Shown here: positions 1-64,000 of the stretch, one piece after another | Layout of the letters: each line of letters begins with the position of its first letter | Position numbering within the stretch: position 1 is the stretch's first letter | Assembly: GCA_047967505.1 (NCBI GenBank) | Contig: CM106538.1 | Strand: one strand, 5' to 3' | DNA from: Dipteris shenzhenensis | Lineage: Eukaryota | Length of the DNA: 64,000 nucleotides | Made by a program: the position numbers and the translations under genes | Notes under the pieces: generated by a model | The model's database searches: none | What the model was told of the DNA's origin: nothing | The model's input: the letters and a program-made list of their open reading frames with translations, nothing else

Positions 1-500
1 CCCTCTTGCGGGAATTTTTTGATGTGTTCACCTGGGACTATGCGGATATGAAGGGTCTGGATCCAAAATTTTACTAGCATCGAGTCAACCTCAAACCAGA
101 TGTGACTCCGACAAAGATACAGAGGTATTGTATGAATCTGCACGTGGCCAAGCAAGTGCGTGAAGAACTGGAGCATTTGCTGTGGGTGGGATTCATCGCA
201 TCGATTGAAAATCCAGAGTAGATTTCCCCGATTGTCATTGTGCCAAAGAAAAATAGAAATTGCGAATTTGTGTTGACTATCGCAAGCTGAATGTGGCCAT
301 AGTACCTAATCCATTTCCCTTACCATACATGGATTCTATGCTCAACAAAATGGCACAGCAAGAGGTGTACTCCTTCTTGGATGGATATAGCGGGTACAAC
401 CAAATCCGAATGGCTCTGGGGGACTAGCCCAAAACAGTGTTCATCAGTCTCTCTATGTCTGCACGGTCATGTGGTTCGGATTGCAGAATGCTCCTTTGAC
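1..500 (+). mobile_element. Ty3/Gypsy reverse transcriptase fragment (degenerate)
   Basis: Manual translation gives DVFTWDYADMKGLDP...SPIVIVPKK...RICVDYRKLN...PFPLP...YSFLDGYSGYNQI, interrupted by stops and frameshifts. Confidence 0.9.
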
Positions 501-729
501 TTTTGTCACGTGTGCTTGTAATTAAGAGAGCATTTCTGCTTCTTGTTGGTAGCATTCTGAAATGGAACCATGAGAGGATGTGCGAAACACAATGGAGTTA
601 GAGTTAAAGCAACAAAAAAAATCAGATTATTATGATGAGCATGCACCATGTAGCTTGCATTCTATGCTTTGTTGCTACACTATCAACTATGAATCACCAC
701 ATCGTAGGGGAATCTTGCAATGGATCCAT

Positions 730-1060
730 GAGAGGGTTTGAAAATAGCTTTGCATATTATTTTGAGAAGAAGGACTCAAGGGTTGGAAAGTGAATATGGT
801 GAGAAGAAGAAGGATTCGAGGGTTGAAAGTCATTATGGTGAGAAGAAGAAGGATTTAGTGTTGGAAAGTGATTTTGGCATGGTTTGGGGGAAGGTGTTGA
901 ATATTGTGAGAAGAAGAAGGATTCAAGGGTTGGAAAGTGAATATGGTGAGAAGAAGAAAGATTCTAGGGTTGGAAACTAATTATGGTGAGAAGAAGAAGG
1001 ATTTAGTAGTTGGAAAGTGATTTGGGTGCCTAGGCATGGTTTGGGGGAAGGTTTGGAACG
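730..1060. repeat. Minisatellite of ~36-bp units with a higher-order duplication
   Basis: Repeated gggttggaaagtgaatatggtgagaagaagaaggatt; block ~765-895 recurs at ~910-1050. Confidence 0.85.
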
Positions 1061-1449
1061 GTGTCAAGTCATTTTTTGCACTTTTTGAAAAAATTGAACT
1101 TTTAGGGGGAGTGGTATCCGTTAGATACTTTTTGGGAATGGGGACCACATTAAGATATAAAGAGAGTGGACTTCTTACAAGTGGGAGAGGATAGTACACT
1201 TTTTAGGACCACCAAAGCCTAGGGCGATGTACCTTTTTAGACCCATATGGGGGAGATGGGACACTCTATAGGCCTTCTTAGTTCTTAATCCATTTTGCTA
1301 ATCCACTCATTATGAGGAGCTTTTCAAGTCTGAAATTACTCTAATGCAACGGCATTGATATTGACATCTTCTCTTTGACACTGACATCGATGCTGATATC
1401 CATTTTTTTCAAAAGTTGGAAATTTTTTTCAAATGTAAATTCCATCAAT

Positions 1450-1900
1450 AAGAGCATTGTAAAGAGGGGTCAATCTATTGTAGTCTAGTTCTGATATATC
1501 CCATCCTCAAATATATTTTAATATGCCTGGCTATCTCACCTTCTTCCTTGTGATGCCAATCCTTACAAGATAAGTGAGGTGGGCATGGTAGTCTATCATT
1601 CACACATCTGAGATCACGTTCCAATTTTGTGGGGCCTTGTTATAGGAGAGTCCCCAAGAAGGACAACCGAGTAGCTGAGGGGGAAGGGAGCAATGCGCTT
1701 GTGAAGAAGGTCCCATAATTCTTTGGAGAAAACACAGTTGAGGAACAAATGTGGAATGTCCTCCCGTTCTCTATTGCATTGTTTACACCATCCATCCCCA
1801 TGGCCAATCACCTCTATCCTAGAATTTGGCAAATCTTAGAGACCATCTATTTGCATCATCTCTCTGGAACCAAGTTTTCTTGAGTCTAGCTATCAAATCC
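1450..1900 (-). mobile_element. LINE ORF2 C-terminal zinc-finger (zf-RVT-like) fragment
   Basis: ORF 1614-1832 reads WCKQCNREREDIPHLFLNC..SKELW, the CxxC..E..HLF..C pattern. Confidence 0.75.
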
Positions 1901-1920
1901 TCCTATCCGTCATATAAAAT

Positions 1921-3965
1921 TGTAACCGGCATTAAGTTCCATTGACCCACCCATCTAAATTCTCTTGTGGCAGGAAGTAGTCGTCCGCCTAGCCAAGGGA
2001 GTGTGGAGGTTAAAGGTCACTGTGTCTTTACCCTGGTTATGTACAATACTCAAACACATATATAAATGAATGAAAAAGAAGATTAGGGTGGTTCTACACC
2101 CACCAAAACTTGTGTGGCTCTCTGTTTCTCTCTCTCCCTCTTCCGTTCTTGCTTCCGTTGAGAGCACTCTCAATTGGTATCAGAGCCCGGGTGATCTAGC
2201 TGAGCGTGCGTGAATGCCTGGAAGCTCAGCAGCTCTGTGAGAGAAAGGAGAAGCTCTGTGGGAAGCTTTGCGGGTGACTTTACTTGCATCTGAGTGTGTA
2301 GAGACCTTGGAGGAACCTTTGGAAAAGTCACTTTGGTTTTGCGAAGTGGTTTTGAGAGCCTGTTAAGTGTTTTCAAAGAAAAAGTCGTTTTTTGAGCTTT
2401 TCCTTGTTCTGTTCGATGACAGAGACTCCGTATTGACTTGTAGAGGCAACTATTGCTTGCTTTTGGCGTCCACTTCACTTCAGGAGCTTGGAAACACCTT
2501 TATTCTTGAATCTGGGATCATTTCATTGGATTTCTGACTCACTGTGTCAGTTCCTACGTTTTTCTTGCTGAGTCTGATTATGCAATGGCGTCCATGTTTT
2601 GAGGCATCTCAGGTTCTATTTTCAAAAGTAGTCATTACCGTGGGACTATGATTTCTTGAGCATACCTTATGCAGATCACTCTGGTTGCAGTTTGAGCAGT
2701 GTGCCCTCATTCGTGGTGTGCATTGGGTTGCAGTGGATGATTTATAGGCCATTTGGATGCATTGCGGTCCTTATTGGATGCGCTGATGGGCCTAAATTGC
2801 CTTGTGGGATGCTATTTTTATGGATGCTTTGCACATGGATGCTATTTTATGCTGAGGGATAGCTTTGACACATTGCAGGTGATGCACTGATAGTGCTATG
2901 CTCTCTTGGATGAGATATTATTAATGCATATGCCAGTGGACGGTGTTTATGCTTGAGTCATTTGGCACTTATTGGCATTTTGGATTGCCATTGCAGTTGG
3001 CATTTTCTTTTGGGCCAGATTTGCTCATATGGATGCATAGTACATGCACATGAGTCAGATGGTTTGAGACATGAGTTTTGGTGATATTTCACTCTATTGT
3101 GGCATACACATTTGGGTGCACCTGGTATTTGGTATGATTCTCTCTTGTAGGCACTAGCATTTGGGATTTTGCTCTATTTGCATTATGGCATCCTCTTCCA
3201 TGTCTGAAAAGGAGTTTTTCAACATTAAAAAGTTTGATGGGACAAACTTTTCTTTGTGGAAAGAACAGATAAGGGATGTGCTTATTCAAAAGAAGCAGAT
3301 TAAACCCTTGGCAGGATTTGAAGCTAAGCCTGCAAATATGTCTGAAGATGATTGGAATGAGTTGGATGTATTATCAAAATCTACTATTAGACTTCATCTT
3401 GCAGAGTTAGTTTATTTCACAGTAGTAAATGAGCAGACTACGGAAGATTTGTGGAAGAAACTGTGTGCCACTTATGAAAAGGAAACTACCTCTAATAAAG
3501 TTTACCTCATGAAGAGGTTGTTTGAGCTGCAGATGAAGGAAGGGGTCTCCATTGCTTCTCACTTGAATGAATTCAATATTATTTTCAGCCAGCTTCATGC
3601 TCAGAAGATGAATTTTGATGCGGAGACTAAGGCAATATTTCTCTTATGTTCATTGCCATCCTCATGGGATACCTTCCGTACAGCTGTCAGTAACTCTGCA
3701 CCTGGTGGAGTACTGAAATTTGATGATGTTGTGGGTAGCTTGTTTGCCGAGGAGATTAGACGAAAGTCTATGGACGGCAACAAGAAGGATGCAGCCTTAA
3801 ATGTGCAAAGGGGCAGATCACAGTTCAGGGGGAAGTCCCAAGAAAGAGGGAAGTCTCGTAGCAAATCTAGGGCATGCAACATTGAGTGTTACCACTGTGG
3901 CAAGAAGGGCCATATGAAAAAGGATTGCTACAAGCTGAAAAGAGAGCAAAAGGATAAGAAAAAAA
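1921..3965 (+). mobile_element. 5' part of a Ty1/Copia LTR retrotransposon: LTR 1921-2172, PBS, leader, gag
   Basis: TG...CA bounded ~250-bp segment followed by tggtatcagagcc (2175-2187, initiator tRNA-Met PBS), then gag; truncated after the zinc knuckle. Confidence 0.85.
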
Positions 3966-4033
3966 TATATATACATACATTTCAGATGTCATTATTTGGA
4001 GAAACGGAGAGAGAGAGTGGAAGTAATGTCTGA
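3161..4033 (+). CDS. Copia gag polyprotein (truncated)
   Basis: KFDGTNFSLWK, UBN2-type LMKRLFELQMKEG..HLNEF, LLCSLPSSW and the CYHCGKKGHMKKDC zinc knuckle; the last ~25 aa are non-homologous. Confidence 0.85.
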   Translation: MGFCSICIMASSSMSEKEFFNIKKFDGTNFSLWKEQIRDVLIQKKQIKPLAGFEAKPANMSEDDWNELDVLSKSTIRLHLAELVYFTVVNEQTTEDLWKKLCATYEKETTSNKVYLMKRLFELQMKEGVSIASHLNEFNIIFSQLHAQKMNFDAETKAIFLLCSLPSSWDTFRTAVSNSAPGGVLKFDDVVGSLFAEEIRRKSMDGNKKDAALNVQRGRSQFRGKSQERGKSRSKSRACNIECYHCGKKGHMKKDCYKLKREQKDKKKIYIHTFQMSLFGETERESGSNV

Positions 4034-4519
4034 TCATCCCGATCTGAGTAGTCTATGGGCTTCAACAGAATGCAAGAAAAGGAGAGACAGCCTAACTACA
4101 GAAGTCATTGCAATAGTGGTGACGTTTTGGCATGAAAATACAAGGTGTTGGTAGGGTTGTCACTCTATGAACTTTAGGGTGCAGGCCAAAGCTTGTGAAG
4201 ACTCGAGAATGGTGTTTACCTGAATGGCTTGATGTTGCTTCCTCAAATGCTACCACCAATCGTGACATCACAACTCGTTTTCTTTGATCTGATGGCAATG
4301 ATCGAATGCGTGCATCTACAACAACTACTTCCTGCTGCAGCTCTACAAGGAGTAAAGACGACAATGCCAAACCAAAACAGAGAGACGCTAGCTTGTGAGG
4401 CAAGCAAACAATAGCAGACAACTTACCCGAAAATAGACAATGGCAAACCAAAGTCTGCGCAAGGTCACATCAAGGTGCGTGCAGGTTGCAGGGCGGGGAC
4501 AAGTTGTTAGGTACTTAAT

Positions 4520-4678
4520 CTTCCAAGATTTGATGTGCGGGAGGTGTGAAAATTTAAAATTTGCAGGAGAAGCGAAATTTCAGCCGTTGGTTTTTCCCTT
4601 CCAAGATTTGATGTGCGGGAGGTGTGAAAATTCAAAATTCGCGGGAGTAGCGAAATTTCAGCCGCTGGTTTTTTTCCC
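4520..4678. repeat. Two-copy ~78-bp tandem duplication
   Basis: cttccaagatttgatgtgcgggaggtgtgaaaatt...gcgaaatttcagccg occurs twice head-to-tail. Confidence 0.9.
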
Positions 4679-5440
4679 TCCGACAATACACATTAGCAAA
4701 ATTGGATATCCCAAACAAGTGCAATGTGGCCTAAAGTGCTTCAAAACACAAATAGGCCAAAGGGCACGCTATCAGGTTTAATGCTGTGTATTATTAAATG
4801 CAATAACCTTTGGCATGCTTATGAGCCATATAGAAAGCAAGTGCATGGAAAAAGAAACAATTCAAAATTGTAAATAGTGTTGGATTTATAAAAATATATA
4901 TTCACTTACACAAATTGCACTTTTCCAACTTCTTCCATTTTAGGGTGAATCTAGATATCAATACCAATAACTATCAATGTTTTAAGACCACCATGCACTA
5001 GTCCCAATAGTTTGGATTCCAAATTTTCAATCCGTTTTGGTTTTCAAAAAATAAAAAAAAAGTTATGGAGCATGCCCTCAAATGGGTATGCATCACTTTA
5101 GCACAACATTGGAGACCCGTTAACCCATGCATAATGATCTCATTTAGATGTGTCCTTGGGTTGAGGAGGAAGCTCAAGTAGTGTACTTTTGAATGATTAC
5201 TTCGTTGCATGTATGTATAGAATAAAATTTTAATGTTTTCGAATAAATTACTATATAATATAGTCTTCAGATGCATGCTTCACATGCAACATAACACTTG
5301 TAATGATTTAACAGTCTCTTTCCAAATCCTTATTTCATAATTTTGTACCCTCATGTTTAAGTTTGGAATGTGTACTACAACTTGAAGACAAAGTTTACCA
5401 AATTCCATTGAGCAATGCATAAGTTATGGGTCACGCAAGA

Positions 5441-5476
<36 letters not shown>

Positions 5477-5586
5477 CGCGCTTTTCTTAGAACACCTAAG
5501 CTCCTTTGGGAGAACGTTCATGAGCTATTGAATCAGAGCTCATAAAAGCCCTAATGACTAGGGAGACAAAGGTTTTGTGTGGATGA

Positions 5587-6140
5587 AGAAGAAGAAGAAG
5601 AAGAATATATTATCGTCCTCTGAAGACCAAAACCGGCCTATGGGACCTGAGCAATACAATATCACAAGTACATGAAAGCTCCTCCCGAAGATGGGAGGGT
5701 GGAAAGAGAAACCACCTTCTAGGATTCAGGTGGATTCCTATGCTTGAAGAGCTTATACACAAATGTTCCTAAAGCTGAAGGTGACCCTTTATGCAGCAAA
5801 TCAGCCAGTTTGTTATGTCCCTCAAGGAGGTGATTGAACTCTTCCCTAATGTGTGCATAGTGAGGGCATATCATTACCATGTGTTCTTCTGTTTCAACCA
5901 TACCTTGATCACATAGTTGGCATATTCTACTCTCCCTTGGCATCTTTTTCCATCCCCCTGTTTCTATTTGCAGCTGGTGTGATCGGGTGCGAAGTGAGGC
6001 TAAAGCCCTCCGTTTATGCACTGCTATAGGTGTACATATGTACTTCTGCGTTGTTGTCTCCCTTCCTGTATAAATTGACCAATATTCGGGGAAAGAACAC
6101 CAATAATCTCGAAGGCTTTCGTCGTTTGTGACATTCCTAG
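5587..6140 (-). mobile_element. 5'-truncated LINE 3' end (ORF2 C-terminus, 3' UTR, (TTC)n tail)
   Basis: ORF 5719-6021 RTRSHQLQIETGGW...CQLC..ETEEHMVMICPHY; a terminal stem-loop motif then a (TTC)n run. Confidence 0.8.
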
Positions 6141-6223
6141 CTCATGCTTAATCCTCCGAGCTTATCAGCCCTAGACTAGAGTTGAGAAACAAGGAGAGAG
6201 AATAGACGCTTTCATCTGAAAGC

Positions 6224-9124
6224 TTAGAGCTTGTCAGCCATGGGATCAGAGTCCATGAAGTAGCGATTGAGGGGACTGTCTGGCAACATTTCCATGTGAT
6301 CACATACCGAAGAGGAGGCAAGAACCTCGTCCACCTTTGTTGCGGAATCAGGTCTTTGCAGGGATCCTTGTACCTCCATGGTGGGTTCAATTGCGCACGT
6401 TCTCGTTCTTGTTGTTGCCGCTGCTGCTGCTGGTGTGGAGCATTGCGTAGATGACACGATTTGTTGATTCGAAACAACGAGAGATTGCAACAGGTGTTGT
6501 ATTGCTGAAGGTTGTGACTGATCTCTTGATGTGAACATCGCCCAATCTAAGGGGGAAACTGGCAGCTGACCTCTCCATAGAGCAGCTTGTCCGGAGCTGA
6601 AATTCTTTGCATTGCGCGTGCGATCTGCCTCTGCTTGTTCTGTTGCTCTCAATCTCGTCAATGCATCTTCTGAAAATTCGCGAGCTCTCTCAGCGAAACC
6701 GATGTTAATGCTAGCAAGGGATGGTAATTGTGATTGCGTTGGAAGCAGGCCTTGCGAGACTAGATCGAAGGTCTTGGGGATGTTGAAGTAATCACTGATG
6801 CTGCTGGTACAGCTAAAACCTGTGCCTGCATTGCTGTAGCTACCACTAGAAGCTGCCCTTGCATTGTTAGTGTGAAGCTGGTGAAAGTCTGCTTTGCTGT
6901 CGGTAGAGGTGATGGGAGGGCCAAATCTGGGAGTGAAGGCAAAGCTATGGATAGTTGGGGAGGAGGGAGGGAGGAGGGTGAAGGAAGGGGTGGAGGAATT
7001 GGGAAGCGAGAGGGAAAATGGAAGCAAATTCGGCTGGTGCTGGGGAAGCAAATTAGCAAATGGGACATGGAGGGTGTTGGAGGTGGTGGAGATGGGTTGC
7101 TCTGAAAATCCTTGGAGACATTGCATGGAGATTTGAGGCATCAAAGGGTGTTGGAATGCAAAAGGCCATGTCTGATGGTCTAATTGAGAGGATCTGCACC
7201 TGTGGTGGCCTCTATATGTGACATCACACATCGTTGCATCCTCGTCGCACCTCTGCACGTGCTTGATTGCTTGGCATCCCAAATCGGATTTGTGCGTGCA
7301 TCTGTAATAGCTCCTGCATCACACAATTGTTCAAACAATGCATCAGATTGATTACAAGCATCAAACAATTGTTTTCTTGTAATCTTTCGGTTTGGGATCT
7401 CCTTTCAAAGTGATAAGAGAGAAGATCCCTTCCTCCAAACATCTCGTATTTGTTCTAACGATGCATGAATGCATCAAAATGTTTTCTCGCAATCTTAAGA
7501 TTCAATTTGGAGTCTCCTTTTAAATCGATTAGAGAGTAGATCAAAGCATGAAATAATTGTTCTAACAATGCAACCAATTGTTATTTAGATGCATTCCATG
7601 TTTAAACGTCAAACAATTTATGAGATCTATCTGAAATATTTGTTCTAACAATGCATACCAATTGTTCTTTAGATCCACTCCAAGCATCATACAATTGTCC
7701 AAGCGTCGAATGAGTCCTAGTAGCCCAAGCATGGGACAATTTTTCAAACTTTAAACAATGCATCTATCCCAAGCTTGCATCACACAATTGTTCCAACTTG
7801 AGACAATGGATCACTTCTATCCAAAGCGTCTCACAATAGTTAAGCTTCACATAATTCCAAGCGTGAGACAATTGTCCAAACTTCTTTTCCAAAACTTGTT
7901 TCGCATAATGCATCATATCGATTCCACTACACACTTACTACAATGCGTTCAAACAATTTGAGCACAAATATTCTTACATGCTTAAGTTTCCAAGCAATGC
8001 ATTGATTTCATTACACGGCAACAACCACCAAGCATTCACCATATTTCTAACAAATTTTCATGCTAAAGGACTTGGATTGCAAGCAATATAGTACCTCGGA
8101 TATTTGGCACCCAGAATGTCTTTCTGGCCGTACTTTCTCCAAGTGTGGCCATCATCCGGAGGGATTTCCACGCCCTCGTCCAAATTGCTGGCAGGCATCT
8201 TGAGCATCACCTTGGGCAACAATTTCCTGCTAGCAAAGTTCAATAGCAACAGATTCTACCTTAAAATTTGGATCTAAACCCATCACGATGTACAAAATTT
8301 GCAACTGATCTAGATCAACAGAATACACTGCTGATCAACTATTCAACAGGATACACTGCTCAACATTTTGAATTGAATCAGATCAACAGAATACAGTGCT
8401 CAACATTATGAATTGAATCAGATCAACAGAATTCCACAGAATTGATCTAGATCAACACAATACACTACTGCTCCACCCACCTCTTTCTCGGATTTTCTCG
8501 AGCATCCTTGCTTCTGCCGTTGCGTCCGGCAGCCCCGTCGTTCTCGGCTGTCTGATCTCCTGCCTCCTGAACACCCGTCCCAACGTCCTTTTCCAGCTCC
8601 AGACTCGGATTTACTGTTGGAGACCCGTCCGACATCTCGCTCGTCGGACTGTTGTTGCTGTGCAGCGGCGGGCTTCGTATAACCCTCTTCGCCATTGGAG
8701 CTGTAGTCGTTGCCGCCATACCGCGCGGTGACATTGGTGGCGTCTCCCCATTCCGAGTCGTGGACAGAGGGCTCCCCACCGCCGAGAATGGCCTCTTCTG
8801 CGCTCGCGGTGACATAGTGCAGCGATCCACCAGCTGCTGCGATGGCGAGGCCGAGCTACTGGGAGCTGAACCTCTGCTACCGCGGCCGGAAATGAGGAGC
8901 TTAATTGTGTCGTTGAAGGTAGCAATCACCTCTACCGCACCAATCACGAAGCTGGAGCGAAGCTCGAAGCTTTCGGCTTCACAGAGCTTGCCTAGGGGAG
9001 TGGTGTGCAGCTTCTCCTGGAGCTCCTTCACAAGCTTGCATCCTTGGAAGAGCTGCTCTCGCACTCTGTGATCGAATTTCAGCATTTCGTCATCTTGCTG
9101 GATATCTTGACGATTCTGTGCCAT
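6224..9124 (-). CDS. WRKY: Group III WRKY transcription factor; exons 9124-8481, 8226-8095, 7313-6224
   Basis: Exon 2 [21 protein letters not shown]; exon 3 [21 protein letters not shown]...TYRGHHRC (C-X7-C-X23-H-X-C). GT-AG junctions keep frame and the intron after PR is the conserved position. The exon 1 N-terminus has a group III-like [14 protein letters not shown] segment. Confidence 0.93.
8305..8460. repeat. Short tandem repeats in WRKY intron 1
   Basis: Several copies of gatcaacagaatacactgct and gaattgaatca. Confidence 0.75.
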
Positions 9125-9977
9125 CCAATTCTTTATCAACTTGCAGAAGCGCAAAGCAGACGTGATTCTATCGATACGACCTTGCTCTGGGAAACCTGAA
9201 TTCGTAATTCTCTCTGTCTCTCACTCTGTAACAGGACCCGGGAGTTCCAAAGGAGTTGCGTGCTCTCTCAGGCTAATTTCTCGCGCAGAGCAGTGGCTTG
9301 TTGAGGCGAAAGTAAAGTTCCTTCCCTACTTCTGAACTCAATTTGGACTGTGGCTTGCTCTGGACAACCTGAATTCGCAGCCGCCTCCACTCGGTAACAG
9401 GACAGGACGTGAGAATCCTAAAGTTGCATACTCTGTCGCACTAATTTCTCGCGCAACTGAACGTGGGGCAGTGTCATGCTGTGAGGCGAAAGAAAAGTTC
9501 CTGGCTTACTTCGTCCAAGCTCAATGCGGGCCAGGGCAATTGTCCCTTTACCTCGCTCGTTCGGTTACTCCGTGTGAGCTCGTTTGCGGTCCTCTAAGCT
9601 CAATACGGAGCAGGATAGTTCTCTCTCTCTAGTCTTCCTCTCTCGCGGCAATATCGAGCAGGACAATGCCTCTGTCTGTCTGTTTGTCTCTCTCTCTCTC
9701 TCTGTCTCTCTCTGTCTCTCTTTCTAATCTCTTTCGATCTTTGTTACACAGTATTGTTCTACCGATGGGCTTTCAGTAAGAACAATTATCGCCGAGAAGC
9801 AGGCGAGTCGAGGAAGAGGCAAAGGCGAACTTCGAAGATGAAGAGGGCGGGAGACCAGACAGGGGCGCTCACCGACGTGGTACATCCACGTAGGAAAACG
9901 CCCCTGTTCAATAATTAACCTTCAAGATTTTGCGGTCCGACAGCATTCTACTCAGACCGAAGCTTCTTTCTAGACCT

Positions 9978-10072
9978 AGTCAAACTATCCAAACACCTGG
10001 TCAACCTTTACATTTTGACTAAGACTCTTTTCCAAGTTTCAACCTTCTCAAGGCGTTCAAATTTCCTTGACC
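9978..10072. promoter_or_regulatory. W-box cluster upstream of the WRKY gene
   Basis: Four TTGAC(C/T) matches within 95 bp: 9978, 9999 (reverse), 10015, 10067. Confidence 0.6.
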
Positions 10073-10506
10073 ATGCCGTCACCCTCCCTCCATCCCCAGC
10101 TTCCCCTTTGCCCTCCCATACCGTCACGTTCCCTGCTCCATACTACCCCCTCTCCTTTGTCCTCGAGCCTTCACCAACCATGTGCCTTGCCTTCATTTGC
10201 TTTCTCAAGGTCCCTCCATCCTCAAATCATTTCCTTGCTGACTCCCACAATTCCACAATTCGAATTTTGTCCCTTTGAAACTTACAATGGAATCGAAATA
10301 ACATTGTGTTGGAATTCAAAGGGGAACATTTGGTTTATTCACGTCAATACAAAAGCTTTCCAATACTACTTTCTAATGTTGATGAGAACGATAGGATACG
10401 GTCTGTAACAAATTGGTCATATGTTTCACAAAAGGTACGAAATGGTCAAATAATGACTTTTGAATCGGTCTCCTTTGCTACTTACCTCAAGTTGGAATGT
10501 TGAAAT

Positions 10507-10567
<61 letters not shown>

Positions 10568-11115
10568 TTATGGTATTATTATTATTTACTTACATTGGTG
10601 TTGAGCTCCTATCCTATGTTATGTCAATTTTCATATCAAGGACTTTGAATCATCTTGTAACTTTGATCTTTTCTAAAAATCTTATGTAGAAGATTTGAAA
10701 GTTACTTTTTGCACATGTCACAATATTGTAAAACATATTGTGAAATTTCCTAACCTAGTGAAGTTATACGATTATGTGATTTTTATGATTTAACTTTTAT
10801 AACACGATCACTAAAACGTAGAGTTGATTGAAGAGCACTTTCTAATATTCTTACTATTCTTTAATTCTAGAGGTTCGGGGGAGGAGGAGGGAGGTTTGGG
10901 GAGAGAGGAGGAGCTCTAGAGGATGAGAAAAGGGTAGGGCAGAGGGGGGCAAACTGTGGGTTCACCACGTGGCACCGTGAGAGGGCAAGGCATAGGGGTA
11001 GAAGCGAGGCAGACGTTGACTCGTTGGAGTGGAAGATGGGTGACGTTGCCCCGTGGCAATGCAAGGATGTGGCACGGAATAGGGCACCAGCCACAACATG
11101 CAGCATAATATATAT

Positions 11116-11192
<77 letters not shown>

Positions 11193-12372
11193 ATTATCAT
11201 ATTATATTATATTTTTTATATTATAACATATATCTATAATGAGAGGCTAAGTTATAAGTAAGAAATGGTAGGTTGGAGGGAGGAAGCACCATTTTGAATG
11301 AGGTGCCTTGCCGACCAAGAGACACACACTCTCTCTGCTCCCCATTCATGCTCATGCTCTCCTCAGCAAATCTTAATACACACGCAACCTCACACCCCTC
11401 TTTGAGCCCACCAAGATTCTCTCTCTCTCTCTCTCTCTCTCTCGTAGCCATCGACAGAGATGCAAAGCTTCACATACATGTTCTTTTTTGTCTTAGAAGA
11501 CCCATCAAAGAAACCATGGACAATGTCAAGATTCGGATAAGGGTTTGTAGATCTTTTGTCCGTAACTGCACTTTCTCCACATCACACTTCTTAAGGGATA
11601 CTTTGAACGGAATTTGAATATGCATCTCCACAAAACAAGGCATGCATATGCTTAAGATAGGTGAAGTTACAAGACTTTGATGAGAAAACTTGACCAAGAC
11701 AACTAATTGTAGGTTCCCGCATTCTTTGAAAGTAATTTTGGTGTGCGGACCTGCTACCTACTCTCTCTCTCTCTCTCTCTCTCTACACGCACACGTGTGT
11801 CTATGTGTGTGTGTGTGTCTCTTTTGGTCCTTGCCTTCCAATTTCTTCTGCGAATGGTTTGATACGAAGTTTCCTTGCAATAGTGAATGCTAAGGTCTGT
11901 CGCTACGCACAACCTTTATGAGGAGATTCCAACAACAAAACAAAGCCATCATGGGATTCGTCCAACCAATGCAATAACGCTTGGCAAGAGTCAAAGCCGG
12001 TCTACACGATGATGATCTTGTTTGAGTTGATGGTTCTCTGATGCCGTTTTTGGGGTAAATTTCTTCTATAGAGTTTACGTGGAGCAGATGTTGGATTTTG
12101 GACATGGCCACTTGATGATCGCCAAATTGGATTTTGGATATGGCATTTGTATGCCAGCTCTAATGATGGTGTTGTGGTTGATAGTTGTTGTTGCCATGGT
12201 CAATTCTTTTATGGGATGGCGCTTGCTGTGTTGGTTAGAACTACCACAGCCATAATTCATAACCTTTGTGTTGTGCTTTAATAAAACATGATTCATAAAA
12301 TGTGGTGTGTGTTGCTCTCTCTGTCTCTCTCCCCCTTATATATATATATGTTACATATACAAACACAAACAC

Positions 12373-12403
<31 letters not shown>

Positions 12404-12874
12404 TACAAGCTTGCCTTGCCCAATAAGCAAGCTTTGCAGCAAGCTAGCCACACAAGACCACAATAGAAGAGCAAACTACAACAATGAATAACAGTTTGCA
12501 AATAGGACTGCGATAGAGGAGCAACTGCAATGAATAGCAAACCATAAGTAATAGCAGGCTACAACGAATAACAGTCTGTAACGAATAGCAATCTACTACA
12601 CATGCAGATTAAAAAACATTCTGGTTCTAATAGGACCTGACGTGGATCAATGTAGTAGAAGTAGCTCCAGTAAAAATTTCGCATAGTCTGCAATGGCCAT
12701 AAAAGAGCATAGAGCCAAGCCAAACAGTTTTTATGGTGGAGGTGGTCTTGAAACTTGAAGTTTTATTTCTTGAAATTAATGACATCTTAAGATCCCACCT
12801 TGGGACCCAACAGAGCGGGTCTTTAACCCATCATAGATGGGTTATGCTACTCACGAAAAGAGAGAAAGGGTGCA

Positions 12875-13010
12875 GGGAAATTCCTGACGCCACATGGCCA
12901 AAATATAGATATATATTTATTTTAATACACACATATATCTATATTTTGGCCATGTGGCGTTGGGAATTTCCCTCCAACCACATGGCCAAAATATAGATAT
13001 ATATTTATTT
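12875..13010. repeat. Near-perfect inverted repeat with ~40-bp arms, plus a third partial arm
   Basis: gggaaattcctgacgccacatggccaaaatatagatatat ... atatatctatattttggccatgtggcgttgggaatttccc; part of the arm repeats at 12977-13010. Confidence 0.85.
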
Positions 13011-13269
13011 TTATATATTTATATTTATTTCATACACACACACACACACAGAGAAGCACACATGCACACACACAGACACAGAGATAGATAGATAGATAGA
13101 GAGACAGAGAGAGAGAGAGAGAGATAGAGAGACAGAGACAAAGAGAGAGAGAGCCATAGATTATATATATATATGTATGTGTGTGTGTGTGTGTGTGTAT
13201 AAGAAAAAAATTAATCTTTAAAAACTTTAGAGAGAGAGAGAGAGCCTGTGTGTGTGTGTGTGTGTACAT

Positions 13270-14625
13270 GTTTACCTACAAGCCTTGCTCAACCATTTGA
13301 CCAACAGAAACTAGGTTCTTCGTGATATTCGAGACATGAAATACATCAGACAGGTATTTCTTTTTTTCATCCTACATAGACAAAGGAATTTTACCAATCT
13401 ACACAATAGGATGTGCAGTATCATCACCACTCTCCACAAATCCTGGTCTTTCCATTTTTCTTGCATCCTGCATCCATTCTGCATGACCTGTCATGTGGTT
13501 TGATGCACCTGAGTCAACATACCACACATCATTGCTTTCTTCTGCACTTGTCATAGAATTGGTCATGTGTTGCACCATAAACAAATGCTCATTTCTGTCA
13601 TCACCTTATCTACTAGAGGATGCATAATTGCCTTGCTGTAATTTTTCAGTCATGATGTCATTCTGGTTTTTATAGTAGTCTTTAACCATATGACCCATTT
13701 TACCACAGTAGTAGCATTCAACATTGTTGTTTGCATTTTGGCCTCTCTGCCATCCACCACGACCTCTTTGGCTCCCCCTGCCTCTAAAGTTACCATGTCC
13801 TCCTCCATAGGACTGATTTTCTTGAATTTGCTGCATATTCTGATTTCTACCATGGCCTCCAAATCGGCCTGCTCTACCTCTGCCTCTATCTTTTCTAGCA
13901 TTTGAGTAGAAGACAACTTCTTTTAAAGTTCCTTATGAAGAAGATGCACCACCATTTCTCTGCTCTTCAGAAATTAGAAGAGCAATCAACTCCTCAAAAT
14001 CAGAAAAATTTTCACAGACGACAATGGATGTTCGGAATTGTGCATATTCCTTTCCTAGACCATTCAAGGTCACAGAAACTAAATCATCATCTTCCACTGG
14101 CGACCCAATAGAAGCAAGTGCATCTGCAAACTTCTTCACCTTCATGTGGTAGTCATTGATGCTCATATTTTCTCTCTGCACATTATGCTCCTGCTTGAGT
14201 TGCATTTTCCTGGCTTGCGTATTTGTGCTTTATATTTTTATCAAAGTATCCCACACCTCCTTCGGCGTGCTTGCATCCTAAATATGCACAATCATAGAAT
14301 CTAAAATACTGATAGATAGCCAGTACATAACTTTTATGCCTCTCTCATGCCAGCCTTTAAATGCCTGCAACTCCTGTTGATTGGGAACATTAGGAATAAG
14401 TGGTTCTTGTTCAGCTCTAGTAATGAACTCCCAATAGCCTTTTTCCTTAAGGAAATTCGTCATTCTAAACTTCCATGCTTGGAAGTTGTTCTTGTCAAGC
14501 TTTTCGGTGATAATTTGTGAAAGAGCATCAGACGCCATTACAAAACACTGCAAAATATTCTGTAACACAACTTTTGCCTCACAAGGGTAAATCTGCAAAA
14601 CTGACGGGCCCCAAGATAGCCTCAA
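13270..14625 (-). mobile_element. Copia gag-protease remnant
   Basis: EKLDKNNFQAWKFRM, gag core (LASIGSPVEDDDLV..LNGL), CYYCGKMGH knuckle, protease VWYVDSGASNHMTG; frameshifts and stops present. Confidence 0.9.
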
Positions 14626-15149
14626 ATCAAAAAAATAATCTAACCAAGGACTTTGCCCTATCCCGTTTAGAAGTTTGGTTTAATGAAAGGCTTTTTAATT
14701 ATTGTACAATAAAAAATTCTTGAATATTTGTGTGTGTGTGTGTGTTTATGTGAGTGAATAGTCTCGAGAAAAACTTTTTTCTAATATAAATACAGTGGTT
14801 TCACAAAAAAAAAAGTGTATTGGTATGTATGTATATGTTTTTCACAAATTTTCTTAAAATTCCTCAAAGTTTGAGATTTATAAATGGAACCATAAATTTT
14901 ATTGAAGGTATCTATGATCGCAACTTTGAGACCCAATGAGACCCAGCGGAGCAGGTCTCTAGCCCGCGTCGTAGGCGGGTCAGGTTACTCGTCTCTTAAA
15001 AAGTGATCAATCATTACCACCATAACATGGCCCACAAAACCCATCTAAAAAACAATGTGTACTCATTTTACATACTAGTAATTTAACCTACACAATAAAT
15101 AACAATATATGTCGGTGGGTTAAGGTCACAGTCCAAAAACAGGGTTCTT

Positions 15150-18100
15150 ACTTTGATGCATGAGTGTTCTATTTGGTTCGTCGGGCTCGCGATCTAGGGA
15201 TCGCAAGGGAAGTGCCTGCGATGGACAGAGGAGGGTGGTGAAGATTGTGGCGAACAAATCATGTTTGAAGAGATTTGTGGGTCAGGTCAAAGTAGAGGTG
15301 AGGGAGTCCCAAGGTCGATGAGTAGGGAGGTGCATGATCCTGTGGAGCATGGTGAAGGGGATCACGAGGCGGATCGGCCATCATATGCTAAATCTTGCAA
15401 AAAGGAAGAGCGGTGGGTTTTTTGAACTACATGATGAATCAGCAACACAACTCCTTTAGGTAGAGGTTGAAAGGAGAGCAAGGGAGGTGGCTAGGAGACC
15501 TTGGTTCAATAATGCCAAGACACATGTACTTACATGCAAGTTGGATTTGGCGGATGTTAAACCTAAGCTCACAAGATTGGTTAACTTAGGGGGGACTTTA
15601 CCTACCGGTAGAGTGCCTTCGATGCTCGAGTTGGAAGAATTTCTTAGGTTTGAAGGTGACATTCCTCAAATTGGTTACACGCTCTTTTTCTGGGGAAGGG
15701 TTTCTTCTTGGTTTGGCTGGTTTCAAAGAAACTCCGAGATGAATTGGTTGGCAGATCTTTCATGTGCTACTATTATGGTCATTCCTTGGAGTCCGAGCTT
15801 TAGTATTGATGAGTTTTTGTTTCATGAGTGCCCGGTATGGATTGGTTTTCCCAATGTACCACCAATTCCGAGTGAGTTAGTTGAGAGGGTGCATCGTTGG
15901 GACGAGTCCTTTTGGTGCATCCTCCAACTCAATCTACAGCGAATCTCAGGAGGGCTAGGATATTATAGGATAAGAGCCAGGTCACACCAAATTTTCTGGA
16001 GGTGGTGTTTCCAAAAAGTATGGCAATCATGCAACAAGTCCGATTTAGGGCTTTTTCGAATGCATGTTTAATATGCCGTGTGACCTCACACTTTGCAAAG
16101 AACTTCCCTCAAAGATCAGGCAAGATGAAGCTAGCCACGGGAGATGCAGATGAAGGTGCCCAGTCTTGCTCGCAAGAGGATGATCAGAATCAGATGAATG
16201 GTGGAGATGAAGAGGGGATGCTCGAAGGTATACGAGGTACTTCCAAGAAAGGGGAGGATTCTAAGGACATGCCTTTGACTAGCCATCCAAAGGGCGATCC
16301 ATGGCGCATCGTGGGAAAGAAAGGGAAATCTAACGAGGTGGTGCATGATGGAATCCTGGGACGATCGAAGGATGCATGTGCGGAATTTGTGCTAACTAGG
16401 CTGAGAAGATTGTCGGCAAGAGTGATGGATATTCTCTAGGGTAGATTTGTGTGGAAGTTATTGATAAAGATGAGGATCAGTGTGAAGGCATGTCACAGAG
16501 GTTGCTGCGTGAGCATGAAGCCTCTTAGGAGCTTAGACCTAGTTGGTTTTTGGTAGCCCCTTTACTAGTGGATGGGTTCAAATTTAATGTACTTAGTGTT
16601 TATGCTCCCAATCATCCTGGCGAGCATTGTGAATGTTGGTTGTTGTTAAAATCTATTCTACCGGTGGAAAATTGGTTGTTGGAAGGGGATTGGAACTTCA
16701 CTGAAGCTGTAAGAGTGTAGTCGATCTCAGAGATGGAGGCTTGGGATAGTCTATGCATGGAGTTTGGTCTTACTGACTGTGTGGAATTGGACCTAGATGG
16801 TCTATACAGTTTTTCGTGGACCAATAGAAGAAGAGGTGTTGGGGAGGCTGGATAGGGTGTACGTGTCCGGAGAGGGGTGTGGTTGTGTGCTCCGATGAAA
16901 GGGGAGTATCCTGTCAAAAATAATCTATCGGATCATATTCCTTTGCTATTCTGGTTTAGTCTATCGATAAAGGTGGGCAGTTCTATAGACATACCATTAC
17001 CATTCAACATGAAGTTTTTATGATCTAAATGTTTATGCAGGCACATTAGCAAGACCTAGATTCAGGCTAGGGATCTCACTGTAGATCTATCTGAGAGGTA
17101 GGACTTGGCCATTAGGGCGGTACTTGAGGAAGCTAGAGGATCGAACAAGAGAGATTGGGAGTGCAAATGGAGTTTGGGAGAACTGATAAATCTGATGAGT
17201 GCTTTGTGTAATACCTTGGACTAGTTGAAGGAAGATGTGATTGTGGCGACTTTACTGATAGAACTAAAACAAGAGTTGCAGGACAAGGAACTAGAAGAAG
17301 CCGATTGTGCCAGGGTTTGAAGTAGACCAATGTGGCTTGAATTGGGGGATTTCCCGACAAAATTTTTCTTCCAAACGATGAAGAGAAAGCACCAAAGGGG
17401 GACTATTGATAGGGTTCTTGATGCCTCTGGTAAGATAGACACTGAATTCTAGCATATTGTAGATATTTTTAAATCTCACTTGAGTGGTTTGGTGGGTTCT
17501 CTTGTTGTGATTGGGAGAGGGCAGTGTCCGAGGTCTTCTCAGGGCTACCAAGAAGGGTGTCTGAGACTCAAATGATGTAGTTAGCTCGCCCTTTTACTTT
17601 GGAAAAGTTTGGGAGGCTTTGAAGAGGATGAGGAAAGATCAAGAGCCCTAGCTCGGATGGGCTGACATTAGAACTTTATATGGGCTTTTGGGATGTGATG
17701 GGATAGATGGCAAATGACTCAGTAGTCAAAGGTACTTTGTCCCTTGATGTTATTACCGATCTAATCAAATTACTTCCTAAAAGGCAAAGAAAGCTTAATG
17801 TTGGGGATTGGAGACCCATTACCATGCTGAACACCTCCTACAAAATCATGGCTAAAAGGGTGCAAGATTGGAAAATTAAGTTTTATGCTATGCAAAGTGG
17901 TTCATCATTGGTTACCAGTTTGGGGCATGCTGGCCAAAAGGTTTCAAGTGAACCTGGGCTGTCCACTGTGTGGAAGACTATTGAATTTTTGCAGCATCTG
18001 ATTTGGTGTTGTCCGATGTCAAGGAATATGTTGTTTGGTGTCAAGGAATATGTGGACGAAAGTGGAGGTTGTAATACGGGATGTGGTATTGATGTCCAAG

Positions 18101-18330
18101 TTTTATATTGGATCCAATTGGAAGCTAATAATGATTGGGGATGCTGTAGGAATTCCATCTACATTGATATCATGTTGGCCATATATCAAGGGGCTATATG
18201 TTGGTTGATCTAGCTATAAAGAAATCAAATGGCCTTTAATGGGTTGGTAGAGGGAGCATTTATGGAAACATCACTGCTTAGGATGGCAAGGTCGTCGGTT
18301 GATGTGTCTATAGTGGTGTGGAAGGCGATT
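15150..18330 (+). mobile_element. Degenerate L1-like LINE (ORF1 knuckle, endonuclease, RT, zf fragments)
   Basis: PWSPSF..VWIGFPNVP, CLICRVTSHFAKN, SVYAPN / EGDWN / SDH endonuclease motifs, WRPITMLNTSYKIMAK, ETIEHL-type zf remnant. Confidence 0.8.
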
Positions 18331-18927
18331 TTCTACTTGGTCACTCTTGGGTTGAGGTGCAGCAGCAACCACATTAGATGTGAACCAAGTGATGGTCACA
18401 AAAGAAGTAGCATAGCATGAATCAAAGTATCTACAAGATAACATGCAACCAAACGCCGAGCAAACCTGATTGATGATAAAGGCAAGAGGCTGAGAACTAG
18501 ATGACACAAGGAAACTATGATAGAAGGCACAAGCACTCAGCACTCATAGAATAACAAAGGCTAGGCAAGGCTCTACACTCACAATAGCCCAAAAGCTTCA
18601 TGCCTGCAAGTAGCGTAGCCAACAACAATTGCCTCAAACAGATGCAACTTAAAGCTACAATGACTACACGAGCCAAGGTAGATTTGCAAGCATCGGCGTG
18701 ACAATGACTGAGCTAGCGGGCAACTCAAATGCAGCACCGACTCTCAGTCTTCGTCGTCCTTCACCCTCAAGCTTCATGACGGCATTGTCATTCCATCACA
18801 TATTTCCACAAGCCCATGGTTTGATAACCTTATGCCATGTGGAAATGCCATGTGGCATGTGGGATGGCCATTTTTAACTGTGGTTAGCCTAGATCTTATC
18901 AGTTGTTGGTAAATAGAATGCTACATG

Positions 18928-19300
18928 CACTACAAGAAAAAGGCCTAAAAAGGGTGGTCCTAAAGGGCAGCCAATGTATTGGCTACCCTTTTGTGAGGCT
19001 TAAAGGGCGGAAAAAATGATTTTGATAGGACAAAAGGGCGGCCAAAATTTTATCCACCCTTTTTCCCGTTAAATGCCACAAAGAAGGGCACCAAACAAGT
19101 CCGCCCTTTTCTTTTCAACCAAAAGGGCAGAAAAATGTTGGCCACCCTTGTTTTACTAAAATACCAAAAAAAAGGGTGGCCAATCAAGGTTGCTCTTTTT
19201 CAAGCAAAAAAAGGGCACAAAAAAGGGCAGCCAAATAGGCCCGCTTTGTTTTTGGCAAACAAAAAGGGAAAAAATTGTTGGCTCTGCCCTTTTTTCATAA
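18928..19300 (+). mobile_element. CACTA (En/Spm) terminus with subterminal repeats
   Basis: CACTACAAGAAAA at 18928-18940 matches the En/Spm TIR; followed by many aaaggg(c/t)ggccaa copies in both orientations. Confidence 0.85.
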
Positions 19301-19309
19301 CCATGGTTT

Positions 19310-22300
19310 TGATTTTTAGCACCTATACACCATGCAATGTGCACATCCACCCAAATTGTCTCTGATGGACATGAAATTTTGTGAGACAAACATAAGTCAA
19401 GTAAATACCCGTGCAGAGTTGTATTCCCACCTGACACTTGACCATCCCATGACGGTCCACATATGGGACCTTTTTGCACCTATCCAACACATATGTAAAG
19501 AAGTTGGGAATTTCACATGCCAATCTACCCAAACCGTTTTGGATGTACATGAAGCTCTGCAAGGACATTTTAAAAAGTCAAATTAATATCCATGCAAAGT
19601 TGTATTCCCTTTTAACACTTGACCATTCCATGACAGACCACAGATGCGACCTTTTTGTACCTATGCACCACATATATGCACAAATTGGGAATTTCACATG
19701 CGTATCCACCGAAATGGCCTTTGATAGACATGAACTTGTGTAGATAGAAAAAATAGTTAAATTAGGAGTCATGCAAAGTTGCATGTCCATCTGACTCGTA
19801 GCCATTCCATGGCAGTCCACGAATGGATTCTTTTGTACCTATGCACCATGCATGTGCACAAATTGAGAAATTTGCATCCTCATCCACCCAAACGGTTCTG
19901 AAGGCATGATGCTCTACAAGGACACGTAAATTAGTCAAATCAATAACCATGAAAAGTTTCATGCCCATCTAACACGACCATTCCATGACGGCGAATGGGA
20001 TTTTTTGGTGCAGGTGCACAAATTAGAAATTTTGCATGCCCATCCACCTAAACTATCTCTAATTGACATGAAAATATGTAGGGAAAATAGTAAATCCAAT
20101 ATTGGTGCAAAGTTTCATTTCTGTCTGATACCTAAACATTCGATGATAGTCCACGGTTGTGATTTTTTTGCACTTATGCACCACACATGTGCACAAACTG
20201 GGCCCATCCATACAAAGTGTCTCCAATTGACATGAACCTTGTGAGGACACAAAACTTAGTCAAATTAGGACCCTTGCAAAGTTGCATGCCCAGACCATTC
20301 CATGATTGTCCACGAATGGGATTTTTTTGCACATGCACCCCACACGTGAACAGATTGGGAATTTCACACAAACTGTCTCTGATGGGCATGAAACTTTGAA
20401 AGCACCTAAGAATTAGTTAAATTAATACCCATGCAAAGTTCCATTCCCATCTGTCACTTAACCATTCCATGATGGTCCACTAATGGGATTTTTTTGCACC
20501 TATGCACCATGCATGTGCAATTTTGCATGCCCATTTGCCAAAATAGTCTCCAACTGACATGAAACTTTGTGATGAAACAAAAGATAGTCAAATTAATATC
20601 CATGTAAAGTTTCATGCCTATTTGACACTTGACATTTCCATGATGGTCCACGGTTGTGATTTTTTGCACCTATACACCACACATGTGCACAAATTGGGAA
20701 TTTTGCATGCCCATCCACTCAAACTATCTCCAATCAACATGAAACTTTGAGTAGACACAAAACATAGTAAAATTAGTATCCATGCGAAGTTGCAGGACCA
20801 TTTGACACTTGAGCATTCCATGACTATCCACGGTTGCAACTTTTTAAAACTATACATCATGCATGTGAACAAATTGGGAATTTTGCATGCCCATCCACCC
20901 AAACGGTCTCCAATTGACATGAAACTTTGAGACAAAAAATAAAAGTCAAATTAATATCCATGTAAGGTTGCATGCCCACCTAACACTTGACTATTCCATG
21001 ACGATCCATAGGTGTAATTTTTTGCACCTATACACCATGTATGTGCACATGTTGGGAATTTTGCATGCCCCCATCCACACAAATAGCCTCCAATGGACAT
21101 GAAGCTTTGCCATAGAGACAAAAGTAAGGCAAGACACATGAAAAGTTGCATTCCCATCTGACACTTGACCATCCCATGACATTCCGTTAATGGGATTTTT
21201 TCGCACCTATGCAACATTGATGTTTGGCAATTAGGAATTTTACATGCCCAAAAGGTCTTCGATGGACATGAAGCTTTGCAAGGACACAAATAATAGTCAT
21301 ATTTATACCATGAAAAGTTTTATGCCCATGTCACACTTAACCATTCCATGACTATCCTCGATTGTGATTTCTTTGCACCTATACACCATGCATGTGCACA
21401 AATTGGGAATTTCTTATGCCCATGTGCCCAAACAGTCTCTGATGGACATGCAACTTTGCGATGACACAAAAATTAGTCAAATTATTACCCATGTGAAGTT
21501 GCATGCCCATTTGAAACATGACCATTCTGTGATAATCCATGAATGGGATTTTCTTGCACCTATTCTCACCACACGTGGACAAATTGGGAATTTTTCTTAG
21601 CCATCCACCCAAATGGTCTCCAATTGACATGAAACTTTGTGAGGAAATAAAACATAGTAAAATTAATACCCATGCAAAGTTGCATGCCCATCTGACAAGT
21701 TAATAAAACATAGTCAAGTTAATAAAACATAGTTAATACCCCTGCAAAGTTGCATGCCCATCGGACAAGTTACTAAAAATAGTCAAGTTAATACCCATGC
21801 AAAGTTGTATGCCCATATGACAGTTGACCACTCCATGATGGTCCACAGTTGAGAACTTTTGCACCACCTATACAACATGCATGCATACAAATTTGAAAAT
21901 GTGTATGCCCATCCACGCAAATGGACTCCAATTAACATGGAACCTTCTAGAGAATACAAAAATTTCACTTCCCATCCACCCAAATGCGGTCTCCAATCAA
22001 CATGAAACTTTGCGAGGACACAAAACATAGTCAAGTTAATACCCATTTAAATTTGCATGCCCATCCGACACTTGACCATTCATGGTGGTCCAGAATTGAG
22101 AATTTGTGCACCAATAACCATGCATGTGCACAAATTGGGAATTTTGCATGCCCATCCACACAAATGGTCTCAGATCACCATGGAAACTTGTGGGGATATA
22201 AAAATTATTTAGGTTAGTACCCATTCAAACTTGCATGTCCATTTGACATGTAGCCATTCCATGATGGTCCATGAATGGGGAATTGTTCACCTATGCACCA

Positions 22301-24230
22301 CGAATGTGCACAAATTGGGAATTTCGCATGCCCATCCACCTTTAAAATCTCTAATGGACATGAATCTTTGTGAGGAAAAAGAAATTTGGCAAATTAACAA
22401 CCATGCAAAGTTGCACGTCCATCTAACACTTGACCATTCCATAACTATTTGCAAATGGATTTTGTTACACCTATACACCACACATGTGCACAAATTGGGA
22501 ATTTTGCATACCCATCCACCCAAATGATCTCCGATGGACATGAAACTTTGGTAGAACACAAAAATCAATCACCCATATGGTCTCTAATGACATGAAAATT
22601 TATCGAGAGGAAAAATTTGTTCTAGGTTAAGACTAGTGCAAAGTTGCTTTCCCATCTGACTCTTGACCATGATGGTCCACATTTGGGATTTTTTCGACTA
22701 TACAAGATAGATGTGCAGAAATTGAAAATTTAGCATGCTTATCCACCTAAATGATCTCCGATGGATATGAAACTTTGCAAGCACACAAGAAATAGTCCAA
22801 TTAATACCGATGCAATGTTGCATTCCCATTTGACGTATGACCATTCCATGATGGTCCAAGGCTCCGATGGACATGAAACTTTGGTAGAACACAAAAATCA
22901 ATCACCCATATGGTCTCTAATGACATGAAAATTTATCGAGAGGAAAAATTTGTTCTAGGTTAAGACTAGTGCAAAGTTGCTTTCCCATTTGACTCTTGAC
23001 CATCCCATGATGGTCCACATTTGGGATTTTTTTGACTATACAAGATAGATGTGCAGAAATTGAAAATTTAGCATGCTTATCCACCTAAATGATCTCCGAT
23101 GGATATGAAACTTTGCAAGCACACAAGAAATAGTCCAATTAATACCGATGCAATGTTGCATTCCCATTTGACGTATGACCATTCCATGATGGTCCAAGGT
23201 TGTAATTTTTTTGCACTTATGCATGACACATGTGCACAAATAGGAAATTTTGCATGCCCATTAACCCAAAGGTCTCCGACCAACATGAAGCTTTGCAAGG
23301 ATACTAAAATTAATCAAATTATTACCCATGCAAAGTTGCATGGCCATCTAACATGTTGACATTCCATGTCAAACCATGAATGATTTTTTTGTACCTACAC
23401 ACCACACATGCACAAATTAGAAATTTCACATGCTGATCAACCCAAATAGTCTCTGATGGACATGAAACTTTGTGAGGACACAAAAATTAATCAAATAAAA
23501 TCCAGTGCAAAGTTGAATGGCCATCCTAACCATTCCATGACAATACATCATTGCAATTTTTTTACACCTATGCATCGTGCAATTGCCCAAATTGGATAAT
23601 TTGCATGCCCATCCACCCCAAATGGTCTCTGATCAATATGTATCTTGTGAGGATACAAAAGTTAGTCAAATTAGGACCCATGAAAAGTTGCATGTTCATA
23701 TGACACTTGACCATTCCATGATGGTCCACGAATGTTTTGGCACCTATGCACTGCGCATGTGCACAAATTGGGAGTTTTGCATACCCATCCACCCAAATGG
23801 TCTCCAATGGGCATGAACCTTTGTGAGAAAAAAAAACTAAGAGAATTAATACCCATGCAAAGTTGCATGCCCATCTGACAGTTAACCATTCCATGACACT
23901 CCACGAAGGGATTTTTTTGCACCACAAATTGGGAATCTCGCATGCCCATCCACCCAAATGTCTCCAGTTGACATAAAACTTTGAGATTAAAAAAAATAGA
24001 GTTGCGTGTACATCTAACATGTGACCATTCCATGTCGGTCCACAATTCTGACCTTTTGCATCTATACACCATTCATGTGCACAAAGTGGGAATTTTGAAT
24101 GCCCATCGACCCAAATAGTCCCGGACGGAAATAAAACCTTCCGAGTAGGAAAAATTAGTTAGTTTGAGACCCGTGCAAAATTTCATTTCCATTTACCATC
24201 CCATGTTGGTTCACGAATGCATTTTTAGGC
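19310..24230. repeat. ~180-bp satellite-like tandem array (~27 diverged units)
   Basis: Unit ...gtgcacaaattgggaattttgcatgcccatccacccaaa...gacatgaaactttg...ttgaccattccatgatggtcc recurs at ~180-bp spacing (e.g. 20556, 20737, 20916, 21096). Confidence 0.95.
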
Positions 24231-24289
24231 AGGTAGCATTGTGGGATAAAATGAAAATCTGGCCTCTCGCTGAGCCACGTGTAGTAATT

Positions 24290-27200
24290 TAAAATATGAA
24301 TTCTAGTTTAGAGAGCAGGTTGGTGCATCCAGGAATGTGGCTGGCCTAAAAATTAGAGGACGAGGGAGGTAATCAGACATCCAAGCTGATCCAAGGAAGT
24401 CCCAACCAAGCTTGAAGGCTCAAAGAAAGCAGTTATAATGCATTCAAATTGAGCGAGGTGAAGGGGAGCATCAATCCCAATTCTCATGCCTAGAATCCGC
24501 TTCTAAGAGGTGAAGGAGAGACACAATGCTAGGACTCGTATGGGATTGCCACTAGTATTTGATACGTTGATAGTCGATTTCAAAAACAAGACTTGGAATA
24601 CAAGATTGTTGTCATATACTATGATAAAGTCCTCATCCTTTAAGGGGGAAAACCTATGTATAGATGATATCCAAATGGAGTCAGGAGCCATGAAGGACAC
24701 CTTGCTAGAGAATCTGATTTGGGATTTGATTGTCTCAAAGGTAGGCTGAATGTCAACAACCCCTAAACCTCCTTGAATGTTAGGCATGGTGCAAAAATCC
24801 CACTTAACTTAAGGTATCCTAGAGCTACCACCCCAAAGGAAGAATCTACACTTAGAGATCAACTGAGACAAGCCCTTGCCTGCTAGGGTGCCAACATGAC
24901 AAATAGAAGATGATGATAGGGTATAAACAATGTTTAAGGACAATCCTCCTGCTAGCTAAGTTAGCTTGCGAACCCTTCCACTTCTCCAATTTAGAATACC
25001 TATTCATGAACCCAATCCCAACTATCTTTCATATTGATCTCAAATCCCATAGTGATTCCCAAAAGTTTGAACATCTCGCCATGAGATAATGGGTGGCCAC
25101 CAAGAGCATCCAGATAGGGCTGGGGCTGGCCACTGAGGGTAGTGTACCCATTTTGGTGTGGTTAATGAGTGACCCAGAAGTGTAGAAAATCTCCGGACAC
25201 TCCATCACAGCAGTGACATCTTTTGTAGTGTTCCTAGCATGGGAGTCAAGCTTATGTCATCAACACATTGTTGCCTAACTAGCTGCTTACCATAGGGTAG
25301 CCCAATGCCCCTAATAGTGCCTTATTGGCTTCCCTCAAAGAGGAGCCACCATAAGGCATCAGCAACTATGGCAAAAAGGAGAGGGTCAATAGGACAACCT
25401 TGTCTAATGGAATGCTTCAAAGGGAAAGCAGAGGACATGACCCCATTTAAACAAACCTTAGCAGAAGCATTAAAGAGGAGAAGTTTGATAAACATACTCT
25501 AGGCCTTGGAGAGACTGGATTAGGAAATCCCAGTCTAATCTATCATAGGCTTTGTCAAAATCCACTTTGATAAAGCAAATATCGTGTTTGGTGTCTCCAG
25601 CATACTCACAGCACAAGTTAATGATGGCTTCCAGGAGGTGGCATCCCTTAATGAAACCTTTTTGCTCATGCAAAATCCAAGCGTCCATCTTAGAATTCAG
25701 AAGAGACAGATGGGTGGGCAAGGGCACCATGCTAAAGGGCGCTGAACTCCTACAAACCCCCCGCTGGTAGCAAATAGACAGAAGGGGGTTCCTATGGTCT
25801 CCACTCCTCCCCCGTCCTCTCAGGAAGCTCTTGGTCCTATACTGAACAACTTGCCTAAAAGAGAGGCCATCAAAGTTGGGTACCTAGCTGGGAAGAGCAA
25901 CATTGTTGCCCCTATTAACCCATTTAATGTGTTATCTGACTCCCCATCAGAGGACATGATTATTGAGAAGCCCAAGGGTGAGATGGAGGAGGGTTGGTCT
26001 AAATAATTTTACGACGAGGTCTTAAAAGGTGATGATATGCACTCGGATGAGGCAGAGTTGAAAGAGAAGTTTCCTCCCCACCCCAGTGTTGAGAAAGACA
26101 TCATTGTCAAAGGGAAAGTGGTGGCCCAACTCCAATCCAAAAGAAGGCTCTCCCATGCTAAGGACTATTCAACCTTGACTAAAAGCCCTAACCCCAGGAA
26201 AGAAACATGCTAAGTAAGCCCATGTCTTTCCTCACACATAATGTGTGGATTAATAGACCCCACTAGAGGGGGGTGTTGGCTAGGTGTTGAGAGAAATCCC
26301 ATCTCTTCCTTCTGATAAGATTAAATACTTCCTTGGCTGGTATGTCCATTTTACCTGTCCACCAGTTCCTCAAACAAACCAGTGTCTCCCTGAGTCTAGC
26401 CTTTTCCAAATTCAAGAGGTCAGCTTTAGCTTGTAGCAGTTTTGCTTGAGCACTAATGCGTCTTAATGACATCTTTAATCTTGTCCATTCTTACGGCCCT
26501 TATCCTGGCCCAACTTTTCCTTGCACTCTTCAATATCTATTTAGTTTCCCTTTCGCATTTTGCCAAAAGGACGAGGCATCTTATCCCACATCTCAGTAAT
26601 CCGTGTTGGACAGAGACTTAAACCAGAAAAGGCTGGGGTTAAGCCTTGAACCACGATGAGGTTTTCCTTCCTTGTTTAAAATCACAGCTCAACATACTAG
26701 CTTGTGATGCGAAAACTGAGAGGGTAGAAAACATTTGAATCCCAACCTTGGAGGTGCTGAGTAAGAGATGGTGAGAAATATAAATTTTGTCTAATCTAGC
26801 TTCTTGTTTGCAATCCCTAATTTGTCTGTTAGACCAAGTGTACTCCCTTATGGAGTCAGGGTCTAAAAGTTGCATGGCATCGTTTAAGCCCTCCCAGGTG
26901 TACAGTTCAGCGCCCTTTAGCATGGTGCCCTTGCCCACCCTTAAGGCTAACGTCTTGGTCAGTATTTTGTAACTACAGTTCGACATCATTAGAGGTCGCC
27001 AATTCTTGAGCATGTCTGTTTTGGGGATAGCTTGATAACTCCACCATCAGATGATCAAGTAGTTGATGGGTGTGAAGGCTCTCCTACCAAACAGCATGGA
27101 GCCATGGACCTACCACCTCCCAAAGTGTTTTATAAAAGTCGATAGGGAGCCCGTCTTCCCCATGAGTTATCCCAGCTTTCATTGATTTAACAACCTCCTT

Positions 27201-30200
27201 GAACCCTTTTAAGAAAGGGGGGCTTCAAGGTATGATTGATCAAAAGGTTATGAACCCGGACCTTCCTGGCCCTCTTGCAATTTTCTCGAGCTTGCCAAAT
27301 CTCATGAGTTACCTAGAGAGAGGGTGAGAGTAACTTCTGAAAATGATTAGAGATGTTTTAGTCTCACTCTTAGCCCATTGATTGTCAAACTTCCAAAAGG
27401 GGGATGTCACTTCAAGAAGTTAAGTGAACCAAGAATGATCTTGAGTACAGGCTCAAGTGGATTGATAATAGAAAGAAATGGTTCTTTATTGATCATGAGA
27501 CAAGAAAGGAAGGTACTACTATTCGGGTACTCTCACATTATGAACAAATTTTTAAGAAGGTTGTTGCAGATGTAGACCACAGATGGATTGCACTACACTA
27601 CATTTGGAATGGGGTTCCTTTTTGGGTTGTCTCAGTTAATGCTCCTACCAATTCTCAAGACCGAGTGACCACTTGGCAGCCGATGGATGTGTTAGATGGA
27701 AATGCCTTTCTAATGGTGGGAGACTTTAACATGGTTGAATTCAGAAGAGACAGATGGGTGGGCAAGGGCACCATGCTAAAGGGCGCTGAACTGCACACCT
27801 GGGAGGGCTTAAACGATGCCATGCAACTTTTAGACCCTGACTCCATGGGGGAGTACACTTGGTCTAACAAACAAATTAGGGATTGCAAACAAGAAGCTAG
27901 ATTAGACAAAATTTATATTTCTCACCATCTCTTACTCAGCACCTCCAAGGTTGGGATTCAAATGTTTTCTACCCTCTCAGTTTTCGCATCACAAGCTAGT
28001 ATGTTGAGCTGTGATTTTAAACAAGGAAGGAAAACCTCATCGTGGTTCAAGGCTTAACCCCAGCCTTTTCTGGTTTAAGTCTCTGTCCAACACGGATTAC
28101 TGAGATGTGGGATAAGATGCCTCGTCCTTTTGGCAAAATGCGAAAGGGAAACTAAATAGATATTGAAGAGTGCAAGGAAAAGTTGGGCCAGGATAAGGGC
28201 CCTAAGAATGGACAAGATTAAAGATGTCATTAAGACGCATTAGTGCTCAAGCAAAACTGCTACAAGCTAAAGCTGACCTCTTGAAGTTGGAAAAGGCTAG
28301 ACTCAGGGAGACACTGGTTTGTTTGAGGAACTGGTGGACAGGTAAAATGGACATACCAGCCAAGGAAGTATTTAATCTTATCAGAAGGAAGAGATGGGAT
28401 TTCTCTCAACACCTAGCCAACACCCCCCTCTAGTGGGGTCTATTAATCCACACATTATGTGTGAGGAAAGACATGGGCTTACTTAGCATGTTTCTTTCCT
28501 GGGGTTAGGGCTTTTAGTCAAGGTTGAATAGTCCTTAGCATGGGAGAGCCTTCTTTTGGATTGGAGTTGGGCCACTACTTTCCCTTTGACAATGATGTCT
28601 TTCTCAACACTGGGGTGGGGAGGAAACTTCTCTTTCAACTCTGCCTCATCCGAGTGCATATCATCACCTTTTAAGACCTCGTCGTAAAATTATTTAGACC
28701 AACCCTCCTCCATCTCACCCTTGGGCTTCTCAATAATCATGTCCTCTGATGGGGAGTCAGATAACACATTAAATGGGTTAATAGGGGCAACAATGTTGCT
28801 CTTCCCAGCTAGGTACCCAACTTTGATGGCCTCTCTTTTAGGCAAGTTGTTCAGTATAGGACCAAGAGCTTCCTGAGAGGACGGGGGAGGAGTGGAGACC
28901 ATAGGAACCCCCTTCTGTCTATTTGCTACCAGCGGGGGGTTTGTAGGAGTTTTTAGCTTGGCTTTCTTAAGTGGGCAATTTTTAAGTATATGGCTAGAGA
29001 GGCCACATAGAAAACATGAGTTAGGGTGATTCTTGTACATAAGAGGTTGTTCCCTAATCGATGTCACCTCTCTTATTAAGAAAGAGCAAATTTTTAGGGA
29101 GATCCTCTATTGGGTCAAAGCTAAACGCAAACCTAAGGGTTGCCCCTTGGATTGATTAACTATTCATGCTCAACGCTCAATACTTTGCCCAAAGACCCAT
29201 ACAATGAAGCTGCTTGATTGAATAGAGAAAGGTTAAATTTGGAAGAATGGCCCAAACTGGAAGTTTGGTAGACCTAGGCATCTTTGTGTTGAAGAAAGGT
29301 GACCAAGAGAGGTTGGCTCCTTATGGTCTAGAGACCATGCTGGAGGACCTTAGAGGATGAAATACCCTCTCTGTAAGAAGCGTACATTAATAACACCGAG
29401 TCCTTCTTCACCCAGCTATTTTGGAACCACCCTTCAGGGCGAGGGCCATGCAGGAATCCCACGAGTGCATGAGCAAAAAGAAAATCATCAGCATCTTCGA
29501 GATCCTCTTCATTGATGACTGTGGCAACAGCCTTACCTGCTTGATGAGTCTTCTGCGAGCTTGCAGTTGGGATGCCCTTTGCATGAGCCGCTTGAAAATC
29601 CTCAGGTGTTCTCTCTCCTCTGTTGGAATTGTTTGTCCCTATTGGTTGATTTTTGACCTTGCATGTCGGTGTGCCATTCTTTTCTTCCAGCTTCTCAGCA
29701 CCGACATGTAAACCTTCTCTCTGTTTCTCTTGTCTCTCTTCTAGTCTGGTAGCTGCTACTTTTGGGGATGCAGAAGAAGCCTCCCTTTGTCTGCTATAGC
29801 GCCCCCACGTAAGAGGTGTAGGGTTCAACACTCTGCCAAGGAAGGATGTTCTACCAAATCTTGCACTGCCACGTCCACCAGTTCCTTCTTGACTTCGTCT
29901 TAGGGACCAGGAGGGAATCGAGGAAAGGGGGCTCCATAGTTGTTGCTTTCGACTGGGGAAGGAGACAATGTTTGCTATAGCTCAAGGCGCTGGTCGGGAG
30001 GTGGGAACTTGGAAAGATAAAAAATGTCGATATTAGATCTCTCCCAGTTGCAAGGGACGTAGGGCAAACGAAAGGCATTAGAAGAGGGAGTGGGAGTCAC
30101 ATCAAAGGCTAGATTTGTGTGCACAAGTTCTTGGGGGGAGAGTTGGAGAGGACAGGCTGTCCCGTCAGAGTCGACCTCCATTTCCCTCCACTCGTGGATA
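24290..30200 (-). mobile_element. Rearranged L1-like LINE with an internal inversion and an inverted duplication
   Basis: ORF1 with CFLCGLSSHILKNC on minus (28480-29830); endonuclease on plus (VGDFN, RLDKIY; 27400-28480); RT on minus (NWRPL..YKILTK, EQKGFIKG, KVDFDKAYDRLDW, QGCP, GGLG). Confidence 0.88.
25747..26940. repeat. Inverted near-identical copy of 27756-28949
   Basis: ORFs 25794-26006 and 26263-26472 mirror 28690-29067 and 28224-28433 on the opposite strand with only a few substitutions. Confidence 0.95.
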
Positions 30201-30689
30201 TATCCTCCTTTTTAAAGCACTTTTAAATACCGTAACCTTAAATCTTGATATAACCATCCATAAATGCATCGTTCTATCCCCAACCAATAGCGTCGATATA
30301 ATCATCCGTAATTCCCTTGAAACATTTTATGGAACTTATTTTTGATGTTGATAATCATTTTATGTTCCCAAACAATAGCATTGATATAACCAGTACTTAG
30401 ACCCGTCTACGACAAGTTTTTTTCCCAATTTCAACATAGATTGTCAAAAATCGAGAGTTTCTTCTATCATAAAGCAATCTTCAAAAGCACCACACAATCA
30501 GAAGTCTCACCATTCATGAGCACAACATGGTCATTGGAGTATGCATTTTTGCTATGGCATGAGGTATCTCTCTCGCTGCAATGCTTGAATCAAAACCATC
30601 GTAGATGTGAAGCACTAAGGATGCCCTCCGCGAAATGATGGCCAAGGAAAAATCGAGTGATTGAGCAGCCCATTAGTCATGATATTGCA

Positions 30690-31030
30690 CCATGAATCTC
30701 TGCCTCTAAGGCATAGTCGATTGAGGCTACTGCCTATGCATAGTAATCGCGACCCCCTTAGCCTTTTGATAAATCACTCTGGGCTTAGCCTCTTCTATAT
30801 GATCATTAGCTAGATGGTTGGTGGCTTCATTTGCTGCTCTCCTTGCTACAATAATTGCTTTTGATGGTTTCCTTTGTGATTGAACAATTGAAACTTTGCA
30901 GCCCATGAATCCGTGTCTCTAAACAATTGATTGAGGCTATGGCATAGTTTATCGCGACCGCCTTAGCCTTTTGATAAATCACTCCGGGCTTAGCCTCTTC
31001 TACACGATCATTAGCTTGATTGGCTTCAGT
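30690..31030. repeat. Two-copy ~210-bp spaced direct repeat
   Basis: tcgcgacc.ccttagccttttgataaatcact..gggcttagcctcttcta occurs at ~30747 and ~30952. Confidence 0.8.
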
Positions 31031-31049
31031 TCAAATATCCATTTGATTG

Positions 31050-34000
31050 TAGCATAGCCTTTTGCTTTCCTATACACTTGAAACACTTCATATAAATCCA
31101 CAAAACACTATATTTCCTTCAATAACCATGTACACATACGAATCATTCTAATAAACTGAATGCATTTAACACCTCCTTCACCAATAATTTCTGTGTGATG
31201 GACTTTTTAAATCTTGCTCTTCCCTCAATAGTACCATACATAGCTTGGAACTTGCTGCTCTCCTTCTACCCACTTGCATACATTAATTGTGAGGATCCAC
31301 TTCTTTGGGCCGTAAAATAATCTGTTATATTGAAGATTGCATCAACGCTACTCACCAAACATTTGTTGGCTAAAGGAGAAGGACTCCCCTCGAGCCTACT
31401 ACTGGGGATGAAGAAACTCTCGTCTCACACCACGTAGTTCCTCCTTTTCTCCTACTTTTGTCCATTCTTTTTCATAATATGGAACCAAATCAAAGAGCAC
31501 TCCTCCCTCTTTCTCTATTCTCTCATCCCTCCTATAATTTGAGTGTCTTAAAAGGAAGTTTGATGTCCACATGGGGCTTTGGATTTCTTGTAAGTTAAGT
31601 GTGGTATTTTGTCTCTTTGCCTTTAGATATTTATAACATCCACACACCTTTGTTTTATGAGATAGTTCTTTACACCAAGTCTGCTACCAAGACCATCTTC
31701 AGTGAACCACGTTTTAGGAGCCAATCCATAGAGTGCATTGTCTAAAACTCAATGCCATAGAGTAATCCACTCACCCCTAAACACTAATGTCCCCTACCAT
31801 AGAAGCCAAATCCAGAAGTGATGCATCGACCTAGCTCATCCCGATATTGCCATGACTTTAATAGGAATCACTATCCAAATGCTGATTGGTCTATCCAACA
31901 CCCATCCCAATACCACATCCCAATAGATGTGCCTCCTATATTGTATGTTGCTTTCCTTGTCTATGCTAGTAGAAGTGCCTATGGCAACTTTACATGTAAC
32001 ATTTCTCAATGGGAGTAGTAATGCAACAAAGCTTGCCAAAAGTAGCAATGTGAAAGTTTTACCTGTACTAGCATTGCCAATCAAGAACATGTGTAAAGGT
32101 GAAGATAGGGCACTCTATTTCTTTAGCACTATGTCCTCCCCAACAGGAGCCGTTGCTCATACTTCGAATTTGTGCAAGGAAGGGTAATATGGTTCTATTG
32201 GTATGACTTTGTATGTGAATTTTTGGGCTTGTTGAAATTGGGTCATCTTGCTGGACATGTCCATTTCTCTCCCTAGGTCATATGTGTCAGCACTATTTCT
32301 TGTCCTTGAACTTGTGGATGACGGTGAAGAAAAGTTGCTCGAGTCAATGGAAGGAGGTGTGAGAGGACATGAGTTTGTTTAATTTTTTTTTGTTCTCCTC
32401 AATATTGTATTCATGGTGGTTGTGTAAGTAATGCCATGTGGGAAAGTCATCATCCAAGTAGTGCTCACTATTAATAAAAGGCCAAAAAAGAAACAAGTTA
32501 TCTATAGTGGTTTTCCGGTTCTCTTGATTTGCTGTAACTGTTAAATCGTATCATCCTTGAGAGCTTTCTTTTTTTGGATTGTGTGGGTGTAGTGTGTATT
32601 CACTAGCAAAAGAGGCAAAGCACATGTGCACAAGTGATGGTGTATGCTAGAGGTATATGCTGATAATGTTAGCAAAGAAGATGTCACTACTAGTGGGGTT
32701 GCTCTCCTACCACACTTGTGTTTATGTATGAAAATTATCTTTTTATACTTGTAAGGGCAAGGAGAGGCACAAGTAAATGACTTGTTGTGCACAAATATGT
32801 TGCATGTTTAATATCGCATTGCCCAGCTTGCGCATGTGCTCATTGGTAGTTGCGTTCATCTCCAAGCTTTGTGAGAGAGCGATCTTAACTACTTTGGTTG
32901 TTTCTTTTTTTACTTTCATGATGCTTTAAGTGCAATAAGTAGCATTGCTGTGAGGGTTCAAGAATAATTGCACGTCAGTATTAGTTGAAAGTTCCCAATA
33001 GTTTTCACAATGTCAGGTCAAAGTTGTTAAAGTAGATGTCTTTTGAGTGCCTCTTTAAGAGCAATGCAGGTTGTGAGGCATTGGCATGCAGGGTACAATG
33101 AATTACTCTTTAGATAGCCCAAGCTAACCCTGAGGAAGGAGTCACATTACAATGATGTTGTTGAAGGTTCCGACAAGATGGAAAAGATTTTTGCTAAGTT
33201 TTTTTGTAAGGAGTTATTAATGAGGTTGTGCTCCAAGGGGAGTATAATACATGTCTTCTGCATAGGTGGGTGTGAAAAGCTAAACTTGCAACCTTTTCCT
33301 TTTTTCTTGCAAGATTTCCTATGTATGCAAGTGTTTGTGTTTGAGGACAAGTTGTGAGACATCCGATATTATGTAGTGGTCGACAAATTCTTCTATCTCT
33401 TAGTTTGTTGAAACACTATAATTTTGTGCATCCTCTACCCAAAGCAACCCATGGTTGTGTTGGCTTCTTCTATTTTGAAACTTGGTGAGAAAACATTAGT
33501 CTTGAATCTTGATTCTTGCCTAAGATGGCAGGGTCATTTTTCAAGAGAGGTTTGACTCCTTGGAATGTGTGGGCATAGTACTGTGCCATAGTCATAGGGT
33601 CTAAATGGTGCCCATAGTTTTTCTTTTGTTCTGTACATAGTTTTTTTGTTGCTGAGAGGTAAAAATGTATGGGGCCATAGTTGACATAGCATTGTAAATA
33701 GATTCTTCTGATTCTATTCTTGTAGTCAGTTGATGTCCAAAGAGCAATAAAGTCATGAAAACTAGTTTTTGATTGTAATAGTTTTTCTACAATTGTGTCC
33801 TCAAGCATGTCTTTCGCTTGAAGAGTTCTTCCACTCAACTGAGGCGTTTGCATTTAAATCCAGGTGGAGTATGACACTTGACATACCGTGATTTTCATCC
33901 TTTTGAAGGACAAGTTTTCTATTGAAAGAGCAAAGTGTCTATACTTGTTAGTGAGCTCCCAACAAGCAATATCTTAGTAGGTAATGTGTGTAGGGGTATC

Positions 34001-35000
34001 GTAATTGCATGCACAACCACAACCATAGAATAGTGTAGGAAATGCCAACTCCTCACAAAACTTATCCTTGAATATGCTCAACGGCAAGAAACCTTCAGAA
34101 GGAGCAACCACAACCATAGAATAGTGTAGGAAATGCCAACTCCTTACAATATTTGTCCTTGAATATGATTAACGGCTGCAAGAAACCTTTACAAGGAGAA
34201 ACCATGATATGTTTTCCTTTAAAGTGAATGACTTACTTGCTAGTGTAGATTCCATGCACAAGAGTCTCTATTTCAAAGTCCTCTTATGAAGTATCATTGC
34301 CATTGTTTTGTCCCTCTGCATATTGTTCTTAGAGATACTTGCATGTTGCATGTGTTCCACTCAAACCATATTAAGTTCCACGTTATGCTCCTTGTACAAA
34401 GGACTACCAAGCAATTCATTCAATGCACTCATTTTTAAAGTAGGTCTCACAAGGCCACTCATGTAATTGTGTGTATATTATTGCAACCATGACAGTGGCA
34501 TTATTGGTCAAGAACCATGAAAGGATCCATTACGCTCTATCAACATCTTCAAAAACATTGACAACACTTCCACAAAGCCCAAATTTCCCTTCGTAGGTCT
34601 GCTCTTGGATTTGGGTAAAGGGGATCTGAATCACAGGTAGGTGGGCCTCGATGTCATTGAGCATTGATGTGTATTGACCTCTTGTTGGAAGTGGCATATT
34701 TTTTATGCAAAATATTGGAAGTTTCTTGTTTTTCAAATGTTTGAAGCAAGTACAACACACCCTTTTTTGTTCCAAGGGTATGTGATTGATTACCAAACCA
34801 TGTTGTTCCAAAAGCATTTGATTATTAAGTTTAATGTTTAAGTCTATAAGAGAATGTTAAACACTCCACAAGAAAGACATGGGAGCTTCGGAGTGTCCTC
34901 AAATTTTCCCATATAGAATGCTTGTGCTCCAATTGAAGAATGTTTTTTTAAAATGCCATATGCATACATAGTCTTCATTGAACCATTGACATAATTGGGT
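31050..35000 (-). mobile_element. Decayed Helitron RepHel
   Basis: CCTCFKHLKNKKLP...KFGLCGSVVNV (DUF6570-like), ELAFPTLFYG (duplicated, 34015-34200), HRKSCKK..CKFSFSHPP, and PIF1 Walker A GNASTGKTF, in the expected order. Confidence 0.85.
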
Positions 35001-36349
35001 ATGCCATGTTGCATCCCTGATTATCCAGATGCTTACACTGGATATAATGCATGAAGTAAGAAGTATGAAAATAAACAAGTGTGAAGTTAACGAGTCCGAA
35101 TCTAATTGAGAAGTATGAAAATAACAGAGTGTGAAGTCAAGAAGTTCAAAAGATTTCAACAGCAAAGACCTTGTTCAAAACTGCTATCCTCCATATCGAT
35201 CGATTCACTAGAATGCTCATGCTCAGCCCTTATGGGGTTGTTACAATGACTCCAAGTTACTCGACTTACAAACTAATCATGCTAAATCTTCGATGGCATA
35301 ATGCGATCAATTGAAAGAAACAAGTGCTTTTGGCAGAAGCAAACATGAATTCAAGAAATCGGGTACTGATTAATGAAGCCTCACAGGCCTAGCTCTAAAG
35401 ATAAAGGATCATGTGAAGCTAACCAATTATATTTTGATGAAATAGGAAATATTATGTAAGCCCAAAATACTTCAAACTAAACTGCCCAAAATACTTCAAA
35501 CTAAACTGTTGCTAAGGCCGGATACACACAGAACAAGTGAGGTGACCTTTTTGCTTGTCCGCCCCCTTTTGAAGATGAAGTAGGTGTGCGTTCGCCCTTC
35601 AATTCACAAACACGTGGACGAACTTGCAATATCTAATAAATGCATGATAATGAAACCACCAATCAAAGATGGCGTAGTGGTAGGGCTTCTCTTCAGTAAC
35701 GAACAAGTCAAGAGTTAGAATATCTGTTGGGGCCTAGTTGCAGCTTTTTTGTAGGCACCCAACTTCTTGGGCGGGCTTGGAAAGCTGCCAAAGCAAAATG
35801 CGGAAGTCACCCGTGACTTAGCGTTCATGTAGCAATATCCCGAGCCATCCTACAGATGTGTGTGAAGGCCCTTCCATTCAACTCTTGAATAAGCTTTTTG
35901 GCCTGCCCGGTTGGGGAAGCCCTTAATGATGATGTTGGGGTTGAAAGGGAATTGTGCCTATTGGTCCACGTTCAACTTACTATTTCACTCCATCGTCTTT
36001 CCTCTACTCTCTCTCTCTCTCTCTCTTCCCCCTAGTCTCGACCTCCACGCTTGCATCACTCGTAATCCATCCTCCTACCTCCCATTTACTACTATTGTTT
36101 TTTGCTACTACTTCTGCTTTTTGGTTTTGCCAACCTTTTGGGCAGGCCTCATGAATGACAAAAGGCGTTTCGTCATTCATTTCTTGCACTCGTTTTCCTT
36201 GTCCGTAGACACGTGTGTATGTGTGTGCGTGCGCACATGCATCCGACCTAATTGTTGTAAAGTGCTCCCCGTGGGACGAAGGCAATTCCATCTATAGAAG
36301 TAAAATGAGTTAAAAGTTGGGAGGGCGAGGTTTCCAAAAGTAGCTCATT

Positions 36350-36670
36350 GAGGTATGCATTTACAAGATATAAACAAGTAAGTTGGTCACTCATAGTGCT
36401 AGGTATATGCATTGACAAGATATAAACAAGTATGTGCATTGACAAGATATAAACAAGTAAGTTTTGTTTTGAGAGCCGGCTTTGCTGTGTGAGGCACATA
36501 CAAACAAATAAGTTTTGTTTTGAGAGTCGGCTTTGTTGTGTGAGGCACGTACACCCACCAAGCATCTTATGGACATCTCATGGAGATGCCATCCTCGTAG
36601 TCATATTAGTCACACTTTCCCATTGAGATATGCATTGACAAGAGGATATAAACAAGTTGGTTGGTCACTC
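36350..36670. repeat. Short direct repeats immediately upstream of the plastid-protein gene
   Basis: gcattgacaagatataaacaag about 4 times; gttttgttttgagag.cggctttg.tgtgtgaggcac twice. Confidence 0.75.
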
Positions 36671-36693
36671 ATGAAAGCTACTATAAACCACAA

Positions 36694-37352
36694 ATGGACT
36701 TCTCTCTCCAAACCACCGTTGTCCCCTCACCTTCAACAAGGTGCTTATCCCTCACCTTCCCTTTGCCCTTCCATGCTCCCAAAAGCCCCCAAATAGCTTC
36801 CCTCTCCTTCAACAGAAATGGGTTCCTTATCCTTCATCATCGTCAAGCTTTGGCTTTAGCTCGTTTCAAGAACGACCCTTCCCCGCACCTCCAGTTCATC
36901 GCCCGAGCTGCTGCTAAACCTCCCAAGCCTCCCCCCAAGCCCGCCACATCTAAAACTATCGTCCTTGCTGTCGCTTTGCCTTTTGCACTCGCCGCCGGCG
37001 CCGTAATCGCTGGAAAAATTCTCTCTCGACGAATTCGAATGGAAGCCATGGAGGAGGTACGGCCTCCTTCTTTTATGGGCCGCACGTTTGCCTTTTGCGT
37101 AGAGCGAGCCCATCAAGCTTTTTCATCACGGCTTTGTGTTTTCTCCTATCCCTGATCCAGGCCATCGAGTTGGAGAAGAAATATAATGCGGAGAAGCTAC
37201 TAACAGGCAGTGAACCGGACATCGAGAGTTTTTATGCGAAAAGTGTATCAAGGGATGATTCCGGCAGTGAACTGACACTGTCAGCAAAAAGCGAAGCGCT
37301 GGAAGATGGTGTCAGGGTGGGGATGCGGAATCGCCCAAAACGAGAGGAGTGA
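36694..37352 (+). CDS. Probable plastid-targeted single-pass membrane protein (~184 aa); exons 36694-37056, 37161-37352
   Basis: Ser/Pro-rich N-terminus with few acidic residues ending in an ARAA motif, a P/K linker, hydrophobic IVLAVALPFALAAGAVIAG; the 104-nt GT-AG intron joins MEAMEE to AIELEKK in frame. Confidence 0.65.
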
Positions 37353-39124
37353 GTCTTCGATGCGTCATTGACAGCCTTCATGATTATCGAGTACCGAAAG
37401 GCATGCTAGAAGCCAGCCAGCTGAGAACTGCATAGGAGTCTCTACTTAGATCAATCAACCGGGTTTGGAAACGAAGAAGCCAGCCTAAAAGAACAAAAAC
37501 CCTGAGGCATCTGCGGGGTTCGTCCATCCAAATTCACATTGTATGAGTTGAATATGTGTACATTCTTTTGGCATTTTTACAGGCAGGGTCTGTCTTTCCA
37601 CAAGAAATTTAATGTACGAGGGAGAGCCATGAATGTGAAGACCTGGCTTCATTTCCGTAGCATTAGGCGCATTGGCATTCAAATGTTTTAGAATCAAAAG
37701 TCCATATTTGTTGCTAGTATGCATGCTCAATTTTCATTCAAAATGGATGGTTTAGGCCTGTGGATAACATGTTTTATGCTTCAAGGGATATAGGGGTAAT
37801 GAAAGTCTATAGCTTCATTTTCATCTTAGTAGTATGACTCTAGCATTGATTTCTCCTCAATAGCTAGTCGTCAATGAGACCTAGATGGTTTAAGAATGCC
37901 CTTTGGGCAGGACGGCCAAGAATGATCAGCCTTTTTTTCTGTGTGTTTGTCCGATTGCTAGGCAAGCTTGGTGGAGAGTGGTGGACAGGGGAATTTGAAA
38001 GACAGCTTTAAAAAACAAAAACCTTCGGGAGTCGCAGTGTTTGTCCAGATTCTGCTTGTATCATTTGTATATCTAAATATTCTTTAAGATACTTGAAGTA
38101 AGATAACATAAGGGGTAATTGCCACGAGTCTACTTTAATGCTTACGTGGATAGCTCCAAAGTTCCGGAATATACTTTTTTGACGCTAAGGAGTACCAGCT
38201 CGTAAATGTTCGTCTTCCTTGGAAGGTGGATGGAAAAAGATGATGCAGTGAATCCCCTTTTTCCCTCTATTGCAGGGAGTGAAGATGAAGAAGCAGGCTG
38301 TCCGCTTTGCTTTAATTCACAAGCCCTGAAGGCCTTCGAGCTACTGAAGCTGCAGTCACAATAGTACCTTGTCTATCATTGGCAACACCTGTAGTGAAAT
38401 AGGGGAAGGGAGAGGGACGACAGGTTGCCATGTAGGAAGCACAGAGGTTGCCACATGGACAGCAGATGGTTATCCTTCTTAGGTTTATTTATGACCCACA
38501 CTACAAGGCAGATCAATTCACTGTGCTGCTCTGCCCACATATGAGGCTGCACACAAGCCATATGGAGGGGCATAGGGGCTGCACAGAAGGCACATTGTGT
38601 GGGTTCCAGAACTGGGCAAGGGCCCAGCAAAGAATGCAGCCAGTAGGGGGTTTAATAGCCCCCCAATGGCTGGTCTGTCCGGCCAGTCCACAGACTGGGT
38701 TGGCCAGCCAGCCAACTGGTCGCAGGCTTGGGTTGGCTGGTAAAAGGCCCAGTCGTCTTGTTTCAACCATCTTGCCACTCTGTAGAAGGCCCCCATTGGG
38801 GGAGCACAGTAGCATTCAGACAGGCAGCATTGCAGAAAGTACAGAGCTTCTCCAGAGTGCACCCAAGGCACTAGGAGATAGCAGCAAAGGGCAGCCGCAT
38901 GCACAGGAGTCTGCCATCATCTCCAGCCTATAGAAGTGCAGAACGGTGCTAGAGAAAGTGGACAAAGGCAGCAGCAGTAGCAGCCCTTTGCCTATGTGAA
39001 GAGCTCAGGAAGTGGTGCAGATCGGACTACTGGATGACAGACAGTTTTGCATCCTCCCATAGCCACTGAAGTCCTCAATAAGCCATACACCTTTCTCCTT
39101 GCAACCTACACGCTCTCTCTTCCT

Positions 39125-39166
<42 letters not shown>

Positions 39167-39179
39167 GCTGACAAGAGCA

Positions 39180-40360
39180 TGGATTGTCAGCTGCATTTCA
39201 AAGTAATATGGGGGTAAAACAAGGTTGTCCTCTCTCACCTACACTGTTTGGAATCTGCATTGACAAGTTAGAAGAACTCATAAATGAATTTACAGCAAAA
39301 GAAGGGGTAAAAGTACCCACACTCGGGTTATGGACAATACTGTTGCTTCTATATGCAGATGATGTGGTTCTTTTTGCTTATGACTCTGATTCCATGCATC
39401 AACTACTACAGACACTTCAGGTCTTTTGTGATGAAAGTGGGCTGCAAGTTAATGTCATCAAAACCAAAATGATGGCAGTATTCACCACTCAACTTGAACA
39501 CCTTCCTGTTATCAGCTTTGCAGGGGGCAGCCCATTGAATATGTCAACACCTTGAAACATTTAGGCATCGACATACCAGCCGACCACAGATGGTGGCAAT
39601 GTGCACAAAAAAGGTGGGACACAGGTTGGGGAAAATACAATCAATTTGAAAATGATTGTAGGCACATTGACACCCGGAACTGGAAGATCCGCAATATGTT
39701 GTTTGATGCATATGTGGTCCAAACAGTGCTCTACGGAGTAGAAGTATGGGGAGGCAGCATCTCTCCATCTACATGGAATGAGATTGAAAAAATGCAGAAA
39801 GCATTCCTACGACGACATCTAGGAGTCAAGGCTACTACCCCGTACTCTATGCTTCTTTTGGAAACAGGTAGGAGGCCAATTGAGTTTCATGCATTGATCA
39901 GAGTGATGCAATATCTATTGGACATGCAACAAATGCCAATAGACAGATTACCACACAGAGCATGGACAGCAAGTATGAAACTTCAAAAGAACCATAAAAG
40001 CAAGATCATATGTACGGGATGGGGACAGACATAAGGAAACGGTCCAGCAGATGGAAAGTGGAACCATACCTAACTATGCCACGTGAAAAGGTCAAACTAC
40101 AGGAATTCTAGTTGTCCTTACTATGCACCCTACAGGCTCAATGGCTAACAATAGAAAGGAAGACCAAGCTAGAATACTACCAACATCAAATAAATCCTCT
40201 ATGCTGGTCATCATTCATGAAATCAGATGCCTTTGCTCAGCCATACATCAGCACTCCCATCCCTCTTCTTTATTGCAGGAATTATGCCAGATTCTGCACA
40301 CGGTCACATACCTTGGCCATAGAGAAAGGAGCTTGGCTGAATTTGCCACGACATGCCAGA
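39180..40360 (+). mobile_element. 5'-truncated LINE RT and C-terminal fragment
   Basis: GVKQGCPLSPTLF, LLYADDVVL, LYGVEVWG, TRSHTLAIEKGAW; begins just after a (CT)n run; same type as 5719-6021. Confidence 0.88.
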
Positions 40361-41329
40361 GTTTCAAGGAGCATCCAAACGAGCTCATACACGAGCTTGA
40401 GAAATCCGGCCCCAATTATGCATTGCCCTGTACTGTAAGTCAGCTTAGCCTACTCATACAACAGCGATGACTGAGGAAAAGGGAGAGAAAGAGACAATAG
40501 AACGAGACCAGCCCCTCCAGGAAGCAATTCGTGGCTTGTGTACTTGGCCCTGAGAGCAGCCAGGCCCTCAAGCCTTTCTAGCACTGGCTGTTCACCGTAC
40601 CAACCCACGGAGCTGCAAATGGACGCGGAGCCTCTCATACGGACTCCTAAACTGAAACACAAGGTCCAAAACTGTTGTGCCTAGTCCCCGATCTATACGT
40701 CAAACCATCAAAAATGCCATCTGTGCATCCAAAGCTCCTCTCAGCTCCCGTACGGCGCTCACGATTTTTTCAGCTTTTTCCTCCACCGTGAACCTTGCCA
40801 AATGCATCCAGGAATGGGAAAATGCCACGTGGCATCCCCTCCTCGTCATTTGCCCCCAATGCCCCCTCTAGTGGGACCTATTTAAGATCTAACCAAGCCC
40901 TTGCCTCCTCTAGTGGGGCATTTTTAAAGCCAAACCAATGGCCAACTTGGGTCCTAAAGGTTTTTGCCCCCTCTTTAGACTTATTCACCAATTCACCCCC
41001 AAGGCATTAATCCCTAGGGGGAAATCTTGCACACACACATCCAAGGCCCTGTCCCCTAGTTTTCCCATATGTAAATGCAAAACTCACACCCTCGTGATAG
41101 GACCTATGGCTAGGATGGAGTCTAATGATTTGGTTTAGCCCATAGTGAGAGAAGTAGCTCAAGGAAAAGGAAGGCCCCCTATTCAATTGGTTTAGGGAGA
41201 GTAGAATTCTTTGGATCCAAATGTAAATAACCTCCCGATATGTGAAAACTATGGCCAGTTCTTTGGGAGAATTGTAGAAGCACATGTGGGAGTGCTGGAG
41301 TATGTTAAGGACAAAAGAACCCTTCAAAA

Positions 41330-42450
41330 GTTAAAAGGAGAGATGACATGTCTGCAAATTAGAGTGGTTGTGTAAAGTGGAAGAGTTCAACTTCCACCCC
41401 AGGGATGATAAGGCTAAAGTATATTCTAACTGTGTTGCACTTGGAAGATTCTGTTGATAAACATTGGAACATTCAAGCAGAAGTTGGCTCCAAAATATGG
41501 ATTAATACTTTGGAAACTCTTAAAGGCTGCTGCATTTGCTTATGTAACAACCCCTTTGTCATAGGCATCAAGATGGTACAGCCCTCGAGAAAGTGTTCCA
41601 GTAAATACGATATATTTATCATGTCAGTTGTCATACCCAGCACAACGATAACATCTCTGAAGCCATTGGTAGAGTAAGATAGAAAGTACGTTCTTTTTAA
41701 TATCTAGAACATCTAACACTTCCAAAAGAGTCACTACATCCTCTGACATTAACGTGACCTGCACTTGATCAATCCCTCTCAGGCGACAAGAGGCATTGTT
41801 GGCACATGTGACAATGATCCCCTTAGGTGCATCATCCAAGGACTAAAACAATTGCTTGTAGGATGTAATGTGCTTTGAAGCACCACTATCAATATACCAA
41901 TTGGACATAGAATTTGAAACTGACAATGATGCATCATGCTTCGACAAGTTAGATGCCCACTTAGAGATTTTAGAAGAAGAAAATGTACTAGAAGAGGTGG
42001 AGGGGCCTTGAGCACCATGCCAAAGCATCCCCCAATTGAGGGGAGATTGGGTGGATACTTCTTTAGAAACCTCGGGAAGCAAAGTGTCACTCGATCGAGT
42101 CCATATCAATTGTAGATCCAGGGTACCATGGGATGAAATAAATGGAGTGCAAGGCAAGGAAGGTGGAGCTCTGCTCTACCAAAGCCTTGGGGAAGTGTCA
42201 AGGGAGCTCAACTGGAGAAGAAAAACAACTCTTCTATATATTGTGACCTCTTGAATGTGGTCACCATCCAAGGCTAAGCTCGCCAAATTAGGAACCTTAC
42301 TTCTCATGGGCGTAAGGTCAACAATGCACCCCACCACAGCCCTCTAGAAATCATGAACTGGGGGGATCACAAAAAAGTAGAAAACCTGCAGTCCAGAAGC
42401 ACCACAAGCTACATAACCTCCTGGGAGATCTCCAAGAGACCAATGCAAAT
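41330..42450 (-). mobile_element. Copia protease-region remnant
   Basis: NWYIDSGASKHIT followed by LxxVLxVxxIKKNVLSI. Confidence 0.75.
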
Positions 42451-42610
42451 AAAAAAACTAGCTCTTTGAGGAGTAGACAACACCCAAAAAGTGTGGTGAC
42501 CTATCCAGAGCCACCACACCAACCAGCAACAATTATGAAACTTGATAAAGCTCTAGAAATGAGAGGTAGCAAAGGTGCTGCAAAAAAGCGAGGTGGAGAA
42601 GGACAACACA

Positions 42611-42646
<36 letters not shown>

Positions 42647-42715
42647 AAGAAAGAAACTATTATTATCGTCCTCTGGGGGTCTGAAATCGACCCATGGGAC
42701 CCAATGGAATGTTAC

Positions 42716-42762
<47 letters not shown>

Positions 42763-42879
42763 AACGGAGTGGTTGGTGAAGAGCTAGGTGAAATGAATAA
42801 GCAGCTCAACAAGGAGTAGGGAGAGCAACAGTTTCCATGTCAGGCTTGTGCTATATATCTTAACGACAATGCACAAAGT

Positions 42880-43500
42880 GCTATCAAGGCTTTGACATCT
42901 GCAGAGCATATTTCTTTTTGGGTATTCAAGCGTGATGGCACTACCTATCCAATGTGGTCATGGTGTGACACTATTGGTTGCCAAGAATTTTTGGGGTATT
43001 TGTTGCAAGAACAAAGGCTAGACCTGCCTCTCAGACATAGGAACCTAATCCTATCACCACACCTATTATGGATGGTGCTCCTGATGCTACATCTAGACCA
43101 TCTACCACTGTTGCCGTAGTGCCTCTAACTCCTCCCACATAGAATCAGATCTGATGGGATCAAAGAGATGCACAAGCACATGCCTTAATTGCTTTATCTT
43201 GCAAGAGGTTCATAATACCTCATATTGGGTTGCATGGGATTGTTTGGCTAATCTTTGTCAGATTTCGAATGAGGCCAGGATTGCATTTTTGTGCAAGCAG
43301 TCTGACAACGTTAAGATGGAAGAAGGGGACAACATGGATGCCTATCTCACAAAAGTCAAGGACTTTATAGAGCTGCTCATCAACGTTTCTGAGGTTGTGC
43401 CAGATTATCAAGTGGTTTCCATGATGTTGGATGGACCATCGGATTCTTATCAGTGCTTTGCTACACTGTTGAGGTTAGTGGCCATGGGTAGTAGTACATG
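42880..43500 (+). mobile_element. Copia gag remnant
   Basis: KMEEGDNMDAYLTKVKD..LINVSEVV..MLDG.SDSY (UBN2-like). Confidence 0.7.
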
Positions 43501-43899
43501 ATGGGCTCCCTCGACTCCGGGTGATCGTTGAGTACTCGGAGACTCTACTGGAGGAGATTCTTGAGACTCTAGATGGAGTGGAGATCCGATAGCGAGTTGA
43601 GATTTCTGGTCTACCACGTCAGTGCCTCAAATGCACGCAGATGGGTCACTTGCCATGAGCATGCCCCAGTGGTCAGGGCCGAGGTCTCTTCCTTCTCAAG
43701 CTCACGAGAGACAACAGAAGGAGGCTTGTGTGGATAAAACCCAACGTCCATCTAGGCGGTGCGTGATGGTGGCAAAGCGAACAATAGCTTCTCCGGTGCA
43801 AGGGGAGCAGATAGGTGGCTCCCCTTTAGGACGTCCCTAGACTCTTGGTCTGACATCTGATAGTGGAGGCCAATCACTCTGCTAGACACCACTTACAAG

Positions 43900-44510
43900 A
43901 ACTTAAGCAAGGTCTTGAGTCTACAGTTGAGGCCTCACCTCGTCAGTCATAGATAGTATCCATGACATGCAAACAAGGTTTGTTCAAGAACATAGTATCC
44001 TAGACAAAATGTAGTGGATTGGGCACGAGAAGAGTCTTTAATCTATTGCAATCCTTCTTCCAGATTTCAAAAAGGCTTACGATAGGGTGGAGTGGGCCTT
44101 CCTAGAGGATACGATGTAGAGGATGGGCTTTTTGGATAGATGGATTTGAGGGGTCTTAGCCATGTGTGCAGGGAGTGCAAGCTCGATACTCATAGGCGAT
44201 CACCCAGGAGAAGCTTTTTCTCTTTCTAACTCAGTTCATTAGGGTTGCCCCCTTGCCTCCTTCTGCCTCTTTATAGAAGAGGATTCGGGCTACTTTCTGC
44301 ACTCCCAGGCAGTAGGCCTCATGGAGTTGAGGCTTTTGATCCATCAAGAGGAGGAGCTTTTGGATTCAAAGTTTGGAGATCACACAACACTATGTGGAGG
44401 GCACTGAGGAGAGCTTAGAGGGGGTACGATGAGCCCTAGCGACTTACTGTCTGGCCTCAGCCGCTAGGATCAATAGACCAAATCAGTGGGTTTCCTCATG
44501 ATGACTGAGG
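43900..44510 (+). mobile_element. Degenerate LINE RT fragment
   Basis: Manual translation DFKKAYDRVEWAFL and a GCPLA motif. Confidence 0.7.
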
Positions 44511-45419
44511 AGGTCCAAAATGTTAGAAAAGTGAACTCTTACACCGAGGGTATCCCGCAGCGGAGGACTGATAGCTAGCCTAGAATTACATGTGGCAGTG
44601 TTTCACTATGGAATCAATGCTTCATCTAGTGTGTGTACTTCACAACACTCGTGTATGTGCAGACTAGCAAATGAACTATGCCCAGAGATTTAATTTCTCG
44701 TCATTTCTTAGATTAGGCCATGCAAGATCATGAATGTATACATTTGTCATTTATGGCAACATATTTGGGTTGGGATCTCTAATAATATTGTGTATATCAC
44801 TTTTGACTGATAAGATGATGTTCAATCTAGTAAGGATATGTATTTTACAAAAGTAGGTTTGGTTTAGTAGATCAATTCGTATTTGTCCTTTTGATTTTTG
44901 ATTTACTTTCAAATTTTCAGTTAATCATTTATCTATTTAGATGTGTGATCAGTGTTATTTTCATCAATAAAAGGAATAGACAAACATTTTTCTCTCATGT
45001 AAGATGTTTTATCCTCAAAAAATTATCAAACTTGCTTCACCCTGTAGACATCATGGAAGTGTGTGTTATAGCTTTGTATGTGCTAAATGTTCAAGTCTTC
45101 TTTACATTGATTGCTAGTAGGTGTGCAAATCATTTTAGTATCTATGAGCCTATAGTTTGATTGAAGGATAGGATGGAAATTGTATGCCAATACCATGTGC
45201 TTAAGTGTAGGTTAAGTATTGGAATGCTCTAGACCAATTGACGTACTATATCCTTTAGTGATTTTCTTAAGAAAGGGGAGAAATATCTCCAATCATGGTC
45301 TTTTGAAACACCATTTATAAGGCTTGCATATCCTTGTTACATCACAAAGATGCCTCTCTAGAGGACAACTGTAGATTTTCTTGGGTCTTTAATGCATGTT
45401 TTGATTTTTTTTTTTTTTT

Positions 45420-45957
45420 TTTGGGGAAACTTTAGCACTCGTATGCATCCATGCAAATACAATGCTATCTATAGGCTCCCAACATTGAGGATCTTTTGTG
45501 TTCCATAGCCAAAATTTATCTGAACACCTTGATTACACTTCTTCATCTATAGCATGTTGGTGAATGCAAACAGGTGCCCAATATTATATAGGTATCTTTT
45601 TGTAATTCTCTAACATCCTATTTACATCTACATCACTTTGTACAACACCTAGCCATATTGGGTAGATTGCGTTTGATGGTCGAATAAGCACAAAATCACC
45701 AATCTTGACATCCACCATTGGCTTAAATTTATCTTTGGGTCTTTTTTGTGAAGGCCCACAATAGTGGTCATCCATTTTTTCCAACTCTTCGAAGTCATCC
45801 TTGTTATCATTGCAATAGATGTTCCTTCACTATGTGTCCTTGGCAAAAAATCTTTGAACACTCCCTTTTCCAACATATTTTGGAGTTTCTATAGCATCCA
45901 CCTTATTTTTCCAATACTCAATCATGGGTGCTATGTACTTCGTGAGCTTAGCATCTA

Positions 45958-45960
<3 letters not shown>
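45420..45960 (-). pseudogene. Fragmented ORF of probable transposon origin with a W-rich C-terminal domain
   Basis: IGDFVLIRPSNAIYPIWLGVV...YWAP...WLWN..DPQCWEPIDSIVFAW, with stops. Confidence 0.4.
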
Positions 45961-47130
<1,170 letters not shown>

Positions 47131-47500
47131 TTAGGAGCCAACTCTTTATGGAAAACATTTGATGGTGTGTCCCTGTTTATATTTATTTATTTATATTTAT
47201 ACATGTATACATGTGTGTGTGTGTGTGTGTGTGTGTTTATATGTTCTATTTGATTATTATATTTTAAATAAATATATTATTATATTTATTTAATTATTGA
47301 TAACTAATTATTTAAATATACATATTCAATTTTATATGTACTTTAGATATATATTCAATTTTATATCTAAATAACTAAATTGGTTTGCTAATATATATGT
47401 GTGTGTGTGCACGCACGTGCATGCATGTGTGTGCACGTGTGTTATACTTCGTGATGGGGATTTGTAAATTGCATTAGGTAATTGCATCAATGTTTCACCA

Positions 47501-47540
<40 letters not shown>

Positions 47541-47566
47541 TTTTGATTATTTATTTTAAGTAAATC

Positions 47567-47609
<43 letters not shown>

Positions 47610-48075
47610 CACACACACACATTAGGAAAAAAGGAAACTCATTTTGGGGCCTTGTAAGAAATCCACTAGTTTCTTATTTTTCTTTGCTCCAAAATCTACA
47701 AAAATGAACTAGCATTAAATGCTCCTATCATATTCTCTCTTTAAAGTGAGTTTCGTGTCATCTTGACTCATGCCAGCAATAGAGTTTTGTGTCGGAATCC
47801 CATAACTAACGATTAAGAATCTTTGTTTTTCAAAATTGTAAACCTTCGCATGACAAGATAAACATGGACTTATCGCGATAAATATGGACTTATCATTGTT
47901 GACTTATGTAGGCCATAAGATTTCGTGGTCAAAAACTCATAACTAACCTTTAAGAAATTTTATTTTTTTTAATTTTTAAACATCCCCACGAAAGATTAAC
48001 ATGGATTTATCACGGCAAGTCCATTGCTAACACTTTGTTTTATAAAAGTTGATAAGGGTGTGAAGCAACGGGAAA

Positions 48076-50801
48076 ATGTTGCTCAAAAAAATGGCAATGT
48101 GCAACCACACCATTGAAGAACAATCCAGCAAGAAGAGACTTTACCACCTCCACATTGATTTAAAAGAAGAGTATGCACCTGTGCAAAAACGACTGAAGGG
48201 TCCACAAGCAGGTGCAATGCCAAGGGAGAACATAAGGAAAGAAGGCTTACATCATATCGATTTATGGTGTGATGGGAGCATTTACCTAAGATGTCTAATC
48301 AGTAACTTTACTCCTCCATTTTTCAATCTGACAACACTGCTGAAGTTTGTGGGGTGATGGTAATAAGGGCCAATTTGGATATGTCAAAACTCAATCTACG
48401 GCCGTGGAAATGTACAAAGGCTTTTACCAACAACAGAGATGGGAATGAAATTGCAACAGGTAGCAAAAAGCTCTAAATTGAAGGAGTAGCTACAGAAAGA
48501 AATTGAAGAACACATGATGACAAAGAAAATGTTGAGGAAAGCTAGAAGAAAAGCCACACCCTTAGGAGATAGACTTAGAAATAGCAAAATTCGTAACTTT
48601 GCAAATCTAACCTGGCAGTGGAGGATGCATGCGCAAAGTTTAGGAAGCAAGGTAAGTCTTCTTTTGCTTTTGCAATTTTGAATGCAACACAAAGACAATG
48701 ATTACTCTATGATAATAGCAATTGAGCTTGGAAAAACTCTTTTATTTGTGCTTCTTATAGGAAAATTCTTAAGCCTTGTAAAGAAAATGTTGATCCTAAT
48801 GCCCCTCTAATAAAACAAATGAAAGGTTTACTGTCAACTACAATTGCGAAAAGCATGCTAGAGGAGAAAATCTATAAAACAATCAAACACAATGTTGTGC
48901 AATAGTTTGTAGATACAAACAAAGTTGATGTGAGCATAATCCAAGGGGCACTCGATGAGGGCGGAGTGAACAGAAAACATTGCACATCCATTTTCAATGT
49001 AGTATTAATAACCTTGAAAGATTAGAGGATAAAACGGGTGTGCTCTTACCAAAGCCTACGGCAGTGTGGAAGTTAAGAGGCCTACTCAACCAACAAGTAG
49101 ATGATTATATTGAAAATTGTATGCACATTGAATGAGTGTATGAAAGTGACAAGGGAACCACTGTATATAACTCTTTTAACAATGTTTTTGTCGATCTTCA
49201 ACACGTGCAAATGAGAATGGTTGAGTTTTATGATATGGCATTTGAAGAGTGCCAAAGGTTCCTTAAATTTGTTGTGAAATTGTCAAGGAGAAAAAGATTT
49301 AATGAGTGACCATCACTCTAATGAATAGAGCTCTTGATCCCTCGATTACAATAGCAGACTCAAAACACTTCAGTGTGCAATCAGAAAAGCACATTTGCTG
49401 GCTAGGCACATTTGAGGTAAGCACACACTTGAATTGAAAGTGGTTTTTTTATAAGTATTTATTAATGTATGATTCTTTAATTGTATTTTCACTTGGCAGG
49501 TTAAGAAAAAGGACCACAAAACTCTTGATTGGGTATTCCAACACATAGAAATACCATCAATTATTAAAGATCAAGTTCAAGGAGGGTATTTGCATGTTGG
49601 TGGCAAAGGTGATTTCCAGATTGATTGGCATAGGGCAAGTGACCTCAAGACCCTCGAGTGTATGTTCAGCATAAGCAAAGTAGGTAATTCAAAATCTCCA
49701 TGCCTTTACTACAAGGAGCCAGCATATGTCGTGGATTCAAAATGGTGGAGGAAGGCACCTAACAAAGATAAGGTTGATCCCAATTTCAAAGCCGTTCTTG
49801 ATATCCCTTTGTGTAATGTACATATATGCACATTACCTGCTTTATGTCGAATCATCGAGAAGATGGTATTTTTGTATGTTGGTTTTGCCTGGAAGCTTCA
49901 TCCTAAAAAGTGAGGAAGGATGAACTTCAAGCAATCGAGAAAGTATTTTTGGGCATTGGTCTCCATGGAGGAGATGTTCATATCACAACAAATCTAGAAA
50001 AATTAAAAAATGGAACGGAAGTGCCCATCAAGCCATCTATCGGTGGAGTGAAGGTTAGAAGGTTTTAATCACAGCCACAGGGCAAGAGAAAACCAAGCAG
50101 ACAATCACGCTATGTTTCAAGAGTACAGTATGGCATTTGGAGGCACACACACAATGCAATTAAAGATCATGAAGTAGACGAAATTGCACGAACTGTTCAA
50201 ACAGAAGTATAAAGATCCTTAGACAAGCTTTTCATACTTTTTGACAAACAAACTTGGACCAAGAATGATCACCGTGCATTGGAGGAGGAGCTGAAGACTT
50301 TGGAAAGTCAATGAAAGAAGCTTGGACAACTTGCAACATACCACATTACATGGTAATAAAATTTCATTCTTTGCTTTTACTGGCATTTTCCTATGTTACC
50401 TCTTAACAATAGAATGTGACTTCTTGTTTATTGTAAATGCAACATATTATCTACAACCATTTTTCATATTTTGAAAAAAAATATGGATGCCCTACATTTC
50501 AGTCAACTCAGGGGGAATGGAGAAGTCTCATTACATAGTACAAGATGCATTTTTTTGGCATAGACAACATTTTGGAGGAGCACAGAAAGCAAATAGCCTC
50601 AAAGAAGTTTCCAATGGTTGTATGCTACAAAGGTTGCAATGTAAGAAAAAAGTGGCAACATCAAAAGTCACACTAGCATTCAAGATGGCCCAAAAAGAAA
50701 GAAGAAGGCAAAGCTTGGATAACTCAACTGCTGCACAGAGACATGCGGAATGGAGAAAATCAAAGACTTTTATGAACCACAGGTGGATAGATAGAGCTTA
50801 G
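48076..50801 (+). pseudogene. Intron-containing RAG1/Transib-like DDE transposase (decayed)
   Basis: Spliced manual translation in RAG1-core order: LKFVVKL, SVQSEKHICWLGTFE|VKKKDHKTL, ASDLKTL, SKSPCLY, ICTLxALCR, IPHYM|HIIYNH...KYG...STQG-MEKSH. Introns at 48653-48760, 49417-49499 and ~50353-50442. Confidence 0.75.
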
Positions 50802-50978
50802 GAACTTTGTAACAAAATGTACAATGTATAGCTCAATAGAGCAGTGCGGTGACTATATTATGTAAAATTTGCAAATTCAATACATGTACACTTAAGTTCC
50901 TATAGTAAATCCGTGGCTATATGATGCAAGGTTTGAAATTCAAAACAACTACAGTCAAAAGCAAAGATACAATATGAT

Positions 50979-53553
50979 TCAAAATAATTTGCTACACTTT
51001 GCAAGAGCTTGGAAGCTTACTAACAATATAATATCCTGCCCTAGAGCAGATCTTGCCAAGATAATAACCAAAAATATTGTAAGCAGATATTTTTTCCAAA
51101 AGAATGATCCTTTCCTTCTACTGGTTGATTTGATCACCTCTTCCAATCTTATCAAAGTGAAGGTCCCTTTGAATCTTCTTGAATGTCTCATCATCGATGT
51201 CATCGTCTCCCATACATTTCTGAGCTTCCTCAAAGCACGTGGATAGACATTCCTATGAGTTGAAGTTGTCTTCCATGCTGTGGAAAGGGTCACCCTTCTC
51301 AATGATCTCAAAATCCAAATGGCAGGATTGGACAATCAATGCCAACGTGTAATCTTCCCTCAAATCAAATATTGCTTGACTATCATGAAGAAGAATATAA
51401 TCCATATCTCCAATTTGGAAAGTGGGAAGCAATGGCATGGCACGGCCATAGCTTTCAATGTCAAGGTCTTCAATCCTTACTAGCCTATTAAGTGTGTCTG
51501 TCCTTAGTGCCACAAGGTCGAGTGCAGCAGCTTCATCTCTCTCCTTGACAAGGTCTATCACCTTCTCTTCATCCTCCTTCTCTGATACTTCTACCTCTTC
51601 TTAGAGTTCCTCTTGATCCCAGGGCCTCTCATCTACTTCCTCATGCTTTTGCATCTCTAAGCCCTCCTTAAGGTTAACATGATGGTAGTTCATGTACAAT
51701 ACAAACCCCAAACATTCGTCTAAAATTTTGCACTTTCTATTGTGCATGTTGCACTCTGCTTTAACATGCTTTGGCAAAAGCTCATACCTCTTATGAATGG
51801 AAGTCCTGAACTTATTATCTGTCAACAAATCCTTGATGTGGATGTGTGACTTATTTCCAATACAAATCCTACCCTCCCCTGTGAGCTTTTGAAAAATGTT
51901 GCATTGTTCATCAAAAAATTCAATGTGTTGGTCAACCAAATGTGAATAATCTAGCTCCTTGTTGAACATTTCATAGAAAATATGGAAATCCTACTGGGCA
52001 TTGCACTTATGAAGGAAATCAAAAAGCAACTCATCACATGATTTTGTTTGTTCTCAAAGCGATTTGGCTTGTTGGGGGCTTGCTCAACAGGATAAATCTC
52101 TTTGTTAAGCACATTTCTTAATAATTTTGTCAAGTGATATTTTAAAATCTTGAGCAAATTCTAGAGGATCAATCAACAAATTGGGTTTTTATAAAATTAT
52201 ACCTGGAATAGGTTGGTTCATGACCCAAAAATCAGAACTTGTTACCTTGGTCTCCTTCTGGAAGCTCTTATCCTTGTTTGTAAGATCACACAAAGGAAAA
52301 TTATTTCAATGGCATGAAAAACCAAAAAAGGACAGGGACATGACTAAATATGTCCTTGAGACATAAACTAGCACAATGTAATAGTAGAGAGAGTTCTTAT
52401 GATGGCAATAAATGTATCTAGGTCAAACTAATGCAAACATATGCTTGTGAAAGACCATATTCAAGATGTGTGCCCCAGAAAGTGATTTTGACTGTTGGAC
52501 AGTGCTCCAATAGTCAAAATTGCTTTCTTAAGCACATTTCAACATTTCTTTGTATCCAGATTTCATAGAGACCCCACACTTCTTAAGGACAATTAACATT
52601 GAAACACACACATTGAATGAACATACCAAGTCTAGGTTGGTCCTTGACCACATTTGGAATTTGATAGATGATATTGGAAATGTACTCATGTTGGTCTATT
52701 GGTCCTATTACCTACTATGCAAATCTCTATCTTAGGCACACTTGTGCACTAAGATTTGTTTTTGGATATTCTCTGGAGTCTTCTAAGTATGAAGTTTGTT
52801 CCAAGGGTAGTTTGTTTTGAAGTAGGAGCATCAGGTGCTTTTTCATTTGGAATTTTGGTGGTTGTATTCTCTTCAGGCTTCTAAAAGGTAGTTGGAAATT
52901 GAAACACTAGGTGAAAATATGTAGTAATAGGTAGTATGTGATCAAGAAAGTGATTTGGGATGTTCGGCATTCTCCTGAACCTCAGAATGGCTTTCTTAGG
53001 TACATTAATAAATTGTGTTATGAGGGCAGTTTATAGGGGCATCAATTTCTTAATATCTATTTATGTTGGAATCATCTATGATTGTGTTAATCAATGTTTT
53101 GAAATTTGTTTAGATACTGTTGATTTTATACATTGCTGTGTTGGCAATCATATCAATTTAATGGAATGTGAGATAAACAAATTGTGTGGGATAGAATTTC
53201 AGTAATGTGCCTAAGAAAGTGATTTGGCTTATTGGACAACTCCCAAGCCTCCAAATCGCTTTCGTAAGCATCGTTTTGCATATGTTTCTGGTTGCATATT
53301 ATGTGTTGGTTTTCTTCCTCTATAGGGACAATAGGGACTACTTTTGATTTCTGCATTGCTTGTTGTGTTGTCTCTCATATGGGTTGGACATTGGATCAAT
53401 TTGATGGATTGTGAGAGAGAAACAAGTTGTTAGGTAGAGTTTTTCATTAATGTGCTTAAGAAAGTGATTTGGCTTGTTGGACAATTCCCAACCCTTTCTT
53501 AAGCACATTTGTGCATATCCACCTGTTATAGGTTTTGTCTTGGTCAGGGCCAA
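50979..53553 (-). pseudogene. Fragmented gene of unknown function, convergent with the transposase
   Basis: Chain of minus-strand ORFs (53338-53553, 53153-53356, 51951-52157, 51601-51969, 51253-51561) with an acidic tract and repeated NKPNHFL/NKPNRF segments. Confidence 0.45.
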
Positions 53554-53604
53554 TAGGTACTACTTCTTTAATGAAGCTCTTAGTTTGCAGGCTGGAAGAC
53601 TATC

Positions 53605-55800
53605 ATGGCAAGGGCAAACCAGACAACCATAGTGATTGGTAAGTGGCCTCATATTGCTCAAGCTGCCACTCCCCAGTTGCTAGTGCCAGTGTCTGAGGAT
53701 CTCATAAGAGGAAAGGGAAGTCCGTGCATATCCTCAAACAGGCAAAGAAGAGGAGGGTTTCTCAAAAGGTGTCAGTGCTTAGGGGGACAAGGAAGGCACA
53801 AAAGGCCATGGGACATGCAATACCAAAGGCTCCCTTTCAAAGTCTTGTGAGGGAGATCTGTAATGACAATCAATTAGGTTATAGATGGCATAGGTCTACA
53901 TTGTTGTCCCTCCAAGAGGCAGCTGAAGATTGGATGCTAGAATTCTTATGGGATTGCATGATTGTTGCTACACATAGTCATAGGGTCATCTTGAGGGTGA
54001 AGGATGTTGAGACACTTACACTTAAGATATTTTGTTATAGATATGACAAAATCCTTCATCCTTGCAATTGCGTGGACCTCAAAATGAGGGATATTCTATT
54101 TGTGCCACCAGCAAGGAAACCAAAGGATGTTGGTACAACTCTAGTGGAGGTAACACAAAACAAGGATACAAGGGGCAAGGCTGCTTATGAGGAGGCCATG
54201 ATAGAGCAGAGGGATGCTACCAACATGCAATTCATCTAAGAGACTACCCTAAGGGACATTAAAAATAATCAAAGGATAATGCATTTGGGATCAAATATTA
54301 TACTCAAGTTTCAAGATGCCACTTTTGTGAAAGACATAACACTGACCCAAGACTGTTTCAGAGCTTTGATGTCACAAGAAGGATGGGTGACTGATACAAT
54401 TATTTTTTATGTTCTCAAGTAATTGATATGCATGCTTAAGGTGATGAATATGGTTGAGTTTCTTGATTAATTGATGATATGGACTCAGTTCCTTATACAA
54501 TGCACTGAGAACAATATTTTTACCAGCATGTATAGAGGAGGGTTAAAAGAGCCGCAACAACTTGAGGTTTATGTACTTGATCCTTGCATATCTCCCTTAC
54601 TAAGAAATCCAAAGGTTCCTACAATTGATCTTGTCAAGTGGTTCAAACACTGTGACTTCAACTTGATCACTCTCATCCTATTACCTTATAACTCTGAGTA
54701 AGTGAATAATACATTTTACTTCATTTCTTCTATCATTCATTGTTGTAATGTTGACTAATGTATCTGTCTTTTTTTTGCAGCAACCATTGGAGCCTAGTGT
54801 CTATTGACCTTCAACAAAAACAAGCCTTTTGTATGAATTCTCTCTACAAAACACATAAGGACCTTGATTTGTATGTTTCCTTTTGTTAACATATCCCTAT
54901 ATAAATAAAGCTCTACATTGTTACTTCACCATTGCTAACAATAGGATTTTATCTTGTAGAGGCATAAAAAGGTTATTGGATGTCTTGGATCATTTTCCTC
55001 CAAATGTGGACCTGCGTGATATTGTTGAGATTTTTGACTTAAAGGTAAGGACATTTATGGATGTTCAATGATGTTTTTGGCCTCCTCAATTATATAAACC
55101 ATATCCTAAGGTTGTTAAGTTTGTGCACGTGCCACAAGGAGATGATCCCCATTCATGTGGGTGGAGGACAATGATCCATGCCAAGTATTTGTTAGATACT
55201 TACTTTGCAGATCCGCCACCAGACAGGGTAAGTATATAAATCTATATATTCATAATGACTAGACTTACACAAACAAACACCATTGTGAAACAAAATATAA
55301 TCTAATCTTTCATATTATTTTTCTTGATTGCAGGTTTCAGAGGATAGATTTATATCAATCTATGTCAATGGATATAGATCCATGGTCAATGTATCCCAAG
55401 GGAGACACAGAGCGAGATCTAGGGCTAGTGCTTTTGGAAGCAAGGAGACTGCTGTTGTTGTTGAAGGCAAGGAATAGGGGGCTGAGGACAATCCCAAAGT
55501 GGAAGAGGAGATTTCCAGTGAGGAACCACAGTAGCCTGATGAGCAGCATCAGCCTTCACATCAGCCTTATGAGTAGCCTCATCCTTCACATCAGCCTGAT
55601 GAGCAGCTTCATCCTTCATAGCAGCCTGATGAGTAGTCTCATCCTTCACAACAACCTGATGACTAGCTCCTACAGCCTAATGAGCAGCCTAGCCTGATCA
55701 AAAGCCTCCTTCACAGTAGCCTGATGAGCAGCCTCAGCCTCTGATCAATAGCCTCATTCACAACAGCCTGATGAGCAACTTCAGCCTCATCAGTAGCAAC
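53605..55800 (+). pseudogene. Histone H3-like / Ulp1 (C48) protease fusion gene with introns and a Q/P/E-rich tail
   Basis: MARANQT..GK tail; IPKAPFQSLVREIC...RW...LQEAAED...HSHRVIL..KDV histone fold; then GWVTDTII, NHWSLVSID (54782) and VPQGDDPHSCG (55129), separated by GT-AG introns. Confidence 0.8.
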
Positions 55801-55805
55801 AGCCT
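55525..55805. repeat. ~27-bp tandem repeat (QPDEQxHPS-type coding repeat)
   Basis: cagcctgatgagcagc.tca.ccttca repeated about 9 times. Confidence 0.9.
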
Positions 55806-56089
55806 TCATTTGCATAGGAGTAGTTACATATTGTCATCATACTTACAACTACTTTAGATTTTGATTATGACTCACTCATTGTATTGATACAATACCTATA
55901 ATATGAGTTTTTATTTATCTCAACAATCCCATTTGGGATGTCTTTGCTTATGTATCAGTTCTTTCTGTATTGATACAATTGACATGTAATATGGTTTTTG
56001 ATTTCTCTCAATGATTTCTTTACTTTCTCATATTTATAGTGTGTATAACATGTAGCATTAGTATAACATGAATTCAAATCAAGAATCAA

Positions 56090-58950
56090 GGGTACCTTCT
56101 TACAAGGGTTTAAAGATAGCATATGGAAAATCAATAAAATTAAACAATATTACTTGTTTCCGATGCAGAAGATATAAAACCACCAATAAAACTAAGTTCA
56201 CAAAGATATACCTCACATTCTTCTTGGTGTAGTAGTCATTCCAATTCCATCGAACAAATAAGAGAAGAGTTGGGCACATCATGTTGTCCTTGAATTTGGA
56301 AGACTCTACCCTCTTTTTCAAACATAATGGAGTTATTAAGATAACTCCGATGTAAGCTATGCCCAAGACTATATAGCCATTCTCGACCAAGCACTACATC
56401 TGTTCGGTCGAGATGCATGATTTGGAAATCCAACAAGTCTTAATAACCTTGAATATCCACCTCTACACCATGTATCATGGTGTCCCAAACTTTCTTATCA
56501 CTACCTTTTGCCAAAGAGACCACATATTTATAGGCACTTGGACTCTTAAGCAATTTTAATTCCTTAATTAACAAGTAGTTCAAGAAATTATGTGTTGCAC
56601 TATCATCAACCATCACTCTTACTCTTTGCCCCTTAATTTTTAGTAGTATGTGCAAAGTTTGACTGTTAGTGCATATGAACATTTGCACATGATGTTGAAA
56701 ATTTTCCTTAACAACACAATGATTATGCTAAAAGATCTACTGATTTTTTAGCTGAAAATTGCTAGGAAGGTTGTGATGACTAGCTCAAAATGACCCACCA
56801 AAATTATCAATGTACTAAAGAAAATTGAGTGGGACCAAGGCATTCAGCATGCCAAAAATAAAATTATAAAATATACTAACACGTTAAGATTAGTCGCATC
56901 AACTAGTGTTGTAGTTCCCTTGTAGCATCACTCAAATGCAAACTAATATATTCTTCTTTAGCTTGTATTCCTTAGCTTGTATGCAAACTAATATGTTCTT
57001 CAAATGCAAACTAATATGTTCTTCTTTAGCTTGTATTCCTTAGTATTCAATATCAATAATTTTTTCAATCTAAATGAGAGAATTTTTCAATTCAATAGAG
57101 CTAGGATAGAGGCAATAATCATGTTTAATAAACTTTGTGATACTCAAAAGAATTTCTCTAATGGTACAAGTGTGTGATTGCCCTTTATCTGATGAGTTTA
57201 AACCTATGATGCTACACGAAGTCTTTGTGCACTTACACTACATTAAATCTCCTCATTAAATCATGAGGACCAAAGGTGGGCTACCACATTTTTTTTGATA
57301 TATAGCACATGGTGCTATCCTCATGATAGACCTCTACCTTAGTGTACTTTTCAGTATTATCAAGCAGCAACACTTGCACCGCATGTACTTGTCTTTGTGG
57401 AGGTCTATTCGGGGCTTTAGCTCCCACTTGTTTATTTTTAGGGTAGAGTTCCAAGCAGCATGGTCTTTGCCCAAACATTTGAAGCAAATATTTTCTTGCC
57501 TGGCCCTTTCATAATCCTCTTTCTTCAAGAGAGGATAATTTTGTGTTTGAGGTTTCTTAGGTGGTACTTGAGGAACCTCCTTCTCAAAGTGCCCCTTCCT
57601 TTTCAAATTGGGAAATTTGTTGAACTTTGAAACAAAACTTGTTTGCTTTGAAGTTTCAGCTTTGAATTTCCCCGTCGCATTATCATATATTTGGGCAAAC
57701 TTAATGGCTTCCTCAAAGGTTTTAGGAGACTTTTTTTTCACCTGTACCTTATAAGTGTCTTTGAGACCTTTCACAAAACCCCTTATTTTTTGGAATTCAT
57801 CAATTCCCTTCAACTTAAGGACTGCCTCCCTATAGTTCGCTATGTACTGGACTAGAGTGTTTTTACCCATAGTGCAATTGTCCCAAGCCTCCCACACTCT
57901 TTCTAATTCATTTTCCGGTAATAACTCTTTTAGGAAGGCTTGTTTAAACTCAGTCCAATGTCTAGGAATTCTTTCATTTTCCCTAAGGCTCATCCACCAT
58001 TTATAGGCTTTATTTTCAAGGGAAAGACTTGCTTCCACAACTTGATTTTTAGGAGGTGTATTCCTAAGTCAATGGAAGCCTTGCCACTTTTGCAAGAACA
58101 TATTAATCGCATCTATATTATGCTCCTTTTCTTCCCCATTGAAAATTGGCGATTTCAAGTCCTTAAGGATGTTAGAGGTTTCTCTAAGTCGAGAGGTGGA
58201 CCACTCAACTTGATTAGGAGGCATCATTTATTTTTTTGTAATAGTTACCGATTGAGAATTGTCTAACTTAGTTATGGCTTTAGCTAGGGTAATCAATGTA
58301 TCACTGATAACTCCTAGTTGTGGTTGTATATTTTGCATTCAAGTTTCAAGTTTAGTGAAATTTGTATACGAAATTCCATAATCACCGGTATATGTCCTCC
58401 ATTTCCATGTTATCCTCTTGAGTTTCAATTTGTACCTCCCCATGTGTTTCCTCTCTAGTTAAAACTTTTCCTTTCCTAGCCCTTTCCTTGGCCTCTCTAG
58501 CCATATCGTCCCTTTCTGGAGTTGTCATTTTAAAGATGCATTTTTTCCTAAAAATATAAAGCAAAGCGCTTTATGTCATAGAGAAAAATATGATGCCCAC
58601 TTTCTCGGTATTTGTTCGATGGTCTTGAATTCATCTTCGCACTTTCTTCGATCCATGACTTCTCACTTTCTTTTAATTCACAATCTTTTCGATTTCGCTT
58701 CTTCCATTTCCCTCGATCTCAAACGTCAAAATCCCGCTTTCTTCTTTTGATTATGACAAGGTTCAAGAGATTGGAGAAAGGGTTGAAGAGGATCTTAGAA
58801 GCTTGGGAGAAAGAGGGAGGAAAAAAAGGACTCTAAAACCTTTGGAAAGAGAGAAGGAAAAAGCCTTAAGGAGAGAGGGGTATGAAGGAAAAGGTGACAT
58901 GGCTTTTTTCCCAAAGGTTTTTTCAACCTTTGTATGACGTGGCTCTATAC
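56090..58950 (-). mobile_element. Ty3/Gypsy gag-protease remnant
   Basis: ORF 57334-58038 retrotrans-gag (AYKWW...WTEFKQAFLKE..FVKGL, CFKCLGKDH); protease VMVDDSATHNFL and DVVLGREWL. Confidence 0.88.
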
Positions 58951-60727
58951 TTTTATGAGAGCTTTGGAGAAACTTTGAAACAACAAATTAGCAAAATGGC
59001 ACGCAACCTTTGAAACAGCAAGCTCTCTTTCAATTCTCTGTGACTCTCTATGCAGGTCAAGGGAATCATCACCCTGATGGAGCTAATGCCTCCCTGACAG
59101 CCTCATAACATCAAGAAATTATGCTATAATTTGGTGTTTCGTTGGATGGATGGCATCAATAGATTTTAGCAAATTACTTCCAAAAGATCTCTGGAGCCTT
59201 GACCCTTGAGGAGAAAATCCATGCACGGTCACCAGTGAAAATCTTTGCGCGTACAGTCACAATTGCTGTGCACATGAAACTCCAACTACTAAGCATGTCC
59301 CATTGTTACATGACTTCACATCGCATCATGTGGTGCTCAAAATTTAGTAGGCATCATTATTTCGTTATAACAGCGTAGGCAAAATGGTAAGGACTGCTTA
59401 ACTCAGTCACTACTGCAAGCTCGCTGCTATCATGCAGCTATCATCTCCCTCCGAATAAGGCTGAACACAGTGTGTTGTTGCTTGTTTGTGCACGAAATGG
59501 ATCCAATCATCGACCCTCCAAAACATCTACCATCATCCACAAACTTTGATGATCTACAGGCTTTGATACCAATGATACATCCCCTTGAACATAGAGGGCT
59601 TCCTTCAAGTTTCCTCTCAACCATAAATTCTGTGAGCTCCTCTCTTCTCCATCATGAACTCCCCTTCAGTTCCCTTCTTCTCCCACTTTCCATGTGGAGC
59701 TCTCCTTCCAGAATCTTCCCCCTTGCTAGCACTCACCACTTGGCTTCTAGCTTTGGTGCCACATGTCCCACAAGGGACTCCTCTCTTTTTAGCCCTCTCT
59801 AGGACTCCTTATGCACCACCTCATAAATGCCTAGGGCTAGGCATGGCCCTAGACCCAAGCCCTTTAGGCCCTACGAATGCAAGTGCTACCAAGCCCTTTG
59901 GCTTCTTGCCTTATATTGCGGTCACGGTATTATAGTTGACGTAACAAAGAGGGGGAATTTTGAAGGTAATTTAAAGGAAATGAGGGGGAAGAATTTGGAA
60001 AAGAGTTAGTTTTAAAGCCTAAAGAAGTAGTCGGTGGGAAGGGGGTTAAGGGGGATAGATAGATTATGAACATAAAGGAATAGATAAATAAGTTAGGATT
60101 ATAGAAAAAATGGAGGGGGGGTTTGAATAATATTAGGAGTGAGGAGGGAAAGAAAAAAAAGTAACAACCCATGTTAAAAATATCTAAAATTAGAGGGGGA
60201 ATTTGAAGAAGACTGAGGGGGAATGGGGAATGAAAAACTGAGTAAGAGTAGTTAGTGTGACCATTTAATAAGTTTTTTTGGAATGTTGTTGGACATAGAC
60301 TAGCCATGTATGCCTAATTTCAATGTGCATGGCTTTCAAGCGATGCATAGTATCCGAGGGGAAACCCTCCCCCACATTTTGTATTCCTTCAAGTCAGAAA
60401 ACTCTCCAAATTTCTGACTCATAAGAGGCTGTTCCCCTGTACGTAGCGTTAGTGGAGGAATAATCTCCATTGTTCGCTTATTAGGATCCAAAATGTACTA
60501 ACCTAATGAAAATCTACCACACCTTACTAGATCGATGACGGGTTTCGCAGCGGTCAAACCGTGGCACATGAGGGGAGTGGTGCTGACGCAGAATGGCGAT
60601 GATGATGTGTGGTGGTGATTGCCACAAGTGGGGGTGGTGAGATTGAGGGTGCAAAAGAAAATTAACCCCTGCCCGAGGTCTTCCAAGCACCTTTGACGGA
60701 CTCGAGAGGAAAGCTTTGGGACTCGAA

Positions 60728-60901
60728 AGTGGAGCCCTTAGGGTGGCCACGAATTGGCATGTGTATGACCCATGGCCCTTGGGGTAGGAAACTCTCCAAA
60801 TTCCATGACTCAGGAAGTGGAGCCCATAGGGTGGGAATTGGCATGTGTATGACCCATGCATGGCCCTTGGGGTCAGGAAACTCTCCAAATTCCATGACTC
60901 A
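60728..60901. repeat. Two-copy ~88-bp tandem duplication just upstream of USP39
   Basis: gtggagccc.tagggtgg..gaattggcatgtgtatgacccatg..cccttgggg.aggaaactctccaaattccatgactca occurs twice. Confidence 0.9.
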
Positions 60902-61008
60902 CACGTGGTCGTTCACTTTGTACAAGAACATTGTCTTCTCGTCGATGATTCATAGTGAGAAAATCTTCAAAGCATAAGGTGTCTGCTGCACACACCCAAT
61001 TTTTCTAC

Positions 61009-61257
61009 ATGAAGCGGCCTAGAGAGGAAGATCTCGTCGATTACCAGTCGCTTCAGAATGGTGATGCCAATGGTTCTGTTGGTACCCCCCCTGCTTCGGC
61101 TGGCCCCCTACCTCATTTTGCTTACGCAGACGTCGAAGACGAGGATGATAAAAATGGTGACAATGAACGCTCGGACGATCTTAAGTCAAAAGGAGTTCGC
61201 CGTAGAGATACAGAGGTCCGCCGTGACTGTCCATACCTGGACACTGTAAACCGACAG
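61009..61257 (+). CDS. USP39: U4/U6.U5 tri-snRNP-associated protein 2 (USP39/Sad1), exon 1; gene continues beyond the window
   Basis: MKRPRE... acidic tract ...EVRRDCPYLDTVNRQ, the start of the USP39 zf-UBP, followed by a GT donor at 61258. Confidence 0.88.
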
Positions 61258-62389
61258 GTATTCTCTCTTTGTGGCATTAGAGCAAGTAACTTAGAAGCGG
61301 TAGAATGTCACAATTCGAGTTCAACAGGTTGTAGATAGTGATGGTCCAGGTTGCCCTAAAGAAGCTTTATTTTGCTTTGTATTGAGTATATCTGCCCCAA
61401 TCCATTTTGCGCTTGATATAACCCCTTATATTTTTCGCTAGTTGTTCCTACCTCTTCCTCCCGAAAGCCATTACCATCAACAGCCCAGGGCAAGCTTGTT
61501 AGTAATATCAATAACTCGTTCCACGTCATGAAGCTTTTCTTGCGAACTCAATGGCAACTCAGGAGTTGAAGTCTTCTTATGTTGCTGTCCGCTCGTGTAT
61601 GCAGAACTTAAACTCTCCTTGCAGACACTTTGTGTTTAGATAAAACAATTAAATAGTTTGTCAGCAACTTATATAATTGACACATGCTTGTGCATATAGT
61701 TATTTTTCGTGGAAATCAATCTGTAGAATTTTGGGAAACCATATATCTTTGTGCCTCATCAGTCGTATAGTTCTTGCTTGCTTTCTTCAGCTTATTGATG
61801 CTCTTTCTCTAAATTGCATTGAGCAATGGAACAACAAAAGGAGAGCTCTGTGTTGTATTGTCGTGAGAGACCGGAACTAAAAGACGTGATGATGAGATGA
61901 ATCTATGGTTTTTGAATAAGGACCTAAGTTCTCTGGATAGGCATGCTTCTGCAGACATCGGAGCCATTGCATTGCTCTTACTTGAGAATAACTTTTGCAG
62001 CTGTAAATAAAATGAGGGAGTGAACCATGGGGTTAGCATGGTGGGCGTAAACAGAGCTGTAACAACTTCCTTAGCTGTAAATACAGTTAGGGTGTTAGTC
62101 TATTAGATCGTCGGCAGCCAACAGTGAACCATGGGGTTAGTATCGTAAGGCTGTGAGCTCTGTTAACTGTGATTTTGAGATTAAACTGGTTTAGAGTGTA
62201 GAATATTTGGCTAGGCTGGAAACCACATTTTAGCAGGCATTCTCAGACAATGGAAACACTGATGGTCACTTTGATATTGAATCGTGATCTCAGGCATGAG
62301 TTTTCAGGTTTAATTGATGCTTTTCCTTTTGGAGAGGGTGTTCCATCTTTTTTGAAGTTCGGATGAAAGTGTTATATGTGTGTGTGTGA

Positions 62390-62814
62390 GAAAGAAAGAA
62401 AGTCTATTAATGTCCACGGGAGACCAACAGGTCTATGGGACAGCACAAAACCAACTAACACATCAGCTTAGGGAGGTCACATGGCAGCTCCCCATAGACT
62501 ACAAAAGCAGCTCTATTTATTTAGAGTAGCTACATCTAATAAAGCGTTTTTCAGCCATACATCAGTTTGACTGAGAGTCTTTTGGTTTGGATTTGAATTC
62601 TTTGATAATTGCCATGCCGTCACGGTAGACTGCCCATTTAACCTTGGCTAATTCAGTCGCTTTGTTCTTCAGTTGAGCTCGTGTGAGCTCCTCTGCTATC
62701 CATACCTTTGTCCCTTTCAGCTTATGTGATTGGCAGAGAATCTTGGTTCGGAGTTTACGTGTCTTGAGAGTGATGATAGCATATCCTTTGGAATGTTTGA
62801 TGTTAGTTGCTACC

Positions 62815-62845
<31 letters not shown>

Positions 62846-63560
62846 TCCATTCAATGTTGGGCATGGATGCTTTGACCGGTGCTAAGGTTTCACTAAAAGA
62901 GTCGTCATCCTTGTACCAATTTTCAGGAAGTCCTCCTATCCGAATCTTCAATGCGTTTTTCACATTTGGCTTCATGCTTCTTAATCTCTTCTTTAATGTT
63001 AGTTCTACTTGCTTTTGTCTCAACTTCCACACTAACTTCCTTCTTGATTGTTTGTACTTTAGTGTGAATGAAGTCTTCAACCTGTGGAGACTAGTTGAGG
63101 AGTGGGTAGGGAAGCCTTACATGCCTTCACAACTTCATCTATGATTGCTTGCTTGCCAGGCCCTTCGAAAAACTGAAGTTTAGCTGTCACAGCTGCCAAT
63201 TGCATCTTTAAGTCACGAACCTCCTGTTGTAAATAAAACATTTGCTCATGGTGACCAATGATAGGCTGATTTAAACCTCCTTTACAATATGTATGTGCAT
63301 ATGGGGAAGGCATCTTAGCTGCAACTGTGGAGCACTGTATTAGGTGGAGTCACTGCTGTATAGAGGGGGGGTGGGGATTTGGATTTTGAGGAGAGGCTAG
63401 GCCACTCCATACTGGCCATATCTGTAGGATCCCAAGCTAACTAACCCACGAGTTGGGCTAGGGATTTCAGCCCAGTTCAGGGCTAGTTCGCTGCTACTGG
63501 CGCTGCTCTGTCGAATTGTTAGGTGGATTGCCAAAGGCTAGGTAGAGTGTTGAGAGGCTA
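62390..63560 (-). mobile_element. ORF1-only LINE-derived element in the USP39 intron
   Basis: Coiled-coil then IRIGGLPE...IITLK..KLKGTKVWIAEELT...WAVYRDG (L1 ORF1 RRM/CTD-like); a LINE-type 3' stem-loop ~130 bp after the stop; no ORF2 between them. Confidence 0.65.
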
Positions 63561-64000
63561 GGCGGGAGCTAAGAGCGCTGACCGGAGCTGCTTGTTGCTG
63601 AAATACGATATGGGATACGCTGAGGGCTATGCTGAAGCTGACGACGAGGCTACGCTTACGATGAGGGTATGTTGACTAAGAGGCTACAGTGGGATACACT
63701 ACGCTATGGGATGGGCTACGTTGATGGTGACAATGACGGTTGACGGCTACGTTGACGTTGACGACGAGAGCTACGCTGACGTGACAAACACTGACGATGA
63801 GGCCTATGCTGACGTGACTACGCTGACATTGACGATGATGGTGAAAACCTTTCGTATGAAAAGAGGAGTTCTATTGTGCAAGCTTTCAGCACCTTTTGGA
63901 ATGGTGATCAGGAAAGGTGATCTGGAATCTGGAAAGCATGAAAAAAACATGGCATTGAAGGACCATGCAAAACTGAAAAAGCTGAAAATGCCAAGTGTCC

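Follow-up and report, generated by a model that had tools for sequence, protein, structure and literature searches.

An H3-like/Ulp1-like fusion gene, decayed in Dipteris shenzhenensis, that is probably the cargo of a DNA transposon

With reference to the described systems, it is two decades since Ulp1 domains borne by transposons became known, and they still lack an assigned function. The closest case is that of the VANDAL MULEs, whose VANC-Ulp1 (KIU) proteins, according to a 2026 review, bind short motifs in the non-coding parts of related elements, leading to hypomethylation (PMC13317346). For histone H3, the only transposon captures known before were inactive cargo in fungi. In this study, a window of 64,000 nucleotides from Dipteris shenzhenensis (assembly GCA_047967505.1, contig CM106538.1), by which we mean the whole stretch of DNA analysed, was investigated, and a gene joining a histone H3-like part to a Ulp1/C48-like part was followed from this window into its relatives. 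No description of a histone-Ulp1 fusion, or of a fern transposon with it, was found in the literature, in a search that lay mostly outside subscription journals.

The H3-like/Ulp1 gene is predicted, from splice sites and tblastn with its relatives, to comprise six exons on the + strand at 53605-55477 (Table 1). Exon 1 carries, in this order, the H3-like tail, the histone fold, a family-specific extension and a linker, and the Ulp1/C48-like domain is spread over exons 1-6. Exon 2 has the phase of exon 2 in the related locus L001, where a single exon corresponds to window exons 4 and 5 and a 238-aa Pro-rich tail to the repeat tail of the window. All the protein strings quoted in the initial annotation were recovered at the positions it gave, and its end of the gene at 55400 had to be corrected, as the TAG lies at 55475-55477 and a decayed repeat tail runs on to about 55790.

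The window copy of this gene is a pseudogene. Its lesions comprise, near 53694, a frameshift together with a TGA, then the TAA at 54237, and TAG stops in the repeat tail. The MARANQTT start (53605) stands in another frame than the histone fold, a lesion missed by the initial annotation; the frame change in exon 1 is placed between 53668 and 53714, with the TGA at 53694-53696. The TAA at 54237-54239 is real; the reading frame goes on after it to ...WVTDTIIFYVLK, and from 54240 the predicted spliced reading, which crosses five GT..AG introns, stays open over 261 codons. This stop had been read at the outset as premature, its conservation as a true terminator being named as the contrary case; in alignment A1, the column of the stop is read through by 13 of the 15 relatives, so that it is not a conserved terminator. 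Five more TAGs follow beyond 55475-55477 in the repeat tail, and at least four of the six TAGs occupy CAG positions of sister repeat units. As the window copy is dead, it gives no information on activity.

Table 1. Features of the window (positions counted from its first letter) and, in the last row, the exons of the related locus L001 (its own positions).
Feature	Position	Strand	Description and basis
Decayed transposase-like gene	48759..50789	+	Homologous to P0284 (696 aa), residues 19-681
Short-motif cluster	52100..53506	both	GTGCTTAAGAAAG, up to 22 nt conserved
Exon 1	53605..54418	+	Pfam, translations, alignment A1, relatives' tblastn, splice sites
Exon 1, degenerate H3 tail	53605 onward	+	MARANQTT
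Exon 1, histone fold	53736-54014	+	Pfam Histone
Exon 1, family-specific extension	54030-54125	+	YRYDKILHP..KMRDILFVPPARKPK
Exon 1, variable linker		+	With TAA at 54237-54239
Exon 1, 3' end		+	First Ulp1 motif WVTDTII, then donor AA/GTAATT
Exon 2	54527..54697	+	N-terminal half of Ulp1-like domain, MYRGGLKEPQQLEVYVLD...LLPYNS; tblastn with P0025, P0163, P0165; acceptor TTTTTACCAG/, donor GA/GTAAGT
Exon 3	54781..54870	+	NHWSL His (CAT 54785-54787); CMNSL Asn (AAT 54836-54838)
Exon 4	54960..55044	+	GIKRLLDVLDHFPPNVDLRDIVEIFDLK; aligned to P0163 and P0020
Exon 5	55111..55227	+	Gln CAA 55135-55137; Cys TGT 55156-55158, within VPQGDDPHSCGW (55132-55164); tblastn with P0025, P0163, P0165, P0167, P0020
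Exon 6	55334..55477	+	Ends at first TAG, 55475-55477; aligned to P0163 and P0167
Decayed C-terminal repeat tail, same frame	55478..55790	+	(Q/E)PDEQxxPSH units, 30-bp period; TRF arrays 55533-55662 and 55672-55788
L001 exons	385-1196, 1279-1449, 1538-1627, 1711-1894, 1971-2750		

The H3-like N-terminus and histone fold that were first noticed from the letters are borne out by profile and structure databases. The ORF at 53697-54236 matches Pfam Histone PF00125 with an E of 2.8e-17 (63.6 bits, cut-off 26.4) and solved H3 chains at about 1e-12 to 1e-11, H3 being best among the solved matches, and each of the 60 PDB matches listed is an H3 or an H3/CENP-A chimera or fusion. In A1, 14 of the 15 relatives retain the H3 tail start M-A-R-T-K-x-T-A-R, with the remainder of the tail replaced, and the window version of the ARTKQTAR start has decayed to MARANQTT. 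The same alignment revealed histone-fold core positions that are invariant across the relatives and a conserved extension, absent from ordinary H3, of 35 residues with the consensus R-Y-D-K-L-L-x-P...K-M-R-D-I-L-x-I-P-P-x-R. In the tree of H3-like folds, the 22 transposon-type rows form one clade (support 99/96), where the neighbour of the window row is P0003, and the plant CenH3 rows form a clade of their own (100/98), the deep order being not settled on the 92 columns used. An origin of the histone part from CENH3 was considered because of a shared Trp and LQEAAED, features that are found together with MARTK in the plant CenH3 rows P0080, P0096 and P0119, and it is not supported by the tree, in which the two groups of rows are separate clades.

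The C48 (Ulp1) signatures proposed earlier for the second part of the gene hold as well. Window exon 3, with NHWSLVSID, scores 24.7 bits against Pfam Peptidase_C48 (E 2.5e-5), the fern gene model P0025 25.6 bits and the corresponding exon of locus L003 24.7 bits, all over the cut-off of 20.7, and the window, P0025, P0163, P0165, P0167 and L001 all retain the active-site His, Gln and Cys. The AF2 model of P0025 has a pLDDT of 61, with only 31-58 in the protease half; Foldseek placed it near SENP2 (1tgz, E 1.3e-6, target TM 0.51) and H3.3 (4h9s, E 3.4e-3), and every one of its 34 matches at E<=1e-3 is a C48-type protease, to be read with the low confidence of that half. The position of the triad Asp is taken by Asn in all six lineages seen, namely the window (CMNSL), the P0025 group (LANSG), P0167 (LANFV), L001 (LMNSI), L003 (FVNSL) and P0163/P0165, which lies within the P0025 group. 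When P0165 is aligned to SENP8, with weak similarity (E 1e-4), the Asn stands opposite the Asp of HYDSH, which we take to be the catalytic triad residue.

With Asn in place of the triad Asp in every copy, the catalytic activity of the C48-like domain could be lost. The substitution agrees with a catalytically dead pseudo-protease, in which the C48 domain would only bind SUMO or a ubiquitin-like modifier and the H3-like part would serve as a decoy histone or an adaptor, sequestering for instance the readers, writers or chaperones of H3; the tail start retained in A1 while the remaining tail is replaced is likewise in keeping with a decoy. However, His, Gln and Cys are kept wherever those exons are present, which is unexpected after a long-lost catalysis, and we regard this explanation as somewhat unlikely. 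Cys-His-Asn triads do work in enzymes of the papain type, which means that activity may survive the change to Asn, and the family offers a naturally occurring C48 active site in His-Asn-Cys form.

Relatives of the gene are numerous. The extension motif was detected in 36 of the 288 proteins scanned, including the window's own, which gives at least 35 relatives with the H3-like part and the extension. A phmmer search of 1.84 billion representatives with the read-through protein P0001 returned 3299 matches at E<=1e-3, of which 70 reached <=1e-10 and six <=1e-30, and the alignments of the top matches do not stop with the histone fold but reach query residue 237-238. The homologue search for longer proteins with the 180-aa histone ORF scored 0 of 307 candidates, a blank that marks a limit of sensitivity, since fused forms were found by other routes; that with P0025 scored 8000 of its candidates and was dominated by ordinary H3. 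P0025 itself, from Adiantum nelumboides, carries both Pfam Histone (2.6e-23) and the Peptidase_C48 match given above, and both domains are also present, by precomputed Pfam, in the Adiantum model P0163, which carries an internal deletion. Among the matches listed, there are at least 14 different Adiantum family proteins, with 26-96% identity to P0025, which appear to lie on at least 12 different contigs.

Related loci were found with the seven-row alignment A4. L001 is predicted from its sequence to be an intact gene of 678 aa with no stops and with the intron phases of the window gene, its active-site residues being H330, N347 and C395; L003 joins the H3-like part to an HWSL exon (Pfam C48 E 2.3e-5), and L004 is a broken copy with two stops. 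The initial annotation had treated the H3-like and Ulp1-like parts as one gene and had named, as the contrary case, other copies in which histone and protease are separate or unlinked; this was checked, and the fusion recurs in L001, L003 and the Adiantum models P0025 and P0163. What is new is that the H3 clade here is diverged, bears an extension of its own that is conserved, is joined to a protease domain and has stayed open across lineages only 30-45% identical. A captured H3 fragment standing by chance before a captured Ulp1 fragment, as a functionless Pack-type transduplicate, has precedents in the parts of the two sources available, that is, H3 capture by hAT transposons in Dothideomycete fungi (PMC6710886) and Ulp1 capture by MULEs in flowering plants (PMC13317346). 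This origin is nevertheless highly improbable, for lineages with an identity of only 30-45% have kept frames of 252-678 aa open, the histone-fold core is invariant, the extension is conserved and absent from ordinary H3, intron phases are conserved, and the H3-like clade is monophyletic and deep. We are nearly certain that this is a real family of fused genes, represented in the window by a pseudogene.

The transposase-like gene lies 2.8 kb upstream of the fusion gene and is itself decayed, with at least three frame changes and at least five in-frame stops. It has six homologues (E 2.9e-68 to 3.2e-39), none of the six with a Pfam domain, and the profile of this family gave no match to PDB sequences at E<=10. 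The AF2 model of the homologue P0284 (6 sequences) has a pLDDT of 36, too low for use, and the Atlas look-alikes of P0284 by structure and features, RAG1 (TM 0.48-0.58) and Transposase_21/CACTA clusters (TM 0.55-0.57), serve as leads only; the scores lie at 0.92-0.96. No Pfam match to Transposase_21 or RAG1 was detected in the six-frame scan of 44001-53602 or in the neighbour's relatives, and none to MULE, SWIM or DBD_Tnp_Mut in the same scan, in the window ORFs of at least 85 aa or in those relatives; the scan's one sub-threshold match, to Atrophin-1, was taken as low-complexity noise. The adjacency recorded initially, a transposase-like gene beside the fusion gene, is found upstream in the window and again in two Adiantum models, P0029 and P0164, each of which joins homologues of the two window genes with order and strand unchanged.

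Concerning the ends of the element, the 25 longest of 74 inverted pairs include no convincing terminal repeats that span both genes, and CACTA or Transib termini, TIR or TSD were not found around the two window genes. Between the genes lies the short-motif cluster, which ends 99 bp before the ATG of the fusion gene. It gathers nine of the 16 motif matches of the window (<=2 mismatches) within 1.4 kb and holds inverted pairs; shuffled sequences give 2.26 expected matches per window and reach 16 in 0 of 100 cases, and the 22-mer has four matches against 0 expected. Such a cluster on both strands recalls subterminal repeats. It could be an element end, in which case the two genes would belong to different elements.

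The H3-Ulp1 gene is in our judgement probably transposon cargo. In the opposing explanation, the family belongs to the host, as a fern variant of H3 that bears a protease tail and may be domesticated, and its adjacency to a transposase would be a coincidence in a transposon-rich genome. This explanation agrees with the lack of defined transposon ends and with L001, which is intact, has no transposase gene within its 4.5 kb and has a NIF phosphatase ORF downstream of its fusion gene. That ORF has no counterpart near the window gene, and the 13-mer motif of the window is absent from L001. Yet many diverged paralogues are present in one genome, as in the Adiantum set described above, broken copies occur in the window, L004 and P0163, and the same transposase-like neighbour recurs in order and strand in the window and two Adiantum models, and we consider a host family unlikely.

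Taking the fusion gene as cargo, we slightly favour, as a whole, an explanation in which the window at 53605-55790 would be the dead copy of an accessory gene of a DNA transposon. The intact protein is predicted to consist of about nine residues from the start of the H3 tail (ARTKQTAR), an H3-type histone fold that is complete, the 35-residue extension, a long helical linker, the Ulp1/SENP-like (C48) domain and a low-complexity tail. Its histone fold may pair with H4 and bring the protein onto chromatin or onto H3-H4 chaperones. In the complex model, P0006 residues 40-165 with H4 (P0040 192-275) scored 0.82 against 0.00 for the best of three controls, with three runs agreeing in at least 86% of contacts and a partner pLDDT of at least 70, and so reached a mark attained by 51 of 78 solved complexes and two of 108 mismatched pairs; as H3-H4 is a solved textbook pair, reaching the mark indicates no more than likeness and could stem from memorisation by the model. 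Chromatin docking through H4 pairing is somewhat more credible than its opposite. The C48 domain might there remove SUMO from, or bind SUMO or a related modifier on, transposon-silencing factors, after the model of the VANC-Ulp1 (KIU) proteins of VANDAL elements, which are thought to aid escape from silencing; anti-silencing through deSUMOylation is a tentative proposal. The fullest version, a transposon-encoded H3 variant tied to a SUMO-protease-like domain, built into or docked on nucleosomes and stripping SUMO-dependent silencing factors, possibly at the element's own copies, which the motif cluster would mark, is speculative and rather doubtful.

The H4-pairing model that reached the mark would also suit a histone fold serving transposition itself, which would bring the machinery of transposition to nucleosomes or to H3-H4 chaperones so that targets are chosen or insertion is coupled to replication, with a protease that processes the element's own proteins. 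In adenoviruses, poxviruses and Polinton-type elements, structural proteins are processed by proteases of the C48 clan, and poxvirus core proteases appear among the Foldseek matches of the P0025 model at E 2e-3 to 8e-3. But in A1 no conserved cleavage site of the Gly-Gly type was apparent within the variable linker, and a role of this kind seems quite unlikely. With respect to the accessory-gene explanation, the histone variant would be carried by a mobile element and not by the host, and the fusion would link Ulp1 cargo physically to chromatin, which offers a testable idea for how such elements might fight silencing. If the fullest version above is true, the protein would combine an anti-silencing enzyme with a histone tether and would make the first case of a functional core-histone variant that a transposon encodes.

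Compared with known systems, the fusion protein resembles Ulp1/SENP proteases (MEROPS C48) in its Pfam match over the cut-off, in a fold like those of SENP2, SENP1 and Ulp1, and in His, Gln and Cys, whereas it has Asn for the catalytic Asp and a histone as N-terminal partner. It shares with CENH3 and variant H3 the histone fold, the MARTK start, the Trp at the H3 Phe84 position and LQEAAED in helix 2, but the transposon H3-like part is without the RPGT motif before helix N, and the protein adds the 35-residue extension and a protease domain. The two-gene layout with a large, putatively DDE-type transposase and the RAG1/Transposase_21 look-alikes of P0284 recall the CACTA/En-Spm and Transib/RAG1 types, although the neighbour is without a Pfam Transposase_21 or RAG1 match and without CACTA/Transib termini. 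As far as the accessible part of the source goes, KIU and Kaonashi (VANDAL, non-TIR MULE) likewise have a transposon-borne accessory protein made of a targeting module and a Ulp1/C48 domain, and short repeated motifs in the non-coding DNA of the element (PMC13317346). They differ from the present case in that the N-terminal module is VANC there and an H3-type histone here, the neighbour here is without a MULE Pfam match, the named hosts are flowering plants there and ferns here, and Asn replaces the triad Asp here. The hAT elements of Dothideomycete fungi are similar as DNA transposons carrying H3-derived sequence; in the available portion of that source, their copies are plain transduplicates, mostly RIP-inactivated in P. 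fijiensis, with no protease fusion (PMC6710886), whereas the H3-like part described here is a diverged clade of its own, bears a conserved extension and is joined to a C48 domain.

The window is plant-like, with 41% G+C, and is rich in transposons: it contains gag sequences of copia and gypsy type, fragments of reverse transcriptase and, away from the gene under study, a WRKY ORF. That ORF (364 codons, 6227-7318, minus strand) matches the WRKY DNA-binding domain at its start (E 1.2e-10), and a host WRKY gene and a transposase-associated WRKY/GCM1-type finger are both candidates for it. The features which the initial annotation had named at 53605-55400, namely an H3-like start, a histone fold, a continuing frame and an NHWSLVSID exon, were all present and are far from chance. 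Pfam Histone matched the ORF at 53697-54236 (+) with E 2.8e-17 and 63.6 bits against a cut-off of 26.4, and all 60 listed matches of this ORF among solved structures were H3 or H3/CENP-A chimeras (E 1e-12 to 7e-11), while the NHWSLVSID exon scored 24.7 bits against Peptidase_C48 (cut-off 20.7). The ATG at 53605, in another frame than the histone fold, opens MARANQTTIVIGKWPHIAQAAT, a worn H3 start, and the frame is broken by TAA at 54237-54239 before it resumes to ...LTQDCFRALMSQEGWVTDTIIFYVLK.

Exons of the window gene, modeled with relatives as tblastn guides and splice signals
Feature	Coordinates	Strand	Basis
Exon 1	53605-54418	+	tblastn of relatives, splice signals
Exon 2	54527-54697	+	tblastn of relatives, splice signals
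Exon 3	54781-54870	+	tblastn of relatives, splice signals
Exon 4	54960-55044	+	tblastn of relatives, splice signals
Exon 5	55111-55227	+	tblastn of relatives, splice signals
Exon 6	55334-55477	+	tblastn of relatives, splice signals

All five introns start with GT and end with AG preceded by a pyrimidine-rich tract, and the spliced frame, followed from 54240, stays open for 261 codons until it meets the TAG at 55475. The gene does not end at 55400 as first proposed; its last exon reaches the TAG at 55475-55477, beyond which the same frame runs through 30-bp tandem repeats (TRF) reading (Q/E)PDEQxxPSH. The C48 active site comprises His (54785-54787), Gln (55135-55137) and Cys (55156-55158), with Asn (54836-54838) at the position of the triad Asp. 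Five further TAGs follow the first in the repeat tail, and at least four of the six stand at CAG sites of sister repeat units. Those tail TAGs (55475-55660) show C-to-T change of CAG, a CHG context, in at least four of six cases, as methylated cytosines would be expected to do when they deaminate in a silenced plant transposon. The premature stop at 54237 does exist but is not the sole lesion that it was taken for: because of the decayed tail start, a frame change at about 53668-53714, a TGA at 53694-53696, this TAA and the tail TAGs, the window copy is a pseudogene and is dead. What makes the locus interesting is the gene family that it reveals, rather than this copy itself.

The conceptual read-through of exon 1 (P0001, with X at the stop) was compared with 1.84 billion representative proteins, giving 3299 matches at E<=1e-3, 70 at <=1e-10 and six at <=1e-30. 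The best of these were not ordinary H3, and their alignments pass the histone fold, some reaching query residue 237-238, the WVTDTII motif. A motif scan detected the post-fold extension in 36 of the 288 proteins scanned, the window's own counted. The family alignment, in which one ordinary H3 accompanies the window and its 15 relatives, displays a common plan: an N-terminal M-A-R-T-K-x-T-A-R, a short basic stretch with G-K and helix N; a histone fold with H3 positions F67, R72, E97, D106, R116 and D123 invariant; a family-specific extension, R-x-R-Y-D-K-L-L-x-P-x4-D-x-K-M-x-D-I-L-x-x-P-P-x-R; and then E-V-T-x-H-x-x-T-R, a variable charged linker and the first Ulp1 motif, ...D-T-I-x-Y. The window TAA falls in the variable linker and is no conserved end point of the reading frame, because 13 of the 15 relatives continue through its column; P0013 ends well short of it, and P0004, from a 945-bp contig, about nine residues past it. 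Eight of the 15 relatives terminate exactly at the window's exon-1 donor, where A[AG]/GTAA translates to K/R followed by a stop, and these ends are ORF-caller behavior at the exon-1 intron. The fusion is a trait of the family and no accident of the window locus.

A profile scan of metagenome contigs with a 7-row family alignment yielded five loci. On the 4553-bp contig of L001, exon 1 is unbroken (385-1196) and is followed by exons at 1279-1449, 1538-1627, 1711-1894 and 1971-2750. The introns between them are GT..AG and keep the window phases, and the spliced exons encode 678 residues without a stop, one exon corresponding to window exons 4 and 5. This protein runs from MARTKQTARR through the histone fold (Pfam Histone 1.8e-18), extension and linker to a Ulp1-like domain with H330, N347 and C395 and a 238-residue Pro-rich tail. 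The 1429-bp contig of L003 carries an H3-like part at 210-695 and an HWSL exon at 1238-1360 (Peptidase_C48, 24.7 bits), whereas the contigs of L002 and L004, the latter with two in-frame stops, are too short for protease exons. Among gene predictions, P0025 from the fern Adiantum nelumboides (403 aa) has Histone at 2.6e-23 and Peptidase_C48 at 25.6 bits, and P0163 (503 aa) has both domains in precomputed Pfam. The proposed fusion recurs as a single gene, intact and linked in L001 and with both parts in L003, and these copies speak against the possibility that histone and protease are unlinked elsewhere.

L005, a JGI metagenome contig, was rejected as a family member; its two tandem H3-like pieces (6550-6924 and 9935-10126, with RW and AAHARRITLM, one split by a stop and an insert) lack the family extension and represent another diverged H3-like lineage. 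Sixty bases past the H3-Ulp1 stop of L001, a 187-codon ORF (2808-3368, +) matches Pfam NIF (FCP1/SCP-type phosphatase, E 1.6e-17) and may be either additional cargo or a gene of the host; nothing similar was found near the window gene. In the Adiantum prediction P0161 (817 aa), the H3-Ulp1 gene as far as its HWSL exon is fused with a gypsy-type aspartic protease (Asp_protease_2, E 2e-6). The model is probably a chimera that arose because gene prediction ran across a retrotransposon insertion, with a layout much like that of the window.

Every copy with the relevant exon has Asn at the Asp position: CMNSL in the window, LANSG in P0025, P0163 and P0165, LANFV in P0167, LMNSI in L001 and FVNSL in L003. 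In the HMMER alignment of P0165 with SENP8, this Asn falls on the Asp of HYDSH, which we take to be a catalytic triad residue, and His, Gln and Cys are retained throughout. Kept across lineages down to about 30% identity, the change to Asn, and with it a putative His-Asn-Cys triad, is a family trait and not decay.

The AlphaFold2 model of P0025, built from 31 family rows, was moderate (mean pLDDT 61), with 58-81 for the histone, 81-89 for a long linker helix and 31-58 for the protease half. Foldseek placed SENP2, SENP1 and Ulp1 first (1tgz, E 1.3e-6), each of the 34 matches at E<=1e-3 being C48-type, and also retrieved H3.3 of H3.3-H4-DAXX complexes (4h9s, E 3.4e-3, 44% identity). The histone part of the relative P0006 (residues 40-165), predicted in complex with H4 (P0040, 192-275), gave a score of 0.82, whereas three controls came to 0.00 at best; of 78 solved complexes 51 pass the mark applied, and of 108 mismatched pairs two do; three runs shared at least 86% of contacts, with partner pLDDT >=70. 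H3-H4 is a textbook solved pair, and therefore the score speaks for likeness of the H4-facing surface, which on this model is still H3-like, and not for binding.

In a tree of 53 H3-like folds from a careful search, whose 92 columns are few for deep branching order, the 22 transposon-type rows form one clade (99/96), with the window sister to P0003. A CENH3 origin was considered, as the family, CENH3 and other variant H3s all have a Trp where H3 has Phe84 and carry LQEAAED in helix 2, but the tree gives it no support: three flowering-plant CenH3 proteins form their own clade elsewhere (100/98). The nearest outside rows (98/88), P0069 and P0092, are H3 variants about 180 aa long, each with a C-terminal extension of its own, and might represent the host lineage that was the source of the transposon histone.

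The transposase-like neighbor lies 2.8 kb upstream (48759-50789, +), decayed by at least three frame changes and at least five stops, with relatives (P0280 to P0285) of 262-696 aa at E 2.9e-68 to 3.2e-39. These six showed no Pfam domain, and the family had no match among PDB sequences. The fold predicted for P0284 was too poor to use (pLDDT 36). P0284 also has an ESM Atlas model (pTM 0.63), whose structural look-alikes included Transposase_21/CACTA clusters (TM 0.55-0.57) and RAG1 clusters (TM 0.48-0.58), one of the latter good enough by the Atlas criterion to be named RAG1_ZnH2; the feature look-alikes were RAG1_RNase_H clusters (0.92-0.96). From these look-alikes, a transposase-like gene of the RAG1/Transib-CACTA kind is suggested as a lead. 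The linkage recurs in Adiantum: the N-terminal pieces of models P0029 and P0164 match the transposase-like neighbor (window 49040-49443) and the C-terminal pieces the H3-like gene (53790-54125), in the same order and strand. The initial interpretation is partly supported, in that the fusion and the transposase neighbor hold. The family is multi-copy in A. nelumboides, with at least 14 different proteins, which seem to come from at least 12 different contigs.

Between the two genes, GTGCTTAAGAAAG, counted on both strands, has nine of its 16 window matches in 52100-53506; the expectation for the entire window is 2.26. This cluster could be a promoter array, candidate binding sites for a protein of the element or a region of subterminal repeats; if subterminal, it might separate two elements, each with one of the genes. 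No terminal inverted repeats for them were found among the 25 longest of 74 window repeat pairs. At 45938-47130, 1.6 kb upstream of the transposase-like gene, direct repeats of about 300 bp (77-81% identical), which include short palindromes of the AAAGTTTTGGCCACAATGCCAAAAC type and flank (TG)n/(GA)n microsatellites, may be the subterminal region of an element. About 650 bp past the repeat tail, on the opposite strand, a Ty3/gypsy gag (Retrotrans_gag E 1.1e-12, Ty3_capsid 9.1e-9) with an aspartic protease fragment (56443-58068, minus strand) likely bounds the DNA element on that side.

Since one protein unites an H3 front with a C48 back, the unit is conserved over deep divergence, copies are many and some dead, and a transposase-like gene is adjacent, we infer that the H3-Ulp1 protein is a transposon accessory protein. 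Its histone fold would carry it to H4, hence to chromatin or the H3-H4 supply chain, where the C48 domain would act on SUMO-type modifications of neighboring proteins. Heterochromatin formation includes SUMO-dependent steps. Given these steps and the VANC-Ulp1 (KIU) proteins of VANDAL elements, linked in PMC13317346 to methylation loss at their own elements, anti-silencing is tentatively favored as the likeliest purpose, though its probability is rather low; the main alternatives are that a dead protease serves as an adaptor or a decoy, and that the protein takes part in transposition as such.

As far as the accessible parts of these sources extend, Ulp1 domains are known in MULEs (PMC13317346), rice ULP fusions involve MULE, En/Spm, plant-mobile and ankyrin domains (PMC12903978), and fungal hAT elements have captured plain H3 (PMC6710886); the same parts of the three contain no mention of a histone-Ulp1 fusion, the word 'histone' occurring zero times in the 2026 gene-capture review PMC13317346. 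A full-text literature search, covering the main texts of mostly non-subscription journals, returned no description of such a fusion. Transposon-borne Ulp1 accessory proteins are already known, and what is new is the surprising histone partner domain; the closest described case to the H3-Ulp1 family is VANC-Ulp1 (KIU) of VANDAL elements.

What the first reader, a model, noticed from the sequence alone, without database searches (positions are those of the whole stretch)
53605..54030. The element's H3 has CENH3-type residues and lacks K4/K9
Seen: RW in place of H3 RF (F84), C at T107, QEAAED in place of QEAAEA, IP in place of IR, a longer basic tail (frameshift near 53670), and no Lys at the K4/K9 positions. 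Q68 and a canonical loop-1 length are kept. Established: F84W and T107 changes are CENH3 hallmarks. Inference: a captured CENH3-like or strongly diverged H3 that might bias the element toward particular chromatin or resist silencing marks. Post-inactivation decay could explain some of the residues.
Basis: partly seen in the sequence, partly recalled or inferred. Interest (0 to 1): 0.7.

Follow-up and report, generated by a model that had tools for sequence, protein, structure and literature searches.

The report
Fern transposon's histone–SUMO-protease fusion gene
A dead copy of a fern-type jumping gene carries a gene that joins a strongly diverged histone H3 to a SUMO-type protease; it is neither an ordinary nor a typical centromeric histone and may be the element's tool for loosening the host's chromatin silencing.

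Summary
The listed residues are all in the window, but the H3 is only the front of a longer gene: H3-like fold, family-specific extension, then a Ulp1/C48 protease. It lies 2.8 kb behind a decayed DDE transposase with CMCT-type (EnSpm/Chapaev/Transib) motifs. Relatives form a large, old, conserved family; all named members are Adiantum nelumboides (fern). W84 (57 of 58 aligned rows), D98 (55) and P63 (44) are family traits. C107 (3 of 58), the long tail and the missing K4 are decay in this copy: 41 of 42 intact tails keep K4, and 12 start exactly like canonical H3. K9 is kept in only 22 of 42; K9-S10 and the K27 motif occur in 0 of 34. The family lacks four marks found in all 8 fern CENH3s (A68, longer loop 1, E87, H102). 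Trees place it outside plant CENH3 but do not exclude CENH3 ancestry, and they disfavour direct descent from plant H3.1 (p 0.02-0.09). It is not a CENH3; its origin is open. Best guess for function: chromatin-tethered deSUMOylase against silencing (untested). H3-carrying (fungal hAT) and Ulp1-carrying (plant MULE) transposons are known; I found no paper on the fusion.

The parts
48223..50789 (+). Decayed DDE transposase (several frameshifts and stops) with CMCT-type motifs: second Asp, C(2)C (second Cys changed to Tyr here), H(4)H, catalytic Glu; the first Asp region is damaged
   Evidence: tblastn of P0180 (E 9e-89) and P0306; motifs read; motif definition from PMC12730594 passages
51100..51990 (-). 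Broken ORF of unknown kind between the transposase and the H3 gene (may extend to about 52300); membership of the element is inferred from position only
   Evidence: no Pfam match; no match in the fetched loci
53152..53495 (.). Two ~100-bp direct repeats (83% alike) upstream of the H3 gene
53605..53753 (+). H3-like N-terminal tail, decayed: K4 changed to N, K9 to V; frame change near 53670; TGA at 53694
53754..54030 (+). H3-like histone fold (P63, Q68, canonical loop 1, W84, D98, C107, H113, D123)
54031..54418 (+). Family-specific C-terminal extension, helical linker and start of the protease domain; premature TAA at 54237; inferred splice donor at 54419
   Evidence: extension motif in 42 of 58 rows
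54513..55227 (+). Ulp1/C48 protease exons (inferred: ~54513-54697, 54781-~54868, 54960-55227) with His (54785), Asn in place of the usual Asp (54836), Gln (55135) and Cys (55156)
   Evidence: intact relative P0016 passes Pfam Peptidase_C48 at 25.6 bits against cut-off 20.7
55334..55800 (+). Low-complexity acidic Pro/Gln tail exon with 30-bp repeats; relatives have similar low-complexity tails

Best explanation
Shown: this is a dead copy of a gene that fuses a diverged H3-like histone fold to a Ulp1/C48-type cysteine protease. The gene family is old, many-branched and under purifying selection, and belongs to neither canonical H3 nor CENH3. Strongly inferred: it is cargo of a fern DNA transposon with a CMCT-type transposase. 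Inferred mechanism: in active elements the fold pairs with host H4 and is placed in or on chromatin, tethering a SUMO (or other ubiquitin-like) protease there. Its tail keeps the K4 site, which takes an activating mark, but has lost the K9-S10 and K27 contexts that take silencing marks. Together this would be an anti-silencing device analogous to the Ulp1-bearing VANC/KIU proteins of Arabidopsis MULEs. W84 and D98 are either convergent or inherited from a CENH3-side ancestor, but would not by themselves target centromeres. Confidence in the anatomy is about 0.9, in transposon cargo about 0.8, and in the anti-silencing function about 0.45.
For: Fusion: intact P0016 has Histone (E 2.6e-23) and Peptidase_C48 above cut-off. 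Its model matches nucleosomal H3 and SENP7/Ulp2 (Z 6.3-7.0, middling), and its C-terminal part matches SENP2, SENP8 and Ulp1 (E 0.001-0.01). H3 plus protease exons recur in L002, L004, L005, L006 and partly L003. His, Asn and Cys are present in the window, P0016 and 4 of these 5 loci (L003 ends before the Cys). Selection: over the fold and extension, 35 of 36 pairs among 9 DNA copies have pS 0.63-0.97 against pN 0.14-0.44; the close pair L006/L011 has 0.07 against 0.01. Transposon link: adjacency in the window, and the A. nelumboides gene model P0031 joins a transposase piece (62% to window 49273-49416) to the same H3 in the same order and strand. Eight contigs of one assembly hold the family. 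H4 binding: P0016 residues 28-160 with H4 (2+2 copies) scored 0.66, best of 3 controls 0.01; the mark was reached by 51 of 78 solved and 2 of 108 mismatched pairs, runs agreed in at least 75% of contacts, partner pLDDT at least 67. This may only reflect likeness to solved H3-H4. R83, R116, T118, H113 and D123 are kept in 49, 56, 53, 46 and 53 of 58 rows. Tail: K4 41 of 42, K9 22 of 42 (R in 14); K9-S10 0 of 34, and an ARK[S/T] motif beyond residue 12 in 1 of 34. Precedents: passages of PMC13317346 (KIU/VANC), PMC3538342 and PMC6710886 (fungal H3L).
Against: No terminal inverted repeat or target-site duplication was found. The transposase-H3 linkage rests on two places; the 8 family contigs hold no transposase match and are short. 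The protease has Asn where Ulp1/SENP has Asp, and its substrate is unknown; SENP8 (NEDD8) matches as well as SENP1/2. Residues of the H3-H3' bundle and DNA entry region are altered: C110 is L in 33 of 58, L126 is T/S/V in 49 of 57, and the R42-P43-G44 stretch is lost, so nucleosome incorporation is uncertain. Trees disfavour direct descent from plant H3.1 in three of four careful analyses at p<0.05. The window's copy is itself dead. No expression or function data were obtained.
Confidence: 0.5

Rival explanations
1. Captured CENH3: the fold descends from a plant CENH3, and the protein steers the element to centromeric chromatin or stabilises itself there, with the fused SUMO protease acting like SENP6/Ulp2 at kinetochores.
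For: W84 and D98 are shared with all 9 green-plant CENH3s in my set and all 8 fern CENH3s (read by eye). Family plus green-plant CENH3 is never rejected (p-AU 0.45, 0.35, 0.47, 0.32), whereas family plus H3.1 is disfavoured. SENP6/Ulp2 sustain CENP-A chromatin (PMC7659725 passages).
Against: Q68 is in 41 of 58 rows, canonical loop 1 in 45 of 58, E87 in 0 of 58 and H102 in 0 of 58, whereas all 8 fern CENH3s have A68, a loop one residue longer, E87 and H102. The N-terminus is H3-like (12 of 42 exact for nine residues); none of the 6 fern CENH3 starts given begins so. Plant CENH3 forms its own clade without the family (99/94). The fold is equidistant, about 42%, from H3 and CENH3. W84 also occurs in 23 of 59 other diverged H3s, 14 of them with Q68 (the set was chosen by likeness to the query and may hold CENH3s).
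Confidence: 0.17
2. The fold is an H4- or chaperone-binding decoy, not a nucleosome subunit. It sequesters H4 or histone chaperones, or opens nucleosomes at donor or target sites, as a transposition accessory, with the protease acting on the transposase or repair factors.
For: Changed tetramer and DNA-entry residues; a bulky C-terminal extension directly after helix 3 and a predicted continuous N-helix; the H4 interface is retained in the model.
Against: H113, D123, R83, R116 and T118 are retained. A conserved K4 epitope is easier to explain on chromatin.
Confidence: 0.2
3. Passive transduplication: host H3 and Ulp1 fragments were picked up and drift without function.
For: The window copy is dead. 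In several Mycosphaerellaceae fungi, transposon H3 copies are all inactivated (PMC6710886 passages).
Against: Saturated synonymous sites with conserved protein; open first exons of 267-334 codons in L001, L002, L004, L005 and L006; near-invariant family-specific residues and catalytic His/Cys across branches about 40-50% alike.
Confidence: 0.05
4. The H3-protease gene is a fern host gene family or a separate mobile unit, and only happens to lie beside the transposase here.
For: No element ends found. L002 and L005 have different neighbours (NIF phosphatase ORFs) that the window lacks.
Against: The same order and strand in P0031; many diverged and broken copies per assembly; similar decay of both genes in the window.
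Confidence: 0.08

Closest known systems
H3L-carrying hAT elements of Pyrenophora tritici-repentis (Manning et al. 2013, PMC3538342) and Mycosphaerellaceae (Dhillon et al. 2019, PMC6710886); passages read
   Same: DNA transposon carrying an H3-like gene that matches neither H3 nor CenH3 fully, with a further ORF of unknown function; function untested.
   Different: Those are fungal hAT elements with stand-alone H3L. Here the transposase has CMCT-type motifs, the host is a fern, and the histone is fused to an extension and a C48 protease and has diversified into many conserved branches.
Kaonashi (KIU) / Ulp1-bearing VANC proteins of Arabidopsis non-TIR MULEs (review PMC13317346; passages read)
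   Same: A transposon-borne Ulp1 protease domain fused to another module, conserved, tied to anti-silencing.
   Different: There the partner is a VANC sequence-specific domain in MULEs of flowering plants; here it is a histone fold. 'Histone' and 'fern' occur 0 times in that review's main text.
Plant CENH3 (fern set in Zedek & Bures 2016, PMC5024113 supplement S2, parts 1 and 11 read)
   Same: W84 and D98; L130 is also common.
   Different: The family keeps Q68, mostly canonical loop 1, S/T87 and an H3-type N-terminus, lacks E87 and H102, and has a C-terminal extension and protease. Fern CENH3s keep T107 and mostly lack P63 (1 of 8).
[quoted passage not shown]
   Same: [quoted passage not shown]
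   Different: No Pfam or PDB match, and CA..TG ends or TSD were not found, so the superfamily is unassigned.
macroH2A (recalled, no call)
   Same: A histone fold followed by a linker and a non-histone globular domain.
   Different: Host H2A variant with a macrodomain; here an H3-type fold with a protease, transposon-borne.

Membership tests
CENH3 (plant) | Loss of Q68 (criterion recalled; A68 in 8 of 8 fern CENH3s) | tested here: not met
   Window Q; family Q in 41 of 58 rows; fern set
CENH3 (plant) | Longer loop 1 (+1 in 9 of 9 green-plant and 8 of 8 fern CENH3s) | tested here: not met
   Window canonical; family canonical in 45 of 58, +1 in 9, +8 in 4
CENH3 (plant) | F84 replaced by W | tested here: met
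   57 of 58 rows; also 23 of 59 other diverged H3s
CENH3 (plant) | T107 replaced (criterion recalled) | tested here: inconclusive
   Non-T in 50 of 58 rows, C in only 3; fern CENH3s keep T in 8 of 8, so it does not diagnose here
CENH3 (plant) | Plant CENH3 residues in the targeting domain: D98, E87, H102 | tested here: not met
   D98 55 of 58, but E87 0 of 58 and H102 0 of 58; all three present in 8 of 8 fern CENH3s
CENH3 (plant) | N-terminal tail unlike H3 | tested here: inconclusive
   First nine residues H3-like (K4 41 of 42, exact in 12 of 42); beyond residue 10 divergent
CENH3 (plant) | Groups within the plant CENH3 clade | tested here: inconclusive
   Best trees place it outside, but AU tests do not reject grouping (p 0.06-0.48); no fern CENH3 was in the trees
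CENH3 (plant) | Centromeric localisation | not testable with these tools
   No genome held; needs ChIP or imaging
Canonical H3 (H3.1/H3.3) | Near-invariant fold and tail with K9-S10, K27 and K36 motifs | tested here: not met
   Fold median 42% identical to plant H3.1; K9-S10 0 of 34; ARK[S/T] beyond residue 12 in 1 of 34; GVK[KR] in 2 of 34
Ulp1/SENP proteases (C48) | Pfam Peptidase_C48 above cut-off | tested here: met
   P0016: 25.6 against 20.7 bits; the window's broken pieces alone give no hit
Ulp1/SENP proteases (C48) | Catalytic His and Cys with oxyanion Gln | tested here: met
   Window, P0016, L002, L004, L005, L006
Ulp1/SENP proteases (C48) | Catalytic Asp of the His-Asp-Cys triad | tested here: not met
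   Asn at the aligned place in the window, P0016 and L002-L006
Ulp1/SENP proteases (C48) | SUMO-cleaving activity | not testable with these tools
   Needs an assay
CMCT DNA transposons | DDE with C(2)C and H(3-4)H motifs | tested here: met
   Motifs located in P0306 and conserved in alignment A3; read by motif, not by profile
CMCT DNA transposons | Profile or structural match to EnSpm, Transib or RAG1 | tested here: inconclusive
   No PDB sequence match; model pLDDT 43.6, fold search uninformative; Atlas lead to Plavaka/Transposase_21
CMCT DNA transposons | CA..TG terminal inverted repeats and 2-5-bp TSD | tested here: inconclusive
   No convincing repeat in a decayed single copy
Fungal H3L hAT elements | hAT transposase | tested here: not met
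   No hAT Pfam family on 12 transposase relatives; motifs are CMCT-type
KIU/VANC-Ulp1 MULEs | MULE transposase and VANC domain fused to Ulp1 | tested here: not met
   The partner domain is a histone fold; no MULE Pfam on the transposase relatives

The most novel reading that the evidence does not exclude
Fern CMCT-type transposons encode a true nucleosomal H3 variant with its own enzyme attached. It is loaded with host H4, keeps K4 but cannot carry the K9/K27 silencing code, and strips SUMO from neighbouring silencing (or, if CENH3-derived, kinetochore) proteins. This would be a mobile element that rewrites host chromatin by supplying a catalytic histone.
Probability: 0.3. Interest if true: 0.85.

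Novelty: new variant of a known kind. Interest (0 to 1): 0.62.

Why it matters
What transposon-borne histones and transposon-borne Ulp1 domains do is open in both known cases (PMC3538342, PMC13317346 passages). Here the two sit in one conserved protein, with intact relatives on record (MCO5585592.1, L002), so the question can be tested directly. Does a transposon histone enter chromatin, and does its protease counter silencing? It also matters for annotation: fern genomes hold many such H3-like models that could be mistaken for CENH3 or for H3 variants.

Tried and rejected
No genome is held for the window, so copy number, a within-genome comparison and centromere mapping could not be done. A word-based protein search with the window protein found nothing among 385 candidates; the HMMER search did. 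Sequencing runs: none was listed. Viral contigs: 50 pattern matches, none confirmed. The alignment search was swamped by canonical H3 gene models and added 8 family rows, none named. The transposase model was too poor (pLDDT 43.6) for its fold search (RAG at rank 16, E 3.1, meaningless); PDB sequence searches gave nothing. TIR searches gave an 11-bp shared word at 47650/56107 scoring below shuffles, and a 19-bp match at 47006/56705 only slightly above them; I rejected both as unproven. A fast LG+G4 comparison tied the H3.1 and CENH3 placements (-0.78), but it was a poor search (lnL -3768 against -3743), and the simulation in the same call was badly designed because the fixed trees differed throughout; one search is not used. 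My first K4 count was circular and was redone. The two stops at 54420 and 54468 first read as disablements lie in an inferred intron. The middle ORF remains unidentified. The Atlas gave only C48 clusters under 0.8 for P0016. Ten literature searches (listings only) showed no paper on an H3-Ulp1 fusion or a fern histone-carrying transposon; Repbase and most subscription journals are not covered. PMC11687628: only its list of supplements was seen.

Full report
Observation. The residues are as described. From the ATG at 53605 the frame reads about 22 codons collinear with the family start and changes near 53670; a TGA lies at 53694. The fold matches Pfam Histone at E 2.8e-17 and solved H3 and H3/CENP-A chimeras at E ~1e-12. 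In H3 numbering it has P63, Q68, canonical loop 1, W84, D98 and C107. Positions 4 and 9 are N and V, and the tail is about 50 codons.

The gene is longer than the finding. The frame continues past 54030 through a conserved extension and linker (stop at 54237) into exons with the His, Gln and Cys motifs of Ulp1/C48 proteases. A HMMER search of 1.84 billion representatives gave 3104 hits at E<=0.001, with the best 150 listed. From these I picked by eye 43 rows of a distinct family with a usable fold; fragments lacking the fold were left out. I added 8 rows, 6 loci and the window, 58 rows in all; some are near-duplicates (L005 and P0008, L001 and P0185). Of 19 family proteins looked up, 6 carry a name, all Adiantum nelumboides; the window's fern origin is inferred from this alone. 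P0016 is an intact fusion with Histone and Peptidase_C48 above cut-off. Its model (pLDDT 65.5) matches nucleosomal H3 and SENP7/Ulp2. Loci L002, L004, L005 and L006 show the same H3 and protease exons. All have Asn where SENP has the catalytic Asp.

Context. A decayed transposase lies at 48223-50789 on the same strand. Its 12 relatives have no Pfam or PDB assignment. They carry DDE, C(2)C and H(4)H motifs, which PMC12730594 (passages) gives as marks of the CMCT clade; the Atlas points to Plavaka and Transposase_21 clusters as a lead. An A. nelumboides gene model, P0031, joins a piece of this transposase to the same H3 in the same order. No termini were found, and none of the 8 short family contigs reaches a transposase. 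Cargo status therefore rests on two places.

Family trait or decay. W84 57 of 58, D98 55, P63 44, Q68 41, canonical loop 1 45; at 107, S 18, A 15, T 8, C 3. Of 64 rows examined, 42 have a tail start: K4 in 41, K9 in 22 (R in 14), and exactly the nine canonical residues in 12. Among 34 tails aligned with a fold the median length is 42, K9-S10 occurs in 0, and an ARK[S/T] motif beyond residue 12 in 1. The window's four changes at positions 3, 4, 7 and 8 are each one base from the commonest family residue. So 'no K4', C107 and the long tail are this copy's state, whereas W84, D98, P63 and the loss of the K9-S10 and K27 contexts are real. Synonymous sites are saturated while the protein is kept: 35 of 36 pairs have pS 0.63-0.97 and pN 0.14-0.44.

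Is it CENH3? I read the 8 fern CENH3s in supplement S2 of PMC5024113 by eye (main text not read). All 8 have A68, a loop 1 one residue longer, W84, E87, D98, H102 and T107; P63 occurs in 1. The family shares W84 and D98 and lacks the other four diagnostic marks (E87 0 of 58, H102 0 of 58). W84 also appears in 23 of 59 other diverged H3s in the hit list, and W84 with D98, Q68 and a canonical loop in 2. The fold is equally far, about 42%, from H3 and CENH3. Trees on 93 columns make the family one clade (99/94 with 67 rows; 100/99 with 36 rows) outside green-plant CENH3 (99/94). Against my first expectation, AU tests disfavour family plus plant H3.1: p 0.021, then 0.025 with five trait columns dropped, 0.024 with the N-terminus added, and 0.090 under LG+G4. 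They do not reject family plus green-plant CENH3 (0.32-0.47), plus angiosperm CENH3 (0.11-0.48), or plus streptophyte CENH3 (0.057). The stem is long, the columns are few and no fern CENH3 was in the trees, so attraction and convergence cannot be excluded. Verdict: not a member of CENH3 by tested features. Ancestry is unresolved between canonical H3 with convergence (about 0.45), a CENH3-side or chimeric origin (about 0.3) and a third H3 lineage brought in with the element (about 0.25); these odds are my judgement.

How it may work (inference). P0016 residues 28-160 with H4 from P0043 (2+2 copies) scored 0.66, best of 3 controls 0.01. The mark was reached by 51 of 78 solved and 2 of 108 mismatched pairs; runs agree in at least 75% of contacts; partner pLDDT is at least 67. 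This shows likeness to H3-H4, not binding in a cell, and it was not the window's copy. H113, D123, R83, R116 and T118 are kept, but C110, L126 and the RPG stretch are changed, so nucleosome entry is plausible but unsure. A chromatin-tethered deSUMOylase whose tail keeps K4 and lacks the K9/K27 contexts fits an anti-silencing role, as for the Ulp1-bearing VANC/KIU proteins (PMC13317346 passages). A centromeric role has a precedent in SENP6/Ulp2 (PMC7659725 passages) but lacks the targeting-domain residues.

Known and new. H3-like genes in DNA transposons are known from fungal hAT elements and were likewise described as neither H3 nor CenH3 (PMC3538342, PMC6710886; passages). Ulp1 domains are known from plant MULEs. 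Unchecked notes of this scan mention an H3 in a Naegleria RAG1-like element and an H3-tail/protease fusion in an animal IS3EU element. Ten paper searches showed no report of a full H3 fold fused to Ulp1 or of such elements in ferns; Repbase was not searchable. The general CENH3 criteria (Q68, loop 1, F84, T107) and the macroH2A comparison are recalled, not from a call. Verdict: a new variant of a known kind, interest 0.62.

Noticed in passing
L002:3206-4390 and L005:2808-3368 (+): Downstream of the H3-protease gene lie NIF/FCP1-like phosphatase ORFs (two in L002, one in L005; Pfam NIF E 1e-14 to 1e-17), absent from the window. These may be further cargo of some branches.
   Followed up: partly
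L005:3658-4533 (-) and L002:4701-4844 (-): A converging ORF shared by the two loci whose end looks ubiquitin-like by eye; no Pfam hit.
   Followed up: partly
window 54836; L002-L006; P0016: The protease has Asn in place of the catalytic Asp in every copy seen, a His-Asn-Cys arrangement unusual for C48.
   Followed up: partly
L006:248-1114; P0052, P0064, P0099: One branch of the family has an 8-residue insertion in loop 1.
   Followed up: no
window 19345-24200: Tandem array of about 180-bp units, roughly 70% alike; no match elsewhere in the window or in the loci.
   Followed up: partly
window 25745-26940 and 27756-28951: 1196-bp inverted repeat, 99% complementary, 815 bp apart; an ORF there has a weak endonuclease match (E 0.023). 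Recent inversion or assembly artefact.
   Followed up: no
window 45938-47086: Diverged repeats of several hundred bases upstream of the transposase; possibly subterminal, not shown.
   Followed up: partly
window 57337-58068 (-), 3158-4030 (+), 6227-7318 (-): Gypsy-type gag, Copia-type gag and a WRKY exon. The Gypsy element directly follows the H3-protease gene and may hide the element's right end.
   Followed up: no
P0161 (MCO5566857.1): Gene model joining the H3-protease to a retrotransposon aspartic protease, probably a nested insertion.
   Followed up: no
window 61000-61260 (+): An exon that by eye resembles the start of a spliceosomal USP39/Sad1-type gene (recalled; not tested).
   Followed up: no
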